Below the pieces are notes generated by a model. That model worked only from the letters and a program-made list of their open reading frames with translations, was not told the DNA's origin and searched no databases. The position numbers and the translations under genes are program-made. Shown here one piece after another: positions 1 to 64,000 of a stretch of 64,000 bases of DNA; positions within the stretch are counted from its first letter, which is position 1; each line of letters starts with the position of its first letter. The DNA is from a virus. Taxonomy: Duplodnaviria; Caudoviricetes. The stretch lies in IMG/VR virus record IMGVR_UViG_3300030616_000020, positions 1 to 64,000 of that record; one strand, 5' to 3'.

Positions 1-2626
1 TTCTCAAATAACTTTTCATAGTAGTCTTTTACTCAGGTCTTTTCAAGATAATGCTTATATCGCAATAGGTGATACAGGCGACTCGAATACTTGGGTCACA
101 TTATCAGACCCATCCACAACAACGAAAGTATCTATCTTAAGGGTACGCAGTGCTGATCTCTCAGTAGAGTGGGATTTTAGGGACGATGGTTCTTTCTATA
201 TCACAGGTCTTGGAGACGATGATACAGAGGACCATGTTCTTGCTATCGACGATAGTACAGGTTTAGTTACAAAAAGATCAGTTGCTTCGCTCGGTGGTAG
301 TTCTAGTCCGTGGCAGGTAAACACAAATGTTATAACTCCTGCTGTTTCAGGAGATGATGTTCGACTTGCAACCACTGAGCAGTTACAGTTTGTAGATGCA
401 AATAGTTATATCTACGGTTCTGCTGCGAATACCATACAAATTGTAACAAACTCTACAGTAGTTGCAACATTTAATGGTTCCGGAGATATTGTTACAGGAG
501 GTTCGCTTTATCCTGCTACTGGTGATGTGGAAATATTAGGTTCATCAGGTTCATATTGGGCAGAAGTATTTGCCAATAAATATAGTGTTGACGGTTATGC
601 AGATATTGAATCTGCATCTCTACAGCTTACATTCAAAGTGAATGCAGGGACTGTAATGGTACTCAATAGGGGTGCTACTCCTGATGTGACTATCAGTGCT
701 AGATTGTATTTTAATGATTCTAATACTCAAATTTATGAGGATGGTTCTAGTAATCTCACCTTCACGGATGCAGTAACAGGAACTAAAACTTTAGCAGAAT
801 TAGCAGGTGGTGGTTCATCTCCTTGGACCAGTGATACCAACGGTATAACTTATTCTGCTGGTAACGTAGGTATTGGAGAAGCTTCCAATGCATCATACGC
901 ACTTACAGTAGATGGAGGTATCAGAAGTAAAGGTGCTAATGTTGCCATGTATTCAAGTGATGCACTTGATCTTGATACAAGACTTACGTTTAATGTAGCA
1001 TCTGGTAGTCTTTTCACTTTTTACTACTATGATGAGGGAGATACCCAATTTGAAGATATGAGAATTGGTAGTAATACTTCAAATAAGGGTATTTATTATG
1101 ATGCTAGTCTTGAGCGAGTTGGTATCAATAAAGATGCTCCTGAATATGATCTGGATGTTGATGGTGGTATGCAAGTAGGATCAGGTAGTTCAGTTGGTAC
1201 TTTTTATCTTGATCGTTCGGGTGCAACTTATCCAATGTACATGCAGCATAATTCTACTAATTGGATATTTGGACAGTATACGACTCAGTACATGAAATTT
1301 ACATCTACTTATAACTATTCATCTAAAGAATGGTTATTTGGAAATACTGAGACTTTTGGTTCATCAATCGGTGATTATCGGGTACAAATTGCTGATATTA
1401 CTACAGAAGATTATCCACATTTAATATTGCTTGGTAATAGAACTACGGACGCTGCTCACGGAGAACTGTCATTTCTTAATCAAGCATCAACCGAAACTAG
1501 CAAAAGAGGTGTTGTAATAAGAGCTTCTAGAGATGGTAATAATACCTCTAGTATGCTTGAATTATTCACAATCGAAAGTACTGGTCCCACTTTCCATAAA
1601 GCTCAAATGAATAGTATAGGAAATTGGGGTATTAATGGTAATGCAAGTACTGCAACTGATATTAACCTTAAAACTTATAGAAGTACAGGTCAGATTATAT
1701 GTGAAATAGGTAGGTCATCTGCTTGGACGTATAACAATGCAGGTAATACTTTGGTTACTGAAGGTATGATCTTCAGACCTTCGTCTTATCAGACAAGCGA
1801 TTATTGTAATTTCTATACTTACATTAACTCATACGGTGGAGTTCAATTTAGACGAGGAACATCTTTTAGTGACTTAAGAGTAGGCTATACTCAAATGTTA
1901 TATTATATCGGTAGTACATCATCTGCTACTTTACGTTATTCTTGGTCATCAACTCAGACGTGGTTCTATGGGTCAAGTCAGGCATACATGTATATTGATG
2001 CTGCAACTTCCAACGCTAGTATTTATTTACAAGCAGCCAGTACGTCTGATGCAGCGATATATTTCAGACAAGATACAAGTACCAGATTTATAATAGGATA
2101 TGACGATACTACCAATGTATTTCAGATTCATAGTAGTCCTTCATTTACTACCTCTCTAGCAACTGTTGACTTTGCTGTTACTACTTCAGGTTCTTTGTAT
2201 GCAGGTAATCTCTCGAATATAGATCAATCTACTTATCTTAAGCATAATACCAGTTCTGGTCTTATAAGTTATAATACTTCTTCTGATTTACGCCTTAAAA
2301 CAAATATTGAAGAATATCAACCTGATTCACTTGGATGGATAGTAAATCAGAGGCTTATCAAATTTGATAGAAAAGATGGATCATGTTATGGTGAGATAGG
2401 TTGGGATGGTACTCAGATGTCTAAGATAATGCCTTCTTTGACTTTCAAGGATAAGAAAGGCTATTGGAATATCAAGGAAACCAAGTTCCCTGTACATTTT
2501 CACAGGGCTATTCAACAGCTTCATGCTATTGATCAAGGACATGAAGATAGAATAGGGAAACTTGAGAAAAAAGTCAGAACTTTACGTAGCGAAATCACAG
2601 CATTAAAAAAACAACTAAAATCATAA
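1..2626 (+). CDS. Tail fibre / receptor-binding protein with C-terminal intramolecular chaperone (peptidase S74-like); 5'-truncated by the window edge
   Basis: Frame 2 is open from nt 2, so the listed GTG start at 527 is internal. Ser/Thr/Gly-rich, with GGSSSPW and GNVGIG-type fibre repeats; C-terminal SSDLRLKTNI motif followed by a coiled coil. Confidence 0.85.
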   Translation, partial: SQITFHSSLLLRSFQDNAYIAIGDTGDSNTWVTLSDPSTTTKVSILRVRSADLSVEWDFRDDGSFYITGLGDDDTEDHVLAIDDSTGLVTKRSVASLGGSSSPWQVNTNVITPAVSGDDVRLATTEQLQFVDANSYIYGSAANTIQIVTNSTVVATFNGSGDIVTGGSLYPATGDVEILGSSGSYWAEVFANKYSVDGYADIESASLQLTFKVNAGTVMVLNRGATPDVTISARLYFNDSNTQIYEDGSSNLTFTDAVTGTKTLAELAGGGSSPWTSDTNGITYSAGNVGIGEASNASYALTVDGGIRSKGANVAMYSSDALDLDTRLTFNVASGSLFTFYYYDEGDTQFEDMRIGSNTSNKGIYYDASLERVGINKDAPEYDLDVDGGMQVGSGSSVGTFYLDRSGATYPMYMQHNSTNWIFGQYTTQYMKFTSTYNYSSKEWLFGNTETFGSSIGDYRVQIADITTEDYPHLILLGNRTTDAAHGELSFLNQASTETSKRGVVIRASRDGNNTSSMLELFTIESTGPTFHKAQMNSIGNWGINGNASTATDINLKTYRSTGQIICEIGRSSAWTYNNAGNTLVTEGMIFRPSSYQTSDYCNFYTYINSYGGVQFRRGTSFSDLRVGYTQMLYYIGSTSSATLRYSWSSTQTWFYGSSQAYMYIDAATSNASIYLQAASTSDAAIYFRQDTSTRFIIGYDDTTNVFQIHSSPSFTTSLATVDFAVTTSGSLYAGNLSNIDQSTYLKHNTSSGLISYNTSSDLRLKTNIEEYQPDSLGWIVNQRLIKFDRKDGSCYGEIGWDGTQMSKIMPSLTFKDKKGYWNIKETKFPVHFHRAIQQLHAIDQGHEDRIGKLEKKVRTLRSEITALKKQLKS

Positions 2627-2629
2627 ATT

Positions 2630-2914
2630 ATGGCAAACATCACAATTAACATTCCGGATGATAAGCTACCTTGGGTAGTAGACGGATTCGCTAAAAGGTT
2701 TAACTATCAAGAACAGGTTCCAAATCCTGATTTTGATCCGGAGCAACCTGAAGACCCTGTTACCAACCCTTTAATGATTGATAATCCTGAAGGTAAAGCA
2801 GCATTCGCTAAGAAGATGCTTATTCACATGATTAAACATGAAGCACTCAAAGGACATAATCGTGAAAGTTTGGCAGAAGATCAGGCTGAAGCTGATACTG
2901 TAATACTATCTTAA
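2630..2914 (+). CDS. Small hypothetical protein (tail-fibre associated)
   Basis: 94-aa ORF starting 3 nt after the fibre stop, A-rich upstream region. Confidence 0.6.
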   Translation: MANITINIPDDKLPWVVDGFAKRFNYQEQVPNPDFDPEQPEDPVTNPLMIDNPEGKAAFAKKMLIHMIKHEALKGHNRESLAEDQAEADTVILS

Positions 2915-2924
2915 TTTAAAAACT

Positions 2925-3212
2925 ATGCAAGCGGACGTAACAATTCCTGAAAAGACGAAAACTCAGAGAGTTATTCAGATAGTAGTAGCTCCTCCTAGTA
3001 AGATAGTAGAAGTACTTGTTGAAAGTCCTGATGGTGTTCAGACCTTTCAAGTAGATATTTCTGATCTATGGTCAGGAGCAACTACTACTCAACAGAATAC
3101 TATTAAAGCCTTCTTTAAACGTGTAGGAGCTTTGGCTTTGGACATGAAGAACGAAGCTGATGGAGTAGATGTAACAGAATCAGATGTAAGTGGAGACATT
3201 TTTGAAGACTAA
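2925..3212 (+). CDS. Hypothetical protein
   Basis: 95-aa ORF in a tightly packed operon, AAAACTATG start context. Confidence 0.6.
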   Translation: MQADVTIPEKTKTQRVIQIVVAPPSKIVEVLVESPDGVQTFQVDISDLWSGATTTQQNTIKAFFKRVGALALDMKNEADGVDVTESDVSGDIFED

Positions 3213-3225
3213 AATTTTTTAAACT

Positions 3226-3507
3226 ATGGCAGCTACACCTACTGAAATAAACGCTTATCTGTATAACATCAGAACAGCATTCGTAGAGTACGGCAATAAT
3301 CTTGCTAATGCTCAGAGACTTGGAAGAACAGACCTCTTATGCTATGATATGAAATTTAGGGTTCTTAAATATCTTGTTCGTATCTTAGTAGACTACTTTG
3401 ATAGTGATGACTATCAAAATGTAAATTTTTTCACGCCCGAAGAAGCGAGAGATGTGGCGCAGCACATCAATAATATCTGCGGAACTAATTACATGGTTGA
3501 TTTTTAA
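3226..3507 (+). CDS. Hypothetical virion-module protein
   Basis: 93-aa ORF, AAACTATG start context. Confidence 0.6.
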   Translation: MAATPTEINAYLYNIRTAFVEYGNNLANAQRLGRTDLLCYDMKFRVLKYLVRILVDYFDSDDYQNVNFFTPEEARDVAQHINNICGTNYMVDF

Positions 3508-3528
3508 TAATTTAAAAGAAGAAGAATT

Positions 3529-3834
3529 ATGTTACTTAACGTGCATGAAAGGCTAACACTGGTGAATTTGCTTCCTGAAAAAGGAAACTTTACAACAATG
3601 AAGACTATCGAAGCAATGAAAGATTTGCTTTACCCTTCTGAAGAAGAAACAAAGAAGTATGGTATTGAGCAGAAAGGTAACAACATCTCATGGAATGCAG
3701 AAGGCAACAAGGAAATTGAGATCAAACTTACCAAAGCTCACAAAGATTTAATCACAAAAGCTTTGGAAGACTTGGATGAGAAAGAAGAACTTACAATGGC
3801 TCATTACCAAGTCTTTAAGAAGTTTAAAAAGTAA
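3529..3834 (+). CDS. Hypothetical protein
   Basis: 101-aa ORF in the same operon. Confidence 0.6.
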   Translation: MLLNVHERLTLVNLLPEKGNFTTMKTIEAMKDLLYPSEEETKKYGIEQKGNNISWNAEGNKEIEIKLTKAHKDLITKALEDLDEKEELTMAHYQVFKKFKK

Positions 3835-3840
3835 GAGCGA

Positions 3841-4554
3841 ATGTACAACGTAACACTTAACCAGATCGCATACAGTATCCTTGAATCTGTCAGAGGTAAG
3901 CTCACAGACGATGACAATATCTCTATTGATCAGGTTAAGGATATGGTACACAGCACTAGAGCAAGGCTCCTGAAGCAGAAGTTTGACAAAAATCTAAGAG
4001 TAATAGATGATGTCTTTACTCAGTCTTTGGGAGCCTTGGAAATTGAACCGGTTGATTCATCGGTTCACCCTACTATCAGAGCTGGTCGATATATGTACAG
4101 AACGGTACTTGAGATTCCTGAGACAATAGATAGAAGGAATTACGAAGGTACTTTTACACGTATTGGACCTGCTGATCAGCTTGCAACCAAGTGGAATCTA
4201 GTTAGTTATGACAGAGCCTTGTACTCCGGAAACGGAAGATTTAACGGGGCTTTGATTTTTTGTTTTCTTAGGGATAACAGGATACATCTAATTAGCGGTG
4301 ATAGATACCACAAAGGAGTTCAATACATTGATGTTGAAGGTGTGTTTCAGAACCCTACTCAAGTTGCAATGTTTACAGATGTTGAAGGTAACTCTCTATA
4401 TTCTGATGATGGTCGTTATCCAATCAGCAGAGCTATGAGAGATGACATCGAGAATATAATCATCAAGGAACGTATCGCACCACAAAGTTCTGTACCGAGT
4501 GATGTGATCAATGATGCAACTGACACTTTAGATGCAGCAGAAGCAAGGGATTAG
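3841..4554 (+). CDS. crAss-like tail ring/structural protein
   Basis: 237 aa; position before the IHF-like and tail-tube genes; recalled resemblance to Crassvirales ring proteins. Confidence 0.55.
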   Translation: MYNVTLNQIAYSILESVRGKLTDDDNISIDQVKDMVHSTRARLLKQKFDKNLRVIDDVFTQSLGALEIEPVDSSVHPTIRAGRYMYRTVLEIPETIDRRNYEGTFTRIGPADQLATKWNLVSYDRALYSGNGRFNGALIFCFLRDNRIHLISGDRYHKGVQYIDVEGVFQNPTQVAMFTDVEGNSLYSDDGRYPISRAMRDDIENIIIKERIAPQSSVPSDVINDATDTLDAAEARD

Positions 4555-5050
4555 AGATATCTATAGGTTCTATCGGAAGACCTCTGATAAATCTGTCGAT
4601 TTTCACACGTTTAAGCGTGTTTGGGAGACTTTCATAGAACAAGTGATACAAGGTATCATCTTAGATGGTAAGGACTTTTCTATGCCTTCTTTGGGAAGTG
4701 TCGGTATCAGGAAGCAGAAGGTAATTGTTGCATTAACTCCGGACGGTGACATTGATAAAAGATATTTAAGACCGGATTGGGATGCGACGAAGAAATTGTG
4801 GGCTAGAGACCCTGAAGCTAAGAAAAGGAAACAACTTGTATACCACTTGAATAAACATTTCAATGGATACAATTGCAAATGGTTTTGGGACAAGTCAACT
4901 TGCTCAGTACCAAATAATACAGCTTATTCTCTGACAATGACCAGAGCGCATAAACGAGCTTTATCAGCAGCTATTCGGGATGAGAATATTGAAGTCGATT
5001 ATTACGAACAGAAACCTAAAGTAAGGAGAAGCTATGAGCGAGAGAATTAA
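4532..5050 (+). CDS. IHF/HU-like DNA-binding protein (crAss structural-module type)
   Basis: MPSLGSVGIRK (HU/IHF-like), followed by PDWDATKKLW and HLNKHFNGY as in crAss-like phage homologs. Confidence 0.7.
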   Translation: MQQKQGIRDIYRFYRKTSDKSVDFHTFKRVWETFIEQVIQGIILDGKDFSMPSLGSVGIRKQKVIVALTPDGDIDKRYLRPDWDATKKLWARDPEAKKRKQLVYHLNKHFNGYNCKWFWDKSTCSVPNNTAYSLTMTRAHKRALSAAIRDENIEVDYYEQKPKVRRSYEREN

Positions 5051-5345
5051 CATTGCTAAAGAAACGCTGAAAGACGGTACTGAGAGTATCACCTACAGCA
5101 AATCTTGGGAAAAGAACGGTATGAGTTGCCGTAAGGAAGTCCGCAAGGTTGAAGGAGGCTATATTGTAACCATTTCAAAGCATGGTAAACCTACTGACCA
5201 AGGAGAGGATGCTGAATGGATTGATGAACGCAGAGAGTTCGTTACCACTGAGAATCCCTTTGAGGAGGCTATGGAGGAGAAGAAAGAAGAAGAGAAAGAA
5301 GAACAGAAAATGTTCAAGTTTATTGATATGCCTAATTTAATGTAA
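5034..5345 (+). CDS. Hypothetical protein
   Basis: 103-aa ORF overlapping the previous stop; acidic C-terminus. Confidence 0.6.
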   Translation: MSERINIAKETLKDGTESITYSKSWEKNGMSCRKEVRKVEGGYIVTISKHGKPTDQGEDAEWIDERREFVTTENPFEEAMEEKKEEEKEEQKMFKFIDMPNLM

Positions 5346-5356
5346 AAACAACAACG

Positions 5357-6094
5357 ATGAGCTTAACAGGCAAAACTGTTGATGTAAGTTACATTATTGA
5401 ACGTGTCTATCGAGATTACGGATTTGATCTTGAAGTAAAATTCGATGAAGTAGTAGAATGGATATGGGATGTGATGTCACTGATCGGTGCGCCTCAACCT
5501 CTGGTTGATAAGGTCACTGATGGAAGTGAACATATGCCCCAACCAATCGAGATAGTTAATTTTCGTGGAGAGTTGCCATGTGATGTACATTCAATTTTCC
5601 TAGCAAGAGACTATGAATCTAAACTACCAATGGTCTGTAAGCAAAGCTCTTATTTAAGAGATATGGATCAGATATATCAGAGAGAGTCCCAATACAGCTA
5701 CACGCTTAATAATAACTACATCTTCACATCCTTTGAGGAAGGACAGGTAGAACTGCATTATCGAGCATTTCCTACTAGCGCATTAGGGATGCCTCTCGTG
5801 CCTGATGATATTAAGTTCATCATGGCTGTACAGGCGTTCATAGCTGAACGAATAGGATTCAGACTCTATATGCAGGATCACATGGCAGAAAGAAAGTATG
5901 AGAAACTTCTGCAAGATCGACATTGGTATATAGGTGCTGCTGGAACAAAAGCACACATACCTTCTATTGATGAAATGGAATCTATTAAAAACAGGTTCTT
6001 AAGATTGAGGATTCATCCCGATCTTCATAACACTTCGTTCATATATTCTGCTGATAGCGAGAGACTTATACTTCATAATAATCTTGGACGTTAA
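5357..6094 (+). CDS. Tail tubular / ring protein (P22 gp4-like, crAss Ttub)
   Basis: YTLNNNYIFTSFEEGQVELHY...PLVPD motif; directly before the tail stabilisation gene. Confidence 0.7.
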   Translation: MSLTGKTVDVSYIIERVYRDYGFDLEVKFDEVVEWIWDVMSLIGAPQPLVDKVTDGSEHMPQPIEIVNFRGELPCDVHSIFLARDYESKLPMVCKQSSYLRDMDQIYQRESQYSYTLNNNYIFTSFEEGQVELHYRAFPTSALGMPLVPDDIKFIMAVQAFIAERIGFRLYMQDHMAERKYEKLLQDRHWYIGAAGTKAHIPSIDEMESIKNRFLRLRIHPDLHNTSFIYSADSERLILHNNLGR

Positions 6095-9000
6095 GTGTTA
6101 TTCAAGAAATTTTGTAATATAAGGAGAAAAAGGATGGCTATAATTACGAATGAGTTCGCATCAGGGATGGACCAAGATTCATCCAAGAACAAATATGATA
6201 ATAAGCATTATTATGATGCTGAGAATGTTCGCATACTTACTCAGGATGGAGTAACCAGTGGTGCGCTTGAGGATATGATGGGAACCATTGAACGTCTTGA
6301 TATTGATTCTGGTGGTGCGTTATTCATCGTAGGTCATTGTATTCTCAGGGATAATATTATCATCTTCGCTACAAGAAATCCTTTTGATTCACATGCTGGT
6401 TCATACACAGATTACATCTTAAGAATTCCAATAGAAGATATTGAAAATCTTACAGGAACTAATGTTAAAACTATCAGTCTCAACTATGTCCATGATCCCT
6501 CTCCGGGAAATGTTATTTATAGCGGACAATTATCATTTTCAAAAGGAAGTCCTATAGCTGCTATACCAAGATGGGAGACTGAAAATATTCAGAAAGTTTA
6601 TTGGGTTGATGGATACAATCCATTCAGATATCTGAATACTGTTTATAATGAGGATACCAATGATCTTGCAAACCTTCCTGAAGACAGACTTGAGGTAACA
6701 GGAAATATTGAACTAAGTATACCTGAGTTAGATGATATTGGAACAGGGAGTTTAAGAGCAGGTAGAGTTCAATATGCTTATCAACTTTATACATTAAACG
6801 GATCAGAAACAGTTTTTAGTCCTTTTAGTCCACTATATGATATTTATGGATCATCGACTAATGCACCTAATGATGTTTCGGTCAGAGGTTCTGAAATAGA
6901 TGAAGACACAGGAAAATCTTTTAAAATTTTAATAGATATTCCTTCTTTACAATACACTAGAATTCGTGTTATTGCTATGCAGTGGACTACCTTAGCGGGT
7001 GATCCAGAAATAAGGATTATTGACGAAGCTGATATTGATCCTGCTGGTGGAGAGATAAGTGTCTTTGATAGTGGTCAGAGTCTTGGTTCTTATACGCTTG
7101 AAGAAGTAAGATTACTCCAAACTACATTTGCAATTCCTAGTGTAATAGAAACAAAAGATAATTTTTTATTTACAGGAGACATAAAACTTCAGAGCTTTGA
7201 TGTAGATTTTGATGCAAGAGCATATCGTTTTTGTGGATCATCTTCTGTATCAACAAATTATAATTATAATAGGATTGCTAGTATTCCTCAGAGAGGTTAT
7301 GCTTTTGTAGGCGAAGAAGGATCACTTGAAGGATATACTATACGAGCAAGTGACAAAGCAACTTTTTATGGTGTTAAAGGTCTTACAGGAACTTTGATTG
7401 GAGATTGGACTGATATTCCTGAAGATGCTGATTGTATTTGTGAATTTAACAGACTTAGTGTTCAGAATCATTACAACAGATATATGTATCAAAGTGATGG
7501 TGCAACTGTTGGAGGAGAAGGACCTAATGTAAGTTATACGTTCAGTACTTTGGATATTGAGCCTGATGAAAGTCGTTCAGGTGTAGCAACTTCTTACGAT
7601 TTTTGGGCTGATAACAGTAGTTCAAATAATCCATCTAATGAGTCTTACGCAGCATATTCAAGTCCTTGGAACGCTGGTGAATTTTTAGGTTATCACAGAG
7701 ATGAGATTTACCGATTTGGAATTGTTTTCTTTGATGATAAAGGAAGATCATCTTTTGTAAAATGGATTGGAGACATCCGAATGCCTTCCCATAGTACTGA
7801 GACAGCTAACGGTGTCTATTCATTCAGATATACAAATGATTTTAGTGGTGGTAGAGCAGAACTTCTTAGGGTTAACTTTGATGTAGATATTTCTAGTATT
7901 AGTGATCAGATTGCTAGTTATCAAATTGTTAGAGTAGTAAGAGAATCTACTGATAGAACTGTTCTTGCTCAAGGAATAGCTAATCATCCCGGAGATGATT
8001 CCAATGGAAGATGTCATGTTGGTTGGTCAGATACTACGAAAAGCGGATCAGGAGCAACTGGAAATGACAGACTTCTATATCAGTATCATTCTCCTGAAAT
8101 ATCTTTTAATAAAAATCTTGAGCTTAAAGCAAATGATTTTGTTCAGGTTGTAGGTATTGCAGGTACAGGTTCAAATAGTTTTGGTGAAGCTAGTGCTACA
8201 GGAACTCTTAACAATCTGTTTAAATACACAAACTGGAATCCCCTTGATAATCCTCAAAGGGACGGTGATAGCTATGGTGCAGTACAGGGAGATGAATTTT
8301 ATGACGATAATTTTAGTGATGTTGAGCTTTTCAGACTTGTAAAACAAACCGATCTCGATTTTAGTTTAGGAGGGTTCTTTGAATATAGTAATAAGAATGA
8401 TGATCTTAAGACCACTAAAGGAATATTTGCTCTTATCAAACCGGAGAATGACACTTTTGATGCAAGATTGATTGATTATGATGCTGGAATTAGGTTGATA
8501 AATTACAGAAGAGATTTGTACGGAACTCAATACGGTGGTCATAGTTATACTTCAAGAGCTAATAATCAATATGTTGCAGCAAGTACTATATATGATAAAA
8601 CAGACGTAAGTACTAAAAGAGTTTGTGGTGGTGATACCTTTATAGGAATGTTCGACTGTTTGTATAATACAGGTACAAACGAAGAAGCTCGACCTGTTGG
8701 TGAAGACCCTGATGTTCTTGTTTTCATAGTCGAGACAAGCATAAATCTTGCTCTTAGAATAGATGACGGATATTGTAGACAACGGTTTACAGGTGACGAA
8801 ATGCAATTTCTACATGATGAAGCAGGTATTTATGCTGATGACAATATCGAATCAGGCACTCCAAGTTTTATCTTATATCAAGATGAAGACTTGTATCGCT
8901 ATAATACTGTCTATTCAAAAACCAACACAGCAAAAATCTTTGTTCCTAAACCTTTTGATTGGGTAGCACTTGAGGATTTTGATACACGGGTTTATGCTTC

Positions 9001-10075
9001 TGATCAGAAGATTAACGGTGAGATTGCAGATAGCTGGTTAAAATTCAGAACGGATTCCTTTATCGAACTCGATCCTCAGTATGGACCTGTAACAGCACTT
9101 AAGAAAGTTAATACAAGACTTGTTTTCTTTCAACCTCAAGCCTTTGGTACTATCTCAGTAAATGAAAGAGCATTGCTACAAACTGCAACACAAGCTCAGT
9201 TGAGCCTTGGTGTAGGTGATGTTCTGGAACGTTACGATTATGCGAAGACAGATGTAGGTTGTTCTCATTGGAGACATTTGGTTCTTACACCTAATGCTTT
9301 GTATTGGGTTGATGCAATCAATCAATCTATGTTTATGTTTACCAAAGGACCAGAGGAAATTTCTATAATGAAAGGACTTCATTCTTGGTTCAATGATAAT
9401 ATTGTGGAGCGAAAGGATATGAGTACAACGCTTGGTGAGTCAATGCACCTATTCTATGATCCTGAGTTCCGTGAAGTCTATGTAGTTGATAATAACAGTA
9501 ATTGGGGTTTAATCTGGAATGAGCTTACAAACGGATTTGTATGTCGTACTGATAATCAACCTTGGTATGTAATCAATTATCTTGAGAAGGTACTTGGTAC
9601 TACTAACCTTAGACAATTCCATAGGCACAATGATTTTGCAGGAAGTCGTGGTCACATTTACGGCTCGTATAGAGAAATAAGTCTAACACTTCTTATTAAC
9701 CCTTCTCAACACGATATAGCAATATTCAACAACTTTGAGTGGTTAACCGAATGTTTTGACGATGACTTTGCACTCGGACTTATAGATCAACGCCTTACTT
9801 GGCAAGAATTAAGAATGTGGAATGATTATCAACATACGGGAATAATCCCTCTTGTTGTCGGAGATAACGTCAAACGTAGAATGAGAAAGTGGAGATTTAC
9901 TATTCCAAGAGCAAGATTTGCAAGGAACGGATTTTCATCTTTACCTGATAGTGAACGTTATGCACGTATGCGTGATACTCATATGTTTGCTAGGTTTAGT
10001 TATACGAATGATACTGCTGATCAGAAGTTCACTATACATGATATTCTAACATCTGTTACTATATCTAATACCTAG
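6095..10075 (+). CDS. Tail stabilisation / muzzle protein (P22 gp10-like); likely start ATG 6134
   Basis: N-terminal GMDQDSSK..YYDAENVRI, ETENIQKVYWVDG, YHRDEIYRFGIVF, C-terminal KRRMRKWRFTIPR..RMRD. Confidence 0.8.
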   Translation: MLFKKFCNIRRKRMAIITNEFASGMDQDSSKNKYDNKHYYDAENVRILTQDGVTSGALEDMMGTIERLDIDSGGALFIVGHCILRDNIIIFATRNPFDSHAGSYTDYILRIPIEDIENLTGTNVKTISLNYVHDPSPGNVIYSGQLSFSKGSPIAAIPRWETENIQKVYWVDGYNPFRYLNTVYNEDTNDLANLPEDRLEVTGNIELSIPELDDIGTGSLRAGRVQYAYQLYTLNGSETVFSPFSPLYDIYGSSTNAPNDVSVRGSEIDEDTGKSFKILIDIPSLQYTRIRVIAMQWTTLAGDPEIRIIDEADIDPAGGEISVFDSGQSLGSYTLEEVRLLQTTFAIPSVIETKDNFLFTGDIKLQSFDVDFDARAYRFCGSSSVSTNYNYNRIASIPQRGYAFVGEEGSLEGYTIRASDKATFYGVKGLTGTLIGDWTDIPEDADCICEFNRLSVQNHYNRYMYQSDGATVGGEGPNVSYTFSTLDIEPDESRSGVATSYDFWADNSSSNNPSNESYAAYSSPWNAGEFLGYHRDEIYRFGIVFFDDKGRSSFVKWIGDIRMPSHSTETANGVYSFRYTNDFSGGRAELLRVNFDVDISSISDQIASYQIVRVVRESTDRTVLAQGIANHPGDDSNGRCHVGWSDTTKSGSGATGNDRLLYQYHSPEISFNKNLELKANDFVQVVGIAGTGSNSFGEASATGTLNNLFKYTNWNPLDNPQRDGDSYGAVQGDEFYDDNFSDVELFRLVKQTDLDFSLGGFFEYSNKNDDLKTTKGIFALIKPENDTFDARLIDYDAGIRLINYRRDLYGTQYGGHSYTSRANNQYVAASTIYDKTDVSTKRVCGGDTFIGMFDCLYNTGTNEEARPVGEDPDVLVFIVETSINLALRIDDGYCRQRFTGDEMQFLHDEAGIYADDNIESGTPSFILYQDEDLYRYNTVYSKTNTAKIFVPKPFDWVALEDFDTRVYASDQKINGEIADSWLKFRTDSFIELDPQYGPVTALKKVNTRLVFFQPQAFGTISVNERALLQTATQAQLSLGVGDVLERYDYAKTDVGCSHWRHLVLTPNALYWVDAINQSMFMFTKGPEEISIMKGLHSWFNDNIVERKDMSTTLGESMHLFYDPEFREVYVVDNNSNWGLIWNELTNGFVCRTDNQPWYVINYLEKVLGTTNLRQFHRHNDFAGSRGHIYGSYREISLTLLINPSQHDIAIFNNFEWLTECFDDDFALGLIDQRLTWQELRMWNDYQHTGIIPLVVGDNVKRRMRKWRFTIPRARFARNGFSSLPDSERYARMRDTHMFARFSYTNDTADQKFTIHDILTSVTISNT

Positions 10076-10155
10076 TATTAGAAAGTTTTGGGTGTAATAG
10101 TTGAGTTCTTCTAAATACTTGAGTAATTTTACAAAAGGACATAATAAAAAATGTT

Positions 10156-11886
10156 ATGGCAAAGTCAGGAATTCATATAAAGCCTTCTAAAAGAGGAACT
10201 TTTACTGCTGCTGCTAAAAGACATGGCAAAAGTGTTCAGGGCTTTGCTAGTCAGGTTCTAGCCAATAAAGGAAATTATAGTCCTGCTATGGTTAAGAAAG
10301 CTAACTTCGCTCGTAATGCTTCCAAGTGGAAAAAAGAATTTGGAGGTTTTATTGACAATCAGCTTGGAGCAGAACTTATAGATACTCCTGTTGGAATGTT
10401 TCAATATGGTGGAGAACTTCCTTCAAAAGGAAAGGCTACTCAAGGTGGACTTGCTGCTAAAGCTAAACAACTTACTCCAAAAGATTATAACGAAGATGCG
10501 CTTAGACTTGGTATTGATGTAGAATATGAACATACCAATAATAAAGCACTTGCAATGAAGATCGCTATGGATCATTTGCAAGAGGACCCAAATTATTACA
10601 CTCAACTTCCTGATCCTGATAAAGCTGCACAGCAAGGTGCTGCTATGGAGGCTTTGGGAATGAAAAGAATGGGAGGAAATCTACCTGTATATAAGTGTGG
10701 TGGTAGAATGCGTGAGGATGGTGGAATGCTACCTATGTATCAGTGGGGTGGAACTTTTGGAAAAGGATCAAACGCAGTAAATCTCAATACCTCAATGCTT
10801 GCTGAGAGACACGAAGACCTTAAAAATCTCAAGTATCTCGATCTTCCTGACACTGATTGGGGAAGCCTTGCAATGAATATAGGTGGTGCTGCTCTTAGTG
10901 CATACGGTGGAGCAGGTGGAACTTTCGGAGGAAGGATTGGAGAAGGAGCGTCAGGAGCATTTGCAAACATTGGTTCTTCAGATATCGCAGGTTTGGGAAG
11001 TGCTATGATGGGAGCAGGAGCAAAAGGACTTGCAGGTGCTAACGTTGTAGGTGGACCTAGTACTCTTGATTATGCAATTACTTCAGGTGCTTTATCAGGT
11101 ATGGTCGGTGGTCAGCAACTCAGTAATCAATCAGGTATTGGTTATGGTGATGGAAAGGTAACTCTTCAGGACTATCTGAAGATGAAGAAGATGAAAGAGT
11201 TAGAAGAACAAGGTCAACTTGAAGATGGAGGACAGATTCCGCAAGAATCACCTTGGATAAACATCAGTAGTCAAGAAGATTACGACAGTTTATTTGGACA
11301 GATGATAGATGAGGAGAAAGAAGGATATCTTCCTGTCTATCAAGAAGGTGGACAATTACTTGGTTATCTTCCTGAATACGGTTTTGGATCATGGCTCGGA
11401 GACAATGCGGGAAAAATTCTTAAAGGAGTAGGTGGAGTTGTCTCAGTTATTCCGGGATTTGGACAGATTGCTGGACCTATTCTTATCGGTGCAGGAGCAG
11501 CTACAGATGCAATTGTAGGTCATGTTCGTAAAAAGAGGGCTGAAGAAGAACTCGAAACTGCTGAACAAAGAGAAGAAAAAATGGCAGGTATGCGTGATGA
11601 TGCAGAAAGATATCGTGCTGACTTTGATGCAAGTAAAAATATTTCTTACGGAGCTACATTTGAGATGGGAGGAGGATTGATGGAACAGATGTCTAGAAGC
11701 ATTCAGGCTCCTATGATTACAGAATACAGCTCTGGATCGAACAGTCATCAGGAAGGAGTAGGTGGAGTTCCTGTAGACGCTAAAGGAAATCCTGCAACAG
11801 TTAGTAGACAGTCTGCTGTAGGTCTTACTGAAAGAGGTGAGGTTACATGGAACGGATATGTATTTAGTGACAAGTTAACAACATAG
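10156..11886 (+). CDS. Virion cargo/ejection protein, N-part (basic N-terminal domain, DUF5661-like segment, xxGG repeats)
   Basis: IHIKPSKRGTFTAAA..KKANFARNA, GIDVEYEHT..IAMDHL.E.PNYY, Gly-rich hydrophobic segments, GEVTWNGYVFSDKL. Confidence 0.7.
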   Translation: MAKSGIHIKPSKRGTFTAAAKRHGKSVQGFASQVLANKGNYSPAMVKKANFARNASKWKKEFGGFIDNQLGAELIDTPVGMFQYGGELPSKGKATQGGLAAKAKQLTPKDYNEDALRLGIDVEYEHTNNKALAMKIAMDHLQEDPNYYTQLPDPDKAAQQGAAMEALGMKRMGGNLPVYKCGGRMREDGGMLPMYQWGGTFGKGSNAVNLNTSMLAERHEDLKNLKYLDLPDTDWGSLAMNIGGAALSAYGGAGGTFGGRIGEGASGAFANIGSSDIAGLGSAMMGAGAKGLAGANVVGGPSTLDYAITSGALSGMVGGQQLSNQSGIGYGDGKVTLQDYLKMKKMKELEEQGQLEDGGQIPQESPWINISSQEDYDSLFGQMIDEEKEGYLPVYQEGGQLLGYLPEYGFGSWLGDNAGKILKGVGGVVSVIPGFGQIAGPILIGAGAATDAIVGHVRKKRAEEELETAEQREEKMAGMRDDAERYRADFDASKNISYGATFEMGGGLMEQMSRSIQAPMITEYSSGSNSHQEGVGGVPVDAKGNPATVSRQSAVGLTERGEVTWNGYVFSDKLTT

Positions 11887-11889
11887 ATC

Positions 11890-13881
11890 ATGGCTAAAAA
11901 ACAGACATACGCTGATCGTGCAAAGGCTATTATGAATAAATACAAGCCTCGTCTTGGAGAAAAGTTTGACAAGGGAGACACACTCGCTTTGGAAGCTATG
12001 AACCAAGAGCTTACTGCTTTACAACAAGAACAGGAGCAAGCACGACTTGCTGAACAGGAAGCTGAAGCAGCTTTCCAAGATGAAGCAGTTCAGACTTTTC
12101 AGAACGGTGGTAAACTGACCAAAAAGCAAAAGAGTACTCTTTCAGTTCTTCTTGCCAATAAAAATACTCCGTTTGTTCAGAATATGCTTTCAGGAGTTGA
12201 TCAACGAATGGATGTAGGAACAAATGAACTTGGTCAACCTGCTGTCTTTCCTCGAAGATTTCCCGGTAGTGAGGAACCGAAGATGCAGAATCAAAGTATG
12301 CTTAGAGCCAGAGGACAAGAACCTGCTAATTATATTCCTTTCGGGGATATGAAATCAGCTCGTAAATTTAAAAGAAACGTTCCTAGAGTTCTTAATAAAC
12401 TTGAAGATCAACCTATCTTCGGTAAAGGTGGTTATGTATACGCTAACGGTGGTGGTCTTTTTACTCCTAAAGGTGGTCAGAATTTTTCAGAGCTTCCTGA
12501 CAGATTTGGTGAAACAACTACAGCTATGGCTCTGTCTAGAGAAACACCTTTTATTAGTAGTTTAACTGAAGGTCAGCGTGTTCCGTTAGCAAGAGGAGTA
12601 TTTAATACACAAGATGTTGTGTATCCTGCAAACCTTAGTCTTGAAGAAGCAGCTATGAATAGGAACTTTGTTCCTTTTGGAACTGAGAAATCTGCTCGTA
12701 AGTTTGTTCGTCAAGCACCTAGAGTTGCTGACAGAGTTGGCACAAAAAGATTTTCTGGTAGTGAGCGTCCTAATTTTTACGGTGGCGCACCGGTATCAGG
12801 ACCGTCAAATGTAAATCTACAAATGGCAGGTCCTATGGGTTATGCTATGGGTGGATTACTTCCCATGTATCAAGATGGTGGTGAAACATGGAATTTTAAT
12901 ACAGGACAAGGAGTTTTTAATGCTCCTCAACTTACTCCTTCACTTAATTATTTTGATCCTGCCACAGGCTCATATTCTCGTATTCCTGCTGGACAACAGC
13001 AACCGGGAGGTGGAGTAAGTTTTCAAGATAGAAATTTAATGGCTGCAAATAGAGATTTTCTTGGTCTTGCAGCAGCTAACACATCTCCTGTCAATCTTGA
13101 TTATACAGTACCTACTTCACTCGGAGGATATCAAGCACAAATGGGTGGAATTACTCCTGCTACAACTCCTCCCCCTGTTACTGGTGGTAACACGGATGAA
13201 CTGTTCAGATTTCGTGCGCCTTGGTGGGGAGCAGCAGCTACAGGAGTTGGAGCATTGCTTGCTAACAGACAACTAGATATTCCTGGTGGTATGGAAGGAG
13301 TAGAAGATGTCAGAGGACAAGAAGTAATGCCTCGTCTTGTTGATTATAGTAGAGGTCGTGAACAGACAATGCGTGAACGTGATTTAGCTCAGGGTATGGT
13401 TCGTCGTGCTGCTAAAGCAAGAGGAAGTCAACAAGGTGTAACTCAAAGCACTATTGCAGGAGCTACTGCCACTCAAAGAGGAGCAGGTGAAGCATTTAAC
13501 AAAAGTCTGGAAGGTGAAGCGAATGAGAATGCTCGGATCAGAAATCAGGCTGCTCAGTTCAATGCAATGCAGAGGGCAAGAGCTGGTGAAACAAATCTCA
13601 GAAATGCAATGCTGAGAAGTCAGTATGAACGTGAGAATGCTCTTATCAATGCTCAACGTAGAGATCAACAGATTTCTGGTGTACTCGGTGCTGTCACTGG
13701 TTACGGAAGAGACTTAATGGCTGCTGACAGAGATACTGGAATGCTACATTTGGCAACACCTGATAACTATAGAATGTTAGCAAGTCCGGATCAAAATACC
13801 TTGTTTAGAAGGAGATTTGGACTAAGTGATATTCCTTACAGGCAGTTTGTAGATACAGGTGATAAATTGCAAGACAAATAA
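11890..13881 (+). CDS. Virion cargo/ejection protein, C-part
   Basis: 663 aa, in frame with the previous ORF; xxGG motifs, an internal repeat, Ala/Gln coiled-coil C-terminus. Confidence 0.65.
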   Translation: MAKKQTYADRAKAIMNKYKPRLGEKFDKGDTLALEAMNQELTALQQEQEQARLAEQEAEAAFQDEAVQTFQNGGKLTKKQKSTLSVLLANKNTPFVQNMLSGVDQRMDVGTNELGQPAVFPRRFPGSEEPKMQNQSMLRARGQEPANYIPFGDMKSARKFKRNVPRVLNKLEDQPIFGKGGYVYANGGGLFTPKGGQNFSELPDRFGETTTAMALSRETPFISSLTEGQRVPLARGVFNTQDVVYPANLSLEEAAMNRNFVPFGTEKSARKFVRQAPRVADRVGTKRFSGSERPNFYGGAPVSGPSNVNLQMAGPMGYAMGGLLPMYQDGGETWNFNTGQGVFNAPQLTPSLNYFDPATGSYSRIPAGQQQPGGGVSFQDRNLMAANRDFLGLAAANTSPVNLDYTVPTSLGGYQAQMGGITPATTPPPVTGGNTDELFRFRAPWWGAAATGVGALLANRQLDIPGGMEGVEDVRGQEVMPRLVDYSRGREQTMRERDLAQGMVRRAAKARGSQQGVTQSTIAGATATQRGAGEAFNKSLEGEANENARIRNQAAQFNAMQRARAGETNLRNAMLRSQYERENALINAQRRDQQISGVLGAVTGYGRDLMAADRDTGMLHLATPDNYRMLASPDQNTLFRRRFGLSDIPYRQFVDTGDKLQDK

Positions 13882-13892
13882 AATATAAGATC

Positions 13893-15986
13893 ATGGCTAA
13901 CGGATACGGGGTTCGTCCAAGAGGATATGATGGATACGGTGGAGGATACCGTTCTACTTATCAATATAGACCGCAACAATCTGCTGCTGTTCAATATCAA
14001 TCATTTTATGATCCTGTTCCTGTAGATTTTCTTACTCAGAATATGGCACAGCATCAGCAAAGATACGATCAGGCTTTTGCAGGTGCATTAGCTGCTAAAG
14101 AAGCTGCTCTCCAAGAAGAAATTGCACTTGACGATCAAATCTACCGTAATGAATTGATAGGCAAGTCTATGCAAGATATGGACAAAGTTGCTCAAGAAAA
14201 GTATGGTGGTGACTATGGTCGTGCTGCAAAAGAAATAGCACGTAAGGTTACAGAACTTCGTTCTGATCCTTTCTGGCAAAGTTCTAAGTATCTTAAAGAA
14301 CAGCAGGTGGCACAGCAAAAATTTATGCTTGAGAATCCTAACGCACATCTTTACACAGATGTCTCAAAGATCGGAGCAGCAAATGTTGATCCTGAAACCG
14401 GAGAGTTCTTAGGAATTAGAAGTCCTGAAGAACTTACTTTTGAAGCTCAGAAGAAAGGTGATTGGCAGAAAAGTGTTGAAATGCAATTCGCTGACATCAA
14501 TCCGGATACTATTGCTCAAACTCTCGCTGATATTGGCATCGAAGGTTATAAAGGGATTAAACATATCAGACAAATCAAACCGGAAGACCTCGATACTCTT
14601 TTGAGAGAAAGACCTCAAATGGTTATGGCCTTCATGGAAAACAACCCTGATTTTGTTAATTCTAAGAGTCGTCTTGAGGGACTTACTTCAGATGAAATTT
14701 TCAATGAAGCTAAGAATTATATCATCGGTAATATCTCTGACAAGCCTTTCCGTGAAGAGAAACTTCAAGCTGTTAAAGATTGGGTTCTCGAAGATGAGAT
14801 GGCAAGAGCAAGAGCAGGAAACCCTGCTGACGGTATTGTTTTAGGTAATGCAAGTGAGTTTGTAGAACTCATGGTTACTAATCCTAATAAGGTTGCAAGG
14901 AATCTTAAGCAGACTAAGAGTGAGCTTAATAAAATGGCTGATGGTCCTCAAAAGAAAGCTTTACAAGCACAGTATGATAGAGATGTTGCAAACCGTGAGT
15001 TCTTGATTAACAGTGTACAAACATCTCCTTATGCTGTTGATTTTGATAGTTATTATGAAGATTATTCAAAATTTGTAGATGAAGGTCGTGCTGCTGAAGG
15101 ACATAAGAAACTTTCACGAGAAGAATTTGAAGATGAGGTATTTAATTCTGTAAGAGAAGGAAGAGAATCCGGTACTATAAAAGGTAAAGGAAGTTATCAA
15201 ACTCCTTACGGTGGTGGAAATATATCAGACAATTCTATGCAACAAGCAAGTCTTGCTCTGATAAAAGGTTTGAAAAAACTTACCGATGATGGTAAAATAT
15301 CAGTTAATGTAAATGTTCTTGGTGGAGAAACCGGAAGACAAGATGTTGATACTCATGTAGGTAGAATGAATAATGAGCTTACAGACTTCTGGAAAAGAAG
15401 TAACACTAGCTTTAGCGTTCCATACAGTGACATGCAAATAGGTGATATTCTTGAGAACGATAAGCGTTATAACGGTAAGAAAAGAAATACTCTACCAAGA
15501 GACCCAACCAAAGATCAGGTTCTTATTACTGACGGTACAATGGCAGCAAAGCCTGTATATCAGCTTAATCTTTATGATGAGAATGGTAAGCATCTCGGCT
15601 CTGAATTTATAAATCCGGATAACCCAACTATTGCAATGGGAAATGCAATGAACTCAGCTACAGAGATGCTTTCTAGTGGTGATCCCGTTAAGCAGAAGAT
15701 TGGTATCAACATGTTGAATAATCATGTCTTCGGACCTGCTATTCAAGCTGCTGAGATACATAAAAATCCCCAAGGTGGATTTGGTGTCGCATTTGCAGGA
15801 AGTGAGATTAAGTATGAAAGAGTTCCCGGTCAGGTAGATGCTGGATATAATCTCTATATCGAAGGTCCTAACGGAGAAAAAGATTACTTTGAGGATGAAA
15901 ATGGTAACATTTACAACCCAAAAACTGAAAGAGAAATTCAGCAAATACTTATAGGTGCTACTCTAGCAGAGCAACAAAATCCTTAA
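13893..15986 (+). CDS. Virion cargo protein preceding the RNA polymerase
   Basis: 697 aa, YQSFYDPVPVDF N-terminal motif, synteny with the crAss cargo/RNAP block. Confidence 0.6.
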   Translation: MANGYGVRPRGYDGYGGGYRSTYQYRPQQSAAVQYQSFYDPVPVDFLTQNMAQHQQRYDQAFAGALAAKEAALQEEIALDDQIYRNELIGKSMQDMDKVAQEKYGGDYGRAAKEIARKVTELRSDPFWQSSKYLKEQQVAQQKFMLENPNAHLYTDVSKIGAANVDPETGEFLGIRSPEELTFEAQKKGDWQKSVEMQFADINPDTIAQTLADIGIEGYKGIKHIRQIKPEDLDTLLRERPQMVMAFMENNPDFVNSKSRLEGLTSDEIFNEAKNYIIGNISDKPFREEKLQAVKDWVLEDEMARARAGNPADGIVLGNASEFVELMVTNPNKVARNLKQTKSELNKMADGPQKKALQAQYDRDVANREFLINSVQTSPYAVDFDSYYEDYSKFVDEGRAAEGHKKLSREEFEDEVFNSVREGRESGTIKGKGSYQTPYGGGNISDNSMQQASLALIKGLKKLTDDGKISVNVNVLGGETGRQDVDTHVGRMNNELTDFWKRSNTSFSVPYSDMQIGDILENDKRYNGKKRNTLPRDPTKDQVLITDGTMAAKPVYQLNLYDENGKHLGSEFINPDNPTIAMGNAMNSATEMLSSGDPVKQKIGINMLNNHVFGPAIQAAEIHKNPQGGFGVAFAGSEIKYERVPGQVDAGYNLYIEGPNGEKDYFEDENGNIYNPKTEREIQQILIGATLAEQQNP

Positions 15987-15988
15987 CT

Positions 15989-18900
15989 ATGCCTATTATA
16001 CCAATTTATAATCAGGAACAAGGGGGTATTGATCCTGCCACTGGACTTACGCCTACTTCTAGAACCAGAAGAAAACCTGTAATACCAACTAACCTTGTTA
16101 TGCCTGTACCGGAAGGACAGGAAAGTACGGCACTAGGTTATGGTGCTAGTGAGTATGAGAAGTATGTTCCCGGTGGTTCTGTGTTTATCAATGAAGGACT
16201 TCAAGATGCTAGAGCGCACGGTCAAGCTACTCTTGAAAAGTGGGGAAGAGGTATAACTAAATTTGCAGGTAAGACCGGTACTGCTGTTCTTGGTGGTACT
16301 GTTGGTGCTATTGTTGGGATTCCAGCAGCGATTGCAGATGGTTCATTCAACTCTATGTACGACAATACTTTTCAAGGTTGGATGGATCAGTTGAATGAAG
16401 GAATGGATAAACATCTTGCAAACTATTATACTAAAGAGGAACAAGAAGCAGGATTTTTAGAAAGTCTTGGATCAGCAAACTTTTGGGCGAATGATGTTCT
16501 TGGCGGTCTTTCTTTTACCGCAGGTGCAGTACTTAGTGAGATGGTATGGTCAGCTACAGGTGCAGGAATAGCAGGTGCGCCAGCTCGTCTTGCAAGGGCT
16601 GGAAGGTATATGAAGAATATCGACAAAGGGGTAGATGCTATAAAACAAATCAAAAATGTTTCAAGAGTTACAAAAGTTGGTGATGTTGGTCGTGTAGCTC
16701 GTCAAATGTATACTGGTGCAGGATATGAAGCAGGTGTTGAAGCTCGTCATCATAAGAAAGAGCTTATGGACAAGCTTATGGAAGAGTGGAGAGCTAATAA
16801 TCCCGGTAAAGAACCTTCGACAGAAGACATTATTCGCATGAATGATATGGCAACTACTTCTGCAAATGGAGTGTTTGCTGCAAACGGATTTATTGTTGGA
16901 ATGTCTAATATGATTGCGCTTCCAAGAATTTTTGGTCCCGGAATCAACAGTCAAATTAAAGGATTTTCCCGAATTTCAAAGCAGTTAGAAGATGTCGGAG
17001 ATGCTTGGAAAGTAGCATTTACACCTGCTTACAAGGATGCTTCTACTCTTGCAAAGATTGCTAGTGCATCTTATGTAACGCTCAAGAATCCTTTTGTTGA
17101 AGGTGTGTGGGAAGAAGGTATGCAGGGTGTTGCTAACAATACTATGCTTGATTATACCACAAAGAAATATAATCCTAATGCAAGTAATTCTGTAGCAAAT
17201 CTTGCTGAATCTTTTGGTGAAGGTCTTGCAGAAACTTATGGTGGAAAAGAAGGTTGGAAAGAGATCGGGATTGGTATGATCATAGGTAGTATTGGATCGC
17301 CTAATTTGAGAGCATTTAAACGTGATCGAGAAACAGGAAGGATTATAAAACAGGCTGATCAACCGGGATGGACAGGTGGTATTCCGGGAGAAATTCAAGA
17401 GAGGAGAAAAAGGAGAGAAGAAGCTGAGACCCGTGCAACAGCAGCTAATAATGCTACAAAGGACATCTTGTTTGATTATACTGAACAGTATGTTAAAGAT
17501 AATCCTGAAGCTGTCGCTGCATCCAGAAAGGCAACTGAACATCTTATTCGTCAAGCTTACTTAAACGAAGAGATGGATAAGGCCATTGCCGAAGAAAACA
17601 CACATGAGGCAAAAAATGTTGAATCTGATATGATTCATAGTTATATCATGTCTCGCATCGACGCTGGATATGGTTACGCTCTCAAAGACGAGTTTTCAAA
17701 GATGGTGGAGGATATGTCTGATGAAGAATTTGCTCAAGTTTTTGAATATGAAAGTTTACCTGAATCTGAAGTAGCAAAACGCAAAGCAGATACTCTTGAG
17801 AAATTTAATGAAAGAGTTGAACAGACTCAAAAGATTGTAAATCTTGTTGATAATGTATATCGTGCAGACCTTACTGTTCCTGAGAATAGAGATATTCGTG
17901 AATCTTTAATCTATGCTGGTGGTACTATTATAGATGTAGAAGCAAGAGAACAACAGCTTGCCAATGAAATCTCAGAGGCTACTGAAAACGAAGTTACTTA
18001 CGATAGAGAGCAAAGAGGAGAACAGTATAAGGAAACGTTTCGTAAAGAGGTTATGGACGCTATCAAAGATCGTCCTGATGCTGAGAAAAATGAAGTAAAG
18101 AAAAAGATTAATGATTTAGAGAAGCTTCAAAGGCGCAGGGAACTTTTCCTCGAACAGTATAATCATCTGTTTACTGCGAAGGGACAGAAAGAATATGCTG
18201 ATATTCTTAATGGTACTAGAGAAAAACAAGACCAAGCTTACTATGATGAAGTCGGTAAATATTTTGAAGGAACTGTTACTATAGTTGATGGCAATACAGG
18301 GAAACAGTATAAGAAATGGGATAAGTCTGATGGTACTTCGATTATCGAAGAGATTGATCCTGAAAATCCTGATCAGACTCTTAAAGACACTCAAGAAGTT
18401 GTCAATGTCAAATCCAGAGAATTTATTGAACGTTTCGTTCTTATTGAACCTGCAAAACCCGGAGAGAGAACTTTAGATGAAGATGAGTCTAAGAGGCTTA
18501 TAAAGAGACTTAACGAGTTTAAGGACCCTGATGAACTTGCAGATTTTATCAATAATGAGATTAAACCTTTAAACCTTGCTAACATTGATCTTGTCAAGCG
18601 TGAAGCAGCTAAAATGTGGAAGAAGCTGACTGACAAGAAAATGGATACCGATGATGCTGTTCCTGTCAGGTATGTTGACAAAAAATATATTCATAAGGAT
18701 TCCAAGAAAACTGTCATTGTAACCAAGGACAATGAGAAAGAGGATACTTATTATATCCACGATGTTGTAAACGGTAAGAAATCCAAAGGTCGTCAAATTA
18801 CTACCAACTTAGCTAACCTTAACGAGAACTATATTTTTAAGGGAGCATGGACTGATTATACCAATCGTCTTGACAGAATAGAGAACCTTGAGAATATTAT

Positions 18901-21900
18901 TGAATCAAAGCAAGCTCTCCTAGATAAAGAAAGAAAAGAAGGAAAGAGTTATCGTAAGCGTCTTAAAGACCTTAAGGCTGAGTACGACATGTATATGAAG
19001 AAACTCCTGCAACGTAAAGGAGATGGTCGTGCTACGAAGAAAACTATTTCTGAAACTCAGACTCTTATTGATCAAACTGTAGAGTTGATCAATGAAGTTC
19101 AGGATAAGATTGATGCTTCTGTACAAGCTCAGATTAAATTAAAGCAGGATCAGAATTTTTATGTACAGCGTTTAGCTGAAGAGGATGCTAATACTGAGAG
19201 TCTTAACCAAGCTATAAATGCAGTCGAAGATGAGATTCGTGAGAATGAAGAAATCATAGGTGCTTGGCAGAAAGTTGTTAACGAGCTTAAGAACTTGATG
19301 AATAAGCTCCTCAGGATGTTCAATGTTTCTAAGATGTGGACTCCTGATGCTGTTTCAAAGAAACTTACAGAATATCGTCATGCTGTAGAACGTGAGATTC
19401 AGAATGCACTAAAACCACCGGGAGAACGAGTGCAGCTAGGTGCTGCTATTAAAGCTCTAAGAGATAATGAGGATGTTATCAAACGGAGAGTTTCTGCAAA
19501 AAAAGGTGCAATTCAACGTGAGATCAATCGTGGTGTAGAAGCAGAAGGAGAATATTGGGTTGCTCGTGGTAAGATGGAAAGTGCTGAGAATCAGATCACT
19601 TTATTTGAACAAGCTAACGATCAGCTTTTTGAAAAACTCGATTTGCTCGAACAGGAACAAAACGCTCTGGATGAACTATACCAACGAAGGAAGAGAACTG
19701 TAGAAGGTGTTATTAATCATCCTCAGGTAAAAGAAGAAAGTAGAGCTGAGAATGAGATCGAGCAGGTCTATCAGGATAAGAATATTGATCCTCCTTCTGA
19801 AAGTACTACCAACAAAGAAGAGAGCAAGACTCTTTGGGAAAGTGCAAAACGTAAGCTTGAACATGTGTTCTCCGGTCTTACTGGAAAACATACTGATCGA
19901 GAAGGAAATTTAACTCAAGATGTTAATCAAAGAAGGTATTATCGTTGGACAAGCAAGACTGATATTAAAGGTGGAGATTACTATGTTAAGATAATCAAAG
20001 CTTTTGATGAAGATGAAGCTAAGATTATAGAAGCAGGTTATAACTTTAAAGAAGCTCTTGTTGCTGTTGTTGTTGACAAAGACGGTAATTATATAACTGA
20101 ACAAGGAGTCATCAATAAGAATGAAGCTACTCCTAGTTCTATTAGAAATCTTGGTATCTGGACATCTTTTCCACTTCCTACTTACAGTACAAACGAATTT
20201 GAGAAAACATTTCGTAAGAAGCATGAGACTAAAGAAGAAGAGATAGCTTATGAACAGAAAAAACAAAATCTGATTACTGCTCATAAGGCTCTTAGAGAAA
20301 AGATTACAGATCATTTGGAGAATGACAGAGAAGTTATTTTTCAACTTGTGGATAAAGCAGCAGGTATTCCTAACGAAGATTTGCCAACTGAGGAAGGACA
20401 TGATCCGGATCATATTCTAATTAGAGATTCTTTTGGTCACGATAACGTAACTCTACAGGTACAGACACTTCCTTCAATGTCTATAGGAGGAACTGTAATT
20501 ACCACTTCTAAGCTAGGTCATACTTTTGTTAAGGATAACGAAACAGGAAATGTTCTCGAAACACGTTCACGAAGACTGAACGATCAGGAAATAGATGTAG
20601 TTGTAAAACTGTTTCAACTTCTTGCAAAGAATAGTACCATTGATCAAAGTGGTATGATCCATTCAGATAATGCAACTGTTCTTAAAACCTCGAACGGAAC
20701 TGTTATCTACAAAAATATGTTTGAGTATCTGAGTCCTTATCTGTATTGGACCGGAGATAATTTTACCAAAGACAGTAACGGTGAGATTGTAGATGTCAAT
20801 GAGAATCCGAATACTCTCTTCCATTTTCTTAGAAGACATGAGGGAGTTAGTGTAGCAGGTGGTTATCTTCAATTGGGACGCAAAGCATATCAGCTTTTTG
20901 TCAAAGATGGAGACAATGTACTTCTGAATGAAGCACTTGTGAATCAACAGGGAGAGGGAGCATTGGTAGACTTTCTCAGAAGCAAATATATCAATGTAAG
21001 TTCTCCACTACTTATAGCAAATGAAAGCTTTGAAGAAATCGTTGATGTAAATGAAGATGGTACAATTGTAACAAGACCTCACGACAGTTATCAAGAATAT
21101 CTGATGGACAATGTTCTTGGAGTATCTGTACCACCTGTTACTACAGAGACTTTCCGTGATGAAGATGGAAATGAGGTTGAAGAAGAAGTTCCTCAAATGC
21201 TTAACCAGTATGCAATCTATAAAGCTACTGACGATTTTGTATCTGAGGAAACTACTGTTCCACGTAGAGAAATGCCTTCTACTACGTATGATAACTGGAA
21301 AAATTTAAAACCGGGAGATCGTATTAACATTGATGTTGTACAGGAAGGAACTAACAACACTCTTAGATCAGCAGTTCTTGAAATGCAGGATGATACGAGC
21401 TTCATCATTATCGAAGGTGAGATTCACGAAGACATGGTTAACAATATGTCTAGAATTATTAATAGTGAAGCTCCATCAAAACAGTTTGCTATACTCAATA
21501 GTGGTCTTAAGAAAGTAAGTAATGCTCAAGTTGCTATTTCTGATGTAGTTCAACCTACTGTTAAACCTGCTCCTGAAGTTAAGACTGAAGAGACTGCACC
21601 AAAAGAAGGCAGAAAGCCACGTAGATTGAGCAATAAGAAGGGTTCTAACCGTAAACTATACAGGAGTCCCACTGCGGATGAAAGAGGTGTAGAACAGCTA
21701 GAAGAAGCTGAGAAATGGTTTAAAGAACGATTTCCGAATGTTGATTTTGAAACTGTTCGACATCTTATTGATGGTAAACATCATGGACAGTTACGTGATG
21801 CTGCTGTATACATCTATGAAAATGCTGAAGTAGGTACAACTTATCATGAAGCATTTCACGTAGTAACTCAGATGTTCTTGAATCGTGCAGAACGTAGAGC

Positions 21901-24900
21901 ATTATATCGTGAATGGAAAAGAAGAAATCCTGACAAAAGAAATTATACCAATGATCAGATAGAGGAACAGCTTGCAGAAGATTTTAGAGAATATATTCTG
22001 TTCCGTAAAGAGACTTCTAATGTAAGCCCTCGTGGTTTTCAGAAGACTCAAGAAGAACAAGATCGTGAGAATGAGCAGTTTAAGAAAGACCTTGCTGAAT
22101 ATGCCAGAGAAGATATTTCTCCGGAGCGTAAAGCAGAACTTGAAGAGAAGTTAGTTCAGTCTTACTATGCTGAAGGAGAGATGATCACTCATGAGGCTAA
22201 GAAGGCAAAGAGAATGGTCGAAGCTATCAAAGCTCCTCTACAAAGAAGTTTCTTTGAAAGGCTGTACGATTGGATTGTCAATATGATCTATGGAAAGCCT
22301 GAAAGTATCATAGAGATATTTGAAAATATTGAGAACAACAAATATCGTAATCAAACACCTAATCTCAGGCGTGGTAAGAGAGTAAAGCTTAATCGTACTT
22401 ACGAAGGTAAGACTGAAGCATTTGGAAAGATGGTTATGGAAGGAGTGAATTACTTCTTCTTCCAAAAGCTTTTTGCTTCTAAAGAAAGTGTAAGTACCTT
22501 ATTCTCAAAAGAAGATAATTCTGCTCTTGTAAATGACTTGTATGAATATGCGTATGAGGAAATTGAGAAGACTATAGGTGATCTTCAGGCAGTGCAGGAC
22601 GATCCTGAGATAACTGATCAAGAGTATGACAGGCTCGATAATGTAGTTGATCAGCTATGGTTTGTTCTTGATAACTGGAATGAGACAAAGAAACTTCATC
22701 GTAATTTTCTTACTCAATACAGACTTGAATTTGTAAATATCGAAGATACTATAGGTGAGACAAACATTGCTCTCGATAATGATAATCTGATATCAAATGC
22801 AAGTATCAAAATCTCATCTAAGCTTAATGCTTCACGAAATATCAAGCTACTTGTAGGTACACTGGTTGATGTAAATAAAAACTTTGAGGAAAAAGTAAAC
22901 GATCTGGAACTTGTTCAGAATGCTGATTTCGGAAGAACTTTCAATATACTTGTGAACCGTTTTGCAGGATTGAGAAGTGATAGTCAAATGCTGAATGCTA
23001 TTAATAATATTGCAGCTAAAGCTCCTCAGTTATATGCTCTGATTGATCGTCTTGGATTAAATAATGAAGGTGAACATCTGTCTGAGAATCAAATGCTTGA
23101 ACAAATTCAATTCGTTCAGACGTTTGCTAAGACTAAACACACTTATATGTTCGATATCACTGGTATAAACGGTAAGTTTAAGCTGGTGAACTCCAACCGA
23201 TCAAGTATCAATGAGAAAGTTAAAACAGTATGGAAATCTAATGCTGAGAACAAGCGTATATATGAAGATAGGAACGGAGTACGTTACTATAAACCTTCAG
23301 TATTTGAGAAGTTAGGTCCTATTGATACTCCTCAGAAAGCTCTTAAGATGCTTAGTACGATGGGTATCAACTATACTTTTCCTAAAGAGGTAGAGTTAAA
23401 AGATGAGCTTATCAGAAAAGCAAATGGTATCTACACTCAGATCATGTCTAAGAGTGGACAGCCTTATATCTTCGATACTGAAGTTAACGTAAATGCTAAA
23501 GATGATTTAAGTACACTCATTCAATTTGAGGTAGATACAACCGTTGATTATATTGAGAATAGCCATTTAAACATCGAGAATAATCTCGTATATGATGTTG
23601 TATTAAATAGTTATCTCTCTATTGCTATCGACGATATAAGAAACTTTCCTACTCTCGAAGCATTATTTGAAGAGAATCCACATCTTGATCCTAATAACAA
23701 TATCTACACGCAGAATTCATATCTTCTGCAACCGGGAGGACCACTTTATAAAAAGAATGGTGAGTTAAGAGATGATCCACTATTCCTTGAAATTCATGAA
23801 GGTAGTAAAGAAGAAGACTCTGAAATTTCTTCTGAGTTTGAAGACCTTGGAGAACCGGATCAACTTCGTGTACATATAAATCGTGGACTTGAAGGTTCTT
23901 ATCCACTTCTTCGTCCTGCTGATAATTCTATTGAAAGATATCTCAATTTCGGTAAGCCGTTATTTTCAACAGGTCAAATATCCAGAAATGTTCATGTTCA
24001 TCAGATGCTTAACTATCTGAGAGATGAATTAAATCGTGGTTCCAAAACTCTCAGTGATATTGCTAAGGGAGACAATCTTTGGAAATATCATAAAGAGAAT
24101 GCTACCGATGGTATTGTCATTCAAATAGTTTCTCAAAATCCTGTGATCAAGGAAGCAATTGATCAGTTCTTTAAGGACAGTGAAGCTACAGTCGAAGGAT
24201 TCTTTAACGATGATATACTTGTAGAAGAACTTAAAACTCAGATCAATACATATTTTACTGACAGGACAGGTTCAAATCAGGAAGGTTTCATCAAGATGCT
24301 TCTTGATTATGGTATTATTGAACTGCTTGAAGATGGTACTTATTATAATAATGGTCTCAACATAAAAGGAAATCCTCAAATACTCAGTGAAGATGTTCTC
24401 AATAGTGAAATTAAGAATTATCTTATCAATGATACCATATCTAATATTGAGCAAACTAAATTGATCTTCGGTGATCCTGTAGGTTATAAGAATGTTGCAG
24501 ATCAGTTTAAGCGTCATTCAGGTGTAGTTGGTACTAAAAAGATTTCTGCTGTCTACGATCAGGTTAATCGTTGGATTGACAAAAAACTCAAGCGTACAGA
24601 TCGTCAGGGTGGACTTTATAAGAATGGTAAACCAATTATCAGAACTGCTGTATTTGCGGATATTATAGTTCAATCAAGGTATCATGCTGAATATGCAAAA
24701 GCTATTGGAGACAAGGCTGATCCATATCTTGAGATAGAAGAAGGTGATGGTCAAGGTTATATCTCAATTGACGAATGGAGAGAAATGCTATTCAGAGCAG
24801 GAGAATGGAGCTTTGGAGTAGGTTCCCTCGAAGATTTATATCAATGGGAGATTCAAAAAGAACAAGGAGAACAACAACCTAAAGACCCTGTTACCGGAAG

Positions 24901-27900
24901 AGTTATAGACAAAAATAAACTTCCTGTAGCTACTCCATTGAAACCACAATACATGGGTCCTCTTGCAGAGCAAGGGTTCCAGATGGGTATGTATAAACTT
25001 TCTCTGTTCCCATTACTTCCAAGTGTTACAAAACAGTTCAGTCAGCTTGAGGCTCTCCGAACAAGAATGAAGGGGAAAGAAGGAGAGAACGATGGTATCG
25101 GTATAGCTGTATTCCAAACTGCAAACAAAGTAGGAACCAAACTCAATCAGCACGGTGAAACTCAACCTCTTTATGAGGTTAAAACGACAGATGAGAAGCA
25201 GATAGCAGAGTTTGCTTATCAAAACTATGCTCCTATGGTTACTCAGGATACCTACTATAAATATTGGGGTATTCAACAGGAAAAAGGTTCTAAGAGTAAA
25301 CGAAAAGTTGTCTTCGGTACTCAGATGGCAAAGCAGATTCTCAATGGATTATATGAGAATGGTAGGTTAAAAGAAGGTCTTGATCCTATTCTTGCAGAAC
25401 GTGTAGATGAATATCTGAAACTCAATAGAGAACGTATTGAAATAGGTCTTGCACAACTTGTTAACAGTCTTGGTCTTGTAGAGAAGAACGGAAAGTACCA
25501 CGTTAAGAGCATGGAATCTCTTATTGAGAAGATTCGTAAAGAAGCTGTTGAACGTGAGATGCCTGATAATATCATTGATGCTATTGATAATCTTGAGATT
25601 GGAAGTGGTCTTGATACTTTGATAAACAGGGAGAAAATCGAAAACGTTCTCTTTTCTATTGCTGATGCTATGAGTACTTCTCAGAAGCGTTCAGGTTCTC
25701 CTAAGGTACAGGTATCAAATGCTCTTGGAACATCTGTAAGAACTGTGATTGATACTGAAACAGGACAGGTTTTTCGATCTTCTGATCTTGAATTTTATCA
25801 TGATCAAGACGGGAATATTGTTCAGGCAGAAGTTTATCTTCCTGCTTTTCTGAAAGGGAAAATTACAGATGATAACCTGCGTAATTTAATTGGTTTTCGC
25901 ATTCCTACTCAGGGATTGAACTCAATTGAATCTATTAGAGTTAAAGGATTCTTACCAGTAGAAGCAGGTGATAGTGTTATAGTTCCTTCCGAGATTATAG
26001 CAAAGACAGGATCAGACTTTGATGATGACAAACTCTATCTCTACTATCCTAACGTATTCTATAATAAAGAAGGTAATCCTGTTTATATTGAGCTTAAAGA
26101 CAATACTGAGCTGGAAGAAGTTTACAAGGAATATTCTGAAGCTTATGAAGCAAGGTTTACTCAAAGGGTTGTAGGTAATATAGCTTTTGACAGTCTTCCT
26201 GAGAATCTTGCAAGATTTGTCAAAACCGAGATTTCAGAAATTCTTTCCAATGAGAACGTTGGTATAAGAGATGTAATCGAGGGAATAAATGATAGAATAG
26301 TTGAAGCTGAAAATATTTTACGTGAGAAGAATCTAGAATCTCCGTTGATTGAGACTTACAAAAAGATAAGAGCCAATCTCATATCTCTTTCTAATGAGAT
26401 CGAAACCGGAACATCAAGTGAGTTCGATCCTATGACCAGAGGAGAATTTCGTAAGAGGGCTATCGAGAATCGCATCAGTGAGATTCAAAAAGACATTATT
26501 CTTCATCCTGACAACTTTGCTCAACTTATCAATCCTGTATCTGCAAATGATCTTGAAGCTGAGGCAGATAAGATATTACTTCTTAGAGGGGAAGCCAAAC
26601 GTGATAAGGATGGAAAGATAGTCAAGAAACAACCTACGATGAATAACATCGTGGAGCGTGAATATCTGATGGATGTTGCTCGTCGATTTATCGGAGGTAA
26701 GCAAGCTATTGGTATCACTGCAATCAGTTCTACATTTGACATTCTCTCAAAAATGTCAAACGTATCTATTGTACCTGAGATTACAGTATATAGAAATAAG
26801 AAGTCAGTTCCTATAAAGACCAATATAAATCTTCCTCATAATAAGAATGAAGAAGGTAATGTTACGCTTTCCAGAATACAAGATGCGAATGATGAAGGAA
26901 ATATACCGGAAAGACTTTCTCAATGGATAAATGCAGCCGTGGATGCTGCTACCAATCCTTTCATGTTCGATCTTAACTCTGGTCCTCAAACACTCAATAC
27001 TGTTCTGTATTTGACTATGGCAGGAGTTCCTCTGGACTATCTTACCAGATTCATGACTCAGCCTATTATTGTCGAATACATCAAGAATAGGCAGAAATGG
27101 GAGTCTCAGATGATGGAAGGTAACATTGATCCTCAAACAGGTAGGGCTAAGAAAAAATTCAGAGATTGGATTGTTGCTAACACCAAAGCTAAGTATGTCG
27201 ATCAATTAAAAACCGGTACTGTTTCAGAAAAAGAGTTAACACTTCTTGATCTTGAGAGAGGTATCAAAGCTGGTGCTACTGGTGCAATGAGTAATGTTCA
27301 TGCTCGAACTCAGATTCAGGTACTTGATGATTTTCTCAGGTATATGGATACTGCGACAAAACTTCGTGATGCTACTGGTGCTATAAACTATGATACCAGA
27401 GCAGCAGGTAAAAACACGAGTGAACTTCTTTATAGGATTGAAAACACTGAGAGAGTAAGACAAGAAGGTAATTTGAATAACTTCTCTGGTATCTTGGATG
27501 ATGGGTTCATATCTCCCTATTATGATTCTGTCAAAAGTCTCAGAAATGTGTTAGACCCATTGTTTGTTACTCTTAATGATGAAAGTGTAACACGACAATT
27601 TGATAAACTTTTCAGAGTTCTTTTTGATCAAAGGAATACTCTTCCTAATGATAAGAAAATCAGAGTAGTAGATAAATTTAAGCAAAGCTTCATTACATAT
27701 CTTCTTATAAGCAGACCTTATAGTGTCTCTGACAGACTCAATAAAAAGGACGGTATGAAGGTTGCTATGAATGCCAGAGTCTCTAGGTTACTTAAAGATA
27801 CTAATGAATCAAAGTCTGTCGCTACCAGATTAAAGGAGATGCAGAACGATCCTAAATATGCTGATATGTCCTTGTTAGCATATCTTGAACCTATTCTTGA

Positions 27901-30900
27901 TAAGTCTGGTAAATCGGAAGCTACGAATCATGTAGCAACTGTAGCTAAGAAACTTGATACAATTGAAAGTAATCGTCTGACAAGTGAATGGAGAGAACTG
28001 ATTGAAGCAGATAAACCTTTTGCATACGATTTGATACTTGCTACAGCGTTACAATATGGTATTCTGAATACTCCTTTCACTTTTACAAATCTCATTCCCT
28101 TTGAGATTTATGGACAGGTAATGAACTCTATTCTTGCAGAAGAAAAGACAAAAACTGTAAAAGAAAAGAATAATCTGTATGATGATTTTTACAATCGTTT
28201 CTTTCTGAACAACTTCGACGATAATTCGATTGTTCCAATACGAAGGAAGGGAACTAATTTTCATCTAGCATATCCATATTTCAAGATACCTAACAGGAAG
28301 GAAGAATTTCGTGAAGCATCTCCTCAAGAAATATCTGCTCTTAGAGAAAAAGGAGTAGCTATTTATGAAGAAAAACCTAAAGTTATTCGTACTGAAGATA
28401 ATAGAAGAATGAACCTTACAGGTATTCGTAAGAATTACCAAGGTAAGATGCTTCTTCTCAACTATGATATAAACACACCTTTAGTAGCTGATGTTAGCAG
28501 GAGTGAAGATAGTAAGCAGTTTAATCAGTTGTCCAGAGAAAGTGACCAAGCTCCTGATGAAGCTATCAATGAGAAGATCAAAGGCTGGATGGATAGAATG
28601 GGTATCAGTTATCAGAACGTAGAAGAGATTACTGATAGAGAAGGAAATCCCATTGATGCTATTGCAAAAGCAGATATGCTTCATGCTACTATTCAAGTTG
28701 TCGAAGGTAAGGCTGACATCACCACCTTATCAGAAGAAGCTGCTCACTTTCTAGTAGAGTTACTTGGAGACGACAATCCTATCCTTAAAGGCATGATGAA
28801 TGCTGTAGAAGGTACTGAAGTTCACAAGGAAGTTGTAGCTGAATACGGAGAGATTTATAATAATGACGAGACTAAGCTGAAGAAGGAAGCTGTAGGTAAA
28901 ATGATTGCTAAAGCTATCATCAATAAAGAGAAGGTAGCTGGTATGAGCAGGTTCCAAAGATGGTGGGATTCAGCATGGAGATGGATAAAGAAACACCTCT
29001 TAAGAGTTAGTTCTGATGAAGTAGCAGAAGAACTCTCACCTTATGCTGAAGCTGCTAATATTATTCTTGGAAATGTAACAGAAGGTCTGTCTCCTATAGA
29101 AAGTCTTAATCCTGATATCTTCTATCAAGTAACCGAAGAGGAGAAAGCTACTGCTGCTGCAATTGAAAAGTCTCTCAGAGAATCAAGGATAGAGAAAGAT
29201 AAAGAGCAGGGTGGATACAGAACACCTGAAGGAAAAGCTGTAAAGAATAGAGTTAGTGATTTTGTTAAAAGATTTTACAATCAGATATTTAGAGGTAGAA
29301 GCGCAGAGGAAGAAGCGAAACCTCGCAACATTCTTTTAAAACAGAAAGGAACCATTATTCATAAATATCTTGAAGTTATAGGTGAATCTGTATTTCAAGG
29401 TAAAACTCCTACTAAAGCTGAGGTTCAGAAAAGAGTGATTGAAGACTTGCAGGATAGAGATGACATTGCTAACGAAGAGTTCTTCGATAAAGATAAAACG
29501 TTCTTCATGCTCTCAGGAAATCAGTTTGGAGAACTTCGTGATGGATTGATTAAAGTAGTTGCTGGAATCAAGGCTAAACAGGAAAGAATTGATCCAAATG
29601 AAGAGGTCAAATTTTTTCCGGAACTTCTTATATACGATAAGTATGGTGATATAGGAGGTACTATTGACCTTGCAGTTTTGTATTCTAACGGTTCAGTAGG
29701 AATTTATGATTATAAGACCATCAATTTTGATGATACTAAGACCTTAGCTGGATTTAAAGAAGATGCTTACAATATTCAGATAAGTGAGTATAAGCGTATT
29801 CTTCAGGATCGTTATGGAATCAAGAATATTGGAGAAACTCGTGTTATTCCTATTGACGTTCAGACAAATTTTGCTGCAACAGGTCTTACTACCATTTTGA
29901 TGGGTACTACCGGAATAGGAACAAAAAGTAAAGATCGTCCGTATCTTGAACAAATACCTGTAGCAAGAGAACTTACTGAAGATAAGGAACTTAATGAGTC
30001 TCTTAAGAAAATGTTTGTTCTCTACGATAACTTAAGAGTAAAACTTTCAAATGATTATCAGAATGACAAGCTTGCATTAAGAGTAGCAAGGTTACGTGAA
30101 GCAATTACAGGTCTTCAGCTTCGTGGAGATGTATCATTTATCATTGGTGAGATTCAGACTATTTATGCTGATTTTGAGAAAAGAGAGAATCTTCCTGCTG
30201 ATCATGAATTTGGTTTGAATGATGATTTCTTAAGAGAGCTTAGTGAATATGTCCATGCATATAAGCATTTTGGAGTCAATGCTATGGCTACAGCTAGGAA
30301 GACTCAAGATCAGAAAAGTATTCACACTCTTCAGAGAGTTGCTCACATGCTCGATCAGATGCAGAATCGGATTGACCATAAATATATTGAGAATGCTAAC
30401 AGATATTCAGACTATGATGTAGCAGGTAAAGCACCGGCAGAAGGATTTTTAGGAAAGTTGTTTAAGCAACTATCTCAGTTTAAGAGACCTACCTTTAAGA
30501 AACTTTCTGAAATGGTACACGAAGTTGGATACAAAGTCCGTCGTGATGTAAATGCTGCAATTGAAGAGATTGATGAAAAGAATGAGGCTCTCAAAACATG
30601 GGGGAAAGCCCGTGGTATAGGACTTCAGCAGGTCTTTGATAAATACCTCATTAATCCTAAGAATGGAAATCTTAAGAGTAAGTACAAAAGTGAACACTTT
30701 GAAGAAAAAGATAAAGCAATTTCCCAGAGGGGTTCTGAAGGTACAAAATGGTTCCTTGAAAATACTCAAGTTGAACGTAGAGAAGATGGTAAACTGTATT
30801 ACACCGGAGAACGTCTGAAGCTTTATGAAGAACAACGTAAAGCACACTTTGACTATCTTGATCGTACAATGTTAGGAGAAGAAAATGCTAAAGCGAAAGA

Positions 30901-33094
30901 AGACCAAAAGAGTAAATGGGATCGTAAGTTCAATATTACTACTTATCCTAACGCTCTTTTCTACAAACATAATCGTTATATCAGACCTCAAGAAAAACCT
31001 TCAAACTACAGTGCTGACTATAATTTCATGCTACAGCCTGAAAACAAGGCGTTACTTGATTATTACAATATGTATATAGAGTTTAATGATAAGTTTGGAA
31101 GACTTACAGAAAAGCATATTGACTATAATTTTGTAGCTGAAATTCATCAAGACTTTATTGAGAGAATTTCAAATACAGGTAGTAATGGAGTCAAGGGTCT
31201 TTGGGATAGTGTTATACGTTCTGTTGAACTCAGAGAGTTTGATCTTTCGAGAGGAAAAATGGACCTTTCTACAGGTAAACCTGTACCTGAGATACCATTA
31301 TTTTATACAGATAAGCTTTCAGGAAACGTATCAAGAAGTAAACGTAAGCAGATCGAAGATCAAGTTGCAGAAGAATTTACCAGAGGTAGTGCAGCATATC
31401 AGAATGAAGTTGAACGTCAGATTAAGAAAGCTGAATATGAATCTGGAACCAAATCTAAGAGTCGTGATCTTACAAGAAGTTTGATTCTTTTTGCTGAAGC
31501 TGCTTATAGTCATCATCATCTGAGTGTAACTGAGTCAAGCGCACTTGCATTGATGGAGATTATGAAGTCTCAAGGACAGGAAACTGAACTTGTTGATGCT
31601 GCTGGTAAAGCAGTACTTAATAATTTTACTCGTAGAGCTGCTAAAATGCTTGGAGTTCCGTTAAGTGAGATAGATGCATTGGAGAAGTTCATCAATCTAT
31701 ACTGGTATGGTCAAAGAACTCAAGGAGAAGATATATCATTTACTGTCGGAGATAAGCAATATTCAGCTACTAAGATGTATCAGTCAATATTGAGATTTAC
31801 CTCTGCTGGTGCGCTTGGTATGAAGCCTATTCTTGCAGCAGGTAACTTTATTGGTATCAAATCTAACTCCTACATGACAGGTCGTGAAGGAAAACAATAT
31901 AAGACTGAAGATATTCATAAGGCTCACGGTATGTTCCTTAGAAAAGACCCTCTGTTTGCAGGTGCTATAAATTATTTTGAGCCTTACACTCACGATCTCA
32001 CTTTCCGTAAAGCTAATGATCGTTCGGTATCAAAGTTTGTGCAGACCTTCACTTTTGAGAATCTTTTCATAATGCACAGACTTGGTGATGAACATATTGA
32101 CAGGAACGTTACCGTTGCTATGATGCACCGATGGGGAATCAATAAAGACGGAAAGGTTACTCGTTTAGATAAACTGACTGAAGAAGATACTGACAAACGT
32201 TCATTGATAGAAAGGTCTTCTATAAAAGACGACAAATTTGAGATTGATGGTCTAAACGAACAGCAGTATATTCGATTCAGAAGAATGATTCAAGCTGCTG
32301 CTACGGGAATCAAAGGTAATATGTCTCAAGAAGACTTGAACCTCATTAGAACTAGTTTAATGGGTCAGGCATTTATGCAGTTCCGTAACTGGATGCCCGG
32401 ATTGATTACCAAGCGTTTCAAGAACTTACAATACGATGATCTTTGGGATGATTATGATGTAGGTCGATTTAGGGTGTTTTGGGGAGAAATCACCGCAAAA
32501 GGACTTAAACCGAAGCTTGGTGCATTCACTAGACTACTCGGTGAAGTAACTATGATCTATGGATACGAGAAGAGTGGAATTAACAAGGATGTGACTCAAA
32601 GGTTCTATGACAAATATGTAGTGGCTAATCCTCAAACAGATTTAACCCTAGAAGAGTTTGCACAACTTCGCTTGGATAAACTAAAAGGAATGGCAAGAGA
32701 GCTTCAAATTTATATTGGTATGATGCTCATGGTTGCAGGTGGAAAAGCTTTTATTCCGGAAAGAGATGAAGAAGCTCTTACAAAAGCTACGAGACTTCTC
32801 GCTCAGAATACTTACAGGGTTGCTCAAAGAGGATTCCTTGAAATATCATTCTTCTTTGATCCTAACTCAGTTACAACTATCTTGAAGTCTCCGCTTCCTT
32901 CACTCAGACTGTTTACCAACTTGTATAAGATGGTAGGTAATACCTTCGATGAATCCTTTGATGTTGTATTTGGAGATGAAGTATTTGATAGAACTCCACG
33001 TCTATACTACTTCAGTAAGATTGTTCCTATCATGTCTTCCTACTATGACTTTGCAGATATTTGGGAGACTTACAATACATCCAGAGGCTATTGA
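15989..33094 (+). CDS. Giant virion-packaged DNA-dependent RNA polymerase polyprotein (crAss-type double-psi-barrel RNAP) with zincin and PD-(D/E)xK domains
   Basis: DGQGYIS, RIPTQGLNS, KTGSDFDDDKLY (DxDxD at ~26015-26032), INAAVDAA; HEAFH zincin (~21845); GTIDL...IYDYKT nuclease (~29660). Confidence 0.9.
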   Translation: MPIIPIYNQEQGGIDPATGLTPTSRTRRKPVIPTNLVMPVPEGQESTALGYGASEYEKYVPGGSVFINEGLQDARAHGQATLEKWGRGITKFAGKTGTAVLGGTVGAIVGIPAAIADGSFNSMYDNTFQGWMDQLNEGMDKHLANYYTKEEQEAGFLESLGSANFWANDVLGGLSFTAGAVLSEMVWSATGAGIAGAPARLARAGRYMKNIDKGVDAIKQIKNVSRVTKVGDVGRVARQMYTGAGYEAGVEARHHKKELMDKLMEEWRANNPGKEPSTEDIIRMNDMATTSANGVFAANGFIVGMSNMIALPRIFGPGINSQIKGFSRISKQLEDVGDAWKVAFTPAYKDASTLAKIASASYVTLKNPFVEGVWEEGMQGVANNTMLDYTTKKYNPNASNSVANLAESFGEGLAETYGGKEGWKEIGIGMIIGSIGSPNLRAFKRDRETGRIIKQADQPGWTGGIPGEIQERRKRREEAETRATAANNATKDILFDYTEQYVKDNPEAVAASRKATEHLIRQAYLNEEMDKAIAEENTHEAKNVESDMIHSYIMSRIDAGYGYALKDEFSKMVEDMSDEEFAQVFEYESLPESEVAKRKADTLEKFNERVEQTQKIVNLVDNVYRADLTVPENRDIRESLIYAGGTIIDVEAREQQLANEISEATENEVTYDREQRGEQYKETFRKEVMDAIKDRPDAEKNEVKKKINDLEKLQRRRELFLEQYNHLFTAKGQKEYADILNGTREKQDQAYYDEVGKYFEGTVTIVDGNTGKQYKKWDKSDGTSIIEEIDPENPDQTLKDTQEVVNVKSREFIERFVLIEPAKPGERTLDEDESKRLIKRLNEFKDPDELADFINNEIKPLNLANIDLVKREAAKMWKKLTDKKMDTDDAVPVRYVDKKYIHKDSKKTVIVTKDNEKEDTYYIHDVVNGKKSKGRQITTNLANLNENYIFKGAWTDYTNRLDRIENLENIIESKQALLDKERKEGKSYRKRLKDLKAEYDMYMKKLLQRKGDGRATKKTISETQTLIDQTVELINEVQDKIDASVQAQIKLKQDQNFYVQRLAEEDANTESLNQAINAVEDEIRENEEIIGAWQKVVNELKNLMNKLLRMFNVSKMWTPDAVSKKLTEYRHAVEREIQNALKPPGERVQLGAAIKALRDNEDVIKRRVSAKKGAIQREINRGVEAEGEYWVARGKMESAENQITLFEQANDQLFEKLDLLEQEQNALDELYQRRKRTVEGVINHPQVKEESRAENEIEQVYQDKNIDPPSESTTNKEESKTLWESAKRKLEHVFSGLTGKHTDREGNLTQDVNQRRYYRWTSKTDIKGGDYYVKIIKAFDEDEAKIIEAGYNFKEALVAVVVDKDGNYITEQGVINKNEATPSSIRNLGIWTSFPLPTYSTNEFEKTFRKKHETKEEEIAYEQKKQNLITAHKALREKITDHLENDREVIFQLVDKAAGIPNEDLPTEEGHDPDHILIRDSFGHDNVTLQVQTLPSMSIGGTVITTSKLGHTFVKDNETGNVLETRSRRLNDQEIDVVVKLFQLLAKNSTIDQSGMIHSDNATVLKTSNGTVIYKNMFEYLSPYLYWTGDNFTKDSNGEIVDVNENPNTLFHFLRRHEGVSVAGGYLQLGRKAYQLFVKDGDNVLLNEALVNQQGEGALVDFLRSKYINVSSPLLIANESFEEIVDVNEDGTIVTRPHDSYQEYLMDNVLGVSVPPVTTETFRDEDGNEVEEEVPQMLNQYAIYKATDDFVSEETTVPRREMPSTTYDNWKNLKPGDRINIDVVQEGTNNTLRSAVLEMQDDTSFIIIEGEIHEDMVNNMSRIINSEAPSKQFAILNSGLKKVSNAQVAISDVVQPTVKPAPEVKTEETAPKEGRKPRRLSNKKGSNRKLYRSPTADERGVEQLEEAEKWFKERFPNVDFETVRHLIDGKHHGQLRDAAVYIYENAEVGTTYHEAFHVVTQMFLNRAERRALYREWKRRNPDKRNYTNDQIEEQLAEDFREYILFRKETSNVSPRGFQKTQEEQDRENEQFKKDLAEYAREDISPERKAELEEKLVQSYYAEGEMITHEAKKAKRMVEAIKAPLQRSFFERLYDWIVNMIYGKPESIIEIFENIENNKYRNQTPNLRRGKRVKLNRTYEGKTEAFGKMVMEGVNYFFFQKLFASKESVSTLFSKEDNSALVNDLYEYAYEEIEKTIGDLQAVQDDPEITDQEYDRLDNVVDQLWFVLDNWNETKKLHRNFLTQYRLEFVNIEDTIGETNIALDNDNLISNASIKISSKLNASRNIKLLVGTLVDVNKNFEEKVNDLELVQNADFGRTFNILVNRFAGLRSDSQMLNAINNIAAKAPQLYALIDRLGLNNEGEHLSENQMLEQIQFVQTFAKTKHTYMFDITGINGKFKLVNSNRSSINEKVKTVWKSNAENKRIYEDRNGVRYYKPSVFEKLGPIDTPQKALKMLSTMGINYTFPKEVELKDELIRKANGIYTQIMSKSGQPYIFDTEVNVNAKDDLSTLIQFEVDTTVDYIENSHLNIENNLVYDVVLNSYLSIAIDDIRNFPTLEALFEENPHLDPNNNIYTQNSYLLQPGGPLYKKNGELRDDPLFLEIHEGSKEEDSEISSEFEDLGEPDQLRVHINRGLEGSYPLLRPADNSIERYLNFGKPLFSTGQISRNVHVHQMLNYLRDELNRGSKTLSDIAKGDNLWKYHKENATDGIVIQIVSQNPVIKEAIDQFFKDSEATVEGFFNDDILVEELKTQINTYFTDRTGSNQEGFIKMLLDYGIIELLEDGTYYNNGLNIKGNPQILSEDVLNSEIKNYLINDTISNIEQTKLIFGDPVGYKNVADQFKRHSGVVGTKKISAVYDQVNRWIDKKLKRTDRQGGLYKNGKPIIRTAVFADIIVQSRYHAEYAKAIGDKADPYLEIEEGDGQGYISIDEWREMLFRAGEWSFGVGSLEDLYQWEIQKEQGEQQPKDPVTGRVIDKNKLPVATPLKPQYMGPLAEQGFQMGMYKLSLFPLLPSVTKQFSQLEALRTRMKGKEGENDGIGIAVFQTANKVGTKLNQHGETQPLYEVKTTDEKQIAEFAYQNYAPMVTQDTYYKYWGIQQEKGSKSKRKVVFGTQMAKQILNGLYENGRLKEGLDPILAERVDEYLKLNRERIEIGLAQLVNSLGLVEKNGKYHVKSMESLIEKIRKEAVEREMPDNIIDAIDNLEIGSGLDTLINREKIENVLFSIADAMSTSQKRSGSPKVQVSNALGTSVRTVIDTETGQVFRSSDLEFYHDQDGNIVQAEVYLPAFLKGKITDDNLRNLIGFRIPTQGLNSIESIRVKGFLPVEAGDSVIVPSEIIAKTGSDFDDDKLYLYYPNVFYNKEGNPVYIELKDNTELEEVYKEYSEAYEARFTQRVVGNIAFDSLPENLARFVKTEISEILSNENVGIRDVIEGINDRIVEAENILREKNLESPLIETYKKIRANLISLSNEIETGTSSEFDPMTRGEFRKRAIENRISEIQKDIILHPDNFAQLINPVSANDLEAEADKILLLRGEAKRDKDGKIVKKQPTMNNIVEREYLMDVARRFIGGKQAIGITAISSTFDILSKMSNVSIVPEITVYRNKKSVPIKTNINLPHNKNEEGNVTLSRIQDANDEGNIPERLSQWINAAVDAATNPFMFDLNSGPQTLNTVLYLTMAGVPLDYLTRFMTQPIIVEYIKNRQKWESQMMEGNIDPQTGRAKKKFRDWIVANTKAKYVDQLKTGTVSEKELTLLDLERGIKAGATGAMSNVHARTQIQVLDDFLRYMDTATKLRDATGAINYDTRAAGKNTSELLYRIENTERVRQEGNLNNFSGILDDGFISPYYDSVKSLRNVLDPLFVTLNDESVTRQFDKLFRVLFDQRNTLPNDKKIRVVDKFKQSFITYLLISRPYSVSDRLNKKDGMKVAMNARVSRLLKDTNESKSVATRLKEMQNDPKYADMSLLAYLEPILDKSGKSEATNHVATVAKKLDTIESNRLTSEWRELIEADKPFAYDLILATALQYGILNTPFTFTNLIPFEIYGQVMNSILAEEKTKTVKEKNNLYDDFYNRFFLNNFDDNSIVPIRRKGTNFHLAYPYFKIPNRKEEFREASPQEISALREKGVAIYEEKPKVIRTEDNRRMNLTGIRKNYQGKMLLLNYDINTPLVADVSRSEDSKQFNQLSRESDQAPDEAINEKIKGWMDRMGISYQNVEEITDREGNPIDAIAKADMLHATIQVVEGKADITTLSEEAAHFLVELLGDDNPILKGMMNAVEGTEVHKEVVAEYGEIYNNDETKLKKEAVGKMIAKAIINKEKVAGMSRFQRWWDSAWRWIKKHLLRVSSDEVAEELSPYAEAANIILGNVTEGLSPIESLNPDIFYQVTEEEKATAAAIEKSLRESRIEKDKEQGGYRTPEGKAVKNRVSDFVKRFYNQIFRGRSAEEEAKPRNILLKQKGTIIHKYLEVIGESVFQGKTPTKAEVQKRVIEDLQDRDDIANEEFFDKDKTFFMLSGNQFGELRDGLIKVVAGIKAKQERIDPNEEVKFFPELLIYDKYGDIGGTIDLAVLYSNGSVGIYDYKTINFDDTKTLAGFKEDAYNIQISEYKRILQDRYGIKNIGETRVIPIDVQTNFAATGLTTILMGTTGIGTKSKDRPYLEQIPVARELTEDKELNESLKKMFVLYDNLRVKLSNDYQNDKLALRVARLREAITGLQLRGDVSFIIGEIQTIYADFEKRENLPADHEFGLNDDFLRELSEYVHAYKHFGVNAMATARKTQDQKSIHTLQRVAHMLDQMQNRIDHKYIENANRYSDYDVAGKAPAEGFLGKLFKQLSQFKRPTFKKLSEMVHEVGYKVRRDVNAAIEEIDEKNEALKTWGKARGIGLQQVFDKYLINPKNGNLKSKYKSEHFEEKDKAISQRGSEGTKWFLENTQVERREDGKLYYTGERLKLYEEQRKAHFDYLDRTMLGEENAKAKEDQKSKWDRKFNITTYPNALFYKHNRYIRPQEKPSNYSADYNFMLQPENKALLDYYNMYIEFNDKFGRLTEKHIDYNFVAEIHQDFIERISNTGSNGVKGLWDSVIRSVELREFDLSRGKMDLSTGKPVPEIPLFYTDKLSGNVSRSKRKQIEDQVAEEFTRGSAAYQNEVERQIKKAEYESGTKSKSRDLTRSLILFAEAAYSHHHLSVTESSALALMEIMKSQGQETELVDAAGKAVLNNFTRRAAKMLGVPLSEIDALEKFINLYWYGQRTQGEDISFTVGDKQYSATKMYQSILRFTSAGALGMKPILAAGNFIGIKSNSYMTGREGKQYKTEDIHKAHGMFLRKDPLFAGAINYFEPYTHDLTFRKANDRSVSKFVQTFTFENLFIMHRLGDEHIDRNVTVAMMHRWGINKDGKVTRLDKLTEEDTDKRSLIERSSIKDDKFEIDGLNEQQYIRFRRMIQAAATGIKGNMSQEDLNLIRTSLMGQAFMQFRNWMPGLITKRFKNLQYDDLWDDYDVGRFRVFWGEITAKGLKPKLGAFTRLLGEVTMIYGYEKSGINKDVTQRFYDKYVVANPQTDLTLEEFAQLRLDKLKGMARELQIYIGMMLMVAGGKAFIPERDEEALTKATRLLAQNTYRVAQRGFLEISFFFDPNSVTTILKSPLPSLRLFTNLYKMVGNTFDESFDVVFGDEVFDRTPRLYYFSKIVPIMSSYYDFADIWETYNTSRGY

Positions 33095-33101
33095 GAGGTC
33101 T

Positions 33102-33139
33102 AAAAAAAAGAAGGGGAATCCGTTTGGACTCCCCCTCTC
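33102..33139 (-). terminator. Intrinsic terminator at the convergent junction of the two gene blocks
   Basis: Hairpin AGGGGAATCC-GTTT-GGACTCCCCCT with an 8-nt A run on + (U tail on -). Confidence 0.75.
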
Positions 33140-33176
33140 TGGTCTTGGTGTAGCGTCGTTACACCGTTTCGCTTCT

Positions 33177-33623
33177 TTATTCTACTTTGGGTTCTTTTGA
33201 AGCAATCAATCCAATCACGAAGTCTACAATAGTCTTTACAAACAGCAAGTTTGCACCTCTTAGACCGGCAGCAGCAGCCGTAATCAAACCTGATTGTAAT
33301 AGAACTACCCACCATTCAGCTCCACCGAGAAATCCGATGTTAACGGCTGATGCAAGGAAGGATAGACCTACTGAAATCAAAGCTACAAATAAAATCTTCA
33401 GAAATTTGGTTGATAACTTCAGTAATCGAATTACATATTCCGCAAGGAAAGTTACGATTCCTGCCATTCCGAGATAACCTCCGAAGTAGAGCAAATAGTT
33501 ATCGTACAGGTCCTGCCAATTTGAAGGAACGTCAGGCTCCTGTGCGAATAGGACGAATGTTCCTAGCAATAGGAACGAGAAAAACATAATGATTCTTTTC
33601 ATAACGTTATGATTTTTGTACAA
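33177..33623 (-). CDS. Membrane protein, possibly holin-like
   Basis: Signal-peptide-like N-terminus plus 3-4 hydrophobic helices. Confidence 0.55.
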   Translation of the reverse strand: MYKNHNVMKRIIMFFSFLLLGTFVLFAQEPDVPSNWQDLYDNYLLYFGGYLGMAGIVTFLAEYVIRLLKLSTKFLKILFVALISVGLSFLASAVNIGFLGGAEWWVVLLQSGLITAAAAGLRGANLLFVKTIVDFVIGLIASKEPKVE

Positions 33624-33640
33624 AATAAAGATACAAAATT

Positions 33641-34075
33641 TTACAACTCATTGAGCTTGTGATAAATCTTTCTAAGGTCTCCTTTGTAAGTCATTGGTAA
33701 TCTCTCTCCAAGTTTCACAACGTCAGCCAACAAATCTTCTTTACGTTCTTTGAATGTTTTCTTCTTTTCTGGTTTAACAGGTAGATTTGATGTTACATCC
33801 CACAATATGCAATTGTGTCCGCTTATCTCATCTACTCTAACCTCTCCTGTATCTCTGATAACTCCAATTCTTTCCAGTTCACTGAACCTTCCATTGATGG
33901 AGGCATCTTTGATGTTCGGATTTGTACGCTGATACTTTCTAACAACTTCGTTTGCAGTCAAAGGTCCGTTATGATATAATTCGTCATATACTTGAAACCT
34001 TCTTTTAGACAGCAATCCGTTGTCCCGTATCGCATGATACGCTTCAATAGATGTGTCTCTTGTACTCATATTCAA
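33641..34075 (-). CDS. Winged-helix DNA-binding protein
   Basis: TSIEAY..GPLTANEV..INGRFSELERIGVI pattern. Confidence 0.6.
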   Translation of the reverse strand: MNMSTRDTSIEAYHAIRDNGLLSKRRFQVYDELYHNGPLTANEVVRKYQRTNPNIKDASINGRFSELERIGVIRDTGEVRVDEISGHNCILWDVTSNLPVKPEKKKTFKERKEDLLADVVKLGERLPMTYKGDLRKIYHKLNEL

Positions 34076-34078
34076 AAT

Positions 34079-34285
34079 TTAAATAGCATCAATTGCCTTT
34101 GATGTTGATGAATTCTTTCCTACTAACCAATCTACTACAACCTTTTTATCACCACAGATTGTTTTCTTACCAGTACGTGTATTTTGTAGATGGTAAATAT
34201 TCTTTTTAATGGCTACAATTTCTAACCATGCTTTACCTTTTTGGAGCTTGACATACGCTCCAACAGGAAAGAACTTGAGTTCCAT
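34079..34285 (-). CDS. Hypothetical protein (SH3-like beta barrel?)
   Basis: 68-aa ORF in the operon. Confidence 0.45.
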   Translation of the reverse strand: MELKFFPVGAYVKLQKGKAWLEIVAIKKNIYHLQNTRTGKKTICGDKKVVVDWLVGKNSSTSKAIDAI

Positions 34286-34287
34286 GA

Positions 34288-35295
34288 TTAAACAATATCA
34301 ATACCCCAAATCTGATACATATAACTAGCTTCCTGATTTGTTCCGTAGCTTTCTTCATTATCATAGGAATATTTCAAGAATTTGTAAGGGTCATTGTCTT
34401 CGTAGTCATTGGTATTCCATATTACTCTATCATCACCTTGAACCAATCCTTCACAATATGTTCTGATTGCATACCAACCCCCTCTGATCAGAACACCGTC
34501 CGATACATCTACAGTATGCCATATCAGTTCTTCTGCTGGAAGGTCTTGCGGATCAGATGAATTTCTACTATGTATGTCATTTAAATCTACTCTTGTTCCA
34601 CATATAGGATGTAACAGACTGGTATCAACCATGTTAAGTTGCCATATCTCAACATGAAGTTTACCCTGAGGATTACCTACTTTTGCTAATGCCATATACA
34701 TATCCATGATCCTGTAGGTAGACTTAGCCATAAACAATGACATTTTGTAGTACTGATCATTCCTGTAGTAAGCATCATGAATTTCTCCTATTCCGGTGGT
34801 TCTGTCTCTGGCAGTTTTTCCATGAGAATAGTATAAAGGTGGATCAGTTTTCTCAATGTTTGGATCAGCGTCAGTCCAGAAATGCCATGTCCTGTTTTCA
34901 TTCTGATAGTGTCCAAGAGGAGTAAACAGAGTTGAATCATAATGGAACGTAGGCGGTATCTTATCCACAATAACTACATCAAACGACATTGAGGCTTTAT
35001 TACCATAACAGTCTTTTGCATAGATAGTTACTTGAACTTCATCTCCGGGAGTCAGGAGTACACCTGAGTTAGGAACCTGATAAAACGATGCAGTGTCTAC
35101 ACAACAGTTATCTCTTACCTCTATTACTTTAGTGTAATCAGGTAGATAAAATTCACAACTGTCTGTTGCTAAATAATATTGAGTTGGAATCTGTGCTATA
35201 CAGCAACTGTTCATAATTGCTAATAGAATTATGATAATTGCTATACCGACGTAAGAATAGAAGGCACACTTCGCCTTAAAACGATAATGTTTCAT
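34288..35295 (-). CDS. Secreted/membrane-anchored protein with HYR-like Ig domain
   Basis: N-terminal TM/signal; DNC..QVP..G..L..G..VTI.A.D..GN..S.SF.V.IVD..PP HYR-like pattern. Confidence 0.6.
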   Translation of the reverse strand: MKHYRFKAKCAFYSYVGIAIIIILLAIMNSCCIAQIPTQYYLATDSCEFYLPDYTKVIEVRDNCCVDTASFYQVPNSGVLLTPGDEVQVTIYAKDCYGNKASMSFDVVIVDKIPPTFHYDSTLFTPLGHYQNENRTWHFWTDADPNIEKTDPPLYYSHGKTARDRTTGIGEIHDAYYRNDQYYKMSLFMAKSTYRIMDMYMALAKVGNPQGKLHVEIWQLNMVDTSLLHPICGTRVDLNDIHSRNSSDPQDLPAEELIWHTVDVSDGVLIRGGWYAIRTYCEGLVQGDDRVIWNTNDYEDNDPYKFLKYSYDNEESYGTNQEASYMYQIWGIDIV

Positions 35296-35318
35296 AGTAT
35301 AAATAAGTTTAGTACGAC

Positions 35319-36272
35319 TTAAAGCTGTGTTTCGTTGTACAACATTCTGAGAATGTCAACATCTACATTGTTAACTTGCACAGGAGGCTCAAAAACACGC
35401 ATGTTTCGGTCATTTCGGGAATTTAACCAACCTGACCATCGTCCACCTCTCATAGCTTTGTAAGATTCGACCTTATCTCTAGGAATATCTTTCTTCCCAA
35501 AGAGCATTTGTTGTACATAATTTGTCTTGCCTATCATAGGACGATAGACACTCTGCTGAATTTTCCTAAGAAGAGGAAAACCGTCTAGGACATAAAGTTG
35601 CCAGCCAGAAAGCAACATGGAATACGATGGGTAAAGTATTTTACTAATCGTCTGTCTATATTTTGGCAGGTCTTGAAGTCTCTCTCCGTCAGGCCACGGG
35701 ACCCAATCTTCCTGATCAACTTCTTTACCATAGTTTCCGATGGGATTTAGTATTGCGTATACAGGAAGATAGATAAAAACGGCAGAGATGATTCCAAACC
35801 AGTGGTATAGGAATTGGTAGAACTTCTTTCCTTGAATAGCTTTACTCCACCAATGGAGTCCGAAAGTTCTACGGGCCATTTTACTGATAATATATCCGGT
35901 GTTATCAGTAATCTCTTTAATCTTAGCCATACTTGATTCATTCCCTGTACGCATATGGTTTAGCTTCAGGGTGAGCAGAGTAGTAGTGTAATGATCTCTA
36001 CTCATAGGATGATCTTCAGGAGGCAGTATAGGATGTCTTTGACCTACATATTTCCCACTAGAGTCAAAGTACCACATAGAAGCACTTGATGTAACAAGTT
36101 TAGGATCGTTGTAAACAAAGTACATTCTCATCATTCCACCAAGAGAATCTCCCGGTTTATGATTCCAATCAAGACGAGCCATCCCATACTCGTCAAGATG
36201 ATGATATGTGTCAGGAGGCAACGCCTCTCTACTGTATGGGCCTATCGGGAATAGTGTCATTCTTTTCAACAA
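35319..36272 (-). CDS. Hypothetical protein with hydrophobic segment
   Basis: 317-aa ORF. Confidence 0.6.
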   Translation of the reverse strand: MLKRMTLFPIGPYSREALPPDTYHHLDEYGMARLDWNHKPGDSLGGMMRMYFVYNDPKLVTSSASMWYFDSSGKYVGQRHPILPPEDHPMSRDHYTTTLLTLKLNHMRTGNESSMAKIKEITDNTGYIISKMARRTFGLHWWSKAIQGKKFYQFLYHWFGIISAVFIYLPVYAILNPIGNYGKEVDQEDWVPWPDGERLQDLPKYRQTISKILYPSYSMLLSGWQLYVLDGFPLLRKIQQSVYRPMIGKTNYVQQMLFGKKDIPRDKVESYKAMRGGRWSGWLNSRNDRNMRVFEPPVQVNNVDVDILRMLYNETQL

Positions 36273-36420
36273 GCTCTTTAACTTGCTGCTCCTGTTTTAA
36301 TTGTTTCTTTGCATCATGATCCCTAACAGCAGTAACAATCCAAACGATGAGTATGGTAGCAACTGCTATAATTGCGATTATACCCATAAGGTATCCTACC
36401 CAAGCTTTTCCTTTTTTCAT
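36229..36420 (-). CDS. Small single-TM protein
   Basis: 63 aa with one TM helix, overlaps its neighbours. Confidence 0.55.
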   Translation of the reverse strand: MKKGKAWVGYLMGIIAIIAVATILIVWIVTAVRDHDAKKQLKQEQQVKELVEKNDTIPDRPIQ

Positions 36421-36755
36421 TCAGATAAAAATTTAATCCATGCGTAAGGTTTTCTTTTATCAAGATATGTAGGCTTACGCTCACCAAAATTAGCCTCTCT
36501 TTCAAAAGAAAGGTTATTGTATGATTGTTTGCCGTACTTAAAGAGTTTGATGATCCATTCTATAAGATACCATAGATAGAATGGAAGAAGGAGCATTTCC
36601 ATCTGTTGCTTCCAATGAATCTTTTCGTGGTTAATAATAACCTTGTGGTTGATATACTCTTCCTTTATGTAGATTCCAAAAGGAGCAAGGCAGATTGCTG
36701 TAGCCCAATTAAGGGTAAGCAACTTTACGAACCAGTTCATTTTTTTGATCCTCAT
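36417..36755 (-). CDS. Small zincin-like (HExxH) membrane-associated protein
   Basis: INHEKIHWKQQ..LSFEREA motif. Confidence 0.65.
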   Translation of the reverse strand: MRIKKMNWFVKLLTLNWATAICLAPFGIYIKEEYINHKVIINHEKIHWKQQMEMLLLPFYLWYLIEWIIKLFKYGKQSYNNLSFEREANFGERKPTYLDKRKPYAWIKFLSE

Positions 36756-36775
36756 ATCGTAAAGGTATTAAAAAA

Positions 36776-36902
36776 TAGGGAGAAAACGGGAACGCTGTCA
36801 TATACGTGAACACAGGAATTGAACCTGTAACCCATTGATTAGAAATCAATTGCTCTACCAGTTGAGCTAATTTACGAAGTAAGCGTTATCCTAGCTACCC
36901 TA
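36776..36902 (-). ncRNA. Y-RNA-like element 1: conserved stem enclosing a complete tRNA cloverleaf
   Basis: TAGGG/CCCTA ends; GTAGCTA-GGATAACGC-TTACTTCG at the 5' side pairs with ACAGCGTTCCCGTTTTCTCCC at the 3' side. Confidence 0.75.
36804..36876 (-). tRNA. tRNA-Arg(TCT)-like cloverleaf embedded in element 1, no encoded CCA
   Basis: CGTAAAT-TA-GCTC-AACTGGTA-GAGC-A-ATTGA-TTTCTAA-TCAAT-GGGTT-ACAGG-TTCAATT-CCTGT-GTTCACG; one acceptor mismatch. Confidence 0.75.
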
Positions 36903-36913
36903 ATGTCTTAAAA

Positions 36914-43678: not shown

Positions 43679-44437
43679 TTACCATTTAATCGGTTCAATG
43701 TTATGTTCTAGTAAAAATGTATTTGCCTGACTAAAATGCTTACACCCAAAGAATCCGGAATAAGCTGAGAAAGGGGAAGGATGTGGACAAGTCAACTTGA
43801 GGTGATCTTTTGATAAAGTTCTACCTTCAAGATGTTTTTTTGCTTTCGATCCCCATAACATCCACACTATAGGTTGATGTCTGTTCACAAGTACGTGGAT
43901 AACTCTTGCTGTAAACATGTCCCATAGATGCAGGTGTGAACCAGCTTCTCCTTTACGGACCGTGTGAGCCGTATTTATAAGTAATACGCCTTGTTTCGCC
44001 CACCTTTCTAGGTCAGGGTCATGATCAAGCATAAGTCCTTCATATACGTCTGATTCGATCTCTTTGAGGATATTTACCAAGGAAGGAGAAAGTTTTCCGG
44101 TTTTACCTTTATTTGAAAAAGCAAAACCATCAAAAGAACCGTCATGATACGGGTCTTGACCAAGTATCACAACTTTGACTTTTGAAAGAGGAGTGGTTCT
44201 GAATGCTTTGAAAAGTAAATCAGAGCCTTGTTCTGGATATACGGTATATAATCTTCTTTCTTTAAATAACTCAACAGTGATTATTCCAAAATCTTTTGTA
44301 TCTAAATATGGTTCAATGACATTAAACCACTCCACTCCCAATAAGTCTAGGAACTTATCCTTCAGTTTCGGGTGGTGCATCAGATGTCTCTGCTTCGGGT
44401 GCAGCTTCAACAGTTTCTCCCACCTCTTCCGGAGCAA
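43679..44437 (-). CDS. ung: Uracil-DNA glycosylase, family 1 (true start probably downstream of 44437)
   Basis: VVILGQDPYH, WAKQGVLLIN, MLWG, HPSPFS. Confidence 0.92.
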   Translation of the reverse strand: MLRKRWEKLLKLHPKQRHLMHHPKLKDKFLDLLGVEWFNVIEPYLDTKDFGIITVELFKERRLYTVYPEQGSDLLFKAFRTTPLSKVKVVILGQDPYHDGSFDGFAFSNKGKTGKLSPSLVNILKEIESDVYEGLMLDHDPDLERWAKQGVLLINTAHTVRKGEAGSHLHLWDMFTARVIHVLVNRHQPIVWMLWGSKAKKHLEGRTLSKDHLKLTCPHPSPFSAYSGFFGCKHFSQANTFLLEHNIEPIKW

Positions 44438-45158
44438 TTCCTACCAGCTCCTGCATGAATCCATGCAGTTTGATATGATCTCTGATAATGTCAATCGGAT
44501 GACTCTTTTTCAGAGCTTCCGTTACATTATTATACAGGGACCAAGCATTGTCTTCCCTGAAATGTTCGCTGTTTGTGAGTTCGTTTTTCACAATACTCAA
44601 CTGAGTGGGAGTAACCATGTTCTTCTCGAAATACATAACTCCCAGAATTTCAGCTTTCTGGCGTGGTGTAAGAGAATAGTTCTTCATTACATCCACCTCC
44701 AAATTGAGCTTTGCAAAATCATCTCTCATTCGGTCTACTCCGACCTGAATTTTTTCATTCAATTCTTCTGCAACGGTTCCGGTGTGTTTGCGTTTGAAAG
44801 CCATCAGATCACCACTGATCATTCCATTTCCGCAGATAAACACAGATGCTCCTGCTACAAAGGCTACGCTCATTGATTTGTCGTAGCTGTTACGGTAGCC
44901 AAACATCATTTTCAGACCGTGGACATTTCCAAAGTCTGTTGCATCTTCGACATCAAAGAATCCGGTAACTCTCGTACCAAACCTGTTTGTGTACATTCTG
45001 TCACGTACAATTTTCAGGTTGTTGGTTTGAGCATTAGTTCTGATTGCTTCGATTATCTCAGCATGAGAAACAGGACTATATGTGGAAGTCCTTACAGGTA
45101 AAGGAGCAGCAAGAGCGATTCTCTTGTTTGCTTCCCAATAAACTTGTTCATTTTGCAT
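44355..45158 (-). CDS. DUF932/DUF945-like phage protein
   Basis: YSPVSH, RNSYDKSMS, FICGNGM, KRKHT, NAWSLYNNVTE. Confidence 0.7.
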   Translation of the reverse strand: MQNEQVYWEANKRIALAAPLPVRTSTYSPVSHAEIIEAIRTNAQTNNLKIVRDRMYTNRFGTRVTGFFDVEDATDFGNVHGLKMMFGYRNSYDKSMSVAFVAGASVFICGNGMISGDLMAFKRKHTGTVAEELNEKIQVGVDRMRDDFAKLNLEVDVMKNYSLTPRQKAEILGVMYFEKNMVTPTQLSIVKNELTNSEHFREDNAWSLYNNVTEALKKSHPIDIIRDHIKLHGFMQELVGIAPEEVGETVEAAPEAETSDAPPETEG

Positions 45159-45159
45159 A

Positions 45160-45582
45160 TTACTTGTCGTTTAAGAAAGTTCTAACACTTCGACCAAAAA
45201 CAGTATCATCTTTTGAACTGTCACGAAGCTCTTTGAGGAGCTTTATAAGATCAGAAGAGAACGCCACACCTGTCTCTCTTACTCTCAACATCTTATCTGC
45301 TGCACGATAGGCATCTTCAGCAGCCTGTTCACTTGATGTCGATTGCAAAAGGAGTGTAGGATATACACGGGCTGCAATCTTATCACGAAGAATGATTTCC
45401 TGATTTTTGGTTGTAGCAAGAGCTTCCCGAAGATTCGCTATAGTTTCGTAAGCGTCTCCGAGAAGCTTCATGTATATTTCTTGACTGATCTGCCCTTCAA
45501 ATTCTTCGAGGTCTTTTTTTAAATCCTCACTCATAAGGCATATATATTTCGTTTTTTTCGTCTGGTTTCGATGCAAGTTCAC
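45160..45582 (-). CDS. Hypothetical protein
   Basis: Helical ORF with an AAEDAYRAADKML motif. Confidence 0.55.
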   Translation of the reverse strand: MNLHRNQTKKTKYICLMSEDLKKDLEEFEGQISQEIYMKLLGDAYETIANLREALATTKNQEIILRDKIAARVYPTLLLQSTSSEQAAEDAYRAADKMLRVRETGVAFSSDLIKLLKELRDSSKDDTVFGRSVRTFLNDK

Positions 45583-46291
45583 TGTCTTCAGGTAGGCTCA
45601 TTCCGATATATCTTTCAATACTCTTTCTTAAATCTTCGTTTCTTTCGATAACATCTATGAAAGGTTCACTATCCTGTCTACCATAAAACTTCCTTATGCG
45701 CCCTTTTAACGCCTTAGAGAACTTGGAGTATTTCCCCTCTATTAAAGATACTACATCTTCTTTAAAATTCAAAGGAATTTTGAAGATATATACTACATGG
45801 TATTTTCCATGCTCAAGATGAGAAACACAAAGAGGGTCGGTTATCATATATCTCTCGAACTCCTTATATGTTTGACTACCTGTAAATCTGTACATTAAGC
45901 ACAAATATTCATAGGTTGGATCGAGATAAGCATTAACAAAATAAGTGTCTAATTTCAACTGCTCTTTCGTTTTTCCTAAAGCAGGTAGCAGGAACTTACA
46001 CGCTTTAGTCGGAAGAGAAGTATATATGATAACAGACTTACCTTTCTTCTCAATAATCATGTATTCTACCTCATATACAGTCCTGACTGTACCAACCCTG
46101 AGAAGGAATTTCTCTCCTTTATCAATGGTTAGTTTGTCTTCGAGTGTAATGGATACGATATGATCACTATCGTCCTTCTTGGGATTGAGGAACGCAATGT
46201 TAGAAGTATCAAGGTGCAGTTGTACAGCGTTAAGTACTGTAATTTTAACGGTCTTTCCATTACTGAGCTTGATTTCATTTCCTTTTAACAT
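45527..46291 (-). CDS. Hypothetical crAss-like replication-module protein
   Basis: 254 aa; FLLP..FVNAY..EGKYSKFS. Confidence 0.6.
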   Translation of the reverse strand: MLKGNEIKLSNGKTVKITVLNAVQLHLDTSNIAFLNPKKDDSDHIVSITLEDKLTIDKGEKFLLRVGTVRTVYEVEYMIIEKKGKSVIIYTSLPTKACKFLLPALGKTKEQLKLDTYFVNAYLDPTYEYLCLMYRFTGSQTYKEFERYMITDPLCVSHLEHGKYHVVYIFKIPLNFKEDVVSLIEGKYSKFSKALKGRIRKFYGRQDSEPFIDVIERNEDLRKSIERYIGMSLPEDSELASKPDEKNEIYMPYE

Positions 46292-46304
46292 TGCGAAAAA
46301 GGTT

Positions 46305-47417
46305 TTAGAGTTTTACACTGAAAGCATCAATCTGCTTCTCGCCTCCGTTTAGATAATCTTCGTAAGTGTAATCCCACATATCATTTCTTTGATGCCAATC
46401 CAATTCTGCAATCAATTGTAAATATCCTTTAGTTTTTCTTAAATCACTTGGTCCAAATCCAATTGTGTCAATCTGAGCGATTTCTCCATCGTTGAAACTC
46501 TTTGCCAATCCTGCGACAGGAGCTAAATAATTTAGCCCGTTCCTTCCGATTTCAATATCTACAGGTGTAGATGTATAAATCATAGGAGCATAGATAAGAT
46601 TGGTGTCTGCATAGATAAATTTCAATGGAGCAACAGCATAATGATTCATTCTATCATTATCCCATCCCACATGTACCAATGCATCAGTATACATTGAAGC
46701 TTGAAGATAACGCTTATATCTCCAATAGGATTTCATGAATCCTTCTCCTCCTGTTTTCAGGTCAATAGGAGTAATTATTCCTTTCTTGTGATCAACGTGA
46801 ACTATGTCAATCATGCTCTTGACTCTCATCAATTTGACATTTCCCTGACCACTCTCAATAGGAACAAATTGGACATCCCACACCATTGAAGCCTGAAAGA
46901 GAAGCTCAATGTCTTCTGAATCATTTATGAAATATCCTTTTGTAAATGGGTTTGAAGTAAGTTGTGCTACAAGTTGATTAGCTGTGAACATCCCTTCTGC
47001 GCTAATAATAGTTTTGCCTTTTGCTGCAATCAATGCGTCGTAGTAATCTCTTCCTTCTTTATCAAACTTATTCGCAACTGCATCTGCCTTGAGCTTAAAT
47101 CCGGAATTTAGATAGGCTATTGAGCTATCTCCGGTGTCAGCCAGTACTTCGCAGTATCTTAACATCATTTCGCTTCCGGGTTTGGAAGCGGTCATCACGT
47201 AAACTTCTTCATCAAATCTTTTCTTGTCAGTAAGAAGCATGTCCACCACAGTACCAAGAACCATTTCGGGAGATTCCTTCCGTTCTGATTCTTGGTCTGC
47301 TTTGTAAGCCTGTGGTGAGACTGCTAGTTTAGACAATGATGAATAACTTACGAGTTCTAAGGAGCGATACTCCTTATCCGTCAACGTTTTCATTTTGTCG
47401 AACATTCGCAAATTCAC
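46305..47417 (-). CDS. PD-(D/E)xK exonuclease (RecE/Cas4-like)
   Basis: SYSSLS, GTVVDMLLT, KSMIDIV..PIDLKT, YLQASMY. Confidence 0.75.
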   Translation of the reverse strand: MNLRMFDKMKTLTDKEYRSLELVSYSSLSKLAVSPQAYKADQESERKESPEMVLGTVVDMLLTDKKRFDEEVYVMTASKPGSEMMLRYCEVLADTGDSSIAYLNSGFKLKADAVANKFDKEGRDYYDALIAAKGKTIISAEGMFTANQLVAQLTSNPFTKGYFINDSEDIELLFQASMVWDVQFVPIESGQGNVKLMRVKSMIDIVHVDHKKGIITPIDLKTGGEGFMKSYWRYKRYLQASMYTDALVHVGWDNDRMNHYAVAPLKFIYADTNLIYAPMIYTSTPVDIEIGRNGLNYLAPVAGLAKSFNDGEIAQIDTIGFGPSDLRKTKGYLQLIAELDWHQRNDMWDYTYEDYLNGGEKQIDAFSVKL

Positions 47418-48168
47418 TGTTTAGGTTAGAAAATACACTGTCTTTTATTTTTTGATCAATTGTCATAGCTTCGACAAACGAGTTAGTCCTGACAGTATTA
47501 GGACTTTGCATAAACGATCTTAGATATTCGTCTGAGACATCTTTCACTTGTAAGGATTTCTCTCTCTTTATCTGATCCAATATAGTTCTTCTAACCGTAG
47601 GTGTATAAACTGTTTTTGTAAATAGAGTTTTTCGTAATTTTTCTTCATTAACAAGAATCGTTACATCTTTCAGGTTTAATGTCAAGTCCATAACTTGTGT
47701 GCTAGAATATCTGTAATAACTTTTTCTTGAATTAACCTTGAAATTAGGTAGCTTCGATAGTTTGACTACTCCTAAACAAAATATGTCTACTTCTCCTTTC
47801 ATACGGTATGTTCTCTTTTTACCGAAAAGATCAGAAGGCATATATTCAAAGTTATTAGCAGAGCCTATCACACTGTAATAACCTGAATATATCTGCAACT
47901 TAGGACCTGACCATGATCTTCCTTTTCTATAGATAAACGAATTTCCAGATGAATCTATCCTTAGTTTATTTACACGACAATCAACTCGTTTGATGTGTAT
48001 GTTATGAAAATAAGGATTGTGTTCACCTAGATATAATACAGGTATACCTATAAGAGGATAGTAGCTATCATGAGGTACAAACTTCAGAGGAAATTTTACA
48101 TTACCAGAAGGTTTACCACTGTACCATTCAGAAATATATCGAGTATCATCCATAAGTCTCAATTTCAT
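47374..48168 (-). CDS. Hypothetical protein downstream of E1
   Basis: 264-aa basic ORF overlapping the ThiF stop. Confidence 0.6.
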   Translation of the reverse strand: MKLRLMDDTRYISEWYSGKPSGNVKFPLKFVPHDSYYPLIGIPVLYLGEHNPYFHNIHIKRVDCRVNKLRIDSSGNSFIYRKGRSWSGPKLQIYSGYYSVIGSANNFEYMPSDLFGKKRTYRMKGEVDIFCLGVVKLSKLPNFKVNSRKSYYRYSSTQVMDLTLNLKDVTILVNEEKLRKTLFTKTVYTPTVRRTILDQIKREKSLQVKDVSDEYLRSFMQSPNTVRTNSFVEAMTIDQKIKDSVFSNLNSEFANVRQNENVDG

Positions 48169-48835
48169 TAAAGAACAACGGACCTATCTCTTCATACTTG
48201 AAGGGAAGTTCATAGGTATCATCCAGAAATCCGGTAAAACCCTGAACCATCTTTGCTGCGATAGCTGCTGCAAAGTGAGTAGTCTGCTTGTAGGAGCAAT
48301 TTGTATCTTCTACTTCAGAATCACTGAACAGGTGTTTATCCTGATAGGCTTTCGCCCACTCAAGAGTTATATAAAACACCTGAAACTGCTCTGCATTTAA
48401 CCTACCATCAATAAAGATAGAATCAGGATATTTCTCAGCTTCTGTTAACCAGTTCTCAAACATCACCTTTCTTGCTTCCATATTATCAAAGCATGAAAAC
48501 ATGACAGGACTTTTGAGAGATTCACTGTCATACCTGTCAGGCATCATAGTAATTCTCTCATATCCAGCAAAGTCCTTTACTATATCTCTCATAGCAGTAA
48601 CTTTGAGCTTTCCAATATCTTCGATTCTGAAAAGTTGTCCAGCCATATTTACTTCTTCAACTTTATCGAAGTCATATAGTATGATGTATGAGGACGGTGG
48701 TAGCATTCTTGACAGAAATAAAGTCAGCCAGCTACCAATTCCACCTGCACCTCCGATAATGATAGGAATGACGAACTTATCCATCTTCTCAAACCATGAA
48801 GCATCACGGAATCTTGATTTTTTCACATCTATCAT
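48146..48835 (-). CDS. ThiF/E1-like ubiquitin-activating enzyme
   Basis: RFRDASW, GAGGIGSW, DFDKVEEVNMAGQ, CFDNMEARK, IDGRL, candidate catalytic Cys in CSYKQTTH. Confidence 0.88.
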   Translation of the reverse strand: MIDVKKSRFRDASWFEKMDKFVIPIIIGGAGGIGSWLTLFLSRMLPPSSYIILYDFDKVEEVNMAGQLFRIEDIGKLKVTAMRDIVKDFAGYERITMMPDRYDSESLKSPVMFSCFDNMEARKVMFENWLTEAEKYPDSIFIDGRLNAEQFQVFYITLEWAKAYQDKHLFSDSEVEDTNCSYKQTTHFAAAIAAKMVQGFTGFLDDTYELPFKYEEIGPLFFNEIETYG

Positions 48836-50028
48836 CTCATTTCCCTTTCCATCTTTTCAAGTTGATCTGCAATACTCTTCTCATCATCGTTATCATCATC
48901 AGAACTGTCGTATCCGAGTATGAAATGATCGAAAGTCTCTTCAAGATTCCTGACTACATCAGCAAGTATAGGAAGTCCCTCATACTTTTTGATACACATT
49001 ATCACCTCTTTTATTACGGTGATATACTCATCAGGTTCCAGTTGCTGATCGAAATAGGAATCAATCACTTTCTCGATATGATTCAGAAGATAATCATAAT
49101 ACAGGTCTGAAGCAGTTTCATCATCACTCATCTGGTTAGCGATATCATGAAGAATCTTATATACATTGCTTTCTGTTTTCAGATCAGTATCAAACATCAG
49201 AATGTTCTTTGTCAGACCTTCGATTTCCCAGCTTGTCATCTTATCAGGAATGATTTTGCTGTTGATAGGACGATGAGCAGGAAGATGACGCTGTTTTTCT
49301 GAGTTCCAACTGGTATGATGTTGGTTATATCCTCCCTGATATCCCGGATACTTCCAAGCTTGAGCTTTCTTCTTCTCAGCGTCAGCTTTCTTGACAATAG
49401 TATCCAGACGAGTAGAGAAAAATCCTCCCATCTCAGAATACATGATCTTCATGTTAATCACGACCATGTGTTTTTCCATAGTAGCTTTCTTGAAATGCTT
49501 GGTTTGACCAGCATCGTCGATGAAATTCATCTTGGATGTGATATGCATATCACTTAAGAAAACTACTTTAGCAGCATAATTTCCATCGAAACTGACAACC
49601 AGAGACAGGTAGTAGTTATGTTTATCTACATTGTCCTGAAGTTCTGACATATCAACTCCTGAGAAATATGCTTTACCACTGTGATGCGTATGAATATGAC
49701 CTAATTTCATTTCCATAGCTTCCGGAATCTCATCAAACAGATCGACAATATCACCATCAGTCTCATAACTAGTTGATCCTGCTGTGCCAATGTCCATTAG
49801 AAAGATGTGTTTTGCTTCCAATTTGAAATCTTCGGGTTTGGAAGGATTACCCTTTAATACATCATAAAGCAGCATTCCGGACCATTCAGTGTTGCCACAT
49901 CGGGCATGAAGGAATGTAATCTGCGATATGATATGAGGTGGTAGAATCAGACTACCTTTCTCCTCCATTTCATATAGCGGATACTCGGCTCTCTTCTCTA
50001 CTTTCGCTGGTGTTCCCATGTTCTTCAA
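48832..50028 (-). CDS. JAB/MPN+ (JAMM) metalloprotease
   Basis: EWSG...HIHTHHSGKAYFSGVD fits E..HxHx7SxxD. Confidence 0.85.
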   Translation of the reverse strand: MKNMGTPAKVEKRAEYPLYEMEEKGSLILPPHIISQITFLHARCGNTEWSGMLLYDVLKGNPSKPEDFKLEAKHIFLMDIGTAGSTSYETDGDIVDLFDEIPEAMEMKLGHIHTHHSGKAYFSGVDMSELQDNVDKHNYYLSLVVSFDGNYAAKVVFLSDMHITSKMNFIDDAGQTKHFKKATMEKHMVVINMKIMYSEMGGFFSTRLDTIVKKADAEKKKAQAWKYPGYQGGYNQHHTSWNSEKQRHLPAHRPINSKIIPDKMTSWEIEGLTKNILMFDTDLKTESNVYKILHDIANQMSDDETASDLYYDYLLNHIEKVIDSYFDQQLEPDEYITVIKEVIMCIKKYEGLPILADVVRNLEETFDHFILGYDSSDDDNDDEKSIADQLEKMEREMR

Positions 50029-51973
50029 GTTTATCTGTTAATTTGAATAATATGTACTGTGCTATCTCTCTCATGATATTCGGTTCAGGACAAAATCTCA
50101 TACCTTCTATTGCAGAAGTCGGATTGAAATTAGTCAGTCTAGGACGGACGTATTTACCGTTCAAATAGACAGGAACAAGATTTTTTAGCTTCTCCTGTGC
50201 ATCTGCAAGAATTAAACTAGGTATGAGTTCTGTTTCACTTCCGACTGAATAAAACTCTTTCAGTTCCATCTTACGAGTGTACAAAGGCAAACTGTATCTT
50301 CTTCCTATATCTCTTATAGTATTGTTGTCAAAAAGCTCTATGAATTTATCGTAGAACTTATCATAGTCAACAACAAACCTTAATACTCCACCTTGATTAG
50401 TAAGAGAAAAGCATTCAGAAAAATAGGCGAATTTTAAGGGAGTAGCGTTGATATGTCCAATCAATTCTGTGAGATATTCTTCTGGTACATATCTATCTTT
50501 TCCTATAATATTCTTCTCAATTGTAACACGACTTCCGAAATTTTTGATATTCTCCATTTTATAATGAGGACCACCTTCCAGTGATTCCCATTGTATAAAA
50601 TTGTAGATTCTGAAGATTATCTCATGAACTTCAAATTCATTTAGTTCTTCTCTGTCCATACTACTATACGACACACCTCCTGTACAGAAGCTTGTGAAGT
50701 TAGAAAGACCGCTTGTTAAATGAGAGTGTCGATAGTTTGCACGAGCATCTTCAGGAGTAAAAGCCATTCTCATTCCACTGAGACCTCCAATCATTTTATG
50801 TACCATTCCCTGATAATGATTACCCTGAGTAGTTACCATCAATTCTTCTATCTCATGTTTCATTTCAATAGAATTTGTGATAGTGACATTAGAGAATTTC
50901 ATTAACAAACAATAGGTACTAGTAAGTCTGCTGAAAATATCGTTACTCGGCCTTCCAAAGACATAGAAAATATCAAACTCATCAGGAGGAAGTGCTTTAG
51001 AGACAATTTCATTAAGTCTCTTCACAAACTGTTCTACCTCAATAAACCTTTCGATGAACTTCTGCCTGACAAGTTTGATATTAGAATAGCTTAAGTTTTC
51101 CCTTCGTTTAAGCTTCCATTTTCTACCTCTGGAATTTATGAATTCTTCTTTATCAATTATGATAAAACTGTCTGAGTCAACATCTCTTTTTCTTTCCTTG
51201 TACGCATAACTGATCTGATAATTCCAGATTCTTGTCATATCTCTACGAGTCCTGATCTTCTCTTGTCCTGATATTTTGTTCCTTATCCCATCTCTGTTAA
51301 CTACAAGACGTTTCATGTTTTTATCAAAAACAAATGCATTTTCTACAAAGACACTTTCGTCTCCGCTTCTCCTTCGCCTAGTATAACTATGATATCGTAA
51401 GAAACAGTCTTTTACTTTATGCTCACCTTCTACATCAAAATGGAAGAAATTATAACAGTGTTCACCTGCATTGGGATCGGCTAAAATGATCAGATCATTT
51501 TTGGTAATGACCATTTCTTTAGCAAAAACGCTTCTCTTATACTCAAGACTCTCATTCTGTAAATGCAACTTCATTCTAAGCCTGTCTTCTCTGATCTTCT
51601 TACGTCTTTCTTCAGGAATAGGTATAGGTTCTGCTGGTGGAACTTGAGTTCCCTCAACATTCACTGTAACTTGATCAGTGGTAGGAGGAACAGAAACATA
51701 CGTTGTTCCGGTTGTGGAATTATTGCTTGTCGTGTATGTTATACCTGTTGTACTATCAGTATCGACAACCAAGTTTCCTGTGGTTTCATAATGTGTCACA
51801 ACGTCATTTGGAGTTGGATTATTACTTCTTAAATCATTAACGATTTCTCTCAGAGCTTCTACAGTAAGAGGCTCATAAGTATTTTGGGTTTCATCTGCTT
51901 CTGCTTCTGCTTCTGCCTCATTGATAGACTCCGAAGTCTGACGCATGAATTCTTCTCTTTCAGTCTCTTCCAT
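49970..51973 (-). CDS. Large protein with a putative prokaryotic E2 (ubiquitin-conjugating) domain; likely start MEETER at 51973
   Basis: YRHSHL..NFTSFCTG (HxH..C, like E2 HPN..C), WESLEGGPH; lies between Ubl and JAB. Confidence 0.6.
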   Translation of the reverse strand: MEETEREEFMRQTSESINEAEAEAEADETQNTYEPLTVEALREIVNDLRSNNPTPNDVVTHYETTGNLVVDTDSTTGITYTTSNNSTTGTTYVSVPPTTDQVTVNVEGTQVPPAEPIPIPEERRKKIREDRLRMKLHLQNESLEYKRSVFAKEMVITKNDLIILADPNAGEHCYNFFHFDVEGEHKVKDCFLRYHSYTRRRRSGDESVFVENAFVFDKNMKRLVVNRDGIRNKISGQEKIRTRRDMTRIWNYQISYAYKERKRDVDSDSFIIIDKEEFINSRGRKWKLKRRENLSYSNIKLVRQKFIERFIEVEQFVKRLNEIVSKALPPDEFDIFYVFGRPSNDIFSRLTSTYCLLMKFSNVTITNSIEMKHEIEELMVTTQGNHYQGMVHKMIGGLSGMRMAFTPEDARANYRHSHLTSGLSNFTSFCTGGVSYSSMDREELNEFEVHEIIFRIYNFIQWESLEGGPHYKMENIKNFGSRVTIEKNIIGKDRYVPEEYLTELIGHINATPLKFAYFSECFSLTNQGGVLRFVVDYDKFYDKFIELFDNNTIRDIGRRYSLPLYTRKMELKEFYSVGSETELIPSLILADAQEKLKNLVPVYLNGKYVRPRLTNFNPTSAIEGMRFCPEPNIMREIAQYILFKLTDKLEEHGNTSESREESRVSAI

Positions 51974-51986
51974 ATTTATCAATTTT

Positions 51987-52026
51987 AAAAAAGAAGGTGT
52001 AAAAGATTTCTCTTCTACACCTTCTT
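51987..52026 (-). terminator. Intrinsic terminator between the Ubl and E2-like genes
   Basis: GAAGGTGTAGAAGA-GAAA-TCTTTTACACCTTC-TTTTTT on -. Confidence 0.8.
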
Positions 52027-52050
52027 CCCACATTTAGAACAGAAATTGTA

Positions 52051-52770
52051 TCAGTCGATATACGTTGCCTGACTCCTGCTGGTCCGAAGCTTCCGATGGA
52101 TTTCCTTTGCCTCTTTCTCAAGTTCTTCGGCAGTGTATTCCAGAATTGACGGAACACCTTGACCTGAGCTGATTGCATTCAGGACGATTTCATCAACAGC
52201 CTTGTTGATTCTCTCCCTTGCACCTTCGATAATTTCGATAGGATCAACAGGTTTCGGATCAGCCTTCTTCTTTCCGAAGAGACCTTTCTTCTTCTTTTTC
52301 TCAGGAACAGCAGCTTTCTTTGCAGGAGCAGCTTTCTTGGCTGCTGGTTTGGGAGCAGCTTTTGTAGCAGGCTTGCTTTTCTGCCTACGATAGTAGTCCT
52401 TCAACCTTCTCCGAAGGTCTTCAGTACCACCCTGCATATTCAGGCTGCAACCTTTGTTCCTGTTCAGCCAGCTCATGTGACTCCTCAGTTCATTGTAGTT
52501 GGCTGCATTGATGTCGTCCAGCTTCTCGACACCACCATCGGTTTTACGTCCACTCTTGACCTTTTCAGGGACAAGAAACAGAACAAAGTCTCCTTGCGGA
52601 AGGACTGCATCGTCCATCTGAAGGGTTGCTTTAGTGGATCGTTCCACCACCCTCATTCCGGACCATTTGACTTGGCGCATCTCTTTTTTGAGTTCACCAA
52701 AGGTTCTTGCATCGGACTGATGCTTGATCAAATCCTTCTGCGAGGTTAGTTTTATTACGACTTCTCTCAT
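52051..52770 (-). CDS. Ubiquitin-like (beta-grasp) protein with a C-terminal extension
   Basis: N-terminal ~74 aa (ARTFGELK..LPQGDFVLFLVPEKVKSG), then DGG and a Lys/Ala/Pro-rich tail. Confidence 0.65.
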   Translation of the reverse strand: MREVVIKLTSQKDLIKHQSDARTFGELKKEMRQVKWSGMRVVERSTKATLQMDDAVLPQGDFVLFLVPEKVKSGRKTDGGVEKLDDINAANYNELRSHMSWLNRNKGCSLNMQGGTEDLRRRLKDYYRRQKSKPATKAAPKPAAKKAAPAKKAAVPEKKKKKGLFGKKKADPKPVDPIEIIEGARERINKAVDEIVLNAISSGQGVPSILEYTAEELEKEAKEIHRKLRTSRSQATYID

Positions 52771-53267
52771 GATTGAATGTTTTTGTTTTGAACATCTATT
52801 AACTTCAAGTTGAAAACGAGTTTACGATCCTCCTTGTTATCAATGAAGTGATAACGAGTTCGTCCGCTTTCCTGTACATAATCCGGATTGTCGTCCGGAA
52901 TGATATTAGACTCTTGTAAAGCATCCTCAAACCATTTCGTCCATAGCCATAGATTACTCACGTCAGGCATTTTGCCTCTACGTACTTCGTAAATATCTAA
53001 TGAAACGGATAACTTGTGGGAGGAGCCAACAAAAATGTGATTGTTCAGCTCTTTGATTTGCTTGTCAGTAATCTGCTGTTTGATGTACTTAGATAAATAT
53101 CTGTGATAGTACTCAGTAATTTTTGATCTTAACCTGTAATGCATTGTAGCATTGTACAATCCTTGACCATTGATGGTCCAGTATCTCATCCTTCCGGATT
53201 TCCTTGACTTCTTCGCTATGACATACCTGTACTCAAAGTTAGGAACAGTAATTTGTATGTCCTTCAT
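52767..53267 (-). CDS. RusA-like Holliday junction resolvase
   Basis: PDVSN...KWFEDALQESNIIPDDN. Confidence 0.65.
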   Translation of the reverse strand: MKDIQITVPNFEYRYVIAKKSRKSGRMRYWTINGQGLYNATMHYRLRSKITEYYHRYLSKYIKQQITDKQIKELNNHIFVGSSHKLSVSLDIYEVRRGKMPDVSNLWLWTKWFEDALQESNIIPDDNPDYVQESGRTRYHFIDNKEDRKLVFNLKLIDVQNKNIQS

Positions 53268-54285
53268 TCTTAAGGAACTGTGTTACAAGTTTATCAAACT
53301 CTTTTGAGCTGTACTCTTTTACAAAATCAGAAGGGTCTTTCGGTTCACCAACAGGATTGTGGGTAAATGGTAAATTGAACTTCTCTGCAAAACCTTTTGC
53401 GCCATCTATTCCACCTTCATCGTTATCAAACCAGACATAAATGTTACTGAATCTTTTTTTCAGCTTTTCCATTACCTGTTCCGGAATAAACGAATGCTCA
53501 TTGTTTGGAGCTATAGCCCAATAACCAAGCATGTTAAAGGTCAAAATGTCCTTATAAGACTTGGTTATGAACAGAATATCCTGTTTGTTCTTAGGAAGTA
53601 GAGTCCATCCTTGTACGATGGTGTTATTGACATTGGTTATAAAGCGATATCTTCCTTTTGTCTGAGGAAAGTAAAGCTTTCTCCTAAATACTCCTTTGTG
53701 CCAGTAGTATTCAAACGAATAAGCAAGTTGATAAGGATTGACACGGTAAAAAGCATTGTCCTTAAACCTGCTATCAATTCTGTAGCTTGCTATCGAATAA
53801 ATCTTATGGTATTTAAGTAGTAGAGGAGGGATTTCATATTGCGCCCAATACTCTCTGTCAAGCTTAGTCCATCTTCGAGGTTCAATCTCTATAATGGTAG
53901 GTTGACGTTCAAACTGCTTCACATCGAAGTGTACCTTCTCAGGTGTCTCCATTGAAGCATTGACTCCGATGGAAGCAGAAGAACCTAAACCAAGACCGAA
54001 GTCCTGATTTATGATGCTAAGTGCGCCCTGAAAATCTGTATTAAACTTTCTCGCAATATAATCAAATACTCTATATCCTTGTGGTTCACCGAAATCCTTG
54101 TAAAGTAAGTCTCCTTCCCACATTATAATATGGCACGACGGTCTGGTATCTTTACGAAATTCACTCTTAAACATTCTGTCAATTGCTGAAAAGTTCTTAC
54201 AGTATGCCTGAAATAACTGATAGCTGTCAACGTGTTTAAGAATGTTTTCTTTCGTAAGTCTTTTTTCAGACGGTGTAAATGCCAT
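53239..54285 (-). CDS. DNA primase (crAss-type, TOPRIM)
   Basis: SEFRKDTRPSC, LYKDFG, ITKSYKD, WFDNDEGG, KDPSD. Confidence 0.85.
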   Translation of the reverse strand: MAFTPSEKRLTKENILKHVDSYQLFQAYCKNFSAIDRMFKSEFRKDTRPSCHIIMWEGDLLYKDFGEPQGYRVFDYIARKFNTDFQGALSIINQDFGLGLGSSASIGVNASMETPEKVHFDVKQFERQPTIIEIEPRRWTKLDREYWAQYEIPPLLLKYHKIYSIASYRIDSRFKDNAFYRVNPYQLAYSFEYYWHKGVFRRKLYFPQTKGRYRFITNVNNTIVQGWTLLPKNKQDILFITKSYKDILTFNMLGYWAIAPNNEHSFIPEQVMEKLKKRFSNIYVWFDNDEGGIDGAKGFAEKFNLPFTHNPVGEPKDPSDFVKEYSSKEFDKLVTQFLKNEGHTNYCS

Positions 54286-54293
54286 ATTAAATA

Positions 54294-55085
54294 CTAAAAC
54301 GGGTCGTCGCCTTTCTTTCCTTCTTCTTCAGCACCACCTGTATCAGGTCGTGTGGAAGGCTCACTCCACTCTGCGAAAGCGAAGGAGTTTTGATAATCCT
54401 CTTTAATGGCATAACCATTAGAGGTTTGGTTCCTTACATGAGATTCCCAATAGTTTGTCCGCTTATTTGAAGCACGATCAAAATACTTATTGTAGACGCT
54501 CTGATACTTACCGTCACGAACAGTAAGAAGAACCCGAACTTCGTTATCTGCATTACCTGCAAGAAGACCATGAAGTTCAGAATAGTCTTCATCAAAGATA
54601 GCAAGAAAATTGTCCATCTTTGCCTCATCATCCGGTCCAATGTTCAGCCAATTTACAAGGAACAAATGTAAGTCAGCTTCACCTACATGACTTCTACGAG
54701 CAGTCTCGTGTTTGAACCATGTAAGACCTGTTGGTGGATTCTCAGGGTCTCCCTGAGCAGACCAAGCGGTACGACCAAAATCATTGATCCACTCGGACTT
54801 ATCTCCTTCCCTATTCACCCTATACTGATTTTCGAGGAAGAAAGCGACCTTGGTCATGATCTTCTCACCTTCAGGGCTTTCACCGTGAAGATGGAAGTCA
54901 AGTCTCAGTTTCTTCACTTCCTCTTCGACAGTCAGGTAGACAGGATCGTTTTGAGGTTTATAGCCCATCTCCTCCAACTGTGCTTTTGTTGGATTGATAG
55001 CTACAACCTTCATGTTATGAAGTCCTGTATAGAGTTTGATCTCTCTGAATACCTTTTCGTCTGATTTGTTTGGATTAAACGCCAT
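54294..55085 (-). CDS. Probable single-stranded DNA-binding protein
   Basis: YTG..KVVAINPT; acidic C-terminus ending DDPF; between the AAA ATPase and primase. Confidence 0.55.
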   Translation of the reverse strand: MAFNPNKSDEKVFREIKLYTGLHNMKVVAINPTKAQLEEMGYKPQNDPVYLTVEEEVKKLRLDFHLHGESPEGEKIMTKVAFFLENQYRVNREGDKSEWINDFGRTAWSAQGDPENPPTGLTWFKHETARRSHVGEADLHLFLVNWLNIGPDDEAKMDNFLAIFDEDYSELHGLLAGNADNEVRVLLTVRDGKYQSVYNKYFDRASNKRTNYWESHVRNQTSNGYAIKEDYQNSFAFAEWSEPSTRPDTGGAEEEGKKGDDPF

Positions 55086-55121
55086 AATTTTTAGTGAATT
55101 TTATACGGTTGAAAAATAGGA

Positions 55122-55802
55122 TTACCCCTCATAGTACCCGTTGATCGTCTCAACTACTTTCGCAAGATCATTTGGGACATGGAGGGTAGCGAACATCCCT
55201 TTTGGAGATTTCGCAGTGGTTGTTCCATCATTTTGGGTGATAAAGGTATATTCTAATCCGTTCTTTTCCTTATTTTTTTGAACATCTGTAAAAAGCACAA
55301 CTGTAAATAATCCTTCGAGAGTAACTTTGTCATCAAGCAATTTTCCGATTGTCTTTATCTTTCTCTTTGGCTGGAAGTTCTCGGTAATGATCTCATCATG
55401 GCTCAGAAACACAACTTTCAAGTCTGCTCTTAGACTCTTAGCTGCATTGATCACGTCCCAAACATGCTTTGCAATATCTGTAAACTTCTGCCAACCAGAT
55501 TCATTCGCCCTGTTCATAAACTCAGTGGACATAATGTACTGGAAATCATCTATTACGATTTGCTTAATTTCAGGACGGTTCTCATTGATATACTTGAGAA
55601 CCTTCACAATCTGAGCTGAATCATGACTGATTAGAAAATTACCGCCTTCTTGGATTCCTGTCTTGTAATTCTGCTTCCACCCTCGAAAAGGAAGCGGTTT
55701 ATCAATGATACCAATGATAACCGTTTCCTTAGGATCGAGAGTTTCTACGGAAGTCGATTTACCAGTTCCGGTTTGTCCTACTACTGCAATAATTTCGCTC
55801 AT
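55122..55802 (-). CDS. AAA_24/Sak4-like ATPase
   Basis: GQTGTGKST Walker A, IVIDDFQY Walker B, KTIGKLLD, AKSPKGMF. Confidence 0.85.
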   Translation of the reverse strand: MSEIIAVVGQTGTGKSTSVETLDPKETVIIGIIDKPLPFRGWKQNYKTGIQEGGNFLISHDSAQIVKVLKYINENRPEIKQIVIDDFQYIMSTEFMNRANESGWQKFTDIAKHVWDVINAAKSLRADLKVVFLSHDEIITENFQPKRKIKTIGKLLDDKVTLEGLFTVVLFTDVQKNKEKNGLEYTFITQNDGTTTAKSPKGMFATLHVPNDLAKVVETINGYYEG

Positions 55803-55805
55803 GTT

Positions 55806-56375
55806 TTAAAAGTTAAAACCAGAAAATCTGATAAGATAGTCTTCCAGACCCGTGCCGTAAGCATCAGTCGGGTTGTATCCATACTCAAAATATTTCATCA
55901 CTCCTCCTGCACCAGCTAAATGTGCTGCTGCAAGCAGACCGCTTTTAGTGATTTCAACACCACGGATGGTTATTCCGTTGTACTGATGAATTATTTCTCG
56001 TAAGTGTTGCTCGTTTTTGGTCAGAAGACGAATCATAGCGGTGTCTTGTTCCACCTCTGACCAAACCAAAGGGTTACGCATGAAATCTGTAAAGGATATA
56101 TTTCCAAATCCACAAGATTTACGTGCGAGATAGCCAAACTGATACTTTCCTATATAACCAAAACGGTTATATGCTTTAGGATTACCTCTTGATTCTGAGT
56201 AAGCTACAGCCTCAAGGAATTTTTCAAGTTCCTCTTGTCTCCTTTTCTCATCCAATCGAATTTGCATAAGTATTCTATACTCATCAATTTTTTCATTGGA
56301 TAAGTCAGGAGCATAAGAAATTTGAGAGAAAGTAAACAGCACAATGATCAGTAAGAATAGCTTTCTTCTTTTCAT
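55806..56375 (-). CDS. Secreted lysozyme/transglycosylase-like protein
   Basis: Signal peptide; ESRGNPKAYNRFGYIGKYQFG, GLLAAAHLAGAGG. Confidence 0.75.
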   Translation of the reverse strand: MKRRKLFLLIIVLFTFSQISYAPDLSNEKIDEYRILMQIRLDEKRRQEELEKFLEAVAYSESRGNPKAYNRFGYIGKYQFGYLARKSCGFGNISFTDFMRNPLVWSEVEQDTAMIRLLTKNEQHLREIIHQYNGITIRGVEITKSGLLAAAHLAGAGGVMKYFEYGYNPTDAYGTGLEDYLIRFSGFNF

Positions 56376-56396
56376 AATGGTTGTTTTCGTTCGACA

Positions 56397-57410
56397 TCAA
56401 TCATAGTCCAAGACCTGATTGTATTTCAAGTTGTTCCTCATTTTTGCAATAAACGGTTCGGTCTCACGAGTCTTAATGAAGTGGAAATATATTATTCCTT
56501 CGACAGGTAAATCCTGAGGACCGTATGCCCTGAGGTTCAACAATTCGGGACGATGTGCTATCATAAAAATATCTGAATACTGATATAGCGCATCAGCCCC
56601 AAAAACATCCGATTTCTGTGGGTAGTGAAGGTTCTTGTTCTGTATTCTTTCTACAGCCTCAATCGCCCTATTCAACTGACTCACAATAATAAAGGATGCT
56701 TTTATTTTCTTCTTGAGTTCATTAAACATAGCAGCTAGTTCATATAGCACCTGATTTTGATTTTGCTCTCCGAACTTCTTGACTAATATTGAATGATCAA
56801 GAGTAACTAGAACTCCACGATCTATGTTACATTCCATTCCCATAGCGAAGTACTCAATTGTATTTTTGATCTCTTCTACTGTACCGGGAATATCTACATA
56901 CCATAGTGGTAAGTCCTTAATACTTTCTGCATAATTAACGGCTTCTTGATAAGTGTCTTGTTTAATATTTAAGTTAGGTTGCTCAGTATCTGCATTATAA
57001 ATCTGCGTAGTCGTCATCTGCAATTTCTTGGAAATCTTTCTACCAACAAGCCTTCTTGCTATCATCTCAAAATTGAATGACAGCACTGCAAATTTCTCAT
57101 TTGGGTTAAGAGCGAAAAGTCCACTTTCCAACTCATTGAGAATTGCAGTTTTACCACTACCTGACATTCCTGCGATAGTGATAATTGATCCCCATTCGAT
57201 ACCGTTCATTCCTGCTTTGTCAAACTTTCTCCACGGTGTCTTTAGGGATTTAATCTGATTATCCATTCTACCCCTGATGTAGCGCAATTCTTTCCTTGCT
57301 GCTTCCTCAAGGGATAACATGGGTAATATTCTAGACGATTGCTCTGCCATAATCTTTCCCTTCCTCTTTATTATTAGATGATCGTTCAGTAAGTGCTTCA
57401 CACTCTGCAC
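56397..57410 (-). CDS. dnaB: DnaB-like replicative helicase (likely start near 57350)
   Basis: AGMSGSGKT, FNFEM, LDH, VSQLNR. Confidence 0.9.
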   Translation of the reverse strand: MQSVKHLLNDHLIIKRKGKIMAEQSSRILPMLSLEEAARKELRYIRGRMDNQIKSLKTPWRKFDKAGMNGIEWGSIITIAGMSGSGKTAILNELESGLFALNPNEKFAVLSFNFEMIARRLVGRKISKKLQMTTTQIYNADTEQPNLNIKQDTYQEAVNYAESIKDLPLWYVDIPGTVEEIKNTIEYFAMGMECNIDRGVLVTLDHSILVKKFGEQNQNQVLYELAAMFNELKKKIKASFIIVSQLNRAIEAVERIQNKNLHYPQKSDVFGADALYQYSDIFMIAHRPELLNLRAYGPQDLPVEGIIYFHFIKTRETEPFIAKMRNNLKYNQVLDYD

Positions 57411-57945
57411 TTAGAGTCGAGCCTACACCACGTTTTTCAATGAAATAGTGTGCTAATTGCATATAGGCATATCCTTTAAGGGAAAATCTTTCTACGTAGT
57501 CTCTTGTAGCTTGGAATATCTGCTCTAGGGAATAGTCGTGAGTATTTACAAATTTAATCATTTTCTTGATAACTTCATCCTTATTGCCTCTGTATCTGAA
57601 ACCTGCCGTGTTTACACCTTCGGGGAATATCTCCCTCCATGACTGAATCCACTGACCGACTTCCTTCGCTGTAGTTATCTTTTTCTTTGTTCCAACATGC
57701 TTTTTAAATAAATCTTCACCTGCTTTTCGTAAAGTAATATCTTCAGGGTCCTTACCATACCATTTGACCAATCCACTTGTCTCCAATTGTCTTACTCCAC
57801 TTGAAAATTCCATGAAATTATCATCATATGCTATCTTCAGAAATTCAAATTGTTCTTCGTAGACAAGAATCAGGAGTACAAACTCGAAGAAAGTCATCGA
57901 CGGTTGAAACTCCTCATATATTGTCAAGTATCTCTGATCAATCAT
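57331..57945 (-). CDS. Putative replication initiator/helicase loader
   Basis: wHTH-like N-terminus; directly upstream of DnaB. Confidence 0.5.
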   Translation of the reverse strand: MIDQRYLTIYEEFQPSMTFFEFVLLILVYEEQFEFLKIAYDDNFMEFSSGVRQLETSGLVKWYGKDPEDITLRKAGEDLFKKHVGTKKKITTAKEVGQWIQSWREIFPEGVNTAGFRYRGNKDEVIKKMIKFVNTHDYSLEQIFQATRDYVERFSLKGYAYMQLAHYFIEKRGVGSTLSAECEALTERSSNNKEEGKDYGRAIV

Positions 57946-57947
57946 GG

Positions 57948-58193
57948 TTATGAGATATTTAGGTGTTTGTACTGAAGTCGCACATCCTCCTCTTCAAGTG
58001 ACGACAGAGTACTGAAGATGATGTCATCCTCAGTAAACTCTGTGTCAAATGTTTCATTAAGAATTTGGCATAACGTCCTGATATCCGGGATTTCTTCCGG
58101 AGTATAATCAACCTCAATGAGGCTAATCATCAGGTCCAACGTGAGGGATAGCGACTTTTGTTTTAATTTCAGACTTTCTATAATCGAAGTCAT
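57948..58193 (-). CDS. Hypothetical protein
   Basis: 81-aa acidic ORF. Confidence 0.55.
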   Translation of the reverse strand: MTSIIESLKLKQKSLSLTLDLMISLIEVDYTPEEIPDIRTLCQILNETFDTEFTEDDIIFSTLSSLEEEDVRLQYKHLNIS

Positions 58194-59460
58194 TTCTCAA
58201 AATAAAATCGCTGTTTAAATACACTGCTTCACTCAAGTCAAACTTCTTAGTCATATTCTTGAACCACTTGTCGCTTTGAGTTCCGGGAACCCTGATGATC
58301 CACATGTCAGCGTGTTCATCAACAGCAAGCCTGTCAAGCCTACCCTTTTTCTGTTTAGACTTGGTTGCAGAGCCAATATATGACTCCATTATCGCATGAG
58401 TTGCACCTACAAGATTTAACCCAAGCGTAAGAGAATTACAGCTACCAAGCTCCTTGATCCTTCCGTCGTTGAATTTCTCGATTAACTGAGCATTCAATTT
58501 ATCGGAGTTCTTGGAGTGAACTGTATATTTACTGATCTTATCAGCTTGAGCTGTAAACTCAGAGAACACAAGTACTTTAGCGTTGGGCATCTCTGCTCTG
58601 ATTCCACCACTGATACGTTTTGCTATTCTTCCTGTCGAAGGTAAGTTCAACAGAAAGTTCTTTCTTGCTTTAATAGCATTCATATATACAGCAGCAGCAC
58701 CTTTCTGCTGAGTTGTACCTCTGCCTTGCCAAAACCACAATCTTGCATCACGGAACCAGTCAGTAGAGCCTTGAGCCATCATGAGTTCCTGACCTTTCTT
58801 CATTCTTTCGGTCAGATAATCGTAATACTCTTTCTCTCCTCTTTCATAGTCTTTACCTCTGTATGTGACAATGATTCTGTCTTCATCTGAGAGGTTGTGA
58901 TTTACGATAAAGAATCTGGTCTTGTTTATCAGACCATCTTCTGCGGAATTGTAGTACTCATATACGATAGGACAAAATCTATCGTAATAGATTTGCTTGT
59001 CATTATCGTCAGTAATATCATGGGTTGCAGTCAATCCGAGAATATACTTGAACTCGTTGTTTTCAAGCAACTTACTATATTCCGGGGTCATGATGGTATG
59101 AATCTCGTCAAGAATAACGAAATCATACTTACGATCAGTCCATTTATAGCAGGTTTGAATATTCTCCATTTCAATATTGAGAGTCCTTGAAGGTCTCTCA
59201 CCATCGTAATCAATTGTCCACAATCCATCTCTCCACGGTTCAAATCCCCATTTAACCAGTTCATCATACCAGTTTTTCTTGAGGTTTGTTCGTGGTGAGG
59301 TTATCAGGACATTTGTTATATCATCCTGATCATGGATGAACAGCGTGGCTGCTCTACTTTTACCTGTGCCGGTTTCAAGACATAATGTACCTATACTACC
59401 AGCATCGACGAATGCTTTCAAAGCCTTGCTCTGTAGCTCGTCTTTAAGTTTATCTATCAT
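58123..59460 (-). CDS. Superfamily 2 helicase
   Basis: ETGTGKS, LDEIH, LGLTAT, QKKGRLDR. Confidence 0.88.
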   Translation of the reverse strand: MIDKLKDELQSKALKAFVDAGSIGTLCLETGTGKSRAATLFIHDQDDITNVLITSPRTNLKKNWYDELVKWGFEPWRDGLWTIDYDGERPSRTLNIEMENIQTCYKWTDRKYDFVILDEIHTIMTPEYSKLLENNEFKYILGLTATHDITDDNDKQIYYDRFCPIVYEYYNSAEDGLINKTRFFIVNHNLSDEDRIIVTYRGKDYERGEKEYYDYLTERMKKGQELMMAQGSTDWFRDARLWFWQGRGTTQQKGAAAVYMNAIKARKNFLLNLPSTGRIAKRISGGIRAEMPNAKVLVFSEFTAQADKISKYTVHSKNSDKLNAQLIEKFNDGRIKELGSCNSLTLGLNLVGATHAIMESYIGSATKSKQKKGRLDRLAVDEHADMWIIRVPGTQSDKWFKNMTKKFDLSEAVYLNSDFILRNDFDYRKSEIKTKVAIPHVGPDD

Positions 59461-59711
59461 AAATTTTCCTGTGAAATATTCTTATAGCCCATTTGTTTAA
59501 GTTCGCTTCTGTTATATAATCTCTCTATCTCTAAACCCTCAGCAATGACCTGTTGTTCGGTCATCTTCCAACCAAGAACCTCTCCTCCGGGATTGATTCC
59601 CAGATCATGCGCTTTTGTTACAGCTTCATGAAAATTAGAAGCTCTTACAATAGTGCATCCGAGGTTAAGGTTCAGATCAGGGTCTCTGAACGATAACCAT
59701 GTATACATCAT
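59457..59711 (-). CDS. Hypothetical protein
   Basis: 84 aa, LGINPGGEV motif. Confidence 0.55.
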   Translation of the reverse strand: MMYTWLSFRDPDLNLNLGCTIVRASNFHEAVTKAHDLGINPGGEVLGWKMTEQQVIAEGLEIERLYNRSELKQMGYKNISQENL

Positions 59712-59716
59712 TTAGA

Positions 59717-59857
59717 TTAGGTTTTTGAGTTATTAAATGCTTCGTCACAAATACAAGAGGAAATCTTCATATGGCAATGAGGACAGATACCCTTTCGTTT
59801 AGCCTCCTTTCTTCTTTGATACTCCTGTTCGTAAATCTTCTCATCTGCTTTCATCAT
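59717..59857 (-). CDS. Tiny Cys-rich protein (not in the ORF track)
   Basis: Hand translation MMKADEK..GICPHCHMKISSCICDEAF, 46 aa. Confidence 0.4.
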   Translation of the reverse strand: MMKADEKIYEQEYQRRKEAKRKGICPHCHMKISSCICDEAFNNSKT

Positions 59858-59992
59858 TTTGTATTTTTAATGGTAGCAAGACGACCTTCGAGCTTTCTTT
59901 GAGCTTCAGGGTTTCCTTCAAAACGGAAATACTGTTGTTCAAGTCGTCTGATCTTTTTCACGGTAGATTTTTCTTTCGCCATAATCAGTTAG

Positions 59993-60382
59993 TTATAATT
60001 CAAAATATTGATCTGCCAGCTTATTATACTCGTACAAAGGTAGTCCCATTTTTCTTGCGATCTTCCTTATCCTTAAGTTGTTGATTGTACGTGCAGTAAA
60101 CATGCACACTCCAACAGACACAAGCACAAAAGCAAAAATGTAGGTTGGTATTGCAATAAAAGTTCTCATGGGTTTTCCGGTAAAGTCACTGACGACAGTC
60201 CCAACGAAACCTATGATAAAAGAAATAGCAAGAATCCATACCACAATCCTGCTGATTGCGACTTTTGGAACTAAATCTTTGTTAGTCCCTTCTTTGGAGA
60301 AATGCTTGTAAATAAATACAACAAATCTTCCGGGGGGATACTTGTTGTAGACTGCTAGGAATTCTTCTCTTGTGATACTCAT
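59993..60382 (-). CDS. Two-TM membrane protein (likely start MSITREE)
   Basis: Two hydrophobic helices. Confidence 0.55.
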   Translation of the reverse strand: MSITREEFLAVYNKYPPGRFVVFIYKHFSKEGTNKDLVPKVAISRIVVWILAISFIIGFVGTVVSDFTGKPMRTFIAIPTYIFAFVLVSVGVCMFTARTINNLRIRKIARKMGLPLYEYNKLADQYFEL

Positions 60383-60505
60383 GGTAATATATTTAAGTGT
60401 CCATTGTTCTCTAATACTCCTATAATGGCAGCAGCTATGATCAGGATTATGACTATAATTATTGTCCAATCCATACCATCTCTCCACCTCTGCTCTTTAG
60501 TCCTC

Positions 60506-60727
60506 TTAATCATTGAATTCTCCCATTGCATGTTGAAAATCTGGTTCATCTGGATAACATTCCGGTCTCCCTTCAGTATAAATTATCCCATTTCTCACAT
60601 AAATGAAGTCAGGATAAGGCATTCCGGGTTCCCAAAACTTATCACGAAAACATCCACAGACAACACACTCATGGGTTTCAATACAATGCTTACGAGCATC
60701 TATCTCTTTCCATTTGTGTTTGATCAT
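60506..60727 (-). CDS. Small Cys-rich protein
   Basis: 73 aa, HKW..CVVCGC. Confidence 0.5.
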   Translation of the reverse strand: MIKHKWKEIDARKHCIETHECVVCGCFRDKFWEPGMPYPDFIYVRNGIIYTEGRPECYPDEPDFQHAMGEFND

Positions 60728-61041
60728 ATCCGTCCGTGTTCTTCCATGTGGCAGTTTCTACAGAGAGTAATCATATCTTCATCAGCAGCTTCCCATGGTA
60801 AACCATTATATCTTATATGGTGTACATGCAGGGGATTAAGCGCACCCGTAGGTGGGTCAAGCTTACAATGAGGATCATGTTTACCATTACCTTGCTGTCC
60901 ACATTTTTGACAGGTGTAATTATCTCTTTCAAGGATTTCTCTGCGTCTTTCTTTCCACTCAGGGGTTTCTAATAATTTGAAATATCTCTCACTGTTTGCC
61001 CGTTTTGCTTTCTTGGACAATTTCTTCTTCTTCTTTCTCAC
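60724..61041 (-). CDS. HNH endonuclease
   Basis: RDNYTCQKCG..LHVHH..LCRNCHMEEH. Confidence 0.85.
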   Translation of the reverse strand: MRKKKKKLSKKAKRANSERYFKLLETPEWKERRREILERDNYTCQKCGQQGNGKHDPHCKLDPPTGALNPLHVHHIRYNGLPWEAADEDMITLCRNCHMEEHGRI

Positions 61042-61043
61042 GA

Positions 61044-62942
61044 TTAGAACAGTTTTCGTTGACCGTCATCGACAGCATACCTGATTCTGTTTGCTCTTGC
61101 GATATAATAGTTATAATCTATACCATACTCTTCCATCGGTGCTTCATAATACCTGTTGAATATCTTACACGTTTTACCTGCTTCCAATGATATTATTCTA
61201 CCATCTTCTTTATGTCTTTTCGTGAGTGAACCACCTGTACGGGACATATAATACCTAATTGTACGTTGCTGTACGTCGTCGACCTGTCTCTGGTTATGAA
61301 TATAACTGTAAACAATGTTCCAATCTTTTCTCGCTCTAAATCCAATTCCAAAGTCATAGATATTATCATGATTGCGAATAAAATCTTCAATTGGTATATC
61401 TTCAAAATAATATGCATGAAGTGCTTTAGGGACTACACGCATGGACCAGTTCTTATTGTATGCTACTGCTCCATTCTGCGTGGGTATAATCTCAAAACAA
61501 CCCTTAGGTTTAATATATCCATCAGTTGTTCTTGCAAGATAATTATTTACATCTCTAATAATCATATCACTGTACTCAGCATACTCAAGGACCATCCCTG
61601 TTCTCTTTTCCCAAGCAAGACAGATATTTCTCACAGCATCTTCATCTTGTCTTGGGATCATAACCGTAATACCATCGGTATTGGCCTGAAGCATTGTCAG
61701 ATTCTTGATACTATCAACCAGCCATTCTGACAGCATAGCCAGCAGTAGTTGACCATTGATAGTTATTCGCATGGTATACATAGGATCATAAAATAATGAA
61801 TACTGGTCATTTGATTTACCGTATACACCATTTAATGCTAGTTTAAGTCCAGAATTTACCGGCTTATTACCTTCTTTTTTGGCTTTCATTCTGGTATCGA
61901 ATAATTCCTTATACACCTCTGAGAATGTTTGTCCGAGGTGTTGAGGATAAAAACCATGTTGTATAGCCAAAGCAGGGTAATATGCTGCTACATCAATATC
62001 GAGGATCAGCATATCCTCTGTAGACTTATACACTCCTGATTCTATGCAACCATGAATACCACCAACACCGAAATCATACTTGAATCCTTTATAGATTGCT
62101 GATTTCTCAAATGGTTTGTAAGTGGTATATACAGTGGTTTCTTTGAAGAAGTCATGTATCTCTCTGAGTTCTTTGCTTTCAAAGTATATATAAGGTAGGA
62201 GACATTTGCCAAGATCAATCTCTCTGCGATATGTCCGTAAATCTTTTACAGCATTGTAGTGTACATTCTTCTTTCGTGCGATCTGTCTACCGAAAATCTC
62301 TTGTCCGATTTTAGGATCATTATAATTTCTTAGTTGCAGATTGTAAGTTGCAGATAGCATCTTACGCAATTCTACCATGTCTGCGCTTAAATGATAAAAC
62401 TTATGAGTTGAAGCGGTATCATTATGATTATAGCTTAGAATCTCTGGAATCTCATCTTCTGTAACCCAATGGTCATGCTCGAATGGCATATCCTGAACGT
62501 TTGGGTAGTTGATAGCTATTTGTACAGCCTTAAGGGAAGTTCTCTTTGCTTTGTTATCGAAGTGATGTATCCTGAATAAATCTAATTGCGGTATCATCTC
62601 TTTCCACTCCGGTATAGCTGAATATTCTTCTTTTAAAATCCTTTGTGATTCCCAATGCATCATTTCTAATATCTTAGCTACACGTACATTTGCACCAGCA
62701 TGACGATGCGCATCTATCGTGTTAATGAAGAAATGTAAAAGTGGGTAATCATAATTTACATTGTTAAATCCAATCAGTCCTGCTACCTCAGTCATTAAGA
62801 AATCGAAGTAAACATCAATGTCATTTCTGCTTTCGTGAATTACAAATACTCTTATATCCTCAATATCATCTCTGTTAATAAATACGCCTGAATGAAAGTT
62901 TTCTAGTTGCTCTAGGTCGTAGACCCACACTTTCTTTTTCAT
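61044..62942 (-). CDS. polB: Family B DNA polymerase (crAss-type); likely start MKKKVW at 62942
   Basis: Exo YDLE, GFNNVNYD; pol DIDVAAYYP, KLALNGVYGKS, ANTDGI. Confidence 0.92.
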   Translation of the reverse strand: MKKKVWVYDLEQLENFHSGVFINRDDIEDIRVFVIHESRNDIDVYFDFLMTEVAGLIGFNNVNYDYPLLHFFINTIDAHRHAGANVRVAKILEMMHWESQRILKEEYSAIPEWKEMIPQLDLFRIHHFDNKAKRTSLKAVQIAINYPNVQDMPFEHDHWVTEDEIPEILSYNHNDTASTHKFYHLSADMVELRKMLSATYNLQLRNYNDPKIGQEIFGRQIARKKNVHYNAVKDLRTYRREIDLGKCLLPYIYFESKELREIHDFFKETTVYTTYKPFEKSAIYKGFKYDFGVGGIHGCIESGVYKSTEDMLILDIDVAAYYPALAIQHGFYPQHLGQTFSEVYKELFDTRMKAKKEGNKPVNSGLKLALNGVYGKSNDQYSLFYDPMYTMRITINGQLLLAMLSEWLVDSIKNLTMLQANTDGITVMIPRQDEDAVRNICLAWEKRTGMVLEYAEYSDMIIRDVNNYLARTTDGYIKPKGCFEIIPTQNGAVAYNKNWSMRVVPKALHAYYFEDIPIEDFIRNHDNIYDFGIGFRARKDWNIVYSYIHNQRQVDDVQQRTIRYYMSRTGGSLTKRHKEDGRIISLEAGKTCKIFNRYYEAPMEEYGIDYNYYIARANRIRYAVDDGQRKLF

Positions 62943-62963
62943 AAGCTTATAGATTAGAGAGTT

Positions 62964-62993
62964 AAAAAGGAGCATCCCCGAAGGGACACTCCT
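62964..62993 (-). terminator. Intrinsic terminator upstream of polB
   Basis: AGGAGTGTCCC-TTCG-GGGATGCTCC-TTTTT on -. Confidence 0.8.
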
Positions 62994-63027
62994 ATAAAGT
63001 TATGAAATTTGAAGAGAAAAGCTACTT

Positions 63028-63528
63028 CTACTTCTTGGTATCAGCAGCCTCCTTGAAGTCGGCAATGGCAGGATCGACAGCAGTTACAGCATCGGTGTCA
63101 TGCTGAATCAGTCTGTCGGTGATATCGCTACCCTCAGGTACGACTTCAGTTTTCCACATGATCGTCTCTCCATTCTTCTTCAGAACCTCTCCGGTGGTGG
63201 GATTGATCTTCTCCCTGTAACCCAGTTCTTCACCGAGTTCACTTTCGAGTTTTTCCAGAGTTACAATCCTGTGGGGAGCTACGGCAACAGAATAATCTGA
63301 GCCTTCCCTCAGCTTGTATTCGGCAATGGTTGCCTCAAGGTCTTCAATTGAACCCACGATGAATCCAACCTTGTTCCTCTTGTTCAGGAACCCGTTGGAA
63401 AGGGTTACAACTGTCGACATCAGCATCAAGCTGCCGAATTCAGGCTTGTTTGAATTGATACGAATCAGACCGTTGGCGGTCAGCTCGTTTCCTTCTTTCT
63501 CATTCCATTTTGTCACAACACATTTCAT
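63028..63528 (-). CDS. Hypothetical protein
   Basis: 166 aa, KINPTTGEVL motif, followed by a terminator. Confidence 0.65.
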   Translation of the reverse strand: MKCVVTKWNEKEGNELTANGLIRINSNKPEFGSLMLMSTVVTLSNGFLNKRNKVGFIVGSIEDLEATIAEYKLREGSDYSVAVAPHRIVTLEKLESELGEELGYREKINPTTGEVLKKNGETIMWKTEVVPEGSDITDRLIQHDTDAVTAVDPAIADFKEAADTKK

Positions 63529-63653
63529 GATTTCTCAATTTTAAGTTAAACATCTAAATAAAAGTCAAGATGTAATGTCTACCATGTACAAAGGCGTGTT
63601 GAGTTATTTTTACTCTTACACTGCACAATCTCCTATAGCTTCTATTACATAGA

Positions 63654-63746
63654 GAGGTGGGAGAGAGTCGAACTCTCCTACACGATCTAACTACAATTAA
63701 ATACTGTTACATGGCAAGAACAGGATCGTGCGTCACCGTCCACCTC
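63654..63746 (-). ncRNA. tRNA-like-domain RNA A (acceptor stem + T arm, no D stem)
   Basis: GAGGTGG/CCACCTC, CACGATC/GATCGTG, GAGAG-TTCGACT-CTCTC. Confidence 0.6.
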
Positions 63747-63756
63747 ATAACATAGA

Positions 63757-64000: not shown

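Follow-up and report, generated by a model that had tools for sequence, protein, structure and literature searches.

A complete tRNA-Arg(UCU) mounted on a Y-RNA-type stem in a small-RNA array beside a phage Ro60 gene

The bacterial small RNAs that most resemble the RNA considered here are those of the YrlA family (RF02553), which occur in Salmonella, mycobacteria and mycobacteriophages as same-strand neighbours of the Ro60 (Rsr) gene, with several units at a locus, and which combine a terminal stem with a tRNA-like module carrying T and D arms (PMC4201824). The module is permuted, its parts following one another in the order V, T, acceptor-like hairpin, D, and both ends of the RNA lie where the anticodon stem would be. 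The published Ro60 motif, GNCGAAN0-1G, lies near the 5' end (PMC4201824). In Mycobacterium smegmatis, RNase P cuts YrlA and CCA is added in vivo, while the halves remain on Rsr; the 7-bp acceptor-like stem that RNase P sees in this RNA provides a precedent for the action of tRNA enzymes on a Y RNA (PMC4201824). A different topology has been modelled for Yrn1 of Deinococcus radiodurans, in which the Rsr-binding stem is on the acceptor side, opposite to its position in YrlA, and a stem-loop between the D-like and T-like parts occupies the anticodon position (PMC4201824).

Phages also encode such systems. In Thermus phage phiLo, binding of Ro60 to Y-like RNAs of the phage and to the host PNPase has been demonstrated; the RNAs, Yrl1 and Yrl2, adjoin the phage Ro60 gene and are stem-bulge-stem structures with a CGAA motif, tRNA cargo not being described in the available portion of that paper (PMC12135203). 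In Felixounavirus Bas63, gp130, which is Ro60-like, lies upstream of a block of tRNA genes, and the authors speculate that some of the adjoining annotated tRNA genes are Y RNAs, a proposal accompanied by no structure in the available part of the preprint (PMC11482910).

Here we describe a phage locus that resembles that of phiLo in having a Ro60 gene with adjoining Y-like RNAs, one of which carries an entire tRNA in normal order. A complete, unpermuted tRNA on a Y or Ro60 stem was not found in the literature that we searched, and it is this combination that we consider new; the 22 phages in the supplements of Chen et al. 2014 might include such cases, and YrlA-type RNAs, together with the partial precedent of Yrn1, are known.

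Four small-RNA units downstream of a phage Ro60 gene

The stretch analysed (the window, 64 kb) is the first part of a 98,692-bp virus record that is rated complete by CheckV. Six sequencing runs, all of DNA and none of RNA, matched all or part of it, and the three that cover at least half are all marine-sediment metagenomes. Run X3 is identical over the tRNA unit; in the other runs among the four compared, matches are confined to the generic tRNA body or to small parts. A search of 50,697 public phage records with positions 36400-39500 found no close relative among them; 167 of these records match the tRNA body alone (≤63 nt, 80-90% identity).

A 551-aa open reading frame in the window matches Pfam TROVE (E = 7.6e-15), PHROG 850 'RNA-binding protein' (E = 3.6e-35) and, at the level of sequence, the phiLo Ro60 structures 9L5Y and 9KOP (E = 4e-12); these matches identify the protein as a homologue of Ro60. 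A gap of 1 kb separates this gene from the next ORF and contains four small-RNA units, Y1 to Y4, all on the strand of the TROVE gene (Table 1), with Y4 placed 855-981 nt downstream of the gene end (37757). Neighbouring ORFs include HNH, adenylosuccinate synthetase, UDG, DUF932 and a PHROG 'protease', and no RNA-repair gene was found among them.

Table 1. Positions in the window of the TROVE gene, the four units and the parts of Y4
Feature	Positions	Strand	Remarks
TROVE/Ro60 (Rsr-like) gene, 551 aa	37757..39412	(-)	Directly upstream of the RNA array, same strand
Y1	37646..37724	(-)	Scaffold with 17-nt plain loop, then U-run; motif with 1 mismatch; closing stems 7 + 11 pairs; RNAfold z = -2.8
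Y2	37306..37402	(-)	tRNA-like; ends form acceptor-like stem GGGGGAAT/ATTCCCCC (sequence read and fold)
Y3	36912..37075	(-)	Scaffold with permuted, YrlA-like cargo: T arm, acceptor-like hairpin, D arm, extra hairpin
Y4 outer stem, 5' strand TAGGG	36898..36902	(-)	Pairs with CCCTA 36780-36776
Y4 5' internal-loop hexamer TAGCTA	36892..36897	(-)	T(A/G)G-Y-N-A in 15/15 tabulated units
Y4 inner helix, 5' strand (N9 block)	36883..36891	(-)	AACGC (36887-36883) pairs with GCGTT 36795-36791
Y4 junction octamer TTACTTCG	36875..36882	(-)	Conserved; last CG = tRNA positions 1-2; also in bacterial Ro60 loci
Y4 tRNA-Arg(UCU) body	36804..36876	(-)	7-position acceptor stem with A4.C69 mismatch; U20; canonical D, anticodon and T arms; discriminator U73
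Y4 A-rich 3' linker, 8 nt	36796..36803	(-)	Discriminator to inner helix; without CCA
Y4 3' half	36776..36795	(-)	GCGTT, pyrimidine-rich internal loop ending TTTCT, CCCTA outer strand
U-run (TTTTTT) after the Y4 outer stem	36770..36775	(-)	Intrinsic-terminator-like; same arrangement after Y1 and Y3

A common scaffold recurs in the array, with the order outer stem, hexamer, 9-nt inner strand, TTACTTCG, cargo, inner partner, TTTCT-ending loop, outer partner and U-run. The pattern GTAGCTA-N9-TTACTTCG (two mismatches or fewer) occurs four times in the 98,692-bp record, each time on the minus strand and between 36875 and 37714; neither the forward strand of the record nor a control search with the reversed pattern gave a match. 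What differs between the units is the cargo. In Y2 the inner helix of the scaffold, closed by a loop that holds TAGCTA, takes the place of the anticodon arm, and units of this type are also present in five related loci (L005, L007, L073, L074 and L096). In Y3 the arms follow the YrlA order of T arm, acceptor-like hairpin and D arm, and positions 36991-36920 give a weak match to the Rfam tRNA model (16.8 bits). The cargo of Y4, a unit of 127 nt, is a whole tRNA-Arg. The limits given for this unit in a preliminary description of the locus, 36776-36902, coincide exactly with the ends of the outer stem.

The tRNA called by ARAGORN on the minus strand at 36876-36804, with anticodon tct, is the only tRNA of the window and of the whole record. 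It scores 60.4 bits against the Rfam tRNA model (RF00005; gathering score 29), which it matches over the full model, 1-71, and consists of a 72-nt cloverleaf and a discriminator U. Its arms run acceptor, D, anticodon, V, T, acceptor, and the anticodon loop TTTCTAA contains C35 and U/G36, which are determinants of bacterial tRNA-Arg; the body is ∼85% identical to ordinary tRNA-Arg(UCU) genes in other phages. The preliminary description had read an intact, unpermuted tRNA-Arg(UCU) cloverleaf from the sequence, and both the ARAGORN call and the Rfam score bear this out. It had also stated that the first bases of the tRNA overlap the preceding motif and that the 3' end runs into the partner strand of the stem in place of CCA; in agreement with this, the CG at 36876-36875 is the last two bases of TTACTTCG, and no CCA is encoded after the discriminator, the strand continuing through the linker into GCGTT. 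AGA, supposed in the same description to be a common Arg codon in this genome, is the commonest, with 617 of the 1344 Arg codons (46%) in 60 long ORFs.

Both the minimum-energy and the centroid folds computed with RNAfold place the two scaffold helices around the intact cloverleaf, and a GG in the N9 block is able to pair with the CC at 36789-36788 across a bulge. The fold energy of Y4 is modestly better than that of shuffled sequences (z = -1.9), and the case for the stem therefore rests on comparison with relatives. The end of Y3 is only ∼9 nt from the start of Y4, which makes it probable that Y4 is cut from a longer transcript.

Y4 thus differs from YrlA in two respects: its module is an entire, normally ordered tRNA that includes an anticodon arm, a variable loop and a 7-position acceptor stem, and its scaffold is attached at the acceptor end. 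The earlier claim that the topology departs from that of YrlA holds in so far as an unpermuted tRNA is joined on its acceptor side; the departure is not wholly without precedent, the modelled Yrn1 having its Rsr-binding stem on the same side. Yrn1 is nevertheless unlike Y4, as the model lacks a full D arm, a variable arm and a separate acceptor stem, and its 'anticodon' loop is 6 nt long (PMC4201824). A further difference concerns processing: the acceptor-like stem of M. smegmatis YrlA is a closed hairpin within the permuted module (PMC4201824), whereas a Y4 RNA cut at both ends would free the whole tRNA.

The 5' motifs also differ, TAGCTA(GG) followed by TTACTTCG standing in Y4 where YrlA has GNCGAAN0-1G (PMC4201824). 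The published motif is absent from the sense strand of the array, where TAGCTAGG and TTACTTCG are found instead, and no Rfam family other than tRNA had a significant match in 36000-38500 even at E ≤ 10, RF02553 giving no match. The reverse complement of TTACTTCGAC, GTCGAAG, fits GNCGAAG, and we considered an antisense Y RNA; this was rejected because it is the minus strand that carries the T loops, the tRNA, the U-runs and the TROVE gene, and because the antisense motif would be on the 3' side.

The scaffold in related phages and in bacteria

Loci with a TROVE gene related to that of the window were fetched from viral (26), metagenome (79) and genome (27) collections. The window and the 105 viral and metagenome loci make up 106 sources and 615 kb, some contigs being duplicated between collections, and this set, duplicates included, has 229 copies of the junction octamer on the strand of the TROVE gene as against 58 on the opposite strand. 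Among the 82 distinct instances of the full motif in TROVE loci, 57 are followed by sequence able to form the two-tier closing stem (score ≥12). The corresponding figures were 8/82 when the downstream sequence was reversed and 30/410 when it was shuffled. Cognate halves form 14.5 pairs on average, compared with 5.9 in 984 non-cognate combinations, a test that is biased in that the units had been pre-selected for closing.

The helices are conserved as structures and vary as sequences. The N9 blocks of 32 units include 28 distinct sequences, and when ten helix positions were examined in 15 units with tRNA cargo, three to five types of standard pair were seen at most of them and two at the others; these pairs were counted by script, as the 3' strands were misaligned in a MAFFT alignment of ten units. 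The hexamer, the octamer and the TTTCT-type loop, in contrast, stay constant while the helices around them vary and remain paired. This combination of constant loops and junction with freely varying helices is typical of a protein-binding scaffold and not of a terminator. By analogy with known Y RNAs, the scaffold would be the part of the RNA to which Ro60 binds. The preliminary description had proposed that a Y-type stem carries the tRNA by its acceptor end, a proposal that would have been abandoned had only an ordinary mature tRNA been found and the flanking stem proved to lack conservation in relatives; the two-tier helices fold around the cloverleaf, and the stem is conserved and covaries in related phages.

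The link between scaffold and TROVE gene was also approached from the motif. A scan of viral contigs with GTAGCTA-N9-TTACTTCG returned 39 stretches, of which only L031 has a TROVE match, and one with TAGTAA-N9-TTACTTCG returned at least 120. Most matches of these scans are chance occurrences, 167 of the 192 motif instances being weakly closing. Of the 25 that close strongly, 12 are in the fetched TROVE-bearing stretches and four more are in records with a TROVE gene elsewhere, compared with ten of the 167 weakly closing instances in TROVE-bearing stretches. Two strongly closing matches, L195 and L182, come from complete records without TROVE; they look like coding sequence and were set aside.

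Bacterial genomes place the scaffold nearer to known Y RNAs. The 27 genome Ro60 loci include, as judged from record titles, 20 from Bacteroidota and five from Clostridia, and many of the bacterial loci have arrays with the TTACTTCG junction and a two-tier stem. In these units TG(C/T)CGT(AG) replaces the phage hexamer and faces a loop of the G-C/T-TTGT type, and the cargo is mostly permuted, with T, acceptor-like hairpin and D module in that order. Eight of the units match Rfam YrlA with E values of 2e-8 to 9e-4 (34-50 bits, below the gathering score of 69). The scaffold of the phage is, on this evidence, a divergent version of the YrlA-type stem that Bacteroidota use. TAnnTTTG-like boxes were read by eye before Y1, as TATATTTG, in the window and in L005 and L007; a scaffold of Bacteroidota type together with such boxes points to a Bacteroidota host for the phage.

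tRNA bodies mounted on the scaffold

The tRNA of Y4 is one member of a family. ARAGORN called 13 tRNAs (nine distinct) that begin between -8 and +3 from the base after the end of the motif. The distinct ones are Arg(UCU) in the window and in L072, Ile(GAU) in L005 and in L007, a 'Tyr'(GUA) with a short variable loop in L005, Glu(UUC) in L010, Gln(UUG) in L016, and Asn(GUU) and 'His'(AUG) in L085. When all loci were parsed by structure, 14 mounted, unpermuted bodies were obtained. Ten of them, comprising Arg, Ile, Glu, Gln, Asn and bodies with odd anticodons, have a 7-position acceptor stem. The remaining four (L005 GUA, L007 GAU, L010 GCA and L015 UUU) have only CG/CG between scaffold and T stem, often followed by a small hairpin, and keep canonical 7-nt anticodon loops. 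Bodies without an acceptor stem cannot be charged, and at least these four must therefore be mimics. Outside these 14, one further row of the parse, L010-4981, is of the Y2 type, and mounted bodies were spotted by eye in L176 and in a cut-off unit in L073.

The full-length bodies have peculiarities of their own. Six of the ten have a single C/A mismatch in the acceptor stem, which in four (the window, L072, L010 and L188) is at 4:69, and in three the anticodon begins with A or reads a stop codon (AUC, AGG, UCA). Among the mounted bodies as a whole, several have anticodons that are foreign to normal bacterial tRNAs (AUG, AUC, AGG and UCA), and one is a 'Tyr' with a short variable arm.

Two comparisons bear most directly on Y4. 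In L072, a 99.8-kb contig whose TROVE protein is 71% identical to that of the window, a tRNA-Arg(UCU) stands at the same position, and the acceptor, anticodon, T, inner and outer helices of the two RNAs differ by compensating changes. The closest relatives, L005 and L007 (TROVE identity 78-81%), have Ile- and Tyr-like bodies at this position and no tRNA-Arg there.

That an ordinary tRNA gene should have come to lie beside a Y-like repeat by chance, with fortuitous pairing of its flanks, would agree with the modest fold energy of the single sequence, but is extremely improbable: the juxtaposition recurs with different helices in at least nine distinct ARAGORN cases and in the 14 parsed bodies, it is spread over phages whose TROVE proteins, where a match was found, range from ∼81% to ∼26% identity with that of the window, and the closing stem is far more frequent than in the reversed and shuffled controls. 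A second possibility is that the stem is no Ro60 site at all but a generic cassette for expression or processing, an intrinsic terminator, a site for a double-strand nuclease or both, that punctuates a polycistronic array of small RNAs. Each unit does end with a stem followed by a U-run, the spacing between Y3 and Y4 leaves no room for a promoter of Y4's own and so calls for processing, and the published GNCGAA motif is missing from the sense strand. Such a cassette is nevertheless unlikely, since it is the internal-loop and junction sequences that are conserved while the helices are free to vary, as expected of a protein site; since the scaffold tracks TROVE genes (12 + 4 of the 25 strong closers as against 10/167 weak ones); and since bacterial units with the same junction match YrlA.

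Working tRNA or mimic

Two functions were offered for the tRNA of Y4 in the preliminary description: a Ro60-caged pre-tRNA that RNase P and RNase Z would release, or an anticodon decoy that cannot be charged. The tRNA was examined within a set of 34 distinct tRNA-Arg sequences called by ARAGORN in all the sequence fetched, 32 of them unmounted and two mounted. The base after G18G19 is A in 29 of the 34, unclear in one and T in four; of these four, two are the mounted Arg(UCU) tRNAs, and the others are odd calls of 83 nt with anticodon 'GCG'. A20 is thus present in 29/32 of the unmounted tRNA-Arg overall and in 13/13 of the unmounted phage tRNA-Arg(UCU). It is described as the main determinant for Escherichia coli ArgRS and as an important identity element in bacteria generally (PMC9976931), a rule from which the host of this phage may depart. 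All 32 unmounted tRNA-Arg have 7/7 acceptor pairs, while both mounted Arg(UCU) tRNAs, those of the window and L072, combine U20 with six standard pairs out of seven (n = 2). The discriminator is less telling, U73 occurring also in 4/32 of the unmounted tRNA-Arg and being listed among the bacterial Arg determinants (PMC9976931). With A20 missing from both mounted Arg(UCU) tRNAs and present in every free one, a mimic or decoy is favoured over an ordinary decoder. Taken together with the acceptor mismatch and with the relatives that are acceptor-less or have odd anticodons, the evidence, which for mounted Arg comprises two sequences, leans towards a non-standard tRNA.

The reading that we prefer, and to which we give a probability of about one-half, is that Y4 is built on a Y-RNA-family scaffold and has as its effector module a complete, unpermuted tRNA that serves as a mimic, tether or decoy. 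The tRNA-Arg(UCU) module would stack through its acceptor stem on the scaffold, across an asymmetric loop, and the phage Ro60 would hold the RNA either entire or nicked by RNase P with its pieces still paired, as reported for M. smegmatis YrlA (PMC4201824). The RNA held in this way would offer, to some factor of the host or the phage that recognises tRNAs, an L-shaped tRNA whose anticodon loop is a real one. The mounted tRNA would then probably act as a tether or a decoy and not as an ordinary substrate of ArgRS for translation.

It is possible, if not the outcome we expect, that Y4 is instead a precursor, caged or ordinary, whose leader and trailer happen to form the Y-type stem and from which RNase P and a 3' nuclease free a working tRNA-Arg(UCU) that receives CCA and serves the AGA-rich phage genes, while the leader-trailer duplex may stay on Ro60. 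A high tRNA score, canonical bases at the tertiary positions and a body ∼85% identical to ordinary phage tRNA-Arg genes speak for such a precursor; moreover this is the only tRNA of a phage in which AGA is the commonest Arg codon, its 7-position acceptor stem has been kept in L072 through compensating changes, and cutting by RNase P and the gain of CCA, both seen with M. smegmatis YrlA, indicate that modules of this kind are accessible to tRNA enzymes (PMC4201824). Release as a working tRNA is, on these grounds, possible. Against it stand the U20 and the A.C mismatch in the acceptor, which set the mounted tRNA apart from its unmounted counterparts, the sister units that carry acceptor-less bodies or unnatural anticodons on the same scaffold, and the replacement of tRNA-Arg by Ile- and Tyr-like bodies in the closest relatives.

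The preferred reading of Y4 as a mounted mimic may be extended, in a form that we regard as doubtful, to the phages of Bacteroidota-like hosts in general. Ro60 might there be a display platform, with a constant stem and interchangeable, anticodon-specific tRNA bodies, complete or acceptor-less, that would serve as baits or decoys for host factors that target tRNA (for example anticodon nucleases) or as a store, safe from nucleases, that gives up a tRNA on demand; the tRNA displayed would be chosen phage by phage according to the weapons of the host.

Whatever the use of the tRNA, a single scaffold in this locus bears side by side a plain loop, two mimics, one permuted and one end-swapped, and a complete tRNA, to which the relatives add acceptor-less intermediates. 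The locus and its relatives thus form a natural series that joins true tRNAs to Y-RNA mimics and bears on the role and origin of the tRNA-like halves of bacterial Y RNAs. They also supply molecules with which Ro60 binding of tRNA-shaped cargo, access of RNase P and ArgRS, and the relevance of the anticodon can be tested. Some of the 'tRNA genes' annotated beside phage Ro60 genes may not be decoders. In VpaE1, a phage related to Bas63, a reading by eye found a tRNA-Arg(UCU) that, unlike that of Y4, is free-standing with an encoded CCA, and YrlA-like units that are borne on a different stem.

The tRNA-like RNA Y2 and the spacers beside it

The small RNA Y2, which lies downstream of the Ro60 gene, combines the tRNA-like elements listed in the table with a scaffold hairpin that occupies the place of the anticodon arm and has TAGCTA in its loop. 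Y2 thus built amounts to a circular permutation of the YrlA-like unit. It is kept in five related loci (L005, L007, L073, L074 and L096). A −10-like TATAAT lies a few bases 5′ of its first G.

Both hairpins of the Y2–Y3 gap were found again in the two closest relatives, L005 and L007, and a search of Rfam gave no match to either. The first has a stem of 14 pairs (TAGCAGCACTGGTC...) enclosing GGGTTGAATTCCATGG; the second is closed by the strands AAGGGACA and TGTCCCTT, with a terminator-like site at its end. The small ORF between Y1 and Y2 matched no family in Pfam or PHROG, and an ORF at this position is absent from L005 and L007. One contig of a sequencing run (X5) carries 154 other letters in place of 379 bases in this region.

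The motif GTTCTTTAAAAT is repeated on the minus strand at about 37640, 37425 and 37085 of the window, 12–25 nt 5′ of the small ORF, Y2 and Y3. The related loci L005, L007 and L072 have this motif as well, and it possibly serves as a phage promoter or as a processing element. A different sequence, TATATTTG, stands 5′ of Y1 and resembles the −7 box of Bacteroidota, whose consensus is TAnnTTTG.

Features of the window and of related loci
Feature	Position	Strand	Remarks
tRNA-like RNA Y2	37402–37306	−	acceptor-like stem of 8 pairs at RNA ends; T-like arm
Two long scaffold-free hairpins between Y2 and Y3	about 37260–37090	−	conserved
Small ORF between Y1 and Y2	37650–37426	−	74 aa from TTG
Mounted tRNAs with a single acceptor C/A mismatch	L005, L010, L072, L188, L207; window 36876–36804
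Escherichia phage VpaE1 (L070)	KM657822.1 23573–30632		by eye: tRNA block, 471-aa hypothetical ORF directly upstream
Single ORF	15989–33094	+	5,701 aa
HNH endonuclease ORF	39461–40171	−
Adenylosuccinate-synthetase-like ORF	40020–41192	−

Mounted tRNAs and Ro60-linked RNAs elsewhere

Structure parsing of the 10 full-length tRNAs mounted on the scaffold revealed exactly one acceptor-stem C/A mismatch in six, at 4:69 in four of these; no acceptor mismatch was present in 32 unmounted tRNA-Arg.

Among the bacterial genome contigs L275–L301, the junction TTACTTCG is strongly conserved in the RNAs linked to Ro60 in Bacteroidota and Clostridia, whose 5′ loop hexamer is TG(C/T)CGT or (C/T)ATTG(C/T). 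Two loci, L294 (a Paraflavitalea chromosome) and L300, possibly hold unpermuted tRNA-like cargo. Inspection of VpaE1 by eye showed YrlA-like units, each made up of a T arm, a hairpin and a D arm, interspersed among its tRNAs; these are framed by a repeated stem, AGAAGACCG...CGGTCTGGT, unlike the scaffold of the window, and the VpaE1 tRNA-Arg(UCU) is free-standing with CCA present, whereas that of the window is mounted.

The antisense junction and neighbouring ORFs

Read on the plus strand, the reverse complement of the junction gives GTCGAAG in Y1 (37691–37700) and Y3 (37044–37053), and GTCCGAAG in Y2 (37335–37345). These resemble the motifs GNCGAAG and GGUCCGA published for Ro60 (PMC4201824), but they are antisense and occupy the wrong side of the stem; the likeness probably arises from the palindromic nature of the TCGA core.

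The HNH endonuclease ORF and the adenylosuccinate-synthetase-like ORF lie immediately upstream of the Ro60 gene, the former overlapping the 3′ portion of the latter.
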